Origin: Podarcis gaigeae
Lineage: Eukaryota
Reading direction: 5' to 3' (one strand)
Assembly: GCA_964106915.2 (NCBI GenBank)
Contig: OZ066915.1
Length of the DNA stretch: 64,000 nucleotides
Shown here: positions 1 to 64,000 of the stretch, in pieces
Layout of the letters: every line of letters begins with the position of its first letter
Numbering within the stretch: the stretch's first letter is position 1
Translations under genes and position numbers: made by a program
Notes under the pieces: model-generated
Told to the model about the DNA's origin: nothing
The model's database searches: none
The model's input: the letters and a program-made list of their open reading frames with translations, nothing else

Positions 1-1508
1 GCTCTGACTTTTGCTACACCCATGATTTAGAGAAGAGTATTTTTGGGCAGTGTCCAGGCTTGAATGTTGTAGTCAGAGAAAGAAAGAGGGGGCCTCCTAG
101 GAGAGTGAGAAAGCAATAAATCTATACAAAGGTCAGTTAGTTGTTAGCTTCTTCTGCAACGTGAATGTTCTATTCCAAGGGGTCCAACTAAACATCTCAC
201 CTCTCATTTGAAAACTTTAATGTTCAGCAGCCAAACCTGAGAGCAGAAACTAAGTTGGTCTCTAAGCGCTCTTAAAAGGGAAACAGAAACACCATAGGTT
301 CATGTGAATAATAAGTTTTATTGTTACAAGCAATATTGTGACAATAACAGCTTTAGGAAATCTGATCACTGAAGGCTTTCTTCTAACATAGAAGCCAGCA
401 CCTGACAACACTTGGGCCAAATACAATCCGCTAAACCATGCAATCTCTCTGCCTGCATCCCTGGTTGCTAAACTCAGAGGAAACACAAGAGTTTAAATTA
501 CCAGTGTCTATAGCAATGGAATGGTAGCAGATAGCAATGGGTAGCAGAACATTTCGAGGTGTTGGGTTTAGGGTCCATGGATAGCTGCCACTCCCAACTT
601 CTCTACTCATCTTAAAGTGACCCTCCAAAAATAATAATCTTAATTTTAATTTAATTCAATTTTAGATTTACCCACCCTTCACCACAAGGTCCCAGGGCAA
701 GTTACAACAATATAAAAATACAATATTAAAACAATTTAGACCAAATTGCTGGCAAGGACTCTTTCAAGAACTTACTCATTCCTGACCCTGAACCACACTA
801 TTTGATATTCACTGTGATTGATGAGCTGAATTAATTTGCTTAGTAATAACTCTGCCATTACTTAGTTAGGCTTTGGAGACAACTGGCATTCTCTCCTTAG
901 AGAAGCCGAGCTGAAAAATGGAATAGTCCCCAGGTGTAGTCTTATTATTAGGCTTGTGTGTGTTGTATTTACTTTTATAGATGTTCTTGTGATTGTCCAT
1001 GCAAATAATTGAGGAAGGGGAAAGATGTACAACTGCTTGCTCCTTGCTTGAGAGTGTCACAGCCCTTGGTCTCACTGGGCAGTTGCATTGCCTTAAGCGT
1101 TCACAGGGAGCATATTGAAAGAAAACAACCCTTTTTTCTCATCCTACTCTCACTCACTGAGGTCTGTTTCTGGCCAGTGGAAACAAATCCCATGGGCCTC
1201 TGAAAATTTGATCTCAGCTGTTTTCACTGACATAAGGCGACAAGACCTGCCACTTTATCCCCATTTCAGAAGGCAAAATGCATAAATAAAAGCCCCCTAG
1301 CTAGTTTAGTTTTGCAATCCCCATCACAAGAGCTGGAATGCACCCAAAAGGTAATCAGGACCTGACTGGGGCAGGAGGGTGGGGGAATAGAAAAGGTGGA
1401 TAAATCTCTGTTCTCGTTGCTGTTGCTTCCGTCGTGATTGAATGTTGTCACCTGTTTGCTGCTGTGTGGCTGTTCCTTTTCGTCCTTTGTTTTGTTCTTT
1501 CTTTATAG

Positions 1509-1604
<96 letters not shown>

Positions 1605-2332
1605 TGATGGTGGGGATGGCATTCTGGGGGTGGGAGGCATTCTGCAGGGAGTGGGAAGCAAGAACTGAAACATGAAGTTTTCATCCCATTGAACTGCATC
1701 CTTAACTAGGATAGGGGCTGGAGAATCCAGAGAATGGCAGTAAAGGCCCAAGTAAACATTATTTATTGGCTGCCAATGAACATAGTGCAGTGTTCCCTTT
1801 CTTCTTCAAGAACAGATTCTCAAAAGTGCATAACAGCCGCTCCCACATTTTCAATAACTCTTCAGTAAAATATGTATATTTGTGACAATCCTTGTTGTTG
1901 CTCAGCAAAAGATGTAGGCTTCTTCCAAGGCCTTGACACTGGTATTTATTGGGAATTTCTCAAATTAGATAGTTACCGACTTAAAGATGCCAAAGTCACT
2001 CCATCGTATTGTTTACACCAGCATTAACCCATAATCTTTGTAATAAGTTATAAATGCTGGATCCTTTCATTATGGCATTTGCCATCACCTGAAACAATAG
2101 AGTACGAAGGGCCACTTTTCACTTTACAGTGTGGATGCACAGATTAAAAGAATTAGTAACTACTACAACCATTTCCAAACTAGTGGGCCACAGCATTCTA
2201 GTGTGCCAAAAGAGAATCACTGATATGCTTCAAGAAATGAAATGATTCAGTTTCTTACTGTGAGCCCAAAGTTCCTGCCCACAACAGAGGAGGCTACCCA
2301 CTTCAGCCCTCCATCCTTCATTACTCAGGTGT

Positions 2333-2492
2333 TCATAGAATCATAGATTTGGAAGGATCTAGTTCAACCCCCTGCAATACAGAAATCTCAGCTAGAGCAT
2401 CCATGATAGATGGCCATCCAACCTTTGCTTAAAAACCTCCAGGGAGGGACAGTCGACAACCTCCCAAAGATGACCGTTCCACTGTCAAACGG
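2333..2492 (-). mobile_element. CR1 LINE 3' end fragment
   Basis: tcatagaatcatag tail followed by ...ggccatccaacctttgcttaaaaacctcc, homologous to the CR1 3' end at 23186. Confidence 0.7.
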
Positions 2493-3822
2493 TGTTGCTT
2501 CTTTCCAAGCAGCTTCTGTTAAGAATCTATAATTCTACCACATCTCTCCATCTGGTGTGATTGGATTATTCAAGCACTCCTCAGTGCAGAGATGCAGCAG
2601 AAACACATGTCCTTGGTGGAAGCTACATGTTACATCTCTGCATTTGTCACTGTTCTGGAAAGCTGTTCTCCTTCCAGTCAGGAAGCTTGGCCAAAACAGT
2701 GACTCTCAGAGAACACAACAGGGCAGGTTCCTTGGCAGGCAGGCAGTTTTTACTCTTACACATAATAAAATTCAACATATGGGGGGGTGTATGAGTCAGT
2801 GTACTTCCCATTTTAACTCAGAAACATGTACCTCCCCTTTAAAACATTTAGAAATACTGATATATTCACTTCTATTCCATAGCATGTTAGGTCATGTCTA
2901 AACATGTGTGTATATCATAGACATATGTGTCAGGGGAAGGAGAGGGTAACCATGATCATCTGCAAAATGTTGGATTTCCTCAGTGTAGCTGCAGTCGAAA
3001 GTAAAAGGCATTTTATCAGACTAAAAGTAGGTACACCGTAAATCTTTAATGTGTACCTCCTTTTGCTGTAATGTGTGGAATGGCCCCAAGTGGGATGGCT
3101 ATACATGGTCAAATCTAAAGCCACTTTACAGAAGTTTTTTATAGAGGCAACAACGGGGGTGAATCTTAATCTAAATAGATGCCATCACACAACAGAGCTT
3201 ATCCTCATGACTTCCAAAGAAGATTGTGTAAGGCCTGGCAGGCTATGCTTGGCATGGCAGCAGCTGGGGTGCCCAACTCCCTGCAGAAATCCTCTGAATT
3301 AGTTTTTCTCATGCACATCCCTCTGTAACAGAGTTCAAGTTGCAGAAGGGGTTTGCAATCAGCATTCCCTCATTTTTTCCTCTCACCCTTATCCAGCCTT
3401 CAGAATGTAACAGGTGGCTGGGAGAGGGACATACTAGGCATGCCTTGGGGCTAAACTGTGCATGACTTGGAAGCCCCATGACCAGATCTCCCGATATCTT
3501 CTCTCTTTTTTCTTCAAAGCTGCATCTGAGAGTGGGGAGGGTTTCTAATTTGACATGGGGGGGGATTCCTATTTTACCTTTATGTAGTTATCAAAATGTA
3601 TGTATTATTCACTTGGCAGAAAATCACTAAGCAGCTTACAAAAAAATCATTTTAAAAAGCCAATAAAAGCAAACAAGTTGACTTTTTTATCAAAATATAG
3701 ATAAAATCAACCATTTTAATAAAATTACATGCGAAAGCTGCATGTTAAAATTACAGGATATTAGCAGGCAGAGAAAAATACACAACAAAGGTGCCTGCCT
3801 AATGTTCATGGGAAGAAAGTTG

Positions 3823-4187
3823 TTTATTTATTGCATTTCTATCCCACCTTTTTCTCCAAGGAGCTCAAATTGGCATACATGATTTTTCCCTTCCTCATTT
3901 AATGCCCTTCAACAATCCTGTGAGGTAGATTAGGTTAAGAGGCAGCAACTGACCCAGGGTCACCCAGTGAGATTCATGGGAGAGTGAAGATTTGAACCCT
4001 GTTCTCCCAGGTCCTGGTCCAACACTGACCCAGCGTTTCTTAAACTTGGGTTCCCAGATGTTCTTAAATTAAAACTCCCACCATCCCTGACCATGCTGGC
4101 TAGGAATGATGGAAGTTGTAGCCCAACAACACCTGGGAACCCAAAGTTGAGAAAGGCTGCTCCAATCACTTCACTACACTGGCTCTC
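3823..4187 (-). mobile_element. tRNA-derived squamate SINE (Squam3-like, family name tentative) with nested MITE
   Basis: Reverse-strand head GAGAGCCAGTGTAGTG, B-box-like GGTTCAAATC, A-rich tail; interrupted at 4031-4159. Confidence 0.65.
4031..4159. mobile_element. Short palindromic hAT-like MITE
   Basis: TIRs CAGCGTTTCTTAAACTTGGG / CCCAAAGTTGAGAAAGGCTG; core aactccca...ggaagttgtag shared with copies at about 34481-34612, 44863-45000, 50250-50365, 51756-51868. Confidence 0.65.
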
Positions 4188-6792
4188 AGTGCTGCCATAC
4201 TGAAGGATCAATTCCATGTGAATCCTTCCTACCACCGTGAAGTTTCCCCATTCAAACAAAGGTCTCTCCCTCTAAGCTACTGGGGAAAGCCCATATTGTA
4301 CTTGTATTTTTGCCTCAGCTGGGCTAAAACCAGCTGAGAGGTAATTTCACTCAAGGAAACAGCATAGAGAGAATTTCTCTCCTCCAATGTTGCTTCCTTA
4401 TGCCGTTTCCCTAGTCAAAATAACAGTCCCTTTAAGTAGCTTTGAAGAAAAGTAAAAGAGCTTAGGGAGATTTGATCACGGATCTCCCATGTCATAAGTA
4501 GCTTAGCCCACAGTGAGATGTGGAGCAGGGGAAGATATCTGAATGAACATCCTGAAATGATACAGAGCCATGACAAATTCAGGGAATTGGCAGAACAACC
4601 CACCCATTCAAAGGCCAATGTGCTTCCAGCAGGAATAGACCAGGGAAACTGAGGCATTAACCTTGGAAAGGCTTCCATAAGTTTTATGGCACAACCAGGC
4701 ATGGAGAGACTTGTTTCCAATTGCCTACAGTAACTGCAAAATCCTTCTGTCAATTTTGTCCAGAACGCTTTGATGGTGATAATTTTCTTTATCCTTGGTC
4801 TTGGGAAGTACACAGCACAGCAAACTCTTTCTTACTAAAATTATTCTGTCAAGGTCTTTCCCAGAGAGTATGCATGCATGGCAAACTATTTCAAAATGCC
4901 CATGTGTGTGCACTGTATGTGTACCAAGGGAGCATATGTATTGCTTATGCACATTTCCTCACAGGTGATGGTGTTTAAAGAACACCCATTCTTCTAGATT
5001 TCTCAATATGGCATAGTGATTCATTTCTGTTTGACCTAAAGGGTTATTTAAATTTACTTTGACAAAGGAATGGCATTACACAGGAAACACTGAACAGTTT
5101 GGCTATGTACTGAAAACACTTCAAATGAGGATTGCAAAAGCTAGTGCTGGCCTTCAAAGTGTCTTGTCAAAGCAAAATGTCGCAATGTGGAGTGTTGCTG
5201 CTCAGGACGCTAACCACTTGGTTCCATCGCAGCCTCAGTTCCTACCCTCCAATAGTCTGTTAATGTTCTGTGGCCACTAAATATGCTCAGGAACCCTCCA
5301 GACTGCTGTGGGTGGGGGGTTGCATATGTGTTCTGCAACATGTCCTTGATGCATTAATAGTGCATTAGTGGTGGATTTATATTGTACCACCACACATCTT
5401 CTGTTTTTTAAAGTTATTCTACTATTCTTTCCCAGTGTTTTCTGGAGGGGCACTCTTGCACTATAGCACAACAAAAACAGGACCAACACCCTACCCCCTG
5501 AACAGTTGTGGTATAAAAAGTTACAGGATTTTGGCAAGACACTACAGGACATGCATAGACTGGAAACGAAGCAATATGTCTGCCCCAATTTTTTTGTAGG
5601 CATGAACGGTATCAAAAGCAGAGTAGCTGCCCCAGCATAATCATGAGCACAAATCATTAATGCACAATAAAAATATATCTAGAGGTGCAAGAAATCTCGC
5701 ACCACCATCCAAGGGCAGAACTTCAGTTAGGAGATAAAATCTGAGACCTTCCAGAGACAATGCAAAACTTCCAGTATAAATAGGTATGAACTCCTCATTG
5801 TGCTCCACATTCTGAATGGATCTCTTTCTTTAGTGCAATTTGTACAACCACCAATACCATTTTGGGTTATTATGCCTTTTTTCAGTCTTTTATCTTGGGG
5901 CCAAACTAGACCTGATGTAGGAGATTCATGATCAGGATCTTCCATGGTTTAGGCTTCTGTTTGGTTTTTTTCTAATTAGATTAGCAGTCCCATATGGGAA
6001 AGGCCTGTATGGGAAGTGGGTTTCCCAATCTAAATTCCCACCACCCAAAGGTGATTTAAAATGAACACATATGTTCTGCTTAGAACACAGTAGGTATTTC
6101 AACCCTGTGGCTGCTAGGTCATCTTTTTTACTACAGCTGTGGTGTAGATTTGTTCTGCCACTTATTCTTTATGGGTGATCTTTTCCAAGTAGTTAGGCTT
6201 CCACACATTTCCAGTACGCTTGGATGGCCATTTGTATGGCTGCTGTAAGAGCAAGTGAAAGTTACCTACAAGTAGCTTGAATTACAAGGGGCCTTCCTGT
6301 AATTGTACCTGGCTTTGCTTTGAATGCCCAGACTCTTTGAACACTGCAACTTCGTATTATGCAACTTTGTTCATATAGCATTTCTTTGAGTACTTACCAC
6401 ACTGAAAGATGGAGAAATTAGGTCACTCCAACAAGCTTCACATTTTAGAAGGTGGTAGTCTAAGGACACATAGTGCTCAGACTCAAAGAAGTGACCTCAC
6501 AGATGGGTTTTGAAGAACTGTGTTGGTAAGTAACTTTCTTTAATAGCACTGACTCATGGAAGTCCCTGTTCCAATATGTGCCTCAGTTTCCCTCTCTCAC
6601 TTACCTCCCAGAATAATATGGGCAGGTCAACAAAAGTTTTGTTTATGCTGGAAGCCTGTAGGTAAAGCCAAACGTGTAGATATTTTGGTTAGGAAGATCA
6701 GAATGCTAAAGTCATGGATTCCCTAAATTCCAGAAAGACAGGAGAAAGGGGTGAGTGTGGGAAAAGGGTGGGCTAGGGGTCTCCTTCCCCAG

Positions 6793-7122
6793 GGCTATGT
6801 ATGATATATAATGACTTTGTCTTTTGTCTTCTTTCCATGCTGTCTCTTTATATTGTTCTATTTTGGCGCAACACCCTCTGAAAATGTCATCCAATCAAAA
6901 TGCACTATGAAAAATCCATCTGTCCATCCATGAACTGGTCTGTGTGTCCATGCTAATGAATATTTCTGAACTTCCCTGCCCTGATCCCTCTCCCATCACC
7001 AAAAATGAAATCACTGCCTTCTGCATTTCTCCGTTTGCTGGTTGGAACTCAACTTGCGGTATTAAAACACCCACCCTTCCCTGACCTTCTCTGATCCTCT
7101 CCATCTCAATGTTTGCATCTAG
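6793..7122 (+). promoter_or_regulatory. Splicing control region of microexon 31a: ~330-nt AG-exclusion zone, YCAY (NOVA-type) cluster, UGC near the 3' splice site
   Basis: No AG dinucleotide before the acceptor; repeated TCAT/CCAT/TCAC at about 6887-7015; tttgcatctag. Confidence 0.7.
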
Positions 7123-7128
7123 GATCCG
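7123..7128 (+). CDS. CACNA1A: CACNA1A 6-nt alternative microexon 31a (IVS3-S4 linker), GATCCG = Asp-Pro
   Basis: tttgcatctag|GATCCG|gttggt; no AG from 6793 to 7120; YCAY cluster upstream, TGCATG at 7194-7199; one base different from the mammalian AATCCG (NP) exon at the same gene position. Confidence 0.85.
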
Positions 7129-9321
7129 GTTGGTTTGATTACTTTCTCAAGCCTAAGTGCCTTACATTAATCAAAAGCATCTTCTTGGCGCATTGCATGA
7201 TCTTTTGAGCCAAAGATGCCTGCAGTTTACTGGGCAGCTTCCGCTTTTAGTCCCCCCACTTACCCCATATTGTGTCACTTATTTTATTCAGATTCACATA
7301 TGGCTTCCAGTAACCCCATAGCAGGGATGTGGTATATATGCTGGCTGTTTGCCATAATAAACATTGATTGATTGAGGGATATGGTATAGTAATACTGCAG
7401 CCTTGGTGATGCCAATCTCTGAAGAGATGATTGCATTTAATCTAAGACTTGCATCAGTATGGATAGGCTTTCTAAAAGGATATGGTGGTAGATAGAAAGC
7501 TGTATCTGCAAGTTGCTGGGTTCTGACCCAGGGCCAGTGTCAGTTTCTGTCTGGGGGGAAACCTGGGATGGGAATTCAACATGCAAGTACCTTACTTGAT
7601 GACATACAAAACCTGATGACAGTTTGCATGGGTGGAGCATCCACCACAGTTGAAATACTACAGATACTTTGCATATCATCTGGCATCACCTCCAGGCACA
7701 TAGTTTTTGCAGTGTGTGCGCAGTCAAATAGAAGACCTAAAAATCCCACTTGTCAATAGCTATCTGAACAAGTACAGAAAAGCCCTGCACCCCCAGCTTC
7801 ATTCTGCGCGCACAGGCATACCCATTCACTCAAAACTTTTCACATTTAACCTTCCCTTAATGCATACAACTTTAGCTGGGTATCCACTTACCACCTAAAC
7901 ACAACACACGCAAACACATTTCCTCACACATGAACTGACCCTAAGGTCCTCTCAGTGATATTAGTATTCTCCATATACTTTCAGCCATGCACAGACAACC
8001 TCTGCTTTGGTCAGTTGAAGTAGAACAATTCCTTAGAAGAAGTAAAATATCATTATAACTATGGAAATTAGCCCAAGCCCATTTAGGAGTATTGAGAAGG
8101 ATATTAACATCCCTTTTCCTGAGAGTCAGTTGTGGAGGGTGAGTCAAAGAGAAATCCTTAATTTTATTTCTCTGGGCCACATTCAGTCTTACTTTTCTAA
8201 CAAACACCGATACTCCTCTTAAGATTAGGGTAGACATTAATTTTGAAAGATTGCATGTGCGTCCGTTTCACATATTTAACAAAATCTCAAGAGGAATCTG
8301 TTGAGAAAACGTCTTCAAAATGAAACAGACATATATATAATAAATATAAATCAAATTGAAACAGACACACATCACAGACACAATGCATAGCTTGAAGCAT
8401 TGATGCCTCCTATACTGGTTGGCTGACTTGGTACAATGATCTAAATATTCAGTTGCTGAAAGGACATTGCTACTTAAAGTCCAGCTTTTCTGAGGGAGGG
8501 TAAATTGACAGTTTGACTGAAGAAATCTTGGCCTGTAGTGAAGCTTAGTGATAAAGTGTTCAGAAGAAGGGAGGCAGAATGAATGGTACAGAGTAGGAAA
8601 TGGACTGAAAGCAGGAAATCTGAAGGAAGGGTTGATGAGCTAGGAAAAAGCAGCAACGGGAGTTGAGGCAAAAAAGAAAAGGAGGAGGTGGCAGTGAAGA
8701 TATTCACCAATGTGTAAGATCAAGAGGCAGGTGTATGGTGTATGTTTGGGGCAGGAGAGTGCTAGGACTGTTAGCCAAAAGAGACAGGATGAATAAAAAG
8801 TGTGGGGCAAAGTAGAGTGGACTGAAAAAATGCAATAAAATTTGTAGGTGGAGACATGGAACGGAACTGAAGAAAGTAGGATACAAGAAGAAAGCTGAGC
8901 TAGGACTGTGGATTTTGTCTGAAAGGAAATGGGCAGGCAAGAGAGGTTTGGAGGACTAGAGACAGTGGAACCGGGGGGGGGGGCGTGTTTCTAGATCTAG
9001 TCTGACACAGGTTTCCACCGGTTAAATAGTTTACTTTCACTGCATCATTGTGTCCTGGAATAAGATTCAAAAGGCAAGGGGCAGAGCTGAAATATATATA
9101 TTGGTTTAAACAAAAGAGCTAAATGTTTTGGCTGAAAGATTGTCAACTTAAGATATTGACCTTAGAATAGGCTTAAAAAGTAATGTAGGAAGTGAACTTT
9201 GGAATGCAGGTGGTTAATAGGAAAGAGAGAATGGTGTGTGGCACCATTCCTAATGGTCTGTGTGGGCATATATTTCCAACTGGAAATGGGTGTGGGTCCC
9301 CTGCCTTTCTCTCTTTCCCTC

Positions 9322-9437
9322 TGCATGAATATCATTCTTTGTTTGTCCTGCATGATCTGAGCATGGCAGTTTTAACAAACTGGTTTCACCCCATTGTATG
9401 TGTCACAGAGCCACCTCCACTACTGCCACCATGCATG
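9322..9437 (+). promoter_or_regulatory. RBFOX-motif cluster in intron 31
   Basis: TGCATG at 9322, 9349, 9432; GCATG at 9361; another TGCATG at 9673. Confidence 0.55.
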
Positions 9438-11020
9438 TCCACTGAAATCCCAATTAGAGGAACAGCCTTTTTGGAGGGTTGGAGAAGGATGGGCTTATAG
9501 CTTCTGGGAAGACACATGCAAACACATGCATATAAAGAGTGAAGATGCAGCAATTAGGTTTCTTTTTGGAAGAGAAAATAAATCCTATTACAGTACATGG
9601 ATATATTTGGCTGCAAGAACCACACTGTATGTCCACTGTGTTGTCACACACTTATAATGTCCACTGTGTAACTGCATGGCAATTCCTCAGTCTTTGTTTT
9701 ATAATTATAGAGCAAGGCATGTAGCAAGCCGGTACGTGTTGAGTGGTCACACCAATCTTTTGGCATGTGTATTGCCTGAGTCATTTTTGTGCAGTTTTCT
9801 TTGGAGTTTGTGTATGAGGGGCGCTGTAGCACAGGTACTTTCATGAGTCTTGAGGGAGATGTTGGTACAACTACATTCATTCCTGTGATGTATGTTGCAT
9901 AGATATCCCTACGCACTCAATCCGCCAGATCACTTGCACTGTTTAGTGTACTATGGTGAAGCCACATGGTAATTCTCTTTGGAACCGTTAGAGCCAGCCA
10001 GGTTGTCCCTTTACAGTGTTCTCATTGCTTGAACATGCAATTCGGGTTCCAGTGAGATCAAAGTGTGGTTCCATTGAGTTCAATATCGAAACCCAGGAAA
10101 CGTCCATGGTGCATAGATTACTAAAGCACTTAACCGTTCATACTGGGGCTAAAATACAGATTCCTGTTCAAGGGCTTTTGCCCAGGGATAAAGCTCATGT
10201 GTTTCTTACATGAGCTAAATATAAGTTGGCATTTTGTATCTAAGTTTATCTTTTTCTGTGCTAGGCCCTTCTTCCAACCTTTACTGGAACTCTTTTTTAG
10301 AAAGTGTCTGAAGGTCTCAGTGGTAGTTGCTAGAGATACACAAACACATACATCAATATTCTATTGTCCAAACTCAGGTGATATCCTAACCCTCAGAAAC
10401 CTTGGGCATCTTTCGCTCTCAGGGGCTGTGGGTGTCTGGCCATAGAACACTTTGCAACTAAGAAGTACATTGTCACACTTCAATGTATTCATTTTATCCC
10501 AGAAGCTTATATGCCATTTCCTCTGAAGGAGACAGATAAAAATGCATCTTGGTGAACCCAACAGGAGAATGTTTTTCCTATCTTGCCAGAATCACAAATC
10601 CTTCTTTTAGCTACAAATTTGTTGAACTAAGCTCTTCCTTCAGGGCTTGGGGTGTGGCTCAACACCTGTTGGGTGCACAGAACAGATGCATTTTCCATCG
10701 AGAATGATATGATTGCAAGTCTCCAGACATTTCTCAGCTCTCCTCTTCCTCACTGGCACTTGTCTTGCTTTCTCCTCTCTCCAGATTTGTGTGCACAGAA
10801 CATGTGTGATGTGAGGCCACACAATAATGTTCTGCCTGCTTGTGTCAAAAAATATCAGTGCATTTGGTTGTGGGTATATTTTTTAAAAAATGTAATCATG
10901 TGCTAATGAATTATCACTGATTTTCCAAATGGATGATTTTCCAAGTAGAGGGGTGGCTTTATTATCATGCTAATTTTCTTCATGTGTGTGATCCCTCTCC
11001 CTTTCTTTGCTATTCAATGA

Positions 11021-11299
<279 letters not shown>

Positions 11300-11878
11300 T
11301 GAGATTTGAAGTTGTGGGTGGTTGAGAGAGAAAGGGAGGGAAGTAGTAGGAGTGCAGAAAGTTTAGGAGATTATAGCTAGAGACATCCAACCTCATCCAT
11401 CTACCTGTTTATTTCTCTGTTCATTCACCACCTCCTATCATGCACTTTGAATCATGAATACTTCCTTTCATGTTGTTGAAGTTGAATCATGTTTCATGAG
11501 TAGCTTTCCATTAACTCACCCTTTTGCATGGGTAAGTAATTACTGCACGATTTCTGTAGTCACGATGTGGCAGGGATTGGAGGAAGGAGTGATAGAGTCT
11601 ACAACAGCCTTCTTCAACATGGTGCCCTCCAGTTGACTCCCATCCTCCTTCGTTCCTGACCATTGACCATACTGACTGAGGCTGATGGTAGTTGTAGGGC
11701 AGCAGGATGGGGAAGACTGGCCTACAAGCAATCTCTTTCATTGCTCTTTCATTCAGTGACAGCAATCAGTTTGTAAGAAGAAGGGAGCCATATTCCCAGT
11801 AAAACAAGTGTGGTACACACCCACAAAATGTGAAACTTAAAAAAATAATAATGTATGCTCATGTTTTTCCCTCACTAG

Positions 11879-11944
11879 GCCCTTCCGTATGTGTGTCTGC
11901 TGATTGCAATGCTCTTCTTCATTTATGCGATTATTGGAATGCAG
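11879..11944 (+). CDS. CACNA1A: CACNA1A exon 33 (IVS5): ALPYVCLLIAMLFFIYAIIGMQ
   Basis: ctcactag|GCC...CAG|gtaaac; 66 nt. Confidence 0.96.
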
Positions 11945-12814
11945 GTAAACTACTATCCCATGCTGGGTTTCACCATGAATGCTGCAATGCCTCTAGTGCT
12001 TAGCTTAGGGACAATAACATACTGCTGTTTTTGTGCTGGAGCCTTTGAACTTGTAAAGTGAGGACCAGCCTAGTTGGGAACTGCCCCCAAACTGCAGAAG
12101 ACTTAACTTATGGAGGGCTCTAGCACATTGTAGTGTCAATGTCAAGAACATCTACCTCACCCTTGCAATATGCCTGAGGTCTTCCTGCTTGTACAATAAA
12201 CCCTAGTACAAGCTGAAGACAGACAGCTTGGTGCCTTTCATCCTCATTGTTATAACAGCATTCCAGGTTAGGATGAGTGTTGTCCCTGTAGTATTGCCTT
12301 AACTTGCCTTATAAAAGCTTAGTGTACAACTGCACTGTCCCACTCCTGCTATCAGAAGAGATTTGATGTCAGAGAATGAGGCACATCCCCTTTAAGTATT
12401 CATCCTGAAGCACCCACTTTGCTGCAGGACTGTTTAAGGTGACTGGTACTGAAAGAATTCTGCAAGTTGTTTTTTGCTGGGATACCTTACATTCAGTCTG
12501 TCCTTGTAACCAGCCCCACAGTAAACTGCCTGGGGTTGGTTTCAACTGCTGGCAGCCTGTTCTGGCCTTTTGTTGTCCCTAGTCCATGTAGGCTGTGGTC
12601 AGAACAGATTACCTTTTCATTTCCTCTCCAAACATGAAAATGAGCCCCACCTAGCCTCACTTATAGGTGACCTACATCCATTGCTACAAGCAATGGCTCT
12701 ACCACCACTAGACAGCAATGTTTGGAAACCTACTCTTTCCTGAAGTTTTCTTTTTGGATTTTTTGTATTTCTAGGCTTTTTCTTCATTTTGTTTTTATTT
12801 GTTTGTCTTCTCAG

Positions 12815-12930
12815 GTCTTTGGTAACATTAGCATTGAGATTGATGAAGATATGTCCGAAGATGAGAAACCTGCCATCACTGAGCACAACAATTTCCGCAC
12901 ATTCTTTCAAGCCCTAATGCTTCTCTTTAG
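12815..12930 (+). CDS. CACNA1A: CACNA1A exon 34 (IV S5-P loop): VFGNISIEIDEDMSEDEKPAITEHNNFRTFFQALMLLFR
   Basis: ttctcag|GTC...AG|gtgagg; 116 nt, phase 0/2. Confidence 0.96.
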
Positions 12931-13029
12931 GTGAGGCCCAGACCTTATTCATGTGCAGGAAGCCCACTTCATCTAGCCAAGGCCCTGCCCAATGCAAAAG
13001 ATGTACAGTCTCCTAGATGCAGGGCAGTA

Positions 13030-13382
13030 CCCCTGCCCATACGGGCCAGTCGTGTCCGACTCTAGGGTTGTGCGCCCATCTCACTTAAGAGGCCGGGGGC
13101 AGCCAGTGCTGTCCGGAGACACTTCCAGGTCACGTGGCCAGTGTGACGAAGCTGCTCTGGCGAGCCAGCACCAGCGCAGCACACGGAAACGCCGTTTACT
13201 TTCCCGCTATAAAGCGGTACCTATTTATCTACTTGCACTTAGGGGTGCTTTCGAACTGCTAGGTGGGCAGGAGCTGGGACTGAAAGACGGGAGCTCACCC
13301 CGCCGCAGGGATTCAAACCGCCGACCATACGATCGGCAAGCTCTAGGCACTGAGGTTTTACCCACAGCGCCACCCGCGTCCC
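13030..13382 (-). mobile_element. Sauria SINE, near full length
   Basis: Reverse-strand head GGGACGCGGGTGGCGCTGTGGG, CpG-rich body, 13-bp TSD ATGCAGGGCAGTA at 13017-13029 and 13385-13397. Confidence 0.9.
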
Positions 13383-13722
13383 GCATGCAGGGCAGTAGCT
13401 ATACCTAAAACAAACTGAGTATATTTCATTAAAGGATCAGAGATTGCACTATACAATACTTCTTTTGCTCATCCAAAAAGTCACTGAATTAACAGACTAA
13501 ATGAAAAATCCCAGTATTAACAAGCTTCTACATCACAGTCAAGGGATTTTTCTGTAACTACCACCCATGTGTTCTGGAGGTAGCTACAGTTCTGTTGTGA
13601 GACCCCAAAAGCTTATGGACCTTTATTGGTTGTTATGGACCTTTATTGAGATGGAGATGCTGCCATCCCAGCTGTGATGGATCCCCAATGCTCACTGCCT
13701 TTTTCTCTTCTCGCTTTCTTAG

Positions 13723-13873
13723 AAGTGCCACAGGTGAGGCTTGGCATGAGATCATGCTCTCCTGTCTGAGTGGAAAGCTCTGTGATGAGAAAGCAGACCT
13801 CAAAGGCAGAGAGTGTGGCAATGAATTTGCATACTTCTATTTTGTTTCCTTCATCTTCTTGTGCTCTTTCCTG
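13723..13873 (+). CDS. CACNA1A: CACNA1A exon 35 (domain IV pore TGEAW and S6): [50 protein letters not shown]
   Basis: tttcttag|A AGT...CTG|gtgagt; 151 nt; selectivity-filter Glu. Confidence 0.97.
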
Positions 13874-14439
13874 GTGAGTCAAAATTCATAAAGGGAAGCA
13901 GTGGGGGGGGGGGGACATAGGACTGTGATACACAGTTTGATAGAACCAGGATGCCAGCAGACCACATTTCTAAGATGACAATTTCATTATGCAGTAGTAA
14001 ACACTTGTTGTGGGGATTAGGACATCTTTCCACAACATGATGCTGGAGTTACAGGGCTGTTTGTTTTTAGAGACAATGTTTTTCATTATTATCAGCCGTA
14101 GAGTAACAGAATGAGCAAAGGGGATGAATGGGGAGGGTGGGTAAATAGGTATTGTGTGCTTTTAGTGTGTTAGATTGGCACGCACATATTTTTAAGTGCC
14201 ATAAGTGTCAATCAGAGAAGGCATTCCTAATAGCATTATAGACATTTGGGTGTTTTGCCAGAGGAAGATCGCTTTTTTCTAGCATTCAAATATTAATCAC
14301 ATGGAGAATGCAACTTTCCCTCCAGCGAGCACTTCTGTGGTTGTGCAACTATCATATACTTTTATTAGCTGGTACCTGTACAATCCCTGTTGATGAAAAA
14401 TACACTTCTCCCCACATCGTCTTGTGCCATGTGAGAGTT

Positions 14440-15180
14440 TGATTTTTTTAATTATTAGTATTTTTATTGACATACCTTGTAAAAGTGCAATCAGTTGAAA
14501 GCGTCATATATACATTGCCCTGTTATTTATAATTCTAGAACATAATGAACATTGCCCATTTTTCCATTATTTTGTTTGATTGGTTTACATGTGTTCTGTT
14601 AAAATAAGTTAAGTCATTGTTATGATAAACCATACCTTCTCTATCCACTCTAATAAAGACGGTGTGTTCCGCTTTTCCAATACTTGGCAATTGTTATTTT
14701 TGTGGCTGTTAATAAATTAACTACCACCTCCAAGTCGTTTTATGAATTTTTTAAAAATCCTAAAAATACAGTCCTAAAATAATGATGCATAAGATAATCC
14801 ATGGTAGTATTAAGGATTGTATTCAAAACAGATTGAATAATAGGACACACCCCAAAAATATGTATAAAGTCAGCTTTTCTTTCCCCACATCTCTGACAGT
14901 TTGTCCTCATCAGTATTCTATATCAAATTCAACTTATAAGGGGCACAGTCCCATTAATACTGATTTTTATAATAATCGTACTTTAAATCAGCTGATAACC
15001 TTTGAAGACTATGAGCTCATATTTATTTCCATCTATATGTATTTATTTCATACCCATATGCTTTCCAGTTTTTTCCATAAAATTACTGGTTGTTTGTTCT
15101 GTAACTTGAATCAGATCATAAAATTTACTTATATTCCCCCTTCTCTCTGCATTTGTAAAAAGAGCTGTTTTTAATGGTTT
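14440..15180 (-). mobile_element. L1/Tx1-type LINE 3' fragment (decayed ORF2 C-terminus)
   Basis: Reverse strand reads CQRCGERKADFIHIFGVCP (CCHC knuckle) and LLTATKITIAKYWK...EWIEKVW; T-rich tail at left end. Confidence 0.7.
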
Positions 15181-15809
15181 TTAAGTGTGTTTTTTTACTG
15201 CTGTAGATACTGAGCAATTCCAGCAGGAACACTCAAGTATCTTTATCTGTCTCCCAGGAATAAGGGCACTCTAGGCAGTTGCTTAGCTTGCCTCTATGGT
15301 TGGTCAGTCCTGATTGGTGAAGGAGGAGCTTGGGGAATGGCCCCAACATTGGTCAACATCTGTTCTCTCACCAATTAGTGGTACTAGTGGGAGAGGATAC
15401 CTGAAGCTCTGAAGCAATAAAACCCAGTGTGGTATCTCCACTCGAATGAAGAGCTGCTGTATTTTGTAGCTAACAAGTAGTACTTGCAGTATGGAGTCTT
15501 CCAGTTCAGGATTTTAGTCAGCTAGCCAAGAGCTCTTTCAGGATACCCCATTTAATTTCCCCTCCCCTCTGATTTTCCATATTGTTTTTCCTCCCACCAT
15601 CAGGCAACATTCCATGGCTACTGAGCAAGCTTAGTCCTCATTGAACTGTTGATTCCTCTGCAACATACACTGAGGGCTATGCTTGCTCAGGAATGCTAGC
15701 TGGTGGTTGTTGCAGACCTGGGGGAGAACACAAAAATGGGAAATTATGGTTTTAAAAAAAGAAGTTTTTTTGTCCTTTTGCAAACCTTGGGTTTTCTGTC
15801 ACACCTGCT

Positions 15810-16603
15810 TGTGTGCGGATTATACCGTTTTGGCTTCATAAAGACCCTCCTCCCTGCAAGAGAGGGGAGTGGTTGTGGGTGGGAGCCCGAGCTCCGCCCC
15901 TAGCAGGAGGCGATAGCCCCCTGCCTCCACCTCACCTGGCTGGTGCCCACGCCTCTCGGCAGGCATCCAACCAGGTGCCTGAGAGGGGGGGGGTTCAGCA
16001 GCCTTTTGCTGCGGTGCCAGCCTCTCCCTGGCCTCATTCTTCATCGTCTCGCCGCGAGTCACCCACCCTCCACTCCCTTTGAGTTAGGACTTAGTTCATT
16101 GGCCTTGCTATGGACCTTAGGTTGGTCGCCCTGGTTGTCTAGGGGGCCTGGTAGGAGTTTTTCCATTTGGCATTAGGCTTTTTGGTTTTTTCGCCTACCT
16201 CGTAGCAATCGTCACAACTTTTGTGGTATTGGTGGGTAGGTTAGGCACTGGAATAATGTGTTGTGCTGTGTCAAAGAGCTAGGTGTGGCCATCGCCTATG
16301 CCTTCAATTTTTGGGTATTCCGTTAAAGGAATCTGGTGGTCATGTATTCTGTCCGATGCCTGCTTGGCGGGAGGCCATGGCACGACCCTCGGTGACATCA
16401 GGGGAGAGCCTATAGTTGTATTAGCATCAACAGGCTACACCTACTGGTGAATAAACCCACTTGTTTGAGAAATCCAATGCCTAAGCCAATACCTTTTCAC
16501 TGATGTAATCAATAAAGTTGTGGCCTTTCCTTGCCCTTTAACCTTATATCACGTGTCCTTGTGTATTCTTTCCACATTGCGGGGGTCGGGTCCTCGAACC
16601 ACA
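15810..16603 (+). mobile_element. GC/CpG-rich retroelement terminal-repeat-like insertion (LTR or DIRS/Ngaro-like; class uncertain)
   Basis: Abrupt CpG-rich block with AATAAAGTTGTGGCC near its 3' end; no clear TSD. Confidence 0.45.
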
Positions 16604-17146
16604 AGCCAATATTCAGAGAATTCAGTTAGCTGTTAGTATATGATTTTCTGCCATTTGCACTCTAGAGTCAGGGAAGGACAGCTTTTGAGTGAATTGCAGC
16701 TTCATTTCTCAAATGAGGAACAGGCTGTTTGGTAGCTGCAAGAAGGACCTGCAGCTCCCAAGCATGATCTAGTGTGGCAGTGGTGGTTGCAACCACAGGA
16801 GGTAGCTTGAGGTAGGCAGCAGCCTTTGCTTTGTGGCAAATTGTATGTATGTGTAAGAGAGAATGTCAGCAGGTAAATGGTGAGTTGTATTGTTCTACTC
16901 ACAGGTATGCTTATTCCAAGTTTTAAAATGTTACTTTTGTGCCTGCATATCTGCATATATAAGTTTGTTCATGTTACCGTTGCTAATATGCAATGTGGGG
17001 GGGGGGGAGGCGAAGGGGTGTGCCACCATTTGCCATGTTGGTCCCTCTCTCTAGTTACTTGAGGTCACATAGACTCTGGGCCTAAGCCTTGGTTTGCAGC
17101 AAGATGATAATTCTCAGCATTATTGAGCATTTCACCAGTTACTTAA

Positions 17147-17314
<168 letters not shown>

Positions 17315-18033
17315 TAAGGACATGCCTACCTGGCCGTTCCCAATACTGTACTCACAGCCATTGCCCCACACCAAGCAAAAGCTTGGGAAAGTGGATCAAA
17401 TTGATCCATGCTTGGGGAAAACTCTCCTTAGTAAGGAAAACAGGGGCAGGGGATGGGGAAGAATTAGGCCTTAGAAGCTGGGCAGCGAGGCTACAGCTTA
17501 AGATTCCTGGGTCCTGCTGATTCCAACTCTATTAGGAAAGAGATTTAGCAGTGTGAAAGCTAAGACACCTATGCTCTCTATATTACTTTCACACAAGAAG
17601 TGCATTGGCTGGTAGGAGCATCGACCCCTGTGTTTTTGTTCATCTCAGGAAGGGAAACAATATTTAGGACTACAAAAGAAAAATAGTCTTATGCTTGTTC
17701 TACTCTAACAGAGCGAAGATATGATGTCATATTGGTAGATACAGTCCTTATCTGTAATGATGTGAGAGAAAGGCAGAAGCCTAATCTGAGGCAGAGACTG
17801 GAGCCACTGCCCCTGTTTGCATGCAGCTCCATTGTGAGTCACCCACCTTAGCTGAGTTCCAGTCAGTGTGGATCTGTGGCCACTGCCACTCTGCCATTCC
17901 CATTCCTGTTGGCTAATTTCTGTGGGTCTCACTAGGAACAAGAGATTGCAAGAAGCAGATATGGGGGAGGTTTATCTCTGATTAACATTTCCTCTTTTAA
18001 TTTTAGGTTTTTGCAGCTGGACTCTGTCAACTT

Positions 18034-18076
18034 CACACACGCACACGCACACGCACACACACACACACACGCACAC
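18034..18076. repeat. (CA)n/(CACG) microsatellite
   Basis: Direct read. Confidence 0.85.
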
Positions 18077-18228
18077 CCTTACATTATCCCATATGTTCAA
18101 AAGGGCATGATGTATGGCCCCTTGTGCCCAGGGATACCTGTTGCCATTTCCCTATTCTACCTAGTGGGCTATGTAGCCCCTACTGTAGGAAAACTGAGTA
18201 ACATCACTAGTGTCACTTGAGCCAGACA

Positions 18229-18335
18229 TGTGTATCTGAAGAAGTGTGCATGCACACGAAAGCTTACACCCAGAACAAACTTAGTTGGACTCTAAGGTGC
18301 TACTGGACAATTTTTAATTTTTATTTATTTATTTA
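18229..18335 (+). mobile_element. Penelope-like element terminal fragment with minimal hammerhead ribozyme core
   Basis: CTGAAGA-a-GTGTGC-at-GCACAC-GAAA-GCTT followed by ttagttgg..taaggtgctactgg; 12-bp TSD TTGAGCCAGACA at 18217-18228 and 18336-18347. Confidence 0.75.
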
Positions 18336-19446
18336 TTGAGCCAGACAGTTATCTCAGTGAAGCCCCTGATGGTAGCAGCTATGCTTCATGTTTTGTGTCA
18401 TGTTAGTAGTATGTGAGCTAAAAAAGGGTTATTGTGGTACTGACATGGAAGCCGTCACAGAACCTACCAGTGTTACGTATTGTTCAGCCATTAAAGAAAT
18501 GTGCTCAATAGCTCTGTTAGTTATAAATGACACACTTCTCAAATGTTGGCCTGTAGAGAGGTGTTTGTTTGTTTGTTTGTTTGTTTGTTTGTATGTTTGT
18601 GTATGTATGTGAGACAGAGAGAGAGAGCATGTGTATGTGTGTGCCTGCTAGGGCCTGGCCTACCATTCTGGTGTGTAACTATTCTTGTAATTTTTTTATG
18701 GTTTGCTGGGGAGGAGGCCAAGCACTCTGCTGCTGCAAGCAGGCACAGTGAGCAGAGTTGTGATAATTGGCACCTAACAGAAGGTCCACCCAGCGTTCTC
18801 TTGGTATCGTTTGTCACCCCTGTGCCCTGTTGAGAATGAATGCCCGTTGTGTCCAGGTTTAATGTGTTTGTTTACGCTGCCAGCCCTAACTGGCAAAACC
18901 TGCCAAGCCCAGCTGAGGGAGTGTTCATCAGGGAGCCTGTGCCATGCAGGGGCAGGAAAACCAGGTCTGCCCCCGCCTGAGCACTGGTTTCTATGCATTT
19001 ATTAATAAGGAAGAAAAATGTTGGAATGGGAAGCCCATGGCTCCTAGAGTCCATGGCACAATGACTGGTTTTAGAACGTCCATTGTGAGTTACAGAAAGG
19101 CAGCAATGCCTAATGGAAGACATACCCAAGTTGGGACCTCAGCTCACACTTGACACATGATCTTTGATAAATCTCACCATGCTGCATAGTTGTGTGTCAT
19201 TCCCCTATCTTCCTGTCACCCTATATATTAATGAAAATGGTACTGGCTCATCTTTTTCCCCAGTACTGATGGAGAACCCAATAGAGCTGCAGCAAAACCT
19301 GGGCTGCACAGCTCTGAGAAGCCCCTTTCCCCCTGCTGCCACCTATGGGAATGTACAGTTTCTCCATAAGCCCTGGGGGGGGGGTGTGGTTTGGCTGGAC
19401 TGAAGGTCTCTAGCCGGCAGTCCTGCTATGTTCTGTGTGTTAATGA

Positions 19447-19608
<162 letters not shown>

Positions 19609-20558
19609 TGACTTACACTAAAACCTGCTAGCATCAACGGAATGAATGTTGCTTATGATTTCTTTAATATATATATTTCATATATATATATCTATATATA
19701 TCTGTACACATACCTATCTCTATATATTGCACTTTCAAGAGTAATTTAATGTAATTAGCCAACAGAATGCGTGAAATGATGCTGCCACCCAGACCAGTAA
19801 CGCATGGAGCATACCGGTTACCTTGAACCATCTCTGCTTGCTGTTAGCTGGAGCTAGGCCTGGAGGGTTCTATGAGTCTCTCTCTCTCTACTCACCTCCA
19901 CCACTCTCTGCACATTAATACTTCATTTGGGGAGGACAGAGACTCCATTGACACCTCTGCCATTTCCCCCCCTCCCCTCCCCTCCCCTCCCCACTTCTTT
20001 CCACCACCCCCTTTCCCTCCACCTTCTCTTCCTGCACTCTGCCCTCCTCCCACATTGGCAAAGAGGGGCTTTCTCATCTCAATCTGTCTTTCTCTTTCTC
20101 TCCTTCTTTCTGTGGATCTTCATTACTAAGAGGACCTGACTCTGCACTCCTTGGCCCTATAAGCCCATGGAGGATTGTGGTCTGCATTTATAACCTGAGG
20201 CTGAGTAAACTAGATGGAGGCACATGCTTAAGTTAAACCTGTCCCTTTTGCAATGGGAACGCTAGCTCTGTAAGTACGGAGCTTGCACTTAAGCATTTTG
20301 CTGGATCACAGCCAGTTTGAGGAGCCATCTTTCTACTCCCAGTCGTCCATGAAGATCAAGCATATTTGAACTCTTGGCTGACAAGCAGCACAGTAATCTT
20401 TACATTTTTATCTTCCATTTTTTTCTTTTCCAATTGATTTCCAATATTTTTCTCTTCTTTGCATCTCTCTCTCTTTTCTATTTTTCTGTGTATTTTTTCC
20501 TTTTTTAATTATTATTAATTTTTTTTGGTTGTTTTTATTTTTAATTTTTTGCTCCCAG

Positions 20559-20655
20559 GGGCCGGATGACTTTCATGGACATGTATGAGATGCTGAGACA
20601 CATGTCTCCACCCCTGGGGCTAGGGAAGAAATGCCCTGCCCGTGTTGCTTATAAG
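20559..20655 (+). CDS. CACNA1A: CACNA1A mutually exclusive exon 37b (EFb): (W)[32 protein letters not shown]
   Basis: ctcccag|G GGC...AAG|gtagaa; 97 nt; paralogous to 37a; long U-rich tract upstream. Confidence 0.95.
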
Positions 20656-22544
20656 GTAGAATAATTTTTAAGAAATAAACAAGGCATATTTCAAGTTAGC
20701 TTCATTTTTAATTATTTTTTTTCAACAACAAAAATACAAAAGCTATAATTTTTGTACATTTCTTCCCCCTTCTCAATACAATTTCTTGAGCAGTAACAGT
20801 GTGTCCGTTCAGTACCGTTAGCGTTTCATGTTTCAGAGACTCCATTATGGCCAATAAATGTTGGGTGGGTAAGAAACAACTCCAAGGTGCATGATCCTAC
20901 TCAAAATCCTCCATCAAAGTGCCACCACCCTGTCCTCCTGCATCTAGCAGAAGAGACACTGCTTTTAAAATGTTTCACCTCCCATTCCCTTTGCCGCCGC
21001 CTCCCCCCCCCCCACCCAAACAATTTAAACAGCTGTGATTGCTCTGAAACTATCCAGCCAATACAGAATGAACTGGGAAGAACAAAGCCGGAAGGGGAAG
21101 AGAGACCAAAGATCCAAAACACATTTAATGGCACTATGAGTACTTTTGATCAGGCCAGTGTGTCCGCTTCTAGTGTGGGGGTCAAAATGATATTAGTCAC
21201 CATTACCTTCACTCTCCAGAAAGAGCTGATGCCATTGGATTGAAATGTTTTCTAAATAAGTAAAATGCATGGCCCTGTGCATCTATTCATCAGTTTTCCT
21301 CTACCTGGGCAATCTTTCCCTTTGACACTGTAGTGGAGCTCCTGAATCTCTGTTAAAATCCAGTTAACCACATTGCAGGGGTAGGTTGCAGCATAGTACA
21401 TATGACTGTTGATGAGCTTTTTGGTGTCAATATAGAGAACACTGCAGAGAAAATTAATGTTATACCCATTAATTGAAAGCATATGATGCACTTGAACTGC
21501 CCATATATGCAGGTGAACAATGTAGCATATAACTAGAAGTTTGCCCACACTCATCCATTTCAGACAAAATCCCCCCAATGAGATGAAGTTTCTGTGGTTC
21601 CCAACTTTCATGAATGCACCTCACATGTTCAGCAGTATCCAGGACCCAAAATCCCCTGGTGTCTTTCACGGTATGAACAGAGCTCTCCCAGGAATTCCTG
21701 ATCAACCTCCTGTGAGTAATGTGAAATGTGGGGATAGCACAGGTAGCACAAAGGCAGAAGCACGTTATTCAGACTCCATGCCCTGGTTCTCACGGATGAG
21801 GTAATTTGCAGGGATCAGTTAATTTCCTTGTATCTGGGTTTAGATTATCTGGATAAATTCCAGATAAATTTCACAATATTTCAAAACAGCAGGAAATTAA
21901 ATGTAAACAAGATAGTAAGAAAGCCACTGTCCTCACAATTTGTTCCTCTGTCAAGTGAACACTGAAACATAAAAGCCCAGGAACATTTGTGCAGCAAATG
22001 GTATCATCCCTTAAGGAGCTCCATTGGGAGTTCCCAGGGCTTTTTTTTCCAGTTCTGGGACCTCTCTTTTGGACTCCATTGCCTTTCTGATAGAACAGGG
22101 GAGGTGTTTGGGGTGATTTCTGGCACCTCTTTTTAAGAAGAATTGCACTGTGAGTCCCAAGGACAAAGGCAGTGCCCCCATCTATCCCCACCCCCCTGCA
22201 TCCTAGAGACATTGGATAGTGTGAAGGGACCAGAATGCATGTGTGGCTTCCTGCACATGATGAGAGCCTATGCAATGATAAGACAAAGTCACTTTCAGTT
22301 TCAGTGAGGGAGATAAAGCCATGGAAAAGTGATAGGTCACCAAGGAAGGCGAGGACAGTGCAATTTACCCCATGGTCCTCTTTGCCCCCCCCCAATGATA
22401 TGGGATCCTAGTTGCTCCTGAGTGTCCTCCCAGGCATTGTGGAGCCTGTTCTGCACCTAAGGACAAGTGGTCATTAGGAGATTTGGGGTGAGGTGACCTC
22501 AGTATGCTGATGCTACCCAGCTCTGCTCTGTAACATCAGGAGAG

Positions 22545-24206
22545 ACTGTGCAAGCTATAGATTTGTACCTGGACTAGGGGCTGGATAAGAGCCAGTAAAC
22601 CAGCTCTGAATCCTAGCAAGGCAAAGGTGCTGTAGTGAGTGTTTCCCAAGTCCAGATAATTGGTCAATTGCCTGTTTTGGATAGGGTCATACTCCCCCCC
22701 CCCCAAAAAAAAAGCAGGTTTGTAGCCTGGAGATACTCCTGGATCCATCTTTATCATTAGAGGCCCAGATGACCTCAGTGGCTAGGAATGCCTTCTACCA
22801 GCTTCAACTGGTAAGACAGCTACAGCCATTTCTGGATCAGAATATCCTGACCGCCAGGCTGGATTACTTACTTCAGTGTACTTGCCTTTGGGGTTGGTCC
22901 AGAAGCTGCAGCTGTTGCAAAATCTGGTGCTTAGCTACCAGGCTAAATTCGTGGTGCTGGTTTTGCTGTATAAAGACCTATACAGCATGGGACCAGGATA
23001 CCCAAAGGATTGTCTTACACCTTAGATACCTAGTCAATCATTGTGCTTTGCAGGTGAGGGCCTCCTCAGAAGGTCCATCCTGTACAATGTCAGAATTGGG
23101 CCCTACCATTTGGAATTCCCTTTCCTTAAATAGTAGATAGGTGCACCTAACGAAGATCTTCCTCTTTCATCAGGCCTTTTAAGATGAATCATAGAATCAT
23201 AGAGTTGGAAGAGACCACAAGGGCCATCGAGTCCAACCCCCTGCCAAGCAGGAAACACCATCAGAGCACTCCTGACATATGGTTGTCAAGCCTCTGCTTA
23301 AAGACCTCCAAAGAAGGAGACTCCACCACACTCCTTGGCAGCAAATTCCACTGTCGAACAGCTCTTACTGTCAGGAAGTTCTTCCTAATGTTTAGGTGGA
23401 ATCTTCTTTCTTGTAGTTTGGAACCATTGTTCCGTGTCCGCTTCTCTGGAGCAGCAGAAAACAACCTTTCTCCCTCCTCTATGTGACATCCTTTTATATA
23501 TTTGAACATGGCTATCATATCACCCCTTAACCTCCTCTTCTCCAGGCTAAACATGCCCAGCTCCCTTAGCCGTTCCTCATAAGGCATCGTTTCCAGGCCT
23601 TTGACCATTTTGGTTGCCCTCCTCTGGACACGTTCCAGTTTGTCAGTGTCCTTCTTGAACTGTGGTGCCCAGAACTGGACACAGTACTCCAGGTGAGGTC
23701 TGACCAGATCAGAATACAGTGGCACTATTACTTCCCTTGATCTAGATGCTATACTCCTATTGATGCAGCCCAGAATTGCATTGGCTTTTTTAGCTGCCGC
23801 GTCACACTGTTGGCTCATGTCAAGTTTGTGGTCAACCAAGACTCCTAGATCCTTTACACATGTACTGCTCTCAAGCCAGGTGTCACCCATCTTGTATTTG
23901 TGCCTCTCATTTTTTATTTTTTTTTGCCCAAGTGCAATACTTTAAATTCATCTTGTTTGTTTTGGCCCAGTTCTCTAATCTGTCAAGGTCATTTTGAAGT
24001 GTGATCCTATCCTCTGGGGTGTTAGCCACCCCTCCCCACCCCTACTACGAACATACCCATGCAGATCTTTACCAGTCTGCATCTGTACTTTAATTGTTTT
24101 AAAGATGGTTTTATTATTTTATCCCTTGTGGTTCACTGCCTTGGGCTTCTTTGAAAGGAAGGGCAGGGTATAAATTTAATTAATAAATAATAAATAAAAT
24201 AAATAA
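22545..24206 (+). mobile_element. Old L2-type LINE fragment, interrupted by a CR1 insertion
   Basis: Decayed RT C-terminal peptide (SVARNAFYQLQLVRQLQPFLD...RLDY) and 3' tail gggcagggtataaat(taaa)n at about 24160-24206. Confidence 0.65.
23187..24035 (-). mobile_element. Young 5'-truncated CR1 LINE (ORF2 RT C-terminus intact, 209 aa)
   Basis: ORF 23261-23890 with [10 protein letters not shown]...[13 protein letters not shown]...RRLRGDMI; CR1-type (ATTCTATG)n tail. Confidence 0.93.
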
Positions 24207-24471
24207 CATCACATCTAGTTTGGTGCTGATAATGATTTATAAAGCTCGTTCTGAGCATTTAATTCAGTATTTAACCAGTATGCAATTAGAGTTCTCACTT
24301 GCTATGCATTTTTTTCATAATTGAAGTTTTTCTGTTGTATGTATCCTAGAGATCACTTTTGATCTACACCACTTTCCTTAACCATGGCATAGGTATGGCC
24401 ACTTGGTGCTGCATTCATATGGCAGCAGCTGATAATGCAATTTAGTACAGAAGCATAAATTTAGGAAACAA

Positions 24472-24556
24472 TACTGAATAATGAAAAATAGGATTTTGAT
24501 TGATGGTCCTTTTTACTGAATAATGAAAAATAGGATTTTGAATGATGATCCTTTTT
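24472..24556. repeat. 42-bp tandem duplication
   Basis: tactgaataatgaaaaataggattttga.tgatg.tccttttt twice, 2 mismatches. Confidence 0.85.
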
Positions 24557-27500
24557 CAGTACACTAGGGTATGCTACCCATGTTAAGCCTGCTCAGTCAC
24601 CAACCTGCCATTTGAGCTTGTGGGAATCATTGTCCGGATTAGAACACATGGCACATGATTTGCAGGTGTTAGTGTGCTTGGCACTTGAAAAACCATCTTT
24701 CTGGAAATGAATTGAAACTGGTAGAATTGGGCTTGTATTATGCGGGTCTTCACAGAGTTTTATTATGGTTTAAGCACCAGTTTACTAGTTCAGACTTTTG
24801 TGCAAGACAGACAGTATTCACCTTCAGCTGCCAGTTAACAAGAGCCTAGAAGTGCAGGACTATACTTATTACCTCTTACACATGTACAGGCTAGCAACAG
24901 AACACATGCCCAGGTAGAGCTACTTCTGGGTAAAAGTTAGACTCAAGTCTTGGGCTCCATCAACCAACTTGCCTATGGGTTGCAGTTCATTCTGCAGTTG
25001 GGATTGCTCTCTCATGCCCTTCCGGCTGCCTATAAAAGAATAAGGGAGGTGGGGAAGTTCTTGTAGTTGTTCTAATGGCTCTTTTGATCTCTTTGCATAA
25101 CTTAAAACAGACACCCATGCCTTTTCAGTGCTTCTGCCTCCATAACGGTGTAACTTCCTACAAAAGAACACAACCTAAGGGGAAGTAGTTCACTACTCTT
25201 AACCAGAGACGAATTAACAGCAACTAACCTTTTTCTCTGCCCCCTTCTCTCTGCTGCTCCATGCCTCCTTCTCTGTCAATGCAGTTCTAACCTATCAGAA
25301 GCTTTTCCCTTCTGCTCCTCCATAACTTCATATTCTAACCCTAAACCTTTTATGCATCTCAGCAGCTGATCATCAAGCTACATCTTCTTTCTCCTTTTCT
25401 TCCCTAAGTCTACCACTCATACCCAGAGCTTCCCCTCTCACATTTTCTATGTTATGTGTGTGGTCTCTCTTTCACCCTTCTGAACCATTGGGTTTCTATT
25501 GCTGGTTCATGGCACAGGTATTGAAAAGCTCACTCTCACTTGAAAGGGTCCTTGGATTCTGCAAGTTTAGTGTGGGGAGAAGGGGGAAGATACAAAACTC
25601 TGCCAGTTTTATCAGTGGGGATAGACTCTGTAGTAAAGGTTTCAGTGCAGTCTGATGCCACAGAAACTGTGTAGTGAACATGCCACTATAGGATGAGAAA
25701 TGTAGGAAGATTTGGGGAGAGGGTACTCAAATCCACCCAAGCAAGAGCAGTAAGTAAAATGAATGTTTGAAAAGGCCATGGTGAGTAGGAGGCAGTAACT
25801 GAAATAGGTTTTTCAGATGGAAGATTATACTACTGTATCCTGATGGCAGCCAGCAACTAATACTTCCTTCAGACTATAATATCAGACCAATCGTTGCACT
25901 GAAACATACGTGAAATGATCAGAGTGCTGGGAGAGATGAGGTCAGTTTGCTCACATTGCTCTGCCAATGGAAGAACCTTGTGGGAGGGGTGAATTGCACA
26001 GCTATGCAAGTGCTACCACACCTTTCCGATCTCTGGTGCTTGTGTGGTTCTTCACATGTAATTCTACCCCTTCCACATGGTTCCTGCGTTTTTTGGTAAC
26101 CAAAGTGGAAGCCATAAGAGAAGTGTGATCATTCTCCAACTGCATCTTGCTACGGAAGTAAACATGACAGCTCTTTCAACATCTTGGTAGATCCTTTTTG
26201 TGATATGTTTTAATTTGGGTTTAGGAGCAGGGGAAGGGTGTTATTCTTCTGTTGGAATGGTCATAATCTTACTCAGTGAGAAAACATGAATTTCTCAGCC
26301 AGTTTGACTGTATCTTATGAGCTGAACATGCTTAATAGAGACAATATGTATAAATGAAAAAATTACTTTTAAAGCAGTAAGTCTGATGGAGAATATTGCA
26401 TGCGGACTAAACTTGAAGAAGTAACAATAATCACTCTGATGTTTTGATACTACTGTGACTACTACAGTAGTCTTGAGGAGGATGTGATTTTTTTTAGAAG
26501 CAGAGAGAGATGGAATGGGCAAGAGGAGAAAGAGAATTCCATTCATTGGAGGAAGCAAATTATGGGCGTGTGAATAGGCTCCATGAGAAGACCCTGATTT
26601 ATAAACCAGTGCCTCTGTGTAATCTCCAAAAGGGTGCAAGTCTGCCAGCAACTCCATAAGGAATTGTATATTGACTTTCGTTGAACCATGACTGTTTCTG
26701 AGATTTGGGCTAAAAGTGAATCTGAATTGCTGCAGGCATTGCTTTGTCGCATTCATACTGGTTCTTAACAACTACCCCAGTTCTTAATGATTGGTTCAAA
26801 AACTGATGCTAATATTTTGACCCCACACATGGAGGTTGCAAAAATGCTTTCTAGTTTGATTTTGTCTTATGTTGATATCAGCACATCTACGATGTAGGTC
26901 AGACAATTAAATCTTCATATGAAAGCTGTTGGAAAATGTATTTGCCAGTCACCTGTCAATTAGCTGGCTTGAACAAGTGAAGAATCTCCATGGTAGTTGC
27001 TCTGCAGGAAAATAAATTATCCAGTCACTGCTTTGCACCACCGGACTACTTTGCCAGCCTATATTTGAATAGAAAACCAGGTCTTCAATCTTCCTACAAT
27101 TTGATTAAAAGGAAGAAGAGGCCAAATGCCCTGGCAGGCTGCCTGTTTATCTTGGCACTGAGCGCAGGGTCAAGTGCCACCATTGGGCAGTTGTTCCCAT
27201 GCCCAGGGGAACACCCACAAGGCCCTGCTGCCATTGGTCAATTTGGCATCAGAGAACAATCCGGCCTGTCATATGCCGGTTCACGAGAGCGTATTGGGGC
27301 CTGCCTGCAAAGCCGCCCATTCCAGAAGGGCAAACGGACTTTCTCTTCAGTGCAAATCTCCAAAAAATTTTGCTGTACTAACCTGGCATTGATAATTGCT
27401 TTGGATTTGAAGAAATTAGAACATATATACTTCTTTTTATAAAAAACAAAAAACCCTGCCCAAACTTTTAAAGAAAGTTTGCACCTACAGGACCACTATA

Positions 27501-30500
27501 AGAAGTACTGCAACCTGATATTGTTACTGTTGAAATTCCAAATTCTGTTCCTCTATCATTGGTGGGAAACCAAGTGTTCTCTTTCCACTCATCTTTTTGT
27601 CACAGCTCTTGAGTTCTTGGATAATTAAAGGCACTCTCGGTATTGCCGCTCATCTCCTTTCGCTCAGTTCCTGCAGCCAAAGAGGCAGAAGAGTTCATAG
27701 GCTGATAACACTGCATAACAATTTTTGACAAAAGTCATGCCTCTGAGATAAAAGTAGCCATTTCTTATAGATTTTGAGGTGCTGAATACGAATATGACAA
27801 TGCAACGCATTGTCGGCTACAGTTTCTCAGAGATCTGCAATCATTTATTATAATTTGAGTATGACTATATGCTACCAAAACAGTAGCTGTTTGAGAAACG
27901 TGAATTATTTGGCTTGAATGCTATCTAACTGAAGAAGCAATACATTGGATAGTGGATATGGAAGATATGGAAAGAGGGCAGGTGAAAGGTAAAAAAATGT
28001 GCTTTAAAAAACCCAACCACCAGTTAACAACTAGAAGATTTGAAAGGCTACAAAGAAAATGTCCTGCCCTGTCAGGCACATACACGTTAATAGTCAGCCC
28101 AGTGTTGAATATATATGAACAATCTGAATTTCATCTGCTTACCTGAAGCCCAGTATTGTTTGCTCACTTACTTTGATTGGAAGTGGCTTTTCGAGGTCTT
28201 AGGCAGAAGTCCCCGTCCCCCATCATCTGCTTCCTGATCCTTTTAACTGCATATGCATGTGAATGAATTTGGGACATTCTATGTACAAAGCATATACTCC
28301 ACCACTGACCTATATCCTGTCTCCTGGAACAGTCGAAAGCTAAAGCCTGTGAGTACCAACAAACTATACTGTATTGCCATACTTGCTAAGATGCTGATAC
28401 AGATGGGAGGCCCTCCACACAAATCGAATATGCTGTGATAGTCATAGTAACTGCTGTTTGCTGCACATAAATGTCAAAAAGGAGCATTGCAGAGAGTTTA
28501 ACTACATTACCCTTTGGGTCCCTTCCAACTCTACAATTCTATAAGAATATGCAAAGTTGCAGTAAATCAAGTCTATCTAGCCTATCTAATGCCTTTCCCA
28601 GCTTTTGTTTCCTGAGACCCTTCAATCAGAGATGCCAGAGATTGAATCCAAGACCTGCAAACAATTTGTTATACTACTAAGCTAAGCCCTTTTTCCCACC
28701 TAGAGGGAAAGTCATCCTTGGTATCTAACTACTTTCATGCCTCAGTTAATTGTGACAACCCCAGGATAAGAAAAACAACAACAACTCAACTAAGTACATG
28801 CTGGTCAGAGAAGAATAAAATTCCTTAGGACAAATTTGAAGAGACTTGGTGGTATTGCAGTTAGGGTGCAGGCTGCGTTCGCAGAATACCTCTTGCATTT
28901 TTGCTATTCTTCAGACAGGAGGCACAAGTGACCATGTTTTGAAAAAGCCACCACTATGCTAACTTCTCAATGAAATACTGAAATCCAGTCCTAAGTTGTG
29001 GAGAGTCACAGGAAGATATGGAACCATTGTGAGTCCGCACTGCAGTCCATGCCTCCTATCATGGGATGATTTGCAATGATCATGTTATGGCTGGAGAAGA
29101 GCAGCACACTGATGAATCGTTTCTGAATGGGGGCAAAAATCTAATTAGCCTTGATGCAGATGGAGTTGTTAAAAGTGGTTAATGGCAGTATTAGGCTCAT
29201 CATGTAAGGCTAAGCAATTAGGTAGGGTGGGGTAAAAAAACTAGTACCTCCAGATGTTTTAGGACTATGGTTCCCATCATCCCTGACAATTAGCAATGCT
29301 GCCTTGGGGAGTTGTAGCCCAAAAACATCTGGAGGGTATAGGAAAGCTTTGTTTGTACCATGTTGACTTTTTACATAAGGAAATGCACATAGCTACCTGT
29401 GCCTTAGACCCTGGTAAGGCATCTTCTTTCAAAGGAGACTGTATGCAGGAGCTTGTATTGGGTGTCAGGAATCCCAGGTTAGCATAGACTTGGTGAAAGG
29501 AGGATGAAGAGATGGGAGAAGGAATGTGGTGTGTGGAGCTCAAGGTAAATGAACTTTAGGCTAGAGGCCTTGGTGTCAAGACTCATAGGTCTCATTCCTA
29601 GCTGTGCTATTTCCATATCTGTGCTTTATGTCCCAGCTTTACAAAACCCTTTGAGTAAAAATATTGTTTTCAGTGCAATACACTATAATAATCTCTCTCC
29701 TCTGTAATGGCCCACTCCTCTGTAAATCTTCCATGTCCTTCCCATTTGCTACCATTGTCCATACATCCCTTGGTTCATTCAACCATGACATCAGCTGTCC
29801 AGAAAACCAGAGAGAGATAAATTTGTTCTGCAGTTCCCTTACATATTTGTGGGGAAGAGAATTGGGATTTCTGAGTGCCCTATTTGCCCTGGTAAAGAAT
29901 TGCTGCCTGTATCCATCTACCCCCACCATTATCCCTTATTCACTGTTGCTGTCCCTAATCATACAGAGATCCCAGGGTTTATTCTGCATGAGACAGCAAT
30001 CCAAGGGACCCAATTCTCCTACAGAATTGGCATTTTCATAATCATTAGCCTGCATACACTATGGCTAACATGATTTGGCTCTTTCATCTCCCTTACTATT
30101 GCAATCCATGCATGCTCCAGTGCATGGAAAAGCTAGGGCGCTGCCCCCAAATAAGCGCACTGTGAATTCTGTGCCATTGAAACACACACACATGCACACA
30201 TACAGAAATTCAAATTCAGTAAGCAGAAACTACAAACTATAAGTGATTTTTTAAATGAACAATACAAATCTGTATGAATATTTCTATAACATTTTGTTTT
30301 TGTTTTGGTTGGCATTGAGATATTTTGGGTCACTACAAGAAATGCTTCAGGGAATTGAATGCAACAAAACAATAGGGGGAAAGTGGGTATAGAATGACTC
30401 TTGGAAGAAGGGCATGTGGCATGGGAGTGGGGAGGAGGGGAGCCACAAGCAACTGCTACACCCAGGCCTAATATCACAGTTTGTGATATAAGAATAGCTG

Positions 30501-31149
30501 CAGTGTGGTAACATTTGAAGGAAGACAATTCTGTGGGTGGAAGCAGCAAGGTAGTTTACAAACCTATAACAGTTCTGCAGGTCCTGGGAGAGGTCACTGC
30601 TCCTATGGGAGGTAACTATGCTGCTGGCCCCAGCCACATGAATCCATTGTTACTAGAGGTCAGCCATGCTGTAGCAGTTCCTATGCCATTCATAAAAGCA
30701 AAGTAACACTCAGGGTTTATCCACAGTTATATTTCCTCTACTTCTTCCAGGCACAGTCTGCGCTTTAAAACACCGCATTCAAGTGCTCTCTCTTTTTTTG
30801 CCCCATCGCATTCCCTGCAAAAACCCACTCTTTAAAGCTCAATCAGAGCAAACAGCAATCTGCTGGGAAACCCAAATTGATGCTTGCTTCAATTGGGTTC
30901 TAAAGAGCAGGTTTTCACAGGGAAAGCTTCGGGGGGGGGGGGCGGAGATCCAACAATTCTTGGACATGGAGCTTTTGAGTGCAAACCTGTGTCTGGAAAG
31001 AGCAGGAGAAATGGTAGCTGTGGATAAGCCCCCAGTCTTGTAGACTGCCAGAATCCTGGGGTATCCACTGAGGGTTTATCCACACTTTCTCTTGTCCCGC
31101 TGCTTTCCTCCAGGGAAAACTGCTCTTTAGAGCTCAAGTTATCTCTCAC

Positions 31150-31677
31150 TTGGACTACTGCAGTGCACTCTATGTGGGGCTACCTTTGAAGGTGACCCAG
31201 AAACTAATCCAGAATGCGGCAGCTAGACTGGTGACTGGGAGAGGCCGCTGAGACTACATAACACTGGTCTTGAAAGACCTACATTGGCTCCCAGTACGTT
31301 TCCAAGCACAATTCAAAGTGTTGGTGCTGACCTTTAAAGGCCTAAATAGCCTCTGTCCAGTATACCTGAAGGAGCGTCTCCACCCCCATTGTTCTGCCCT
31401 GACACTGAGGTTCAGGGCCAAGGGCCTTCTGGCAGTTTCCTCACTGCGGGAAGCCAAGTTACAGGGAACCAGACAGGCTTTCTCGGTAGTGGCACCCACC
31501 CTGTGGAACGTCCTCCCACCAGATTTCAAAGAGAAAAACAACTACCAGACTTTTAGAAGACACCTGAAGGCAGCCCTGTTTAGGGAAGCTTTTAATGTTT
31601 AATAGACTATTGTATTTTAATATTTTGTTGGAAGCCGCCCAGATGGGCAGGGTATAAATACAGTAATAAATTATTAT
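31150..31677 (+). mobile_element. L2-type LINE 3' fragment
   Basis: ORF LHWLPVRFQAQFKVLVLTFKGLN...AFSVVAPTLWN; gggcagggtataaat tail. Confidence 0.8.
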
Positions 31678-31746
31678 TAGAATCATAGAATCATAGAGTT
31701 GGAAGAGACCACAAGGGCCATCGAGTCCAACCCCCTGCCAAGTAGG
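31678..31746 (-). mobile_element. Very short CR1 3'-end insertion with 10-bp TSD
   Basis: Nearly identical to 23187-23254; flanked by AAATTATTAT at 31668-31677 and 31747-31756. Confidence 0.8.
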
Positions 31747-32857
31747 AAATTATTATATTGTAATCCGAGCAAATAACAATTCAGGTTCCCCACAAATTGC
31801 CATTTGTTCCAATCTATCGCTAAAGAGCATGTTTTCCCTTGGAAAGGAACAGGGCAAGGGAAAACTTCTTGGACCCATGCTTTCTAGGCAGGGCACAAGT
31901 GGAAAAGTCAACAAGCCCTGAGTGAGGCAGTCACCAAGAGGTGTGGCTATTGAGTTCTGGTTGCAAAGCAAAAATATAATTTCTACAACTACTGTTAAAC
32001 TTTTGGTCAACTGCCAAAAAGTACAGAGAGTCCATCCCCGGTCCTCTGTGAATTCTGAATGCAATGCAAAAAGAAGGTCTAAGGGATGAGAAGGAAAATA
32101 AGGTTGCTTCATCTTGTTTTATGAGGTGCCTCACCTTTGGGATCCACAACAGATCCTGCATATGGCCCAAAAAAAAGGCTTGACTCTGCAAGATCTTCTG
32201 ACAGGTTGAATTAAGTTATGTGACTGAAATGGATTTGATGCCCAGGCCATGTACCTTGTTCATGGACAGCTCAGGAACACAAGGTAATGTGAGGGCACAG
32301 GCAGCATTCTTACCAAATTGCCAAAGAGGAGGAAATTCTGAGTACCCAAGTACGAAGCACTGAGGAAGATCTGTTCAGTCTAATGCAGGCTGCTCTCCCA
32401 AGATTTACAGGTTTTCTGGACATCAGATTCCTGAGGGATCTTCCTACTTAATGTGTCATCATCATTATCATTATCATTACCATCATCTATATGTGTGTCT
32501 CCCTCTTTCTTTCTCCTCTTCCTTCAGAGTTTTTGATCTCATCTGTCATTCTGTGCACCTCTGTTCAGTGACATCCACTTAATGAACCCCAAGGACCCTG
32601 ACCGTCTAACCCCCATTTCCATTGGTCCTATCTCAGCTAATGCACTAGCTGGTCAAGCCCCACCCTGAGCATCTTGTGTGATCTCCAGCCCACAGCCTTG
32701 GCTCAGGAATGGCACATGGCCCATAGTCTGTCAATTTCATTTCTTTCTTTTCTACCTTAAGGATGCACCCATTTTTTGCACCAAGAGCCCACAATCCGGA
32801 TCTCTCCCTTAGAGCAATCTATACCAGAGCTATGAATGAGTCTCAACGTGTTCTCTG

Positions 32858-32903
32858 TGCATGCTTTTGCACTGTGCTGCATGCTGCATGCTCTTTTTGC
32901 ATG
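32858..32903 (+). promoter_or_regulatory. Dense RBFOX-motif cluster (4x TGCATG in 46 nt)
   Basis: TGCATG at 32858, 32878, 32885, 32898. Confidence 0.7.
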
Positions 32904-33061
32904 CTCTAGTCTTGCGCATTTGATGAAATCTGTTCTGTTGAATGTTTGTGTGCATTCTCCTTGGACCCCATCCCTTTACCACTGCTGTCTACTGCTGTCT
33001 TGGATAGTTGGGATTTTATTTGGGTTTTTCCTTTGTTTTACACTTTTTTACTTTTATATAG

Positions 33062-33089
33062 ACAATGAGCTCTTTGGGGAGAACTCTCT
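33062..33089 (+). other. Candidate 28-nt poison (NMD) exon between exons 37 and 38
   Basis: Strong pyrimidine tract ...ttttacttttatatag|ACA...CTC T|gtaagt; joining to exon 38 creates T|AG stop. Confidence 0.45.
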
Positions 33090-33748
33090 GTAAGTTTGGA
33101 AGAGGACCTTAAAAGGGATACATTCTGGAGAGGAGAGATTACATCATGAGAGACTTAGTTGGATAGGACAAATGGGACTCATCTACAGCTAGGGGATGAG
33201 AGTAGCTCTAGTGACCCAAGCTAGGAGCCTAGAATATTCCTATTTTTGAAAACTGATACAGTGGGCTAGAAAAGAAGCTGGGAAACTGCCTCCAAGTCTA
33301 ATACAGACAACATAAGGGTCTCCTTGCAGAGGTCTTCAGACTACAGTCATCTCTGGCTAAAGTCACTGGCAAAAACCCAGTAGATAATCTTGCAGAGTGT
33401 TTAAGGTAATTCTCAGTGGGATGAATTTCTAAGCAACATGTTTAGGAGTGCAACCAGGTCCATACAGTTATTATGTGGGGTTATTTCCAGGCCCATCTTC
33501 TAGTAGCTGATGTGGAATCCTCATACCAGTATCTGAAAGCAGTTGGGTGAAAGCAAAATAAGGTGTGATAAGAGCCGAATATCCAGATAATAGCATATTG
33601 CAACTGGGCTCTGGTCCTCATGATATTGGGTGGGAAGTGAGGTTAAAACATGAGTAGGAGGATTCGATGCAAGTTATTGAACTCAGAGTTCTCCCCAGAG
33701 CTCATATACTCCTCTGTGCATGATAACCTGGGTGGTGGGGAGTTGTGA

Positions 33749-33889
<141 letters not shown>

Positions 33890-34981
33890 TGACACCCCCA
33901 TAAACACAGCAAGAGAGAGCAGTTTCTTTCCTGACAGATTAGAGAATTCTGGGAAATTAAATATTGGAAAGCAAAGCCTGGGAAAAGTTATCAATTAGCA
34001 ATAATTTTGCCTCAGATTAACCTCATCCGCTACACTACTACCACTGCACAATTATAATACCTGCTAGTTCTTTTATATAGACAATACGTTGCACATAAAT
34101 ATGTATGCAAATGCCTATAGGAGAAACAAGGCTCCCTGGACCAGATATTCCCCAGGGAGTAGTAGTAAGGGGTAGGCATTCTGCCTCTTAATTGGTCAAA
34201 CATAACAGTACCAGCCTATGCATGAAGAAAGCAGTTACCGGTATGTTAAAGACCCATCAGAAGAATGATACTGCCTTTAAAACCTAGGAACATTTCACTG
34301 TAGAGTTTTACACAGGATGAAATGTGCTTGTCATTATTAAAAGCTCCAAGGCCCCTTTTTTGACTCGCTTGGGTTGGAGATCTTTCTGGTTATTTTGCCA
34401 TAGTAGTTTGTCTCCTTGCCCCCTACAGCCCCAGGGTGCATTCCACATCTTTCAGGAAGACTTCTCCCAAAGTGTAGATAAGGGTTGCAGAACCTGTGGC
34501 CTTCCAGATGCTGCTGGACTCTAACTCAGCTTCAGCCAATATGGCCAATGGTCAGGGATGATGGGAGTTGTAGTCCAGCAACATATGGAGGGCCACAGGT
34601 TCCCCATCTCTGATCTACATGCAAGGAGTCATCTTACTGAGTGGTATGGAATGCACCCTGACCAAAATAATAATAATAAGGATGTAGAATATTCTAATAT
34701 AGAATTTTAGAATGTTAAGGAGAAAACTGTTCTAGAATCCTCTCTGACTTGCCAGCTTTCTGTGTCCCAGGAAATGTTGAGGGCAGCAATGGTCAAACAT
34801 ACCAACTAACACCTACAATGTGAAGTGTGACTGATTCAGCTCTGATATAGAGTGGCTATAACAGCAATGGGGCACATCCATACCGTACATTTAAAGCAAT
34901 GCACATTTAATCCAATGCACATTTAAAGTACACGACTTCCCCCAGAGAATCCTGGGAACTGTAGTTTGTTAAGGCTGCTAG

Positions 34982-35326
<345 letters not shown>

Positions 35327-35749
35327 TGACAATGTAGGAGTTGTCGTTATTGTCCACACTGTGACATTCATTCTGTCCACACTGAGTTCATGCATATACT
35401 CACTTCTTTATGGAAATAACTTTATGGAAATTACTGTTGCAATGTCATCTTGGCAATGGAGAGAACTGTGTTATTTCCACATGTATAGTCTCACAGGGAA
35501 CACAATGGTAAAGCAGCACTCAGCAGGACTGAACCATCCTCATCAGCTGTCACCCAGTGATGTCAACTGATAGACAGATGGGCAAGGTTTGGGGAAAACA
35601 GCCTCATGGATAAACTTAGATCCCATGGTGAGACAAGAGTTCCTCGTGGTCCAGACGTTCCCCACCCCACTGTAAAAGATTAAGTGCATAGTCAGAAGTT
35701 ACTCTGTAATGCCACCTTGTCACTGAAGGCTGATTATTGACAGTGGTTA

Positions 35750-36400
35750 TTGACAGCTATGGCTGTCATCACATATGTCCATGTCTGGACAGGGATAGCC
35801 TGGCCACACTAATTCACACCCTAGTAGCTTCCTGTCTTAACTACTGTAATGCACTTTACATAGGGCAACTCCTGAACACAGTTCAAAGATTGTCACTAGT
35901 TCAGAATGCCAGTTTTTTTAAAGCATCTGCATTGGCTATATGTTACCAAGCCCAGTTCAGACAGTTGACTTTGATGTATAAAGCTCTGAGTGGCTTGGGC
36001 CCTAATTAACTAAAAGAGCACCTCTCCCAATATTGTCCCTCCCATATGCTGAGATGTATCAGGGAGGCTGTGTTGGTAGTAGCACCATTAATGGATACCT
36101 GATTGACTGAAACTTGGAGATAGGTGCTCTTGATCGTAGCAACACAACTCTGGAGGACTTTTCTCGAGATCAGACAGGTATCAACGCAGAGTAGGTTCTG
36201 ATGTCAGGTAAATACATTTCTCTTTAATTAGCCTTCAGACAGCAGGTGTTTTCAGGTAAAGGAACTTGTATATTGTGATTTTTTATTAATTTTACTTTTT
36301 GAAAGACTTAAATTGTTATTAATTCTTATTGATTATTTGTTGTTTCATCTTTTTTGTAAACCACTTTGAGGTTTTTACAATCAAGTATAAAATGAAAAAT
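35750..36400 (+). mobile_element. Old L2-type LINE 3' fragment
   Basis: Decayed peptide LATLIHTLVASCLNYCNALYIG..L...QRL.LVQNA. Confidence 0.65.
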
Positions 36401-36930
36401 AATATTGATTAATCATTATACACACACACACTTACCTGCATTGTTGTTGTGTACTTTGATTTTATTGGAACCTGCCCTGAGGCCACTTGGTAAAGGGTAG
36501 AAGAAAAATTCCGCAAATAAATAAATAAATCCCTTTCCTATTATTTTATTACAGAGGAGAAAGAGCTGTTCTTGAAAAGGCTCCTCCTTTCAGAATATTA
36601 CCCTCCAACTTGTGGAGGGTGATTAGAATGATCGCAAGAAGGTAGAGCTAATGCACTTCTCCATATGCCCCTTGTGTTTACTTTGCCAAAAGAGGTCTAA
36701 TGAGGCCATGTTCAACTCTCCATGTGGTGTCTGAGACTAGCAATTTAAATTTGGGAACTTACCCATAGATGTCTACCTGAGCTGCAACTGCAAAACCCAT
36801 GAAGGAATTAACAATTTTACATGCAGACACACACAGACTTACAGTGATGGCACCCCACCAGCCAAGAAATCTCAGCCCAAACTGAAGGCAGAGTTCACCT
36901 TTAGAGAAACCTAAGGGAAAAATAAGCTGA

Positions 36931-37230
<300 letters not shown>

Positions 37231-37839
37231 TAATGTATTTTAAGGGGGGCCGAGGGATGTATGATACTGTATTTGTGCAGTTGTGTGTGTGCAGTCATGC
37301 AGATGTACATGTGCCAAATAATTTTGATGCAATGTGCATCAAAGGCAGGGTTGGAGGAGAATCTTGAGATGCCTTCTTGGGATTGTGAAGGAACTGGAGC
37401 TAAGTAAAATCAGGAAAAAAACTCCCTGGCAAGGAGGAAATACTCAACCTTCAGTGCCAGTTCTTAAGTACAAGTTATTATAATGCCAGTTCAAGGCAAG
37501 GAAGAGCCAATGGTTGCTAGACTCTCAGCTGCATCAGTGGAGTGGCCCTAGAACTCCTCTCTCCCCACCTACCCTGTTACAGCCTGATGAAATGACTGCT
37601 ACCAATTGACAGTTGATAGAGGGAAGAGGGTGGCTTCTCAGTAAAGCCAATAGGCAGTGTATCAGTCTGTGAGCAAGGTTTCACTCACAGTTCAAAGCAT
37701 GCAGGGATTGTCTTGTCACTGACAGCTTTTCAAATGGTCTGAACTTTTACTCGAGGAAAAGAAGCTATTTAATAGCTGCATGTATTTTCCAACAGATATC
37801 TAAATACCAACTTGTGCATCATTCTGTGCTTTCCTGTAG

Positions 37840-37949
37840 AATCGGACACCACTTATGTTCCAGCGCATGGATCTAGCATCCCCATCCCAGGAAGGTGGCC
37901 CAGGACAGAATGCTCTCCCTTCCTCACAACTGGATCAGGGGGATGGAAC
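37840..37949 (+). CDS. CACNA1A: CACNA1A exon 41: [36 protein letters not shown](T)
   Basis: cctgtag|AAT...AC|gtgagt; 110 nt. Confidence 0.94.
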
Positions 37950-38035
37950 GTGAGTCTTAATCAATATAGCTTTCAGACCTATATTTGAAAATACATCTCA
38001 GAAACAGAATGTGCAGAATCAGACGCCTTGTAGAC

Positions 38036-38644
38036 CATGGGTAGGCAAACTAAGGCCCAGGGGCTGGATCCAGCCCAATCGCCTTCTAAATCCAGCCTGC
38101 AGGTGGTCTGGGAATCAGCGTGTTTTTACATGAGTAGAATGTGTGCTTTTATTTAAAATGCATCTCTGGGTTATTTGTGGGGCCTGCCTGGTGTTTTTAC
38201 ATGAGTAGAATGTGTCCTTTTATTTAAAATGCATCTCTGGGTTATTTGTGGGGCCTGCCTGGTGTTTTTACATGAGTAGAATGTGTCCTTTTATTTAAAA
38301 TGCATCTCTGGGTTATTTGTGGGGCCTGCCTGGTGTTTTTACATGAGTAGAATGTGTGCTTTTATTTAAAATGCATCTCTGGGTTATTTGTGGGGCCTGC
38401 CTGGTGTTTTTACATGAGTAGAATGTGTGCTTTTATTTAAAATGCATCTCTGGGTTATTTGTGGGGCCTGCCTGGTGTTTTTACATGAGTAGAATGTGTG
38501 CTTTTATTTAAAATGCATCTCTGGGTTATTTGTGGGGAATAGGAATTTGTTCATCCCCCCCCCAAAAAAAAAAATGGTCCGGCCCTCCACAAGGTCTGAG
38601 GGACAGTGGACTGGCCCCCTGCTGAACAAGTTTGCTGACCCCTG
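38036..38644. mobile_element. Non-autonomous hAT transposon carrying an internal minisatellite
   Basis: TIRs CATGGGTAGGCAAACT / AGTTTGCTGACCCCTG; 8-bp TSD TTGTAGAC / TTGTAGAT. Confidence 0.85.
38120..38537. repeat. 71-bp tandem repeat, about 5.9 copies
   Basis: Unit starts at 38120, 38191, 38262, 38333, 38404, 38475; units differ by a single G/C site. Confidence 0.95.
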
Positions 38645-39096
38645 TTGTAGATCCTTCATCACAGATTACTAAAAACCCACACAATGATTACCACATCAAT
38701 AGATATAACTGGAGTCTTCAGCCCAGAAACACTACAGTGTATTTTTATAGATATTTTCTGCTTTAGATGTTTGCATACAAGCCTTTACTAAATATTCTCA
38801 AGGGAATTTATGTCTCTGGTTCTCAGTATGTCAACTTGAGTGGGTTTTTTTCCTGATTTGGTTCTGTACATGATTGATCCCTGCTGTATGCTTTCCAGGT
38901 ACTGTATAAGAGTTCCTGAAACTACCAGATTCTGGCTGTGTTTACTTAGCTGGGAAACTCTAGGGTTTTGAATAGCAGGGAACCTGACAAGGCAGCTATT
39001 GTAGCTATTTCCACAAAGCTAATGATTCTGTGTCATCAGACTCTGTTTGTGACTGTGCAGCAACTTGTTATAGTCTGACTATTCTTTCTGCTCCAG

Positions 39097-39235
39097 GACC
39101 ACGCAGGAAGGAGGAATGAAAGAAAGTGAATCCTGGGTCACACAACGAGCGCAAGAAATGTTCCAGAAGACAGGAACCTGGAGCCCAGAGCCAGGGCGCC
39201 CGGAAGAGATACCCAATAGCCGGACCAATTCCCAG
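39097..39235 (+). CDS. CACNA1A: CACNA1A exon 42: [46 protein letters not shown]
   Basis: gctccag|G ACC...CAG|gtggtt; 139 nt. Confidence 0.94.
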
Positions 39236-41045
39236 GTGGTTTGTGTGCCAGCTAAGTGCTTGGACTGGCACTTGCCTCTCTCTCAATCTTTCTCTCTTCT
39301 CTGACCCAGTTTGTCCTCTTGAAATCTTTTTAAAGTCTGTTATAATATGCAGTCTTTCACTAGAATCAGACATCATGTTTTGAAAATTCCAGAATCATAG
39401 GAAAGTTGCTCAGGAAGGTCCAGTTCAGAGGAGCAAATAGTTGAGATGTGGGTCAGGCCAATATGGGTTGAGCTTCAGCTGAAGGGGAAGGAATCGTGTG
39501 ACACTTGGATCTCATGACAGCCCACATTTACAGCACCCTGTGCAACCTACTCTATGAAGTTTTGGTAGCATGACAAAAGGGAGATGAGTTGCAAATTGTA
39601 CTTGTGGTGAATCAGCTGCAAGATCTTTTTGCCATAAACTGAACTCAGCCTGTGCTTGCTCATATTGCTTTCTTGCCATGCTAATTTAATCATATGAATT
39701 CACCTTACCTTAAACAAAGGGGGAGGGAGGGGACTCCAAAGGTGAAGCAAAACCTCACCACCACCACCTAGATTGTAGGGACTCCACATGAGTTAAATGG
39801 AGAAGTATGAATTTTGATGCTCAGTGTTCATATGGCTGTTTTCAAAATATTTGTCCTAAAGATAAAATTGCAGTTATGCTCTGTATCATGAACACAGTGT
39901 CATTTGAGAGGTAAATCCATCATGGCACATTACATGTCATTTTCAGTCACAATCTACTGATTTCTTTCCATGGTCATAAGTCTACTACGTTATTGGTACA
40001 GATGTTCCTCCGTAGTGTGCATTTGGCTCTCAGCCTATGAACTGGGAGAATAGGAGTGATTTCTCCAAGAATACTAGCAATGCCCTCTTTCCTTGCATGA
40101 TTTTATATGTGGCAGCCTTAGGAGAAAATGCCTTAGGAGAATTCACCCCTGCCTCTTGCTGTGTCCTACAGGCTCCAAAGACTTTGCACAGCGTATTTGA
40201 ACCATTTGTATATCAATGGAGGCTGCTCCATTAAGGCAAATGGGATGCTGCACCACCAATGTGTATCTGCCCTCAGCCAGCCCCCATCTGCCTGCCTTCC
40301 TCCTTACAACCAGTCCAGAGAATGGCACTGGCTGTCAGCTTCTTCCTCTCAGTGTTGCCTTTGTAGTACTCACCAGGAAGGAGGTTGAGGGAAAAACCAG
40401 AATTAGTTTGTTCTGGGTCTAGTTGCATTTGGTTTCTCTGCTTTCTACCACACCAGTCCACGCCAGTCACCACTTGTATATGGGGTTCCACAGGATACAG
40501 CCGCAGTACAACAGCCTGCAGATCCAGAATCTAAAATGCTCATTGCCTCTGACTTGTATTCCTGGATTTGGGTAGGAAATATATTTATGAGAGCTAGAGA
40601 GGGGGAGGTCGAATCATGTTTAGCAGAAGAATACTTAATGACTAGAGGTTGCCAGCAGCATGAGGCCAGAATAAGTAGATTCTATGTTTGAAGACCATTG
40701 AGTCGTTTAATCTTTGGTCAGTTGTTCCACATCTGTCCCTCCCAGCTCCCCCAAATCTGGCATCGCATGTGACATGACCCCATTGCTTCAGACATGGTAT
40801 AAAAATGTATCTTTTTGCCCAGGCTTTCTCTGACCCATAAGATTGCCCCTTTTTTTTACTTGTATGAATTTTCTAAATTCCTGTTTCTCCTTGGTACTGT
40901 TTTACTTGTTTTATGTTGTATTTCTATTTTAATTATGTTGTTTACTGTTTTTTATGTTGTGCACTTCTTAGAGGCTTTTCAAATACTAAGAGGTTTATAA
41001 ATGTTTTAAATAAATCAATAAATTCATCTGCTTTGCCTAATCCAG

Positions 41046-41159
41046 TCTGTAGAGATGCGGGAGATGGCAAGGGAGGGCTACTCAGACAGTGACCAGTACC
41101 TGCCCATGGAAGGTCATGGACGTGCTGCCTCCATGCCACGACTGCCTGCTGAAAACCAG
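41046..41159 (+). CDS. CACNA1A: CACNA1A exon 43: [38 protein letters not shown]
   Basis: aatccag|TCT...CAG|gtgagg; 114 nt. Confidence 0.95.
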
Positions 41160-44100
41160 GTGAGGGTTTTTTTATCCAGCCCATTTTGAACTTGAGGGCT
41201 GTGATGACCTCCCCTTCCTTGCACTCTCTTTTGCTCATAGGGGTAGCAGTGATCCTCATTGTCACCCGCACATCGAGGAGGTAGCAATGTTGGGCTTAGT
41301 GCTACTCGGTACTGGTGCATTCTGAAAGAATCTTGAGTCTTCCTGTTACACATCTGTTTATTTAGGGTGTGTATATCACTCTAAGGAACAGCATGCTCTT
41401 TCCAGGAATCGTTTCAGCTTATTAACATGTGCTGAAGGCTTTGCTTTCACACAGGAAATGAAAGCCCTGGGCAAGATGAAGGTTCCACAAAGGGGCACCT
41501 GAACAAAGAATATTATGTATTCTGCAGGGGAGGTGCAGGTCAATGGCATGTGTGCATCTCCCCATTATGTGTAGTTTAGGTCTAAATGGCATATTGAATC
41601 CCCCCCTCAAGAAAGGGCTAGACTTTATAATACTACCTTTCCTGCATCCTCTTCATCCTGCAGATTCTCCCCACCCACTTCATGTTAAACCCTTTAAATT
41701 CACGGAAGATGCTCATGAGATGATACTTCCTAGCAATACATCACAGAATAATGTCTTACATACAAGACAGCAGGTGCCTGTCATCACAGTTTATTGGTCC
41801 AAATATTAGGGGAAAGCTATCAGGCTTTCTCATTAAAGTCAGCATTCTGCTGTAGAAGTCATCCCTTATATTTCCAATGCTACCACTGCCTTCTCCTGCA
41901 GTGATTCCAATGTAATGGGTCCACTCCAAGTCCCATTAGGCAGCGAATTCCCTCAATACTTTTACAACCTTCTGATCTTTAGCATCTAGTTAGTAGACTA
42001 CCAAGTAATCCAGACGGCTCAGTTAAACAGCTGGGTAGCAGCAAGACTGAAGTGGATATTTTCTTCCAGCCCAGTGGGAGTCAGAATCACATGATGAAAA
42101 TGAAGTCGGAGCAGATGTGTGTAGGCTGTTTGGCCTCCTCGCTGCCACCAGTCCAACTAAGATCATGGAGTTATACCCTGCGGGCATTGAGTGCCTGCTA
42201 CACATTTCTTTCAATTTGCATCAGTAGCAGGTGCACAGCAGGAGCAGGATTTGCTGCAATACACGTGTCAGCTCTCCATTAGCAGATCCAGCCCGCTGTG
42301 TCTACGGATGGAGATGTTAAAGAGGAGAATGAGACATTTCCCTTAAGAAGCATAAAAATATTGGCATGCAAATGTAGTAAAGCAACAAATCCTTCCTGAG
42401 AAGGGAAATTGCACCTCTTTGCCAAGGAAGGTGGGAAGGAGGGTCCTCTGAGTAAGTAACATATGCCACGAATCCCAGCCATGGGACAGAGCACTGTGGG
42501 AGTCATCCAGCCAAGGCAGAGGCTTGTAAAAACTGCAGGGGCCCCCTGACATTCCTCTGGGCAATGATTACCTTATACGGAGAGGGGAGTGTCAAGCCTT
42601 GACCGGATGAGGTAACAGGAGACTTTGGAAAAACGGCCATGCGGCTGGGAGAACAAAGGAGATAATAAAAAGTGCCGGAGGAGAAAGGCTGAAAGGAGCT
42701 GCACTCCAGGATTATGAACATATTCTCTGCCTCATTGTGTCTTTTTTCTATGCTATGCTAAGCACCACCTGACTGGCTGGCTCCAACAGAGCACCCTATC
42801 AGACAGGAATATGGAACTCTGGGCCTCTAGATGTTGTTAGACTTCAACTCCCATTAGCCCATTAGCCAGTGGCCAAGGATGATGGGAGTTGTAGTCCCAA
42901 GGCCTTCCTATTTCTGCTATGAGACCTGGGATCTGGGAATCAGGTTTCTGATCTTGTCTTTGCACTTCTGCTTTCCCACTGGGTTTTCACTGGGGCAATT
43001 ACCTGTTGTTGTCTTAAGTGGTCTTGTTTTGAAGGCATAATTTCTGCTTTGACCAGGCTGGAATTTTATTTTACTTCCTTGGCCCCTGGAGGGCTGTTTT
43101 GGTATGCTAGCCTTGTGCTCAGTCTTCACTTCTCTGATGGGGAGTGGAGGAAAAGGCTAAATTAAGCTGTGGCCTGTCACAGCACAGCTGCTGTCAAAGC
43201 AAAGCCCGCATCCTTCTGCAGCTACTGTCCAGCTAGTAATGTACGCTTCCTGATCTGGCATGAAGCATGCTTTATAGTAGCAAACTTTACAGGGTTGTGA
43301 GATGCTATTTCAGCAGCCAGTGTTGTGCAAGGCGGAAGGTGGGGATGGGATAATGGGCTGGGGGTGAGTGCTCTTTGCTAAGCATGTGCCCAGCAGCAGT
43401 CGCTCTTAGCATGCTCCGCTGTGTAGCAGCATTTACTGCCGTACCAGCAGGCTAAGCATATTTGTGTCTCTGTGTATATGTGTGCAAGTGAGAGCTTGGG
43501 CATATTATGAGGTGAAGACCATGGACAAAATAAATACATTATCTGCTACAATTAGTTTATAACTGTGCTTCCCAATTCTACCGAGTAGGGTCTAAATTAT
43601 AACTCATAAGCATCTTAGCAGACACAACTTGTTGAAAACGTCAGCTATGGCAACCTAGCTACAAAACACAGACCTTCCCTTTAAGTCAAAGGTACATAAA
43701 TCATGGTTGTCTTGCACCAAAGCTCAGCATCCTGGACAGCTCCCAGGGCAAGCTGTCCTTCAACCTAGTGGGCCCACTGGTCTTGGAAAGGTCCCAGCAG
43801 TAGGCTGCTTGGCATCATCCACACTGCATTTTCAACAAAGGTTTCTCCCTTTGATTCAACAATAGGTTTTATTACTCTTAAGACAGTTGTTTTCAAACCT
43901 GTTCTAGAGACTCAGGTTCCTCAATGGGTTCCTCAGTAGAAGAATAGTAATGACAGATAGACCTTAAAGAAGACTTGCCAGCCACTAGCAATCTTCCCTT
44001 GCAGTACAGAGCCTCAGGGAAATTCTAAGGAGCACATTTTCCTCATATGTGGGCTTTGTGAAGCAACCCAGCTGGTCTGACAAGTGCACTATGTGAACTA

Positions 44101-47100
44101 AATGTGCTCCCTAAAACTCTCAGCACAATTTTTTGCAATATACAGATGCTCCTTGTCAGAAAGGTCAGTGTGATCAGGGTTCTCTGAAGGTGAAGAGCTT
44201 GAAACAATGGCTTTAAGGCATAGGTTGCCAACCTCTGACACAAGCAGTAGGAGTTTGTAGTACATGTTGATGGGAAATGGAGGACCTCTGGACCTAACAA
44301 TGCATGGAATCGCTGTGCTCCTACCTGGCTCTCTCATGCTGTGCTATTGTCTACTCCAGTAGACAGAAGCAAAACAGATCCAAGACACTAGAACATTTTA
44401 TTATGTACTGCAGAGAGCAGCTGAGTAGCGCTGTATTATTCTTTAGATTTGATTTGTGGTTGTACACTTGCCAAAAAAAAAGTTGGCCACTGCTGCTTTA
44501 AAGCATTTTAGGCTTTTTATCACTGCTGGATGCTTGCCTGCTATGCCTGTCTGCTGGAGTTGGACTGATAAGACCTTCTGTGCAGTCTTGATCCAACATC
44601 AGCACAGCTCCTAGAAGACAATCCAGTATGTAATAGAAAGTGTTGCTTTCAGCACAGCTGTGATGATGAGTTACAGTGCAGAAAAGGGGCATCTGTTTGC
44701 AGGGAAGGAGGTGAATGGCGTTGGTTCTCCTTTACTTTTTTGCATGAGCTTTGCATCTGGTAATCAAACCTCAAAATGACAGAGGGAGTTATGGCGGGAT
44801 GAAGCTGCTAAATGCTGCACATCTACTGCCCAAAATAAGGACAGGCTAGAACTTCCTAAAACCAGAGTAGGGAACTTGTGGTCCTCCAGATGCTGTTGGA
44901 CTACAACTCCCATCATACCTAACAGTTGGTTATACTGGCTGGTATTGGTAGGAGTTGAAGTCCCCAAAACATCTGGAGGGCTGCAGGTTCTCTGTACCTG
45001 TCCTAGAGCCTTCCATCTCTGTACCTGGTTCCAGTTCTTCTGAGTCAGACTGTGTGTGGCCAATGGGAAGAGGTCAGAATGGAAGGCTCCCCACCCTGCC
45101 CTACTCCAATAAGCAATGCTGTCTCAGTTCACCAAGCCTATTGCAGCCGATCTGTATAAGTAGGAAACAAACCTCCCCCACTGCCATTTGTAGGCCTATG
45201 ACATATAGCCTTCTTTATCCCTACAGATTAGAAGAAGGCCATAACATTTTTAAACAAAGTAATGTAACACTTGGTGATAACTGCCACATTGCATGTAGTT
45301 TGCCTTCTCCAGTTTGGCAATTTCTGTCCCTGTCCTAGCACAGGCACTTACATACCTTTCTTGTCGCAGTGCTGTCATGCTGCTGCTGTTCCTATAAACA
45401 TTCTGCCAGCCCTTTTGTAGCACTGCCCTTTCCCTTGGTACTCTCACAAATGCACCTTCCTACTGCCACTTTCCATTACAAAACTTACTCTCAGCTTGTG
45501 TCCAGATGCCAGATTACTGTGCTGTGGTCTTACTCTGTTTCTGTAGCACTCAACCATGAGTACAGGAAACGTTTTATAGGAGAAGCCATGTAGCTTTTCC
45601 ACCAGGTCATCCTTTTCCTGCACTTCCCTCCATACTCCAGATGTGCATACTGCTGGGGTTGTGCTGGCCCTCCTCCTGTCACTTAGCTCTGGGTTTCGGG
45701 GAGAGGAGAAGGAGACTGGAGCACACTGCAGTCTTGGACTTGTCTTCCAATCTCCAAAGTTAGTTTTGTCTGGAAGCAGCCTGTTCAGTGTGACTCATCT
45801 CTCTCAGTAATACACTCTTATGGATGTCACACTGCAGAAAACATCCCCATGATAATCCTGTCCCTTGGCTGCCTAGGTGGACTCAGTGCTGAACTCTGCA
45901 AGAGAATTATTGTTGTTTGGGTCTTTTTGAGGAGGACCCGTAACAGTTCCCAATACCCAATCAGAAAACTCCTGGTGCTTCCTCAGAAATCTTGGCCTGT
46001 GGTGATGAGAAGTGGCAACAGCCTTTAGATCAGAGATATGTGTAGGTTGTGATTGCTGGGCAAGAATAGTAAGCTGGGGTGATTTGGTGGAAACTGATGC
46101 CTTTCTTATCAGTTAAGGAGGACTGATTTTGGAGAACCAAAGGTCTAAAATAAGGCATTCTGAAAAAGTCAGGTTAGTGGGAATGTTTTTAGAATCATAG
46201 CACTGCAAGGGATGCAGCTACATCACGTCTGCCAAAGGCCCAGCCAACCTTTGCTTAAATACCTCCAGTGAATCAGAGCCCATCACTTTCCAATGCACCC
46301 TGTTCCACTGTCAAACAGCTCTGTGACCACCTATGATAAATCCCTTCCCTAATTCTCTCCCACATCGACACCCACATATACAAGTATAGTTGCCTTTCTC
46401 TCCATCCAAGGTAAATGGTGATTCATAGCCTTTATACCACTTTGAAACAATGCAAGAATCAAGACGCTGAATGTTTCCATTTCAGCAGTCACATGTCTAA
46501 CCAGAAGCTACTCTGATCAAGAGAGAACACCCATGGCAGCAGCACCTACCAACATCATTTACCAAATAAAAAAGGCAGTACAGCCATTCATATTCTATTC
46601 ATTAGTCCCTTTCAGCATTACACTTTTCTCATTAGACTTCAGAGTTAGCATACAAAGAATCTCCCAAACTTTACTTCCATCCAAAGAAATGGCAAGAAAT
46701 TCATTTCTTGGAATTCCCAACATTGTAGGTATATCCAAGGTTACAGACCTCTATTTCTCCACTTACCAAATCCTGCTCAGGGCTTCCTCTGCAGTTTCCC
46801 CTTGCCTTACTCTGCCTCCTTTGGGCTGGGTTGGGCTGGCAAGGCCAAAGTCGCGAAGACGAGGGGGCCCAGCCAATCAGTGAGAGCAGCTCTGTGTGTA
46901 GGGGTGACTGTCCCCATTTGGGCCGTGCACAATGTTGCAGCTTTTAACAGTGGCTGAGGCTTGTTGCCGCATGTTTTGGGTTGGGGGGGTGTGGCCTTGC
47001 TGTTGTCTCTGCTGTGCTGCTCAACTCATCCCTACTGAGAACTGTCCGTCCCTTCGTGGCGTCTATCTTTGTTTATCTTGGTTGTCAAGAGCAACCAAAT

Positions 47101-47330
47101 ATCTGAGAATATGAGCTTCCAGCACTGGGCTGGGCTGGGCTGGCCTTGTGCATAAATGACCAACATTAACCTGACTGTTCTCTCCTTACACTCCTCCCTT
47201 CAATCCTTTACCACATTCTGGTTCCTCCACCCTCCCCTTTGGTCCTATATTTCCCTTTGCCTTTATATTTATTTCCTTCTCTCTCTCTCTTTCCCGTTTC
47301 TGTGTGCACCGTCTTGTATGGCTGCGACAG

Positions 47331-47366
47331 TGGAGGAAGGCGCGACCGCGAGGGAATAATCTCAGT
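47331..47366 (+). CDS. CACNA1A: CACNA1A alternative exon 44: WRKARPRGNNLS
   Basis: gctgcgacag|TGG...AGT|gtatgt; 36 nt; no AG from 47123 to 47328; resembles mammalian RRRGRPRGNNLS. Confidence 0.93.
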
Positions 47367-49824
47367 GTATGTACTGCAGCCTGGGCTCCTGGCTCTGTGC
47401 GCTCGCTGCCTCCAGTTCCCTTCCCCTGGGCTCCTCAGACTAGCAAGCTGCCAACTCCTATGTGTTTATCTTCATGCACACCTCTTTCTCTCTCTTACTC
47501 TATTCCCAGTTGCTTTTGCTGCATTCAAAGCTATGCAGGCAAAAAACCTTCTCTCCAGCCCATTCTGTCCTCATCTTGTCTTCATTAGGCTTTCTCTTCC
47601 TTTCATTCACTGTCCCTTTCTGCATACCTTCTTCCTGCTTTCACTCTCTCTGCTTCAAGCCATACACTTGATTTTCTGCTCCTGCCTCTGTTGTCTGCCA
47701 TGTTAGTTTTAATGGGTGCTAAAATAATTCTTTCAGCACTCTAGCCCAGCAACAGGCTGGTTTTCTGTCATCACACCAATTGAAGCTTTTCATGTGGCCA
47801 AAACATCCTTTGGGCCAGATGAAGTTTTTGTTTTGTCTATTTACTGGGCCTGCTGGGGGGAAAGTTATATGCGTGACCACAGCCCCACACTCATTCTAAC
47901 CATAGTTCTGCTCCTTCCTCATTTCTGTTGCCTTTTTTCTTGGGCTGTGAAAAACTTAGCTGGTAACCTACTGTACCTTCCAAGGGCATTTTAAAGATTT
48001 AATGGACCAAAACCCACTTTATTAGACATGGTAAGTGTTGCCTTCAATTGGTGTGTGTACATACACATCTGATGAAGTGGGCTCTAGTCCAAGGAAGTGT
48101 AAGTTCAGTGGGGCTTCTGAGTAGGCATGAATAGAATTGCACTATAAGTCTATAGCTCTCTAAGGTGCCACAAAATGCCTTGTTGCTTCTTCTGTCTGTC
48201 AGATGCCCAATTACTTATTTCCATTTTCCATCTGTTTTGTGGGGTGGATGGGAATTCTTTCTCAATCTGGACCAGCTATCCATTCTCACACTCACTCCAC
48301 CAAATCCTGGATTCTGTGTGTCCAACGTGTTCCTCTCTTTCTTCTCTAATATGATCTGCCCATTTGCAGTTGTTGAATCAATGTGCATTCAACCAGGCCT
48401 TCCGGAAACAACTGCTCAGCAGTGAGCCACCAGAGCAGGAATTGCCTTTTATTTCACTGCAAAAGCACTCATCTGCTCAGCTGAGAGTGTTAGGGCACAT
48501 GGGAATCTTTCCTTGCTTTCTAGCACATGCTTTTGGTATAGAATGGTGTTGCCTGAGCAAAGTGATGGTGTGACACTGAGCTTTCTGTGTCCATTTATCT
48601 GCTTCCCATGTGTGGACTGTGCAGCCGAAGCACAGCCTACCATTTCCTGAATTTGCTGAATTGACAGATATGGTGTGACCAAGTCTTGATTGTACTTGAA
48701 TGTGCATATCTGAGATCCACAATAATGTTGTGCAGAGAGCACCTAAGAGGGATAGTTTCTCCAACCACCTCTATTCATTTTTACTTGATACAAAAGGGGG
48801 CATCCTATCAAGAAAGCTTCCCATTTTAATTAGAAATGTCTGTGGTTTTCTTAGCAATCTCCCAGAGAAATTTCTGTGCCTCTTTCCTTCAATTCTGAAG
48901 CACATCTAGTTAGAGGAGGGGATCGCAAGATGGAAAAACGTACAGCCTGGATATGACTGGCTGTACTTCCTACAGCAGGATCCCTTAAGAGCAATGAATG
49001 GCTGTCTTTTTCAATTGACGGAGCCTCTTTAAGAAATGGTTGCTAGCTTATACGTGATGCTATTTTAAATTATCTCTGTCCATTACTGACCCTTTCCCAG
49101 ATGTCTACCACAGCATGTTCCCTTCAATCTCAGAATACCCACCCAAATAGATTCTGATGAAACTGTGAGGTAGGAGTCTTACATGTCTGAGGTGACTGGA
49201 TCAACTTAACTCCTTTTTGAGAGTTATTTGCAACTCTGTGGTAACTTGTTTGATTTTAATTGTGGTTCACCATGCACAAGCAGCCCCATGCTGAGGTTAC
49301 TCCAAGAATAATCTATTGGAGAGAGGTTTCTGGAAGGCCTGGTTGCATATGCATCTGCACCTATATATAGGTGGGAAAAGGGAAAGGACAACTGAAAGAG
49401 CATCAGTTACAAGTGAGTAATTTTTCTCTCTCTTGTCCTGTGAAACAGGAAGAGTCAGGTGGCTCCAGCAGGGAGGGGATTGTAAGCAAGAGTGTTATTT
49501 CTGGCTTTGTGTTAAATATGGGCAAGTTGACTACTAGGATTTCTGAGTTGCATACTGAGACGTGGGATTATTTGGTCAGAGCAGTATGACTGTGGGGTCG
49601 GGAGTCCTGGTTTCTTTCTTTAGCATTTCCTCTTTCTGAGTTAGTGTGATTTCAAGGGGAGGGAACAATGTCTTAGTATAATGGAGAAGTGTTAACCTAT
49701 CCAAGGCAGGGATAGTGTGTGGAACCTTGATCCCTGCTCTGCAATGGAATATACTCAAGTGGTAAGAAACATGTTTGTTTGCACATGGGATTATTAATTT
49801 GTCTTTCCCTAAATTTACCTAAAT

Positions 49825-49853
49825 TAAACTAAACTAAACTAAACTAAACTAAA
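49825..49853. repeat. (TAAAC)n microsatellite
   Basis: Direct read. Confidence 0.85.
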
Positions 49854-50957
49854 ACAATAATGAACTTTTGTTAGGTAGAATACAGTGCTGTGTGTGTGAC
49901 TGATCTTTTCCTGATACTCTAGAACTCCAATACTTTGGGGTATGCACAAAAAGGGTAGAAAATGTAATTTCGCTCCCAGAATGGATATAAGATAATGTTT
50001 TCTTTGCGGGCAACATTTACAGTTCACCTGATAAGACTCCAGCTAGGCAATTATGAAGGCAGCTTACTTTTCAAGTTGCGTAGTAGCTACCGGAAACTGT
50101 ATAGCCATTTCTGGACAGGTTTCATGGCTGTTTAAAAAATGGTTTTTTAAAAATATATGACTGCTAGTGCTTCAAATAAATATGATTGATACTACACACG
50201 GCCAGTTCTGGCAGTGCTTGCTGTAAGGCATTGTGAGGGAAATGTGACCCTCAGGAAGTTATTGGACAACAACTCCCATCATCTCTGACCATTGGCCATG
50301 CTGACTGGGGCTCATGGTAGCTGTAGTCCAACAACATCTAGAGGGCCACAGGTTCCTCACTGCTGCTGGAAAGGACATGACTGAATGTTTCTCACAGAAC
50401 CATTCCTACAGTTAATAATTCAAGTCATATTTCACAACCATTACTGAAGCTGTTCAGCCTGGAATGTGGTCCAGGGTGCATTAGATATGTTTTTGGAGAC
50501 AAGGTAGTCTTCAGCGCAGTTATGGAGTGTTCCTCATGAGAAAACCACCACAGATGATATCATTTGAAAGTGACTACTGTCCATACATATGTAATTGAAT
50601 TTATGACTTGTGTCCTATATTGTTTCTGAAAGGATGTGTTAAAACCACTAGCAGCATAATCTCCAAAAACATCCCTCATGCTTTTCTGCTAATTTGGTCC
50701 CTTTTCATTTTCTCGATCCAGATGTCTCCAATATCTCTTGACCAAAAGTTTGGATGATATATATCAACATCCAATCCAAATGAGCTATGATTAAATCTCT
50801 GTGTCACAAAACATAATGACAAAACATAATAAGTATGCATCCAAACTCAAATGTGATTGCTACTTCAGACCCAAATTATATATTCAGGATGACACATCTA
50901 TCAAATGAAATAATCTGTAACATACTATAAAGGACCATAGAACGGCCCTATAATGCA

Positions 50958-51413
50958 GGGAAGGGCCATAGCTCAGTAGCAGAGCATCTGCTTTGCATAT
51001 AGAAAGTCCTGTGTTCAATTCCTAGCATTTCCAGGTAGAGCTGGAAGAGAAGCTTGTCTGAAATCCTGAAGATCTGCTGCCAATCAATATAGGCAATACT
51101 TAAATATATATATATATATATATATATATAGGCAATACTTACGGTAGATTGCTGCTCTGACTCAGTACAGTGGTACCTTGAGTTACAGACACTTCAGGTT
51201 ACAGACACTTCAGGTTACAGACTCTGCTAACCTCGGCTTAAGAACTTTGCTTCAGGATGAGAACAGAAATCGCGCAGTGGCGGCAGCAGCAGGAGGCCCC
51301 ATTAGCGAAAGTGGTACCTCAGGTTAAGAACAGTTTCAGGTTAAGAACGGACCTCCAGAACGAATTAAGTTCTTAACCCGAGGTACCACTGTATAGGGCA
51401 GTCCTATATTCCT
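50958..51413 (+). mobile_element. tRNA-derived squamate SINE (Squam2-like, tentative) interrupted by (TA)n and a MITE
   Basis: A-box-like TAGCTCAGTAG, B-box-like GTTCAATTCC; tail ...ggcagtcctatattcct. Confidence 0.65.
51168..51391. mobile_element. Tc1/mariner-type MITE
   Basis: TIRs CAGTGGTACCTTGAGTTA / TAACCCGAGGTACCACTG, TA target duplication. Confidence 0.85.
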
Positions 51414-52663
51414 ACTGTCTGTTGCAGATTACTGCATGTGAATATCTTTTGGTCACATTTAAATTTACAAATCAGAACTCTGTGTACACAAGAATAATAA
51501 ATACAGTTACATGTGTGTATTTTCACCCATATTAAATCAAAGTTGACACAAATGTGTTTTATTTTACCTATACAAGCAATGTGTAATTTGTGACTTCTAG
51601 GTTTAATTTCAACCTAGTGGTGTTCTCATACAATAATAATGTAATTCAGAAGAAGTTGGATTAATTTTTAAAAGCTTTTTTATTCTGTAAGACTTTGTAG
51701 AGGGCCTTTTGTTATTCTTGTTGTTCTGGCTTGTTATTGTGTAATATTTTGAACCAGGGCTGTACAGATGTTGTTGGACTCAACTTCCATTAGCCCCAGC
51801 CAGCATGGCCATGGTCTTGGATGATGAGCAGTCCAACTACCTCTGGAGAACCAGTTTAGCCATCTCTACTTTAAACCAAGATCTTTCTGGCTGAGCAAAT
51901 CTGAAATACCAAACACAGATTCCTTGAAGTTGTTTTAATATATCATGGTGTCAGCCCAACCCAGTAGTTTTTGAAATTGATGTTGTGAGTAAGCACAAGG
52001 TAACATAGGGTAGGAGGTGGGAGTCACAGGGCATTTGGCAGCATTCAGATTTTTCTATGGCCTCCTTTCTACTAAATCACTGCCTTCCATTTTTTTTCCT
52101 TTTATTGATCACAAGATGGCCTCCAAGAGCCTTTGCAGATTTTCTGGTTTCTGAGAGTACTGTACCTTGAAATGTCTTTATTCCTAGAGATAGCTGCCTA
52201 TAAATGTAAATAATGAGCATGACCCCCAAAACCTAAGAAGGAAGAAGTAACAAGAGGTCTCAATTCAGGCTCTAAGACCCAGTCGTCTTGTGTCCTATTC
52301 AAGAAGAGGGGTGCCAGACAATGATTTGAGCAAAGCTGAGGAAACCATATAAGAATCTTGGGAGTTGTTACTGGCACCAATCTTAACATACAATGAGATG
52401 TATTGTAAATTGTTGTCCAGTACTATAATATCAGGTGTACCTTCACGTTCCGTAATAAAAGAACAATGAATGACATTTGACAAATTACTTAACGAGGGAG
52501 ATTTCCCCCCTAATGCTAATTACTGGGCAGTGGGGACAGGTGGCGGAGAAGACTTATGCCTCTTCTCCAAGCACACACGTTTCTGAGGACAATTCCACTC
52601 CCTACCCCCCACACCTGGCATTTACTTTAAAAAAAAAAAAACACACACATCTATGTCATATGT

Positions 52664-53115
52664 CAGAGGTTTTCAACCTTATTGAGTCCACAACTCCCTT
52701 GACCATCTACATTCTTTCTGCGGCACCCCTGTGGGGCTCAGGAGCCCAGTTATCTCACCCTTTTTCAAACACCCTCCCTTGTGGAGTGTTCCCTCAGCCA
52801 CCTCTCTCCCCTCTTCTTGGGAGTCCTCCGGGCAGCTGCTTCCGCCGCCCCTGGTCTCTGAGCTTCCCCCCTGCCCCAAAGAGAGGTACCTCCTCATACT
52901 GTCCCACAGGAGCCTGGGAAGTACCCCTTGGCCAGCCCCAGAGGCACCATTTGTCTGCAGAGCTTGTAGCCAGGGCTGCTGCAACAAACAGCTGTGCAAG
53001 CCTTTGAGAAGCAGAGTTGCAGGAGGGCATCAGAGGAGAGAAGGAAGGAAAGAGGCACGGAGACCACCATTCAAGGCACCCCAGGGTGCCATGGCACCCT
53101 GGTTGAAAACCACTG
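52664..53115. mobile_element. Non-autonomous hAT element
   Basis: TIRs CAGAGGTTTTCAACC / GGTTGAAAACCACTG; 8-bp TSD TCATATGT / TTATATGT. Confidence 0.8.
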
Positions 53116-53903
53116 TTATATGTATTCAGACAACACATTACATTAATCATGTGGATTGCCCTTAAATGCAGGATTTTTCTTTCTCAAATGGCCAGTGTGG
53201 GGAACCTAGCTTAGTTCAGTGTCCTGGTATAGAGGGCTTTGACCCCCCCTCCCCATTGCAGTCTGATTCAGGGGACCTGCAGCACCTGCTCATTGCATGC
53301 GTGGGAATGTTCCTATTAGTTGATCTGGATCAGGAACACATCAGTAAGCAAAGGGTTAAAACCATACCTACCACATGCCAGGATCCCAGTCCCAACTGAC
53401 AATCCTGTGCTAGCTATTTGTGAAAGAAAAATCTTATATGTAACAGTCACATGATTAATGAAATGTGGGGCTTGGCCCTTTTCTGTATCATCTGTGAGAG
53501 AAAGACAACATGGCAACTGCTCTCTATGCTAGCTAAACCCATGCATTCATTCTTCAGCAGATTGGGAAGGAAGATTTGGTGGTTTGCAAGCAAAATAAAA
53601 ACCTCACACTCCATAACTCTTTAGACAACCATTCCTAGCACTTGTGGCAAATGGGTATATCTTGAGAGAGAAGTTCATATATTCATCATTAACTTAATAA
53701 CTATGGGCACACAAAGATGGACTGGGTAGCAACTTGGACGGGAGGATGGATAGATGTGCCCATAGTTCTTTAGCTGAGCTATACATGACAGAGTAGTTGC
53801 CTAGAAAGAGGCATAGTATTCCATTGTCTATCAAATCCATGGGGGTTTGCCTTCTCATAAAGTGCCAGTTCAGTTATTGTTCTGGGTTTCTGTCCCTTTC
53901 CAG

Positions 53904-54096
53904 ACAATCACAGATGCAAGCCCCATGAAACGCTCTGCCTCCATGTTGGGCCACTCACGCTCCAAAGGCATGCGCTTGGATGACTACTCTTTGGAAAGAG
54001 TAATCCCAGAGGAGAACCAACGGCATCACCGGCGGCGGGAACGAGGCCACCGGACATCAGAGCGCTCACTCAGCCGATATACTGATGTGGACACAG
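53904..54096 (+). CDS. CACNA1A: CACNA1A exon 45: [64 protein letters not shown](G)
   Basis: tttccag|ACA...ACA G|gtcagg; 193 nt. Confidence 0.95.
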
Positions 54097-55338
54097 GTCA
54101 GGTTGCAGGACCAGCAGGAGTAAACCCTAGAGACAGAGGCTTCAGTCCTTTAGCTACTTCCTTCAGAATAGCTGCAATCTTTGCAACTGTCACAATTCCA
54201 GAGAGTACCGTATTTTTTGCACCATAGCACTCACTTTTTTCCTCCTAGAAAGTAAGGGGAAATGTCTGTGCATGTTATGGAGCGAATGCCTGCGGGTGGC
54301 GGGGGGGGGATCTGCTGCAGTCATGAGCAGAGGATCCATGGTTCCCCTTCCTTCCCTCCTCCGTGGTTACAAAGCATGGATCCACATGGATCCTCAGGAT
54401 TTTTGCATTGGGCTACTCCAAACTCACTGTCAGATCACATGTCTGTGGCCACAGCATGAACCACAAAAATCATATATCCACTATTTCGTTTAGAATATTT
54501 TTTTTCTTGTTTTCCTCCTCTAAAAACTACGTGCGTGTTATGGTCTGGTGTGTGTTATAGAGCGAAAAATACGGTAATTCGAATTAGGCAGCCTTAGAAT
54601 TATGGTAGCTTGTCAAAGTATATATGTAAAGATCTAAGGCTCCTGCTTGGCAAGCATCTTGAGGTGTGAGTCTCTCAATAACTGGTGAATACATTTGATG
54701 TACTCAGTATAATTGTACAGGTATATGCAGGTTTTCTTTTTGTTGCACTATAGTTCCAGAGTGCCCCTCCAGGTGGTAGTAATGTGGTAACACTGGGAAG
54801 AATCACATAACTAATAAAGAAGAACTGTGTAGACAGTTCACTATAAATCTGCCGCAGATGCACTATTACTGTGTCAAAGACATGTTGCAGAAAACACCTA
54901 CACAGATAAACAAAAAGTATGTAGGGGCCTTAGTCTTTAAAGTGTTACAAAACTGTTCACTGATTTTGTTGCAGCATGTGAAATGTGCAAATGCATACTT
55001 GTGCTCTTTTAGAGGCGTTGCATAATGGACCTTTATAATAGCACATAAGGTTTGTGAGAAATGTAAGATATGTCTCAGGTACTTTCATTCTTGCTTTCTT
55101 TGCAGATCAGTCCTTCCCCAAACTATAGGTCAAAAGACTGTGTATGGGATCCAGAAGCACTTTTGGAGCATTTTGTCAGCTGAGAGCCTACTTTAAATTG
55201 AGAACTCACTGGAAACCAATTCTGATCCCTCTATGAAGGGACTTCTGCAAGCCAAAATAATTATGATGTGGGTGATCCATGAACTGGATCTCCACAGTTA
55301 ATAACAGCAATAGAGGGGTTGTTCATATTGCAACCGCA

Positions 55339-56225
55339 CAGTGGCGTAGCGTGGGGGGTGCCAGGGGTGCCGGCCGCACCAGGCGCAACATGGGTGGGGG
55401 GCGCACTCGCACTAGCAGCTCTCTGCCCCTACTAAAATCCACGGGTTAGGGAGCCCGCGCTCGCTCGGCTTGGCGAGGAGGTCGCGGAAGGGGGAGAGCG
55501 AAGCCTTCTGCTGCGGGCAAAAAAAGGAGAGGAAGCCGGGCGGGCGGGCTGGCTGGCGGGGGTCTGGCTGCGCCTGCTGCTGCCGTTGCCGCTGCTGCCG
55601 GGCTTTGACAGCTTGGCCAAGCGGAGGGAGAGGAGCTTTATGGTAATTGCAGCTCTCTCTCCACTGGCCGCCTGGGTAGTGAGCCAAGCCGAGCAGGGAG
55701 TCTGGCGAGGGGGCGGGAAGAGACTTTCCCCCCTTTTTTCCACCTCGCCTGGTCAAAAAGGAGAGCGGAGTCTCCTCAGGGCGCCCTCAGGCAGGGCAGG
55801 GCAAGGCAAGCAGAGCGAGGAGGAGAGAGAGGGGAAGGGGGGGGGGAAGCAGCCAGGAAACGCCGCAGTGTGGAGGGGGAATCAATTAAGGAGAGAAAGC
55901 GAAAAGCCTTGGAGAAAGGGAAAAAAGGAAAGAAAAGAGGCAGCTCCGGGAGAGCGCGGGGGAAAGAGAAGCCTCGCTGCTGCTGCTGCTTGGGAGAGTA
56001 AATTACTGTACTTGCCTTGCCCCGGGTTAGGGGGCGCAGATTACTTGCCTTGCCCCGGGTGCTGATAACCCACGCTACGCCGCTGGCGTAGCGTGGGGGG
56101 TGCAGGGGGGCCGGCCGCACTGGGCGCAACATATGGGGTTAGGGTTAGGGGGCGCAAATCCATGGGTTAGGGGGCGCAAATTACTTGCCTTGCCCCGGGT
56201 GCTGACAACCCATGCTACGCCACTA
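55339..56225. mobile_element. GC/CpG-rich non-autonomous hAT-like element, head-to-tail dimer
   Basis: TIRs CAGTGGCGTAGCGTGGG / CCCATGCTACGCCACTA; 8-bp TSD CAACCGCA / CAACTGCA; fused internal TIR pair at 56069-56097. Confidence 0.8.
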
Positions 56226-56544
56226 CAACTGCAGCACTAGGAGTGTGTGTGTGTGTGTATGTGTAGATTAAACCCTTTAGCATTGTTTTTCTAATTAATA
56301 TAAGCAAACTGAAATTTTGCTTGCCATGCAGTGCAAAGGCTTAATTAATCTTGCCCCCATGGGGCAAATAGCTTGGGGAGGACAATTTTAATTGGGGGAG
56401 TGGTGGCATGGGGGTTTTTTTTAAAGCCTCCCCGGTGCTGCAGTTCTGTTCCCCCCTTCCCACACACACACTCCTCCTGCCCTCTGCTCTAAAGTTGCTG
56501 TTAACCTCCAAAGCTGATACTTGCACTGCAGGGCAAAACATGTA

Positions 56545-56786
56545 CAGTGGTACCTCGGGTTACATACGCTTCAGGTCACATACGCTTCAGGTTACAGACT
56601 CCACTAACCCAGAAATAGTACCTCGGGTTAAGAACTTTGCTTCAGGATGAGAACAAAAATCGCATGGTGGTGGTGCAGCAGCAGCGGGAGGCCCCATTAG
56701 CTAAAGTGGTGCTTCAGGTTAAGAACAGTTTCAGGTTAAGAACAGGCCTCCGGAACGAATTAAGTACATAACCAGAGGTACCACTG
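56545..56786. mobile_element. Tc1/mariner-type MITE, same family as 51168-51391
   Basis: TIRs CAGTGGTACCTCGGGTTA / TAACCAGAGGTACCACTG, TA TSD, shared internal sequence. Confidence 0.85.
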
Positions 56787-57234
56787 TATATTCTTTTTTG
56801 CCCAGGAAGGCAAATAGCAGCCTTAAGAGTCCAATTTTCATCAAGAAAATGTCATCATGAGGTTTTAAACCACCACAACACCACCAGTACTACCGTACTC
56901 TCTTCCATGGCTGCTGTTAACATTTTAATCAGCTGTGGAAGATCCTGTTCACAGATCTCCCCCATCAGTCTTGATTTAGCCCTGAGTAGCTGCTTGAGCT
57001 TTTGAAAAGACAGACTAGAAAAGCAATATACTTTGGCATCTGAGTCCTGGGCACATATTCCTTCAGGTTCACAACACCAGCCATGCAAAACGTTGCCTTC
57101 AGGATTTCCTTGTGGTTGCTGTTCTCCCTTGTTGCTTAGATGCCAGGGAAGGATGGGGACGTATGTTGACATATACAGAATATATCTAACTGAAACATTC
57201 AACCTTGAACTGCCTTCTTTCTTCTTACTGGCAG

Positions 57235-57482
57235 GGCTGGGCACGGACCTCAGCATGACCACACAGTCAGGTGACCTACCTCCCAAAGAAAGAGACCAAG
57301 AACGAGGCAGGCCAAAGGACCGGAAACACCATCACCATCACCACCACCATCATCACCACCACACATCTTCTGACAAAGAGCGGTACTCACAAGAGAGGCA
57401 CGAATATAGCCGGCCTCGCTCCAGAGATCGACGTTGGTCTCGCTCGCCCAGTGAGGGCCGAGACCACATGCCTCACAGGCAG
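57235..57482 (+). CDS. CACNA1A: CACNA1A exon 46 with His12 tract: [30 protein letters not shown](H)12[40 protein letters not shown]
   Basis: ctggcag|GG CTG...CAG|gtgggt; 248 nt. Confidence 0.95.
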
Positions 57483-57904
57483 GTGGGTGTGGCTTTCCAT
57501 TCCATGCTGCGCCCCTAGGGATTGATCCAGGTGTGTCCAGTACGGAGAGAGTCTCTATTCTTAGGGAATCAAGCTCCAATTACCCACCCTGTTATTACTT
57601 TCTGGATCTCTCTGATGGAACTTTATGGTCCTGACTGGCCCAAGCAAGATCTGTAGGTTCTATACATACAGCAGCTGCACATGAATGGATATCCCATGTA
57701 TTGCTAAGGGACCACCACATTACTAACATAGTGCAGTGAGAATGCCGGGTGAGAATGCCTGTACTGAAGTGGCTGCACCATTGTAAGCACATTTCTGAAT
57801 TTAACCAACATCAGAACTTGCAGAGTCTGACCAAGCATGATCTAGCTCAGCATTTTGCCCAACAGCAGCCATCCAGATGTCTCTGAAAGTTCACGTGCAA
57901 AGTA

Positions 57905-58690
57905 GGAAGATGGTAGCCACCCTGTGTGATTTGTCTCCAGCATCTGGTACTCAGAGGTAAACTTCCTCTGAACATAGGGGTTCCATTTAACTATCATAGC
58001 TATTGACAAATCCCCCATGCATTTGTCTAAGCTTTGTCTTTCTTCACAACAGTTGTGATTTTGTGAACTTTGACAACTAATTTGCTTCCCCTTATAAGGA
58101 ATGTGCTCCAACACCCAACTTGCCATTTTCTATCTGTTTTACATCTCTAGGATAATCTTTTAACATGGGAGACCCTAACTCTTCACAGTATTCAAAACAT
58201 AGGGTCTCCCATGTTAAAAGATTATCCTAGAGATGTAAAACAGATAGAAAATGGCAAGTTGGGTGTTGGAGCACATTCCTTATAAGGGGAAGCAAATTAG
58301 TTTTGGGGCCTTTTTAGTTTAGAAATAAAATACTATAGTGGAAATTGTCAAAGTTCACAAAATCACAACTGATGTGAAGAAAGACAAAGCTTAGATTTAT
58401 ATAATGGCATTTCAATATTTATTTTATTTTTTTTCTTTCCTTTCCTAATTATTCCTGGCACATTACCATGGCACATGGATGTTTTCTGTAAGCTTTCCAC
58501 TATAGCTCCAAAATCTCTTTGCAAAGCAGTCACAGCCAATTCAACTCTATCAGCATACATATCAGCAGTCAGATTTTTTTTCCTCCAGTGTGCACAATTT
58601 AGGACTTATTTGTAATGAGTTTAATAAGCATTCTGTTGCCCATTCACCCATTTTGGAGAGACCTTTTTTGAACTCTTCACCATCTGTTCT
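57905..58690 (-). mobile_element. Old degraded CR1-like fragment containing an inverted duplication
   Basis: CR1-like motifs recognised from memory (cacagtattc, atttatataatggcat, ccaaaatctcttt, ctgttgcccattcaccca.tttggagag). Confidence 0.55.
58026..58395. repeat. Long inverted repeat (fold-back hairpin)
   Basis: 58075-58177 is the exact reverse complement of 58200-58302 (103 bp, 22-nt loop); 58026-58076 pairs with 58345-58395 (51 bp, 1 mismatch). Confidence 0.95.
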
Positions 58691-59968
58691 AAAAACAAGA
58701 GAAGAAGAGACAATTAAACTAGTTTAAGTCTTTGGTATAGATATGTTTATATATGCAGAAGCTTCCATTGCTGAGATCCAGAAAATATGGGTGTGGATGA
58801 CAATCCCTTCTGAATCAACATTACAACTACACACAAGGGCTCATTTCCAGTAAATGGTACAGAGGAAACTCCCTATTGCATTTTGCCCCAAGTGATATCC
58901 TCCTTTCCTCCCATTTCAGGAATTGCTTCCTCAAAAGATATCCTCTTGCTTAATACCTGTCCACCCTTCTTCACAGACACAGCAGGCACTTCACACACAG
59001 TCTTGTCTGATCCTGATCACCTATTGAGTTACACACACACACAATCACAATGTGTGTGCACAGACAAGTATTGTGATGTCTGTGAAACCCATTTACAATG
59101 TCCCTGAGGCATCACAACAGGAAACCACAAGTTCCTGTGGCTTGGACAAGGCTGCTTAGGCTATGTTCCTGCTAATTATACACATATTGTGGACAACATA
59201 TTTCATGGCACTTATATAGAGAAAATGGGTGGAAAATTCTGTCACCTTTATTACTGGAGTACATCCTCTTAATTGAATAGTATCAAAAAAATTCATTTCA
59301 TTCAAAGCTGAGTTCACACCTAAGGAAGTATGGGTTTGCAGGGTTTGATTTTCACAGGGCTTAGTCTGGATTCATTCTATTGCAGTGTTTGTATGTCTAC
59401 AGCTTTGGAACTGGAGCAATGCCAGGACTGCCAATTTAGTAGTGCAGTTGGCTCCCTCCATATATTAACCATATATTAATGCAGCATGTTACCCCATCTC
59501 CATTCGAAATATTATATCCTGTAATGGGCCAAGAAAACAAAGGCTATCAAACTCACATTGAAGCTCACAACTACATTCCTTATTTATATTCATAGTGTGG
59601 TACAAAAGCCAAAGAAATAATAAAGCCTACCACTTTAATTATAGAGAAAATTGAATAACATAAGGGTAGAGCCTCAAGACAGGGGTTGTGCCCAGCTTTA
59701 TGTGAACTGCATCAAAATTTTATTGGGTGAATGAGAATACAATTACTCGATGAGACTCTTCTTAAGGTCCTTTATTCCTTTGTTTTCCATTTATTCCCCG
59801 CACTGCTGCACGCCGCCCCTCCGTTATCACACACAATGTCATTTTCTTTGTTCCTATTTGTTTCCTTTGGACAATTTGGACGCTTTACTCGGGGTCTCCT
59901 GGCCAATCTGCCTTTATTTACATGTTTATTTCTGTATCCGTTGTGCTTGGCTCTGCTGTCACGGCGAG

Positions 59969-59980
59969 GGGCGGGCGCAG
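59969..59980 (+). CDS. Candidate 12-nt alternative microexon in intron 46 (GRAQ)
   Basis: ctctgctgtcacggcgag|GGGCGGGCGCAG|gtaaga; AG-free 59767-59966; phase 0/0 compatible; TGCATG at 60241-60246. Confidence 0.55.
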
Positions 59981-62900
59981 GTAAGATGGTTGGTGAGCAG
60001 AGAACAAAAATTCAAACCAATCCAGCGGATGGCCCTGCCTAGCTCGCTGGCCTATTTCTCCAGTGTCTGTGATGTGACCCCTTTATTGTTACACTGGTGG
60101 AACTGAACTCTCTGGGGTTTGTGAATCTGGAAAGTTTGGAATGAAGCTGCACCTGAAGAGACAGGCACACATGTAAGCTGTGCATATCACATCCAAACAA
60201 AACAAGAAAAAAGCAGAAATACATGCATAAACTGTAGGCATGCATGCAATGAGCGTATATAGGACACAGGATATATGGCAGGCATGGGGAACATGTGGCC
60301 TTGCAGATGTCAGCTCCCATCTTCCCTGATCATGGGCCATGCTAGCTTAAGCTAATGGAAGTTGTTGTCTACCAATAGCTGGAAGGCTTCATATTCCTCA
60401 TCCCTGGTATATGGGAGAGGGATGCCCAAGGGTATGGCAAGACTGAGGTACTGATAGATTTTCTCCAGCAGGGGATCAGTCAAATAGCAGTTTCAGGAGA
60501 TACTTAAATTGGAATGGTGAAGTGTTGGATCCCTTCCTCTAGTGTAATGGGCCCAAGCTATGTCCCTACAGCTGCTTATTTGTTTAAAGAAGCATCAGGA
60601 TATACAGTCACAGATCTCCTGACCTAGTCCAGTTTAGCCCTAAAATTCTATCCTAGGAAATTTCAAATTATGCAGTAATATATTTTGAACATTAGGCATC
60701 TTCTCATAAAATTTACTTGATTTTCAGTAATGTGTTCAGACTGCAAATTCTGGTTCTTCTGCAAAATTTAGTAAGGAAAAGAGGACACCAAAAGCATTAT
60801 GTAGAATACGTATTATGGAGTTTGAACTGGGATAAGAAGCTATATTGGGAATGGAGATACAGTCTATGATCAGTGGGACCCCCTTGAATTGTCAACAGAA
60901 ATTGCCCCTATGTTTTAAAGTTTTTCCTGCAGCTCTGAGGGATTCCTCTTGTACATCCCCAAAATAAGAAGTTGAGAATCAAAGGATTCTTGCAGAATAC
61001 CTATGTTTGGTTCTAGAGATCTAGGTTCTGTGGCATGCAGCTTTGGTCTCTTGTAGATGGTGGTCTTCAGATACACAGACACATACCAAAAATAGATACA
61101 GACACATATGATACACACACACAAAAAAAACACCCCACACAGATTTTGAGTCTTGTGGCATACAAAAAGTTGTAAGTACAACTGATACTGAGAGATGCAG
61201 GGCATGCGTGTGTGTTTTTAATACAAAAGGATGTATATAAATTGTGTAAGTAAATATCCACAGTATACTAAAATACACAGTACAGGCATGGCATAACAAA
61301 TAATTTGCAGGTTTGTATGGCAAAAATAGGCATTCATAGATGCATGTATGGTGCAACATGATACAGAAAGAGATATTTCATTGAAATACGTATGTGTGAA
61401 ATTCCCGGCAATGTGGTTATGTACATATACATGCACGCACATGAGCACATTCAAAGCATACAAAAACTTACTTTGTAAACCTAGGATACCTTTCCTAATT
61501 ATGATTCCTGTTTGGTTTGGTAGGCTTTTCCTTCCTGGTGCTACTTCAATTACTCTCTCTGTCTTGGTTTCTCTCTGTCTCTTTCTCTCCCTCTCTCCTC
61601 TGGTCTTCTTCTGACCATGAATCACTGATAATCAGCGCAAGAAAACTGTAGCATGGCAGCCACTTTCAAGTACCAAGCAGCATAGAGCTGCTTCAGTGGT
61701 TAGCAACACATTCTCCCTTAAAATGTTTCCATATTAGATTGAGGTTAATTATTAAAAAAAAAAACCCACCAGCAAGCAGAATTCTCTTCTATTTTAACTT
61801 GTCCTTCATATTTAACTCTCATGGGCTGGAGTTCTCTCAGACTTCTACAGTAAGGCCTTCTTCTTTTTTTACTATGCCATGAACCATTATTGTCCTCCTG
61901 TCTGAACAGACCTCAAGACCACCTCCAGCTCCCCTTTGAGGTAAGTACTTCATTCTCTTCCTTTTTTAAAAAAGTATAATTCCAGAGATAACTTTCAACA
62001 ACAATGGACTTAACCTCTCAGCTCTTTGAGATGCAGTCTCCCTTTTCTCCTTCAGATTTATTCCATCTTCTTAGGTCTATAGGTTTCCAGTTCAGCCTAG
62101 ATTCTTCCCAAAGACTATTCACCATGTGTGTGACACAACTGCTCACCTAAGGCAGATTAGTTTATACATCTAATTGGGCCTTCTTCATTTATCTGATTCT
62201 TGTCACCTTTCGCCAGGCTTATGTAAATTGCAATGCCTGCACATCTGGGTTTTGGTAATGTTCAGATCTCTCTTAAATAAGTTTCCACAGTTCCTGCTTG
62301 GATATTGTGATATAGTCTTGTGACACTGTCCTGCTGCACTTGAAGAGCAGCTTTTACCACGCTTTTACCACGCTCCACCTTTTGAGGAGTGACTGCTGAC
62401 TGGCTCACAGATTCACTTTATTCACAGCTATGGAGCTACTTCCTTTTCATTGCTGGCATAGAGTGGCTGGTCACTTGAGCGATGCCACAGAAGCCTCTTC
62501 TCACAACTTGGTGCAGGTTTTTCAGGAGCCTCTCTCCAGCGTTCTAGTTCTATAAGGCTGAACTCAAGCTAGATTTCCACTACTCTCAAACTACTCTTCT
62601 GAAGTTCTCTTGTCCCAATTGGCTGATCACAGATGCAAAATGATTTCATTTGAATGACCAACTTGGCTTCACCTTCCTGGGTGATTTACAGAGTCTATGT
62701 GTACACATCTATCACTTTTTATCATCAACAGCTGGAGTTTAGGGGTCTTATTATCCTGTTGAGGGCCATCCAAATGGGGTCTTTTATTACTAGAGAGGTG
62801 CCAACTCCCATGAAGGAAACAGCTGCCTCTGCATGTGTGACTACATCATTGTCTTTTCACTTTTTGTTGGTTCAGCCAATACTAGACACTATCAGACGCT

Positions 62901-64000
62901 TCTCATAGCAATAATATTGAACCATTTAGCCATGTTATAGAACTTTTTTTTTAAATCACACAAAATTTGCTTTCTGAGTGTGCTTTATCTGAAGAGACCC
63001 ATCACAATGAGTTCAGCCTTTTTGAAGGGAACTGATAAAAATTTTGCTTACAGGGAAAGTGACAACAGAAAGGGTAGAAGCAACTTACAAATGGTTACCT
63101 AATGATAGCAGCAACAAAAATAAAAGACTGGACCTGATACAATTAAGTTGTTGCACTAGCGGAAGCATTAGTCCATGTTTGTGTTGACAGAAAGATCTGC
63201 TTAGTGAGGTTGAATTCCACCCACTGTTTCTAAAGCAAGTGATCATTAACTATTCTAACACGTTTATTCTTTTGGTTGGGGTGAGGTGAAGGATATGATC
63301 TGAATGTTGTTAGTTCAGGATTCAGCTCTGCCAGATGCTTCTTAGAAAGCTACCCCCAATTCTCTCTTTTCTAGCCTTACTCAACTTTGAACTTCATACT
63401 TCTTACCTATAGAGCCAAAGGCACCATGTAAACTCTCAAGAAATGGGCATTAGAAGCACCTGGAAATGTAGTGCAGCCTATCTTTGACCAAGATGCAAAG
63501 AGACATTGCTGCTGGCTTCAATTAACACTGCATTTTTTGCTGCTCAGTACTTTGCAGTTCAGATGTTAAAACATACTGTTTCCTGCCTTAAAAAACTGCT
63601 AATCAAATTTAACTTTAAAAGCACTACCTAGTTAATATGAAATTATTTCTAATATGCCATGGAACCTTATAGCACTGCACAGCCAAGTGAGTGTGTGTTC
63701 CTGGTGGAAAAATATCAGTGACTATCCTCTTTGTTCCTCATTTTAAATCAAACTGGAACTTATTCTCTCATCCATATTCCTAATTAGCGGTAGTTGTGCT
63801 AGTCAGAAAATTTTCCTTGCCTGCTCTGTGTCATTTGCTTTACTGTTGGATTTAGTGACAATGTGATAATTGGAGGTCGCTTCATATAGTACATATAGTA
63901 CATACCCAGCTTACCCATTGCCATTCTCTTGACAGCGAGGAAAGTACAGTATCAGTATTTTCAACACACACCTCCTCAGTCACTTGCCATGGAACAAAGC

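Follow-up and report, generated by a model that had tools for sequence, protein, structure and literature searches.

Intron 31 of CACNA1A in the window, the whole 64-kb stretch of lizard DNA that was analysed, holds a 6-nt microexon, GATCCG, which reads Asp-Pro (DP) and is very likely, on its sequence context, the lizard orthologue of a known alternatively spliced 6-nt exon. The mammalian counterpart adds Asn-Pro (NP) to Cav2.1 and is labelled exon 31a (31*); its nucleotide string is presumably AATCCG. Judged from sequence, the lizard element is thus a conserved microexon, orthologous to a well-studied exon, with one apparently conservative substitution and already part of RefSeq models. An exon 31a orthologue with neuronally regulated inclusion, an old squamate Asp and a conservative swap of Asp for Asn is, taken together, the reading that we consider probable. 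The features of the locus are listed in Table 1.

Table 1. Features of the CACNA1A microexon and its surroundings in the window.
Feature	Position	Strand	Basis or remark
CACNA1A exon 31 (IVS3, ends ...DILVTEFG), donor gtaagt	1509..1592	+	28/28 residues identical to human Cav2.1
AG-free zone, 328 nt	6793..7120	+	upstream of the microexon; 0/500 shuffles
Intronic element common to the CACNA1B microexon zone	6810..6928	+	core CATCCAATCAA...GAAAAA.CCAT
YCAY cluster, candidate Nova site	6887..6951	+	mild enrichment
Two branch-point-like words, CTGAC at -42 and CTGAT at -32	7081..7097	+	motif scan, predicted
UGC at -9 from the exon	7114..7116	+	motif scan
3' splice site TAG	7120..7122	+	AG itself at 7121-7122
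Microexon GATCCG, 6 nt, Asp-Pro, putative exon 31a orthologue	7123..7128	+	splice anatomy; DP in XP_032995645.1 and XP_015274358.1
5' splice site GTTGGT	7129..7134	+	CACNA1B microexon has the identical donor
TGCATG, candidate Rbfox enhancer	7194..7199	+	66 nt downstream of the microexon
CACNA1A exon 32 (IVS4, begins NNFINLSF after cag)	11138..11254	+	protein match

The host gene was identified as CACNA1A, in agreement with the initial annotation, by an IVS3 segment ending in TEFG, the acidic loop of exon 34 and a histidine tract near the C-terminus. Matches to CACNA1B and CACNA1E were located on other contigs of the same genome. Exon 31 corresponds to residues 1666-1693 of the human Cav2.1 chain 8x90_A, where the exon 32 sequence continues directly at 1694. 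Because NNFINL follows TEFG directly at this position, the solved chain represents the form without insert. Exons 34 and 35 were nearest to lacertid proteins (Zootoca, Lacerta, Podarcis), with small differences from each. Records from gecko, bird and turtle had a shorter, less acidic exon 34 loop (12815-12931) than those from lacertids, snakes and anoles (ISIEIDEDMSEDEKPAI). Two 35-residue matches at 19501-19605 and 20551-20655 (63% and 94%) covered the same part of one L. agilis protein, the pattern that a mutually exclusive exon pair, presumably 37a/37b, would give. In the RNA runs, many foreign reads fell on interspersed repeats of intron 31 (2330-2490, 3820-4160 and 5320-5650).

The splice anatomy was re-found as described in the initial annotation, with tag/GATCCG/gttggt at 7120-7134 (...tttgcatctag GATCCG gttggtttg...) behind an AG-free zone of about 330 nt. 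The preceding AG lies at 6791 and the next at 7121. No other gap on the window's + strand was as long as this one of 330, the runner-up being 208. When intron 31 was shuffled 500 times with its dinucleotides preserved, 330 was never reached, the longest gaps measuring 93 on average and 196 at most. Shuffling of the zone's own bases gave 10.5 AG on average and no AG-free result in 10,000 shuffles. The dinucleotide GA occurred 12 times inside the zone, as against the complete absence of AG. Intron 31 comprised 54 AG-N6-GT sites, and an AG-free zone of more than 47 nt was found only at GATCCG. The junctions of exons 31 and 32 are both in phase 0, so the 6-nt AG..GT exon between them keeps the reading frame, and the Asp-Pro translation given earlier was reproduced. 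The donor CCG/GTTGGT departs from consensus. The next GT, at 7133, was rejected as an alternative donor, since the exon would then be 10 nt long and shift the frame. The next longest AG-free zones of the window were 47121-47329 (208 nt), whose end is close to an exon match of 18 residues (47303-47356), and 59765-59967 (202 nt), which may precede the acceptor of the last exon.

Neural microexons of the SRRM3/4 type are preceded by an AG-depleted, pyrimidine-rich intron with UGC near the acceptor, and position -9 is typical of this UGC. The intron upstream of the lizard microexon was likewise AG-depleted and pyrimidine-rich, with UGC close to the acceptor. YCAY occurred 11 times in the AG-free zone compared with 6.4 expected from the intron mean, a mild enrichment at about the 95th percentile of sliding windows. 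Neuronal splicing factors would probably set inclusion through the AG-free zone, the UGC at -9, the YCAY motifs and the TGCATG at +66.

A paralogous cassette was detected in intron 31 of CACNA1B in the same genome. It reads tag/GACACG/gttggt, encodes Asp-Thr and lies on the minus strand at L022:4551-4556 (G000:C33:9376850-9376855). The longest AG gap of that intron, 246 nt, ends at the cassette, and the cores of the two microexons match in 14 of 16 bases. Local alignment of the upstream zones gave a score of 48, which was reached in none of 2000 shuffles (maximum 43); the remaining parts of intron 31 scored at most 35. The aligned element, which contains part of the YCAY cluster, is a candidate regulatory element. 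It can still be aligned between the CACNA1A and CACNA1B flanks, which introns of paralogues this old rarely allow. UGC at -9 was absent from the CACNA1B microexon, as was TGCATG within 350 nt downstream. Because the two paralogous cassettes have common flanks, a chance hexamer is very unlikely. Both microexons still have intronic sequence in common, which points to one ancestral Cav2 cassette that would predate the gene duplication. At the cassette position, human Cav2.2 (7mix_A) reads Glu-Thr and the Cav2.2 inserts of teleosts read TT. Compared with the human one, the lizard Cav2.2 paddle is changed at two positions, Asp-Thr for Glu-Thr and the start of exon 32 with DNFINL, not NNFINL. According to excerpts of the respective papers, Cav2.2 e31a codes for ET and determines the kinetics of activation (PMC2311404), is a short domain IV insert with an effect on activation kinetics (PMC10657410) and is promoted towards exclusion by Nova2 (PMC5633781).

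The dipeptide was surveyed in 410 gathered proteins, grouped by hand from their source names except for two fish records, which were grouped by sequence. TEFG-NP-NNF was present in 29 proteins, all from placental mammals by source name, bearing out NP as the mammalian dipeptide. TEFG-DP-NNF was present in two RefSeq models, Lacerta agilis XP_032995645.1 and Gekko japonicus XP_015274358.1, so DP is already part of database annotation. Squamates held 30 records, 20 of them covering the loop: two with DP, none with NP, 17 without insert and one mis-modelled. No two-residue insert was found in the Cav2.1 records covering the loop from birds (32), turtles (7), frogs (11), fish (5) and a marsupial (1), and no further xP insert was found in the best 150 of 429 matches among 50%-cluster representatives. 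The insert-free records do not imply loss, because most mammalian models also come without the insert. Annotation often misses 6-nt exons, so the insert-free records are compatible with either Asp or Asn in the ancestral amniote. When metagenome contigs were scanned for the pattern in search of host DNA, the 20 matches had dissimilar flanks and AG gaps of at most 47 and were attributed to chance.

The split between geckos and lacertids lies close to the squamate root; DP, carried by both, is therefore old and likely represents the old squamate state of a known optional exon. Since the gecko and lacertid models share it, DP is not confined to one species and is unlikely to be an assembly error. 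L. agilis counts as an independent sequence because its exons 34 and 35 are not identical to those of the window, and the G at 7123 appears supported by DP in two other species. The initial annotation had named an ancestral DP across non-mammals as what would remove the novelty; among non-mammals, this so far applies to squamates, by way of gecko and lacertid. Parsimony on the first residue, carried out by hand with paralogues included (Asp in lizard CACNA1A, Asn in mammalian CACNA1A, Asp in lizard CACNA1B, Glu in human CACNA1B, Thr in teleost CACNA1B), ended in a tie between Asp and Asn at the root because teleost Cav2.2 inserts are TT. All 11 frog Cav2.1 records covering the loop have Asp directly after exon 31 without an insert (TEFW-DNF in 10, TELW-DS in one), at the same spacing from the Glu as the Asp of DP. 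Beside the toxin-binding Glu, the frog proteins (P0119, P0149-P0159) thus show Trp for Gly and Asp for Asn, which may bear on the toxin sensitivity of amphibian Cav2.1.

RNA data were mapped to 1400-11200 from 4 of 10 runs that were RNA or guessed to be RNA, with tissues unstated. In a relative, X15, a contig of 141 nt at depth 19 has exon 31 spliced straight to exon 32 with GT..AG borders and represents the skip form. Skipping was thereby seen in one of four runs. The inclusion junction, which the initial annotation had proposed as a check, was seen in none of the four, in which positions 6959-7285 had no depth, exon 31 was without depth in X18, X21 and X23, and contigs drop minor forms. No exon 31 reads were present in two raw-read runs. 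Inclusion of the microexon rests on the two predicted RefSeq models with DP, which probably draw on RNA reads themselves.

Inclusion would lengthen the S3-S4 loop of domain IV from TEFG-NNF to TEFG-DP-NNF, and skipping would leave a loop equal to the mammalian no-insert form. The microexon adjoins the TEFG glutamate as annotated, its Asp lying two residues past the Glu of the omega-Aga-IVA site (PMC2229484, excerpt). The same excerpt gives a loss of omega-Aga-IVA affinity of about 200-fold or more for Glu1658Lys and cites a lowered affinity for an Asn-Pro insertion two positions past Glu1658 (PMC2229484). Omega-Aga-IVA attaches close to the S3-S4 loop of domain IV, by means of an Arg-rich patch and of its C-terminal tail (PMC12737659, excerpt). 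A change of toxin affinity by DP is possible, as a single charge could matter at a place where charge on the nearby Glu shifts affinity to this extent.

Ahead of a Pro, Asp and Asn are both able to cap turns or helices. Replacement of Asn by Asp would accordingly most likely be a conservative swap, with DP acting like NP through loop length and Pro, because NP cuts affinity with the Glu in place and the two residues are interchangeable before Pro. Relative to the skip form, the DP form would then shift gating and lower the affinity for gating-modifier toxins, and the extra charge of Asp would at most trim this loss.

A real exon in which Asp materially changes the paddle, partly restoring the affinity for cationic gating modifiers as a second acid beside the toxin-binding Glu, or shifting activation, and leaving squamates without the P/Q split of mammals, is conceivable and was rated unlikely. 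Such an effect would be in keeping with the strong charge effect of Glu1658Lys two residues upstream (PMC2229484), with the contact of the Arg-rich toxin patch to the domain IV loops (PMC12737659) and with the altered activation kinetics caused by the Cav2.2 ET insert (PMC2311404), all as given in excerpts. However, the literature searched yielded no measurement on DP, and NP lowers affinity although the Glu is kept, suggesting geometry rather than charge (from the excerpt of PMC2229484).

G as the first exon base fits the preferred acceptor context AG/G. The base might thus be kept to strengthen the acceptor of a 6-nt exon, with Asp as a by-product, an explanation we consider somewhat less probable still. 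Both paralogous microexons of this genome start with tag/GA and end with CG/gttggt, and the Glu of human Cav2.2 likewise requires GA. Inclusion in mammalian Cav2.1, however, takes place with A as the base at +1 (Asn), and the TT inserts of teleost Cav2.2 also speak against a constraint on this base.

It is doubtful that Asp restores the binding of cationic gating modifiers to the insert form, in which case the P/Q split in omega-Aga-IVA sensitivity would be a mammalian trait that arose from a change of Asp to Asn. The lizard paddles are acidic in both presynaptic channels (TEFG-DP-N in Cav2.1, TEIA-DT-D in Cav2.2), and an acidified paddle in both channels as a squamate trait, which forms part of this proposal, is equally doubtful. 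If the proposal were true, the lizard exon would be a natural experiment separating charge from geometry.

Adaptation of DP to the toxins of arthropod prey was judged very improbable. The initial annotation had placed the change in an animal that probably eats arthropods. This diet is plausible, since protein similarity indicates a lacertid-like animal and both geckos and lacertids, the two DP carriers, are arthropod eaters. Bats, tarsiers and tenrecs also eat insects. The residue is constrained in mammals (all 29 inserts are NP) and the site is a known spider-toxin receptor (PMC2229484, excerpt). Against this, DP is common to deep squamate branches and, in the insect-eating mammals, Myotis, Rhinolophus, Carlito and Echinops all retain NP. 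The skip form, which is the more sensitive one in mammals, is made by a relative. An added acidic residue is expected to attract a cationic toxin; if the charge of Asp matters, an Arg-rich toxin should be favoured, which is the opposite of resistance. Swallowed peptides are also unlikely to reach central synapses. A diet-driven change is thus unlikely, because the four insectivores keep NP and the skip form is made. The proposed adaptation of a lineage to its diet was not upheld: DP occurs in gecko and lacertid alike, NP is retained by bats, tarsier and tenrec, the equivalent residue of insert-free frog Cav2.1 is Asp, and the lizard Cav2.2 cassette also begins with Asp. An assembly error, or a dead remnant no longer spliced, is hardly credible, as the zero inclusion records in four RNA runs are set against DP in the models of two other species, intact splice signals, the AG-free zone and an element common to the paralogue.

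With the exon 31a orthologue and its conservative Asp as the preferred reading, the exon that underlies the difference in toxin sensitivity between P-type and Q-type channels would be retained in lizards, with Asp in place of Asn. Omega-Aga-IVA pharmacology established in mammals may not transfer to reptiles. The lizard exon offers a one-residue natural variant with which shape and side chain could be told apart as the cause of the NP effect, and the microexon alone does not indicate toxin adaptation. Passages of PMC11580629, PMC3210452, PMC7018710, PMC9864995, PMC10224840, PMC2234000, PMC13661669 and PMC3640536 contributed nothing further on the exon. The reptile DP form was not found in the titles and abstract openings searched, and may be recorded in subscription journals, supplements or microexon databases; on the channel type of the lizard neuromuscular junction, no paper was found in the literature searched.

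Three known systems are closest to the lizard microexon. Mammalian CACNA1A exon 31a agrees with it in gene, TEFG/NNFINL junction, length of two residues, Pro in second position and optional use; it differs by Asn where the lizard has Asp, and toxin and gating effects have been measured only for NP. The paralogous exon 31a of CACNA1B resembles it in 14 of 16 core bases, the donor, the long AG-free zone, the upstream element and an acidic first residue. Unlike the CACNA1A microexon, it belongs to another gene, encodes Asp-Thr here and Glu-Thr in human, and comes without UGC at -9 and a nearby TGCATG. The models XP_032995645.1 (Lacerta agilis, X23) and XP_015274358.1 (Gekko japonicus) are predicted proteins of other species, for which no functional study was found, and carry TEFG-DP-NNF in the same place.

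Follow-up and report, generated by a model that had tools for sequence, protein, structure and literature searches.

A tight TGCATG cluster before exon 38 of a reptile CACNA1A gene, a candidate deep-intronic RBFOX enhancer of exon 37

Deep-intronic RBFOX clusters are a known class of splicing element. As delimited in PMC12435732, a cluster holds at least four (T)GCATG motifs within 500 nt on the sense strand and lies more than 500 nt from annotated exons. That source counts about 20,000 such clusters per mammalian genome, and those of Ntrk2 act over 15-25 kb. A human CACNA1A site is already in its genome-wide list, as S2 Table gives, among the 2 of its 8 human rows covered here, a four-motif cluster at chr19:13225146-13225545. 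A second described arrangement is that of Snap25 exon 5b, where binding downstream of the exon together with lower inclusion on loss of the protein is the geometry of an RBFOX activator (PMC10676425). A third concerns CACNA1A itself. Its 168/170-nt exon, which lies between exons 31 and 32 (hg38 chr19:13236449-13236618), is tabulated as an inclusion-type NMD event in PMC13078869 and PMC7347940, and in Rbfox2-null mouse islets the 168-nt exon rises from 0.65 to 0.86 (PMC10676425). This exon, and not the 28-nt candidate discussed below, is the RBFOX2-repressed poison exon of mammalian CACNA1A.

[quoted passage not shown] Double skipping of both is listed as ES_NMD in PMC7347940. In human neurons, cycloheximide changed the PSI of 37a by -0.34 and that of 37b by -0.30 in PMC13078869, whose own score for human 37b skipping is 'nonNMD' despite the shift. 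A 2025 review (PMC12149502) gives the splicing factors for 37a as unknown, and PMC7235277 offers only a CTCF/elongation model borrowed from CACNA1B.

The window, the whole 64,000-nt stretch of DNA that was analysed, carries on its + strand a gene that is CACNA1A. The translation of exon 38 is identical at 35 of 35 residues to Cav2.1 of PDB 8x90, and its matches to Cav2.3 and Cav2.2 are weaker. The region of the cluster is single copy in the 1.51-Gb genome. Exons were mapped from translation and splice borders, all on the + strand: exon 36 at 17186-17313, exons 37a and 37b at 19509-19605 and 20559-20655 (97 nt each), exon 38 at 33779-33884 (106 nt) and exon 39 at 35190-35297. The sizes of 37a, 37b and exon 38 are those found for mammals in the tables of PMC13078869. 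Intron 37b-38 is 13.1 kb long in this genome. In a rough PWM with rounded frequencies, the donors of 37a and 37b are the two weakest of 11 real GT donors. The donor of exon 38 is of the GC type (AAG/GCAAGT, with GCAAGT at 33885-33890). The last two bases of exon 36 are TG and the first three of exon 38 are AGA, so a TGA forms at the 36-38 junction when both exons 37 are skipped; the frame also shifts in this genome when both are included.

Sequence from relatives was available as assembled contigs, which show the presence but not the absence of joints or cover. Of 24 listed runs, 16 were guessed to be RNA, with small shares. Three of these 16, from three organisms, and one of six DNA runs were compared to positions 31800-34400. 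The DNA run did not cover the element. Exon 38 is spliced to exon 39, through the GC donor, in both run X1 and run X2. Run X1 also has a contig in which the 3' end of 37b runs straight into exon 38, a joint expected under every model.

The cluster consists of four TGCATG hexamers on the + strand starting at 32858, 32878, 32885 and 32898, all within 46 nt (32858-32903). They lie 876-921 nt before exon 38 and 12.2 kb past 37b. CT comes next after each hexamer, all four sites read TGCATGCT, and the RBFOX motif overlaps YGCY. No second cluster of four TGCATG in 46 nt is present on either strand in 224 kb, and none was found in a background of 800,000 strand-bases from 40 genome places. The probability of any such cluster in the window is 9.5e-5 under uniform placement, and local dinucleotide shuffles give P <= 0.002. 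Among 3910 hexamers, 19 form a four-in-46-nt cluster in the window, 16 of them being simple repeats and the other 3 the TGCATG cluster itself. Such tightness goes far beyond what chance would give. Looser groupings of GCATG are common (13 sense and 8 antisense in 224 kb; 27 in 800 kb), and one of them lies in the same intron, at 29986-30423, with five motifs of which three are TGCATG. A lone TGCATG at 33717-33722 stands 57-62 nt upstream of exon 38.

The cluster falls under the deep-intronic definition of PMC12435732, both in motif number within 500 nt of sense strand and in distance to annotated exons. Its flanks differ from the trend reported there. Around the cluster, GU pentamers of the hnRNP M type are not enriched (5 versus a mean of 3.1, a count that 24% of windows reach) and G pentamers of the hnRNP H type number 0; the GU/G flank enrichment of PMC12435732 is a population trend outside its cluster definition. 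Within 200 nt, enrichment is seen for U-rich pentamers instead (top 2.5%). The four motifs are very likely a real RBFOX element. A tight TGCATG cluster between 37b and 38 is absent from the CACNA1B-like and CACNA1E-like loci, so the cluster is no ancestral feature of Cav2 genes. These paralog loci (L008-L011) both keep 37a- and 37b-like exons, and the CACNA1E-like locus has several GCATG directly upstream of 37b instead.

A pyrimidine-rich block at 32679-33083, with secondary RBFOX-type and YGCY motifs, encloses the cluster. Upstream of it, positions 32450-32599 hold 10 YCAY in 150 nt, which we take to be NOVA-type motifs; this density is in the top 0.4% of windows and is in part due to a TCAT tandem repeat. 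Within that run lies a very strong orphan acceptor at 32528, which has no good donor nearby and whose use after exon 37 would give Ser-Phe-stop. It scores 11.2 in the rough PWM, the highest of the acceptors scored. A second orphan acceptor-like tract at 32730-32761 (first exon base 32762) scores 7.1, and the next good donors are only at 33089 or 33405. These two acceptors are stronger than that of the 28-nt candidate exon, indicating that pyrimidine tracts resembling acceptors abound in this region as a whole. Local folding at the cluster is unremarkable (z = -1.97). A 19-bp helix can form between the main cluster and another GCATG-rich patch at about 30385-30405; its energy is not above control, and it is expected from the palindrome GCATGC. 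Rfam gave one chance match, MicF, with an E value of 0.33 and far under the gathering score. Ten ORFs of 41-85 aa cover the region, none taken for a gene, and an exact pattern scan for host DNA in metagenome contigs gave 0 matches.

Mammalian data on the same intron point to a role for a site in this position. Table 15 of PMC10676425 lists a mouse RBFOX2 eCLIP peak at mm10 chr8:84617263-84617405 (51.6-fold, 18 versus 0 reads). Given its mm10 coordinates, with 37b ending at 84615670 and exon 38 starting at 84617792, the peak falls within the 2.1-kb intron that follows 37b, about 390-530 nt before exon 38. The chance that one of three Cacna1a peaks falls in that intron is about 4%, with a gene of at least 178 kb in the coordinates. 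In Table 9 of the same source, 37b inclusion was 1.0, 0.92 and 0.933 in controls versus 0.9, 0.667 and 0.825 in Rbfox2-null islets (FDR 8.8e-4), a fall in mean inclusion from 0.95 to 0.80. The sign, control minus mutant, was fixed from Snap25 exon 5a (-0.19/-0.285), which according to the text of PMC10676425 rises on loss. None of the islet Cacna1a changes was called upon MIN6 knock-down, 37b being given as NA. The human cluster listed in PMC12435732 is 374-773 nt upstream of exon 38 by the exon coordinates of PMC13078869; the chance of a cluster in this 2.66-kb human intron is about 9% if the 3.4 clusters per 100 kb of the present genome are taken as the rate.

Given the above, we are moderately confident that the cluster is a deep-intronic enhancer through which RBFOX promotes inclusion of exon 37, with an NMD switch that operates via skipping of exon 37 rather than via a poison exon. 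The exon promoted is likely 37b, judging from the available mouse data. [quoted passage not shown] Low RBFOX would then mean less 37b and likely more 36-38 joined transcripts, which would be degraded. The TGA at the 36-38 joint and the weak donors of 37a and 37b in this genome are consistent with such a switch. The preliminary description of this DNA had proposed an expression switch that restricts productive Cav2.1 mRNA to neurons with high RBFOX. The part by which RBFOX favours productive mRNA fits the mouse data, and the poison-exon route it gave for this is unsupported. Its alternative, in which the cluster acts distally on the choice of exon 37, has turned out to be the better supported branch, as the mouse eCLIP peak, the drop of 37b in islets and the human cluster all bear on it.

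This reading has two further steps. We infer that the reptile and mammalian elements, which are matched by position only, are homologous, and that the mouse splicing change is caused by the mouse binding site. Against homology, the distance to exon 38 is 0.9 kb here versus 0.4-0.8 kb in mammals and that to 37b is 12 kb versus about 2 kb. Mouse, moreover, has no cluster of at least four motifs in intron 37b-38, all four (4 of 4) of the Cacna1a clusters given for it in PMC12435732 lying elsewhere. The fall in islet PSI is modest (0.15, n = 3 per group in PMC10676425), could be indirect and cannot separate a shift from 37b to 37a from more double skipping. An RNA bridge from the block to positions 17300-32600, which include the 37a/37b region, was considered and rejected, the best energy being -40.4 versus -38.7 kcal/mol in a control stretch; this too counts against action on exon 37, as does the lack of enrichment of the GU/G LASR pentamers. 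RBFOX rises with maturation. A simple rule by which more RBFOX gives more 37b fits poorly, since 37b is the main form early on and the share of 37a grows as maturation proceeds (PMC12165946, PMC7235277).

The reading put forward in the preliminary description was that RBFOX bound at the cluster represses a poison exon downstream; such an exon, if real, may be young and limited to this lineage. The sequence elements described were all confirmed: after the four TGCATG comes a U-rich, AG-free tract of 80% pyrimidine (33020-33061) ending in AG at 33060-61, a 28-nt candidate exon at 33062-33089 that begins 158 nt past the last motif, and an exact GTAAGT at 33090-33095. The candidate thus has AG/GT borders with a polypyrimidine tract, an architecture like that of an exon. 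Joining 36-37b-28-nt exon-38 gives ...AYK TMSSLGRTL and a stop, the product that had been claimed. With the exon included, the frame would therefore end early and a long way before the final junction, also as described, because the stop is at the joint with exon 38, about 104 nt before the 38-39 junction and so past the 50-nt limit for NMD, and further exons follow. Position and strength fared less well. The candidate was said to be immediately upstream of exon 38, yet it lies 690 nt upstream and is not adjacent, and the acceptor called strong is moderate, with a rough PWM score of 3.8 that is below 11 of 12 real exons. The donor scores 0.9, less than 10 of the 11 real GT donors, with its weakness on the exon side. 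How surprising the arrangement is depends on stringency, and its exon-like shape is therefore suggestive but not decisive. A strict descriptor fitted to the candidate picks out no other pair in 224 kb and a single one in the 800-kb background, and the chance of such a pair within 200 nt is 0.02% under these fitted criteria, 1-10% under moderate ones and 25% under loose ones. An exon-like shape this close to the cluster is uncommon (about 1-10%) and counts against action on exon 37. On the other side, acceptor/donor pairs equivalent by PWM occur at 0.48 per kb on both strands, which gives about a 10% chance of one within 200 nt. Enrichment of RBFOX2 peaks within 150 nt upstream of repressed exons and the rise of another Cacna1a poison exon on loss of Rbfox2 (PMC10676425) speak for this reading. 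The five CACNA1A rows of PMC7347940 and those of PMC13078869 (four mouse in Table S2a, five human in S5a) contain no exon between 37b and 38, though the cluster has mammalian counterparts.

Further evidence on the candidate exon comes from organism E. A 506-nt contig of run X8, with a depth of 4.7, spans 32679-33184 unspliced and has five differences, four of which are listed at 32929, 33084, 33088 and 33092. The cluster's TGCATG motifs all stay intact, as does the acceptor tract. The donor reads GTTAGT (+3 A>T), exon bases -2 (C>G) and -6 are also changed, and the donor score falls from 0.9 to -3.3 with no replacement donor within the contig. Three of the five differences thus hit the end or donor of the candidate exon while the four motifs are kept, a clumping with P about 0.003 that counts in favour of action on exon 37. 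The donor change amounts to one uncertain observation, since it rests on a single contig of depth below 5 and the difference may be an error. In that one contig, then, conservation of the splice sites fails at the donor and holds at the acceptor. The 33089-33779 joint is seen in 0 of the 3 guessed-RNA runs, which carries no weight as these are contigs; two of the three cover exon 38 and not the candidate, and one covers the candidate unspliced and not exon 38. With the donor altered in a relative and no exon here in the rows of the mammalian NMD catalogues, the proposal of an RBFOX-regulated exon is unsupported. We consider a real RBFOX-repressed poison exon quite unlikely, and the 28-nt stretch is likely an unused or barely used pseudo-exon. 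It is also conceivable, though very unlikely in our judgment, that both proposals hold at once. An RBFOX element before exon 38, kept across amniotes, would act over up to 12 kb to set both the choice between 37a and 37b and the NMD switch at 36-38, and a newborn 28-nt poison exon, with a donor younger than the split from organism E, would have arisen beside it in this reptile lineage, so that one cluster promotes a coding exon and represses a poison exon.

Local action of the cluster, which is unlikely, would mean that RBFOX masks or decoys the acceptors at 32528, 32762 and 33062, protecting the acceptor of exon 38 or timing removal of the intron; in one variant, a longer exon would end at the better donor at 33405. 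Three acceptor-like tracts do flank the cluster within 540 nt, one of which outscores every real acceptor, the U-rich pentamers are close by, and growth of the intron to 13.1 kb left the element in the vicinity of exon 38. The unspliced contig over 32679-33184 from a guessed-RNA run would also agree with delayed removal, but it may be DNA or ordinary pre-mRNA. A terminal exon starting from 32528 or 32762 was rejected, as neither AATAAA nor ATTAAA occurs before exon 38 and positions 32400-33780 contain a single AATACA. The effect measured in mammals, also against local action, falls on exon 37b (PMC10676425). That the patch is a functionless low-complexity stretch rich in TGC and ATG, its mammalian matches being a coincidence of position, is distinctly unlikely. 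GCATGC is palindromic, the patch is built of few words and both strands have many loose GCATG clusters. Organism E also gives weak conservation: over the 405 nt of block 32679-33083 at most 2 differences are found, compared with 5 over 200 nt of a neighbouring contig, but this comparison is post hoc (Fisher p 0.02-0.04), and across the whole contig p is 0.16. However, no tandem repeat was found there, an own-genome search of 32200-34400 returned no repeat or transposon match, and no second hexamer cluster of this tightness exists, the one present being on the sense strand. The intron and exon in question are moreover those on which the mouse eCLIP peak, the knock-out effect and the human cluster converge (PMC10676425, PMC12435732).

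Other parts of the window recall RBFOX-related sites of the mammalian gene. Before exon 32, orphan acceptors occur at 10265, 10423, 10590 and 10785, within a stretch from 10265 to 10983. That at 10785 is very strong, and a 26-nt AG..GTGAG pair ends at 10810. Seven GCATG, four of them TGCATG, lie within 445 nt at 9323-9767, 0.5-1.5 kb upstream of these acceptors. The mammalian 168/170-nt poison exon sits about 720 nt before exon 32 (PMC13078869, PMC10676425), and the 10265-10983 area may hold the real RBFOX-repressed poison exon of the window. A 6-nt Asn-Pro microexon (31a) with AG/GT borders had no match in 1593-11137 by a narrow pattern. Further downstream, the likely exon 44 (36 nt, WRKARPRGNNLS) is at about 47330-47365, with the nearest GCATG sparse, at 46969 and 45291. 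In mouse and human, GCATG clusters and an eCLIP peak are found just upstream of exon 44 (PMC10676425, PMC12435732), whose inclusion increased by 0.15 in Rbfox2-null islets (PMC10676425). The window also contains a near-perfect 71-nt tandem repeat at 38120-38537, within intron 41-42 (5.9 copies with 99% matches), and inverted-repeat elements at 34432-34660 and 34921-35049, likely old MITE-type transposons with many genome copies of 72-92% identity.

Taken together, the cluster, the mouse peak and knock-out and the human cluster name a short element for EF-hand isoform choice in Cav2.1. The same element would be relevant to NMD-coupled Cav2.1 dosage and thus to CACNA1A haploinsufficiency (episodic ataxia 2, epileptic encephalopathy). 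In human, chr19:13225146-13225545 would be a place for a search for deep-intronic variants and for splice-switching oligonucleotides; no link of this site to exon 37 was found in the literature searched. If an amniote-wide element is the true reading, it would be the first named RNA element for 37a/37b choice. The surprise is modest, as the class is known and the human site already catalogued.

Among described systems, the cluster is most like the RBFOX/LASR deep-intronic clusters of PMC12435732 such as those in Ntrk2. It shares with them at least four motifs per 500 nt, a distance of more than 500 nt from exons, a place in a neuronal gene and alternative exons kilobases off, and it has a human CACNA1A counterpart in their catalogue. 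It differs in being tighter, with four full hexamers in 46 nt, in having U-rich rather than GU/G flanks, and in coming from a reptile, where it is known from sequence. The similarity to Snap25 exons 5a/5b (PMC10676425) lies in an RBFOX2 site, in mouse, downstream of the second of two duplicated exons, the inclusion of that second exon being lowered by loss of the protein. Unlike in Snap25, the site is 12 kb from that exon (about 2 kb in mammals) and near the next constitutive exon, and skipping of both CACNA1A exons 37 leads to an immediate stop. The 168/170-nt poison exon between exons 31 and 32 resembles the 28-nt proposal in gene, in coupling to NMD and in being the kind of exon that goes up in Rbfox2-null islets, but it differs in intron and size and is conserved between mouse and human, whereas the 28-nt candidate has no mammalian counterpart in the catalogue rows. 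Finally, the mammalian double-skip NMD event of 37a and 37b (PMC13078869, PMC7347940) has a direct likeness here, as a stop arises at the corresponding joint of the present gene; the double-skip tables of those two sources name no cis-element or factor.

What the first reader, a model, noticed from the sequence alone, without database searches (positions are those of the whole stretch)
59767..60290. Candidate undescribed 12-nt neural microexon (Gly-Arg-Ala-Gln) between exons 46 and 47
Seen: exactly 200 nt without AG (59767-59966), pyrimidine-rich, with UGC motifs near the acceptor. The first AG (GAG) is followed by GGG CGG GCG CAG and a strong CAG|GTAAGA donor. Length is a multiple of 3, phase 0/0 matches the end of exon 46, local CpGs are retained, and TGCATG/GCATG occur at 60238-60285. 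This is the same architecture as the two known regulated small exons in this window (31a and 44). I know of no such exon in mammalian CACNA1A. Inference: it would give ...HRQ-GRAQ-(exon 47) and, since it also ends in CAG, could influence the exon 47 acceptor choice that decides long vs short C-terminus. The rare GAG acceptor is the weak point.
Basis: partly seen in the sequence, partly recalled or inferred. Interest (0 to 1): 0.8.

Follow-up and report, generated by a model that had tools for sequence, protein, structure and literature searches.

The report
Conserved splice module in Cav2.1 intron 46
A tiny exon-like unit in the last long intron of a lizard brain calcium-channel gene is strongly conserved in geckos, an anole and birds but missing in mammals, so it is very probably functional; whether it is really spliced into the message is still not shown.

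Summary
The unit is not a chance motif. It is the best-conserved piece of Cav2.1 intron 46: 86% identity to Gekko over 388 nt, against 83% for coding exon 46. Its core (UGC-bearing upstream tract, GAG, CAG|GTAAG) is also kept in three bird orders, a divergence of about 280 My by my estimate.

It is absent from the short intron 46 of a seal and a kangaroo rat, and from Amia.

In squamates the unit is 12 nt and in frame. Podarcis and Gekko differ by one synonymous change (CGG to AGG). A RefSeq model of Anolis sagrei joins this same donor to exon 47 in the Gly-Arg-Ala-Gln frame.

In all three birds the unit is 11 nt, so a frame-preserving insert is not its conserved property across sauropsids.

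No transcript or protein with exon 46 joined to the unit was found.

Best reading (about 0.45): a regulated, SRRM4/RBFOX-type neuronal micro-exon. Rivals are a non-productive decoy or recursive site, an alternative 5' exon, and a DNA-level element.

The parts
57235..57482 (+). Cav2.1 exon 46. It ends CAG|GTGGGT in phase 0.
   Evidence: Translation and exon boundaries were read. One search matches it to P/Q-type alpha-1A exon fragments (P0002, Polypterus, is named as such). It is 83.3% identical to Gekko L002 145-604.
59756..60250 (+). Conserved intronic element that contains the exon-like unit.
   Evidence: Local blastn of window intron 46 against Gekko kuhli L002 gives 59815-60199 = L002 5855-6241, 85.8% over 388 nt. 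A further match covers 59756-59793 at 84%. Alignments A1 and A2. The orthologous Gekko stretch has no Rfam family match.
59767..59966 (+). AG-free, pyrimidine-rich tract (AG exclusion zone).
   Evidence: It is 200 nt here, 60 nt in Gekko, 68 in Rissa, 76 in Bubo and 104 in Theristicus.
59917..59921 (+). Candidate branch point: TTTAC, with the A at 59920, about 48 nt before the AG.
   Evidence: Read from the alignment. The motif is TTTAC in Podarcis, TGTAC in Gekko and TTCAC in the birds. The distance fits the 45-47 nt median reported for neural microexons (PMC12871342). This is an inference and was not tested.
59944..59956 (+). Two TGC (UGC) motifs, at -23 and -13 from the acceptor.
   Evidence: They are kept at -23/-24 and -13/-15 in all five genomes. 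UGC lying between the branch point and the AG is the SRRM4 signature.
59967..59968 (+). Acceptor AG, in the weak GAG context.
   Evidence: Invariant in five genomes, inside an identical 17-nt block GCTGTCACGGCGAGGGG. 12 of the 20 nt upstream are pyrimidines.
59969..59980 (+). 12-nt exon-like unit GGGCGGGCGCAG (Gly-Arg-Ala-Gln).
   Evidence: Gekko has GGGAGGGCGCAG, which encodes the same peptide. Anolis sagrei XP_060615822.1 reads ...GEGRAQ|GSSSVSG. The birds have the 11-nt GGGTGGCCCAG.
59981..59986 (+). Strong donor GTAAGA.
   Evidence: CAG|GTAAG is invariant in five genomes. It is one of only two AGGTAAG sites on the + strand of the window.
59993..59998 (+). Second in-frame donor GTGAGC, 12 nt further on. 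Using it would give a 24-nt exon.
   Evidence: Read. It is kept in Gekko but not in birds. Its use is untested.
60127..60153 (+). Downstream conserved 27-nt block, role unknown.
   Evidence: 93% identical to Rissa L001 18866-18892. Also present in Gekko, Bubo and Theristicus. No consistent pairing partner was found.
60238..60286 (+). (U)GCAUG cluster, RBFOX-type, 257-301 nt after the donor.
   Evidence: GCATGCATG is kept in Gekko at +249/+253. None occurs within 320 nt in Rissa or Bubo.

Best explanation
The unit is a selectively maintained splice module in intron 46 of the P/Q-type calcium-channel gene (Cav2.1, CACNA1A) of sauropsids. It is most likely a regulated neuronal micro-exon.

Proposed mechanism, all inferred:
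- A distal branch point lies about 48 nt upstream, and the GAG acceptor is weak, so the exon stays silent by default.
- In neurons, SRRM3/4 bound to the UGC motifs at -13 and -23, together with the near-perfect U1 site CAG|GUAAGA, allows definition of the tiny exon.
- In squamates, RBFOX bound to the downstream GCAUG cluster adds to inclusion.

Expected products:
- In squamates, inclusion adds 12 nt (Gly-Arg-Ala-Gln) between the end of exon 46 (...HRQ) and exon 47.
- In birds the unit is 11 nt and shifts the frame. With the GGCAG-including exon 47 acceptor this gives a stop after a few codons, a short tail. With the distal acceptor it restores the long tail with two extra residues.

Shown: the sequence features, their conservation, and the absence of the element in two mammals and Amia. 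Inferred: actual inclusion, the regulators, and the protein consequences.
For: - All features are present at the stated coordinates.
- The arrangement occurs once in the window, against 0.075 expected per strand.
- It is the best-conserved part of intron 46: 85.8% over 388 nt to Gekko, against 83.3% for exon 46.
- It is the top hit between the lizard and gull introns: 77% over 79 nt, E = 8e-9, plus a collinear 27-nt block.
- The same core occurs in an owl and an ibis.
- Between birds the element is 90% identical, against about 71% for the surrounding intron.
- The GAG, the UGC motifs and CAG|GTAAG are invariant in five genomes.
- The 12-nt unit differs by one synonymous change between Podarcis and Gekko.
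- RefSeq XP_060615822.1 of Anolis sagrei joins this donor to exon 47 in the same frame.
- The three other longest AG-free tracts on this strand of the window precede the known regulated exons e31a, e44 and e37b.
- Published microexon features match: UGC between branch point and AG, an extended branch-point-to-AG distance, conserved flanks of more than 75 nt, and downstream TGCATG (PMC12871342; bioRxiv 10.1101/2024.09.17.613571; PMC4317164).
- The GAG acceptor has a better pyrimidine context (12 of 20) than the CAG next to the donor (7 of 20).
Against: - No transcript evidence was obtained.
- None of about 60 partial Cav2.1 C-terminal proteins or transcript fragments carries an insert at the exon 46/47 joint. 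This includes four ibis isoforms that do vary at e44.
- In three bird orders the unit is 11 nt, so a frame-preserving peptide is not what is conserved.
- GAG is the rarest acceptor context.
- The Anolis model reads through the upstream tract as a first exon, not as a 12-nt cassette.
- The 200-nt AG-free length is not conserved.
Confidence: 0.45

Rival explanations
1. The unit is a non-productive splice module: a decoy exon or a recursive (zero-length) site. The conserved CAG|GTAAG with its upstream tract engages the spliceosome to control how or when intron 46 is removed. It might also affect which exon 47 acceptor is used. It leaves no trace in the mature message.
For: - The 11-nt versus 12-nt difference between birds and squamates, each fixed within its clade, is harmless under this reading.
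- CAG|GTAAG is invariant, and exon 46 also ends in CAG, so a strong donor would be regenerated after a first splicing step.
- The interior of the unit is the most variable part of the core.
- No mature product with an insert was found.
- Recursive splicing has been reported over a wider range of intron sizes than first thought (PMC10156609, abstract as listed).
Against: - The 20 nt before the CAG are G-rich, with only 7 of 20 pyrimidines, which makes a poor acceptor.
- An invariant GAG sits 11-12 nt upstream and would be met first.
- The host intron is short: about 4.5 kb in the gull, with the site only 0.8 kb from exon 46. Classical vertebrate recursive sites lie in very long introns (from my own knowledge; PMC5126111 appeared in the listing but was not opened).
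- Described decoy exons are usually longer than this (from my own knowledge).
Confidence: 0.25
2. The unit is an alternative 5' exon from an internal start site in intron 46. A transcript begins in the pyrimidine-rich tract and is spliced from the 59980 donor to exon 47, as drawn in the Anolis sagrei RefSeq model. The result is a short mRNA for the channel's distal C-terminal tail.
For: - XP_060615822.1 (P0121, 295 aa) starts inside the element and joins exon 47 at this donor.
- The 11-nt versus 12-nt difference is harmless if the exon is untranslated.
- A GC-box-like GGGGNGGG sits in the core.
Against: - The ATG of the Anolis model is 59 nt before the donor in Podarcis and Gekko, against 60 nt in Anolis. 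It is therefore out of frame in two of three squamates. The predicted N-terminus looks like an ab initio extension.
- A different annotation of Gekko picks another upstream exon.
- There is no CpG island: GC is 0.39-0.40 across 58-62 kb.
- Conservation is as strong for more than 200 nt downstream of the donor as it is upstream, and the GAG and UGC motifs are invariant. That pattern fits a cassette exon better than a promoter.
Confidence: 0.1
3. The unit is a DNA-level regulatory element, such as an intronic enhancer with Sp/KLF-type and E-box-like sites. Its splice-like motifs would then be incidental or used only weakly.
For: - The conserved block of about 450 nt is longer than needed for one tiny exon.
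- The variable base in GGGG[C/A/T]GG fits a degenerate GC/GT box.
- The 27-nt downstream block has no assigned RNA role.
Against: - The order branch-point-like motif, UGC tract, AG, short gap, perfect donor, in the sense orientation, is unlikely by chance.
- Each of these pieces is invariant in five genomes.
- The gene has other small regulated exons with the same layout.
Confidence: 0.12

Closest known systems
SRRM4/SRRM3 (eMIC)-dependent neural microexons of vertebrates (3-27 nt)
   Same: The unit shares these features: tiny size, UGC motifs between a distal branch point and the AG, a weak acceptor, a strong donor, highly conserved intronic flanks, a downstream UGCAUG in squamates, and a host gene that is a neuronal ion channel.
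   Different: Inclusion has not been observed. The acceptor context is GAG. The length is 12 nt in squamates but 11 nt in birds, whereas conserved neural microexons normally keep their length and frame. The unit is absent from the mammals examined.
Known small regulated exons of Cav2.1: e31a (6 nt, NP in mammals) and e44 (36 nt)
   Same: They are in the same gene and the same window, and each is preceded by an unusually long AG-free tract (328 and 206 nt). e31a is an established brain micro-exon (PMC4317164).
   Different: Those exons are documented in mammals. e44 is also seen to be optional in ibis isoforms. The present unit lies in intron 46, where I know of no described exon, and the papers I searched gave none.
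Exon 47 dual acceptor of Cav2.1 (with or without GGCAG, setting the long or short C-terminus)
   Same: It is the same junction. The TAG|GGCAG|TAG arrangement is conserved in Gekko, gull and ibis. The bird 11-nt unit has the same frame effect (+2) as the 5-nt GGCAG.
   Different: The dual acceptor is an alternative 3' splice site of exon 47 itself. The present unit is a separate element 2.5 kb (Podarcis), 5.4 kb (Gekko) or 0.6-0.8 kb (birds) downstream of exon 46.
Recursive splice sites and RS-exons
   Same: An AG is juxtaposed to GTAAG, and a donor would be regenerated after joining to an exon that ends in CAG.
   Different: The host intron is short, the pyrimidine tract directly before that AG is poor, and a conserved AG lies upstream.

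Membership tests
Neural (SRRM4-type) cassette microexon | Exon of 3-27 nt bounded by an AG acceptor and a GT donor on the sense strand of an intron | tested here: met
   59967-68 AG, 59969-59980, 59981 GT. The boundaries are invariant in five genomes.
Neural (SRRM4-type) cassette microexon | Length a multiple of 3 and conserved between species | tested here: inconclusive
   12 nt in Podarcis and Gekko, and the GRAQ peptide in the Anolis model. 11 nt in Rissa, Bubo and Theristicus.
Neural (SRRM4-type) cassette microexon | UGC motif between branch point and AG, with an extended branch-point-to-AG region | tested here: met
   TGC at -13/-15 and -23/-24 in all five genomes. The AG-free zone is 60-200 nt.
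Neural (SRRM4-type) cassette microexon | Highly conserved intronic flanks | tested here: met
   85.8% over 388 nt to Gekko, above exon 46 at 83.3%. Bird-to-bird identity is 90%, against about 71% background.
Neural (SRRM4-type) cassette microexon | Inclusion in neural transcripts (junction reads on both sides) | not testable with these tools
No protein or fragment with an insert was found. Full-length proteins were out of reach of the length filter.
Neural (SRRM4-type) cassette microexon | Dependence on SRRM3/4 (or RBFOX) | not testable with these tools
   This needs a minigene or a knock-down experiment.
Recursive splice site (zero-length exon) | Juxtaposed acceptor and donor, YAG|GTAAG | tested here: met
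   CAG|GTAAG is invariant.
Recursive splice site (zero-length exon) | Pyrimidine tract directly upstream of that AG, and no competing AG between the branch point and it | tested here: not met
   Only 7 of 20 nt are pyrimidines, in a G-rich stretch. A conserved GAG lies 11-12 nt upstream.
Recursive splice site (zero-length exon) | Very long host intron | tested here: not met
   Intron 46 is about 4.5 kb in Rissa, about 3.5 kb in Theristicus and about 10.9 kb in Gekko.
Alternative first exon / internal promoter | Transcript start inside the element | not testable with these tools
   The only support is the computed model XP_060615822.1.
Alternative first exon / internal promoter | Conserved start codon and frame for the predicted N-terminus | tested here: not met
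   From the ATG to the donor is 59 nt in Podarcis and Gekko, against 60 nt implied in Anolis.

The most novel reading that the evidence does not exclude
A micro-exon specific to sauropsids sits at the junction that decides the long or short C-terminal tail of Cav2.1. It has been fixed at 12 nt in squamates, giving an in-frame Gly-Arg-Ala-Gln insert. It has been fixed at 11 nt in birds, where it would act as a frame switch that swaps which exon 47 acceptor yields the long tail. The same conserved splice module would then be used for two different coding outcomes.
Probability: 0.15. Interest if true: 0.75.

Novelty: new member of a known kind. Interest (0 to 1): 0.5.

Why it matters
The exon 46/47 junction sets whether Cav2.1 carries its long distal tail. 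In humans that tail holds the polyglutamine tract of spinocerebellar ataxia type 6 and the synaptic scaffolding motifs.

A deeply conserved extra splice module at exactly this junction, present in reptiles and birds and absent in mammals, would add a lineage-specific layer of control, or a small insert, at a functionally important point of a major presynaptic channel.

It also gives a concrete, cheap test. One RT-PCR across exons 46-47 in lizard and chicken brain would decide between a real micro-exon and a non-productive splice element.

Tried and rejected
It found only genomic single-exon fragments that read into the intron. Some look mammalian (P0001, P0003, P0004, later P0035, P0083, and the orang-utan P0108). 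I left these alone.
- **Full-length Cav2.1 isoforms.** These could not be reached. The joined peptide of exon 46, the unit and exon 47 was therefore never searched.
- **Locus look-ups that failed.** A. sagrei (P0121), P0078 and Sphaerodactylus (P0126) are not on record. Polypterus and the lungfish returned no DNA.
- **Duplication of the exon 47 acceptor region.** Rejected: alignment score 21 against a shuffle mean of 18.3, with 53 of 300 shuffles reaching it.
- **Interspersed repeat.** Rejected: the core has no other copy in the window. Only 60285-60400, outside the core, matches repeats at about 50.3, 34.5 and 51.8 kb.
- **Known RNA family.** None matched the Gekko ortholog.
- **Conserved pairing between the downstream 27-nt block and the acceptor region.** No consistent structure was found.
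- **The 200-nt AG-free length as evidence in itself.** Downgraded: the minus strand has a 197-nt run, and Gekko has only 60 nt.
Full report
**Setting.** The window carries the 3' part of a Cav2.1 (CACNA1A, P/Q-type calcium channel alpha-1A) gene on the + strand.
- I located exons 31 to 46 by translation.
- Exon 46 is 57235-57482. It ends CACAGGCAG|GTGGGT in phase 0.
- Its translation matches alpha-1A exon fragments, including one named as such from Polypterus.
- Exon 47 is not in the window. No Ser/Pro/Arg-rich frame exists in 60-64 kb, so intron 46 is longer than 6.5 kb here.
- Earlier notes of this scan call this genome a wall lizard, Podarcis. I use that name but did not test it.

**The observation.**
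- There is an exactly 200-nt AG-free, 69.5% pyrimidine tract at 59767-59966.
- The first AG sits in a GAG context at 59967-68.
- Twelve bases follow, GGGCGGGCGCAG (59969-59980).
- The donor is CAG|GTAAGA, which matches 8 of 9 consensus positions.
- TGC lies at -13 and -23, four CpGs lie around the unit, and GCATG/TGCATG lie at 60238-60286.

The claimed family likeness is also real. The four longest AG-free tracts on this strand are 328, 206, 200 and 163 nt.
- The first ends at TAG|GATCCG|GTTGGT between exons 31 and 32. This is e31a, here Asp-Pro rather than Asn-Pro.
- The second ends at the 36-nt e44.
- The fourth ends at e37b.

Tract length alone is weak evidence, because the opposite strand has a 197-nt run. 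The whole arrangement is an AG after at least 60 AG-free nt, then 3-30 nt, then AG|GTAAG. It occurs once on both strands, against 0.075 expected per strand in Markov simulations.

**Conservation, the main new result.** I worked beside it.
- An exhaustive protein search with exon 42 (window:41046-41159) gave a partial gull protein, P0025 from Rissa tridactyla.
- Word searches with P0025 and with P0121 gave about 60 partial Cav2.1 C-termini.
- Their genomic loci could be fetched for Rissa (L001), Gekko kuhli (L002), Weddell seal (L003), Dipodomys (L004), Bubo scandiacus (L005), Amia (L006) and Theristicus (L007).

Squamates:
- Against Gekko, the lizard intron aligns poorly except for one block. 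Window 59815-60199 matches L002 5855-6241 at 85.8% over 388 nt.
- That exceeds the 83.3% of the alignment spanning exon 46 and its immediate flanks (461 nt).
- In Gekko the block lies midway between exons 46 and 47.

Birds:
- Against the gull intron, the best hit in the whole intron is the candidate itself. Window 59908-59985 matches L001 18689-18765 at 77%, E = 8e-9. A collinear 27-nt block follows, 60127-60153.
- The owl and the ibis have the same core.
- Between gull and owl the element is 90% identical, against about 71% for the surrounding intron.

Shared features in all five genomes:
- a 17-nt block GCTGTCACGGCGAGGGG that contains the GAG;
- CAG|GTAAG;
- TGC motifs at -13/-15, -23/-24 and -58;
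- a YNYAC motif about 48 nt upstream;
- an AG-free zone of at least 60 nt.

Other taxa and controls:
- The two mammals have an intron 46 of only 0.5-0.7 kb without the element. Amia lacks it too.
- The Gekko ortholog matches no Rfam family.
- The core is not a repeat and not a copy of the exon 47 acceptor.

**What speaks for a coding micro-exon.**
- In Gekko the unit is GGGAGGGCGCAG. This is again 12 nt and again Gly-Arg-Ala-Gln, and the single difference is a synonymous CGG to AGG.
- The RefSeq model XP_060615822.1 of Anolis sagrei (P0121) reads ...GEGRAQ|GSSSVSG. It joins exactly this donor to exon 47 in this frame.
- The layout fits published features of SRRM4/RBFOX-regulated micro-exons. 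These are UGC between a distal branch point and the AG, weak core sites, conserved flanks of more than 75 nt, and downstream TGCATG.
- GCATGCATG is kept in Gekko.
- The GAG acceptor has the better pyrimidine context: 12 of 20, against 7 of 20 for the CAG beside the donor.

**What speaks against it, or complicates it.**
- In all three bird orders the unit is 11 nt, GGGTGGCCCAG, and it is clearly under constraint there. A frame-preserving insert is therefore not the property conserved across sauropsids.
- The exon 47 dual acceptor TAG|GGCAG|TAG is conserved in Gekko and birds. From this I infer two outcomes for the 11-nt unit. With the proximal acceptor it gives a stop after a few codons. With the distal acceptor it restores the long frame with two extra residues. 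This is arithmetic on the sequence, not evidence of use.
- The Anolis model treats the upstream tract as a first exon. Its ATG is 59 nt from the donor in Podarcis and Gekko, not 60, so it is out of frame there. The N-terminus is probably a computed extension, and the model is only weak evidence that the donor is used.
- None of the partial proteins or transcript-derived fragments has an insert after ...HRQ. Four ibis isoforms that differ at e44 do not differ here.
- This absence is weak evidence.

**Verdict.**
- The element is real and functional with high probability, about 0.9.
- A regulated micro-exon is the best single reading, about 0.45.
- A non-productive decoy or recursive splice site is next, about 0.25. 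It is favoured by the 11/12-nt difference. It is disfavoured by the short intron, the G-rich stretch before the CAG and the conserved upstream GAG.
- An alternative 5' exon has about 0.1, and a DNA-level element about 0.12.
- I found no description of an exon in Cav2.1 intron 46 in the papers searched.
- If inclusion is confirmed, this is a new member of a known kind, with an unusual length difference between clades.

Noticed in passing
window 7121-7134: The 6-nt exon e31a reads GATCCG (Asp-Pro) here instead of the mammalian Asn-Pro. It is flanked by TAG| and the weak donor |GTTGGT, and is preceded by the longest AG-free tract of the window (6793-7120, 328 nt).
   Followed up: partly
L001 20860-22513 (Rissa tridactyla): A 1654-nt AG-free, C-rich repetitive tract runs right up to the exon 47 acceptor in the gull.
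   Followed up: no
L002 ~11446-11475; L003, L004 and L006 at the ends of their intron 46: The 30 nt before the exon 47 acceptor (TTGATTTCCTTTGTTTC..TTTTCGTGTAG) are nearly identical in gecko, seal, kangaroo rat and Amia. The GGCAG|TAG dual acceptor that follows them was read in gecko, gull and ibis. This is a very deeply conserved acceptor region.
   Followed up: no
window 51148-51376 and 56587-56771: Two copies of the same interspersed repeat give similar translated frames on the + strand. A GC-rich stretch lies at about 55300-56250 in intron 45.
   Followed up: no
window 61270-61466: A 197-nt stretch has no CT on the + strand, which makes it AG-free on the minus strand. I used it as the chance control for long AG-free tracts.
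   Followed up: partly
L005 ~24339-24346 (Bubo scandiacus): The annotated owl protein P0090 ends ...RQP followed by a stop. The gene call ends at 24346, and the alignment shows TTAG|CCCTGA there, just downstream of the conserved element. This looks like a tiny terminal coding piece, probably an annotation artefact.
   Followed up: partly
window 59993-59998: A second, in-frame donor GTGAGC lies 12 nt after the first and is conserved in Gekko. Using it would make a 24-nt exon that adds four more codons without a stop.
   Followed up: no
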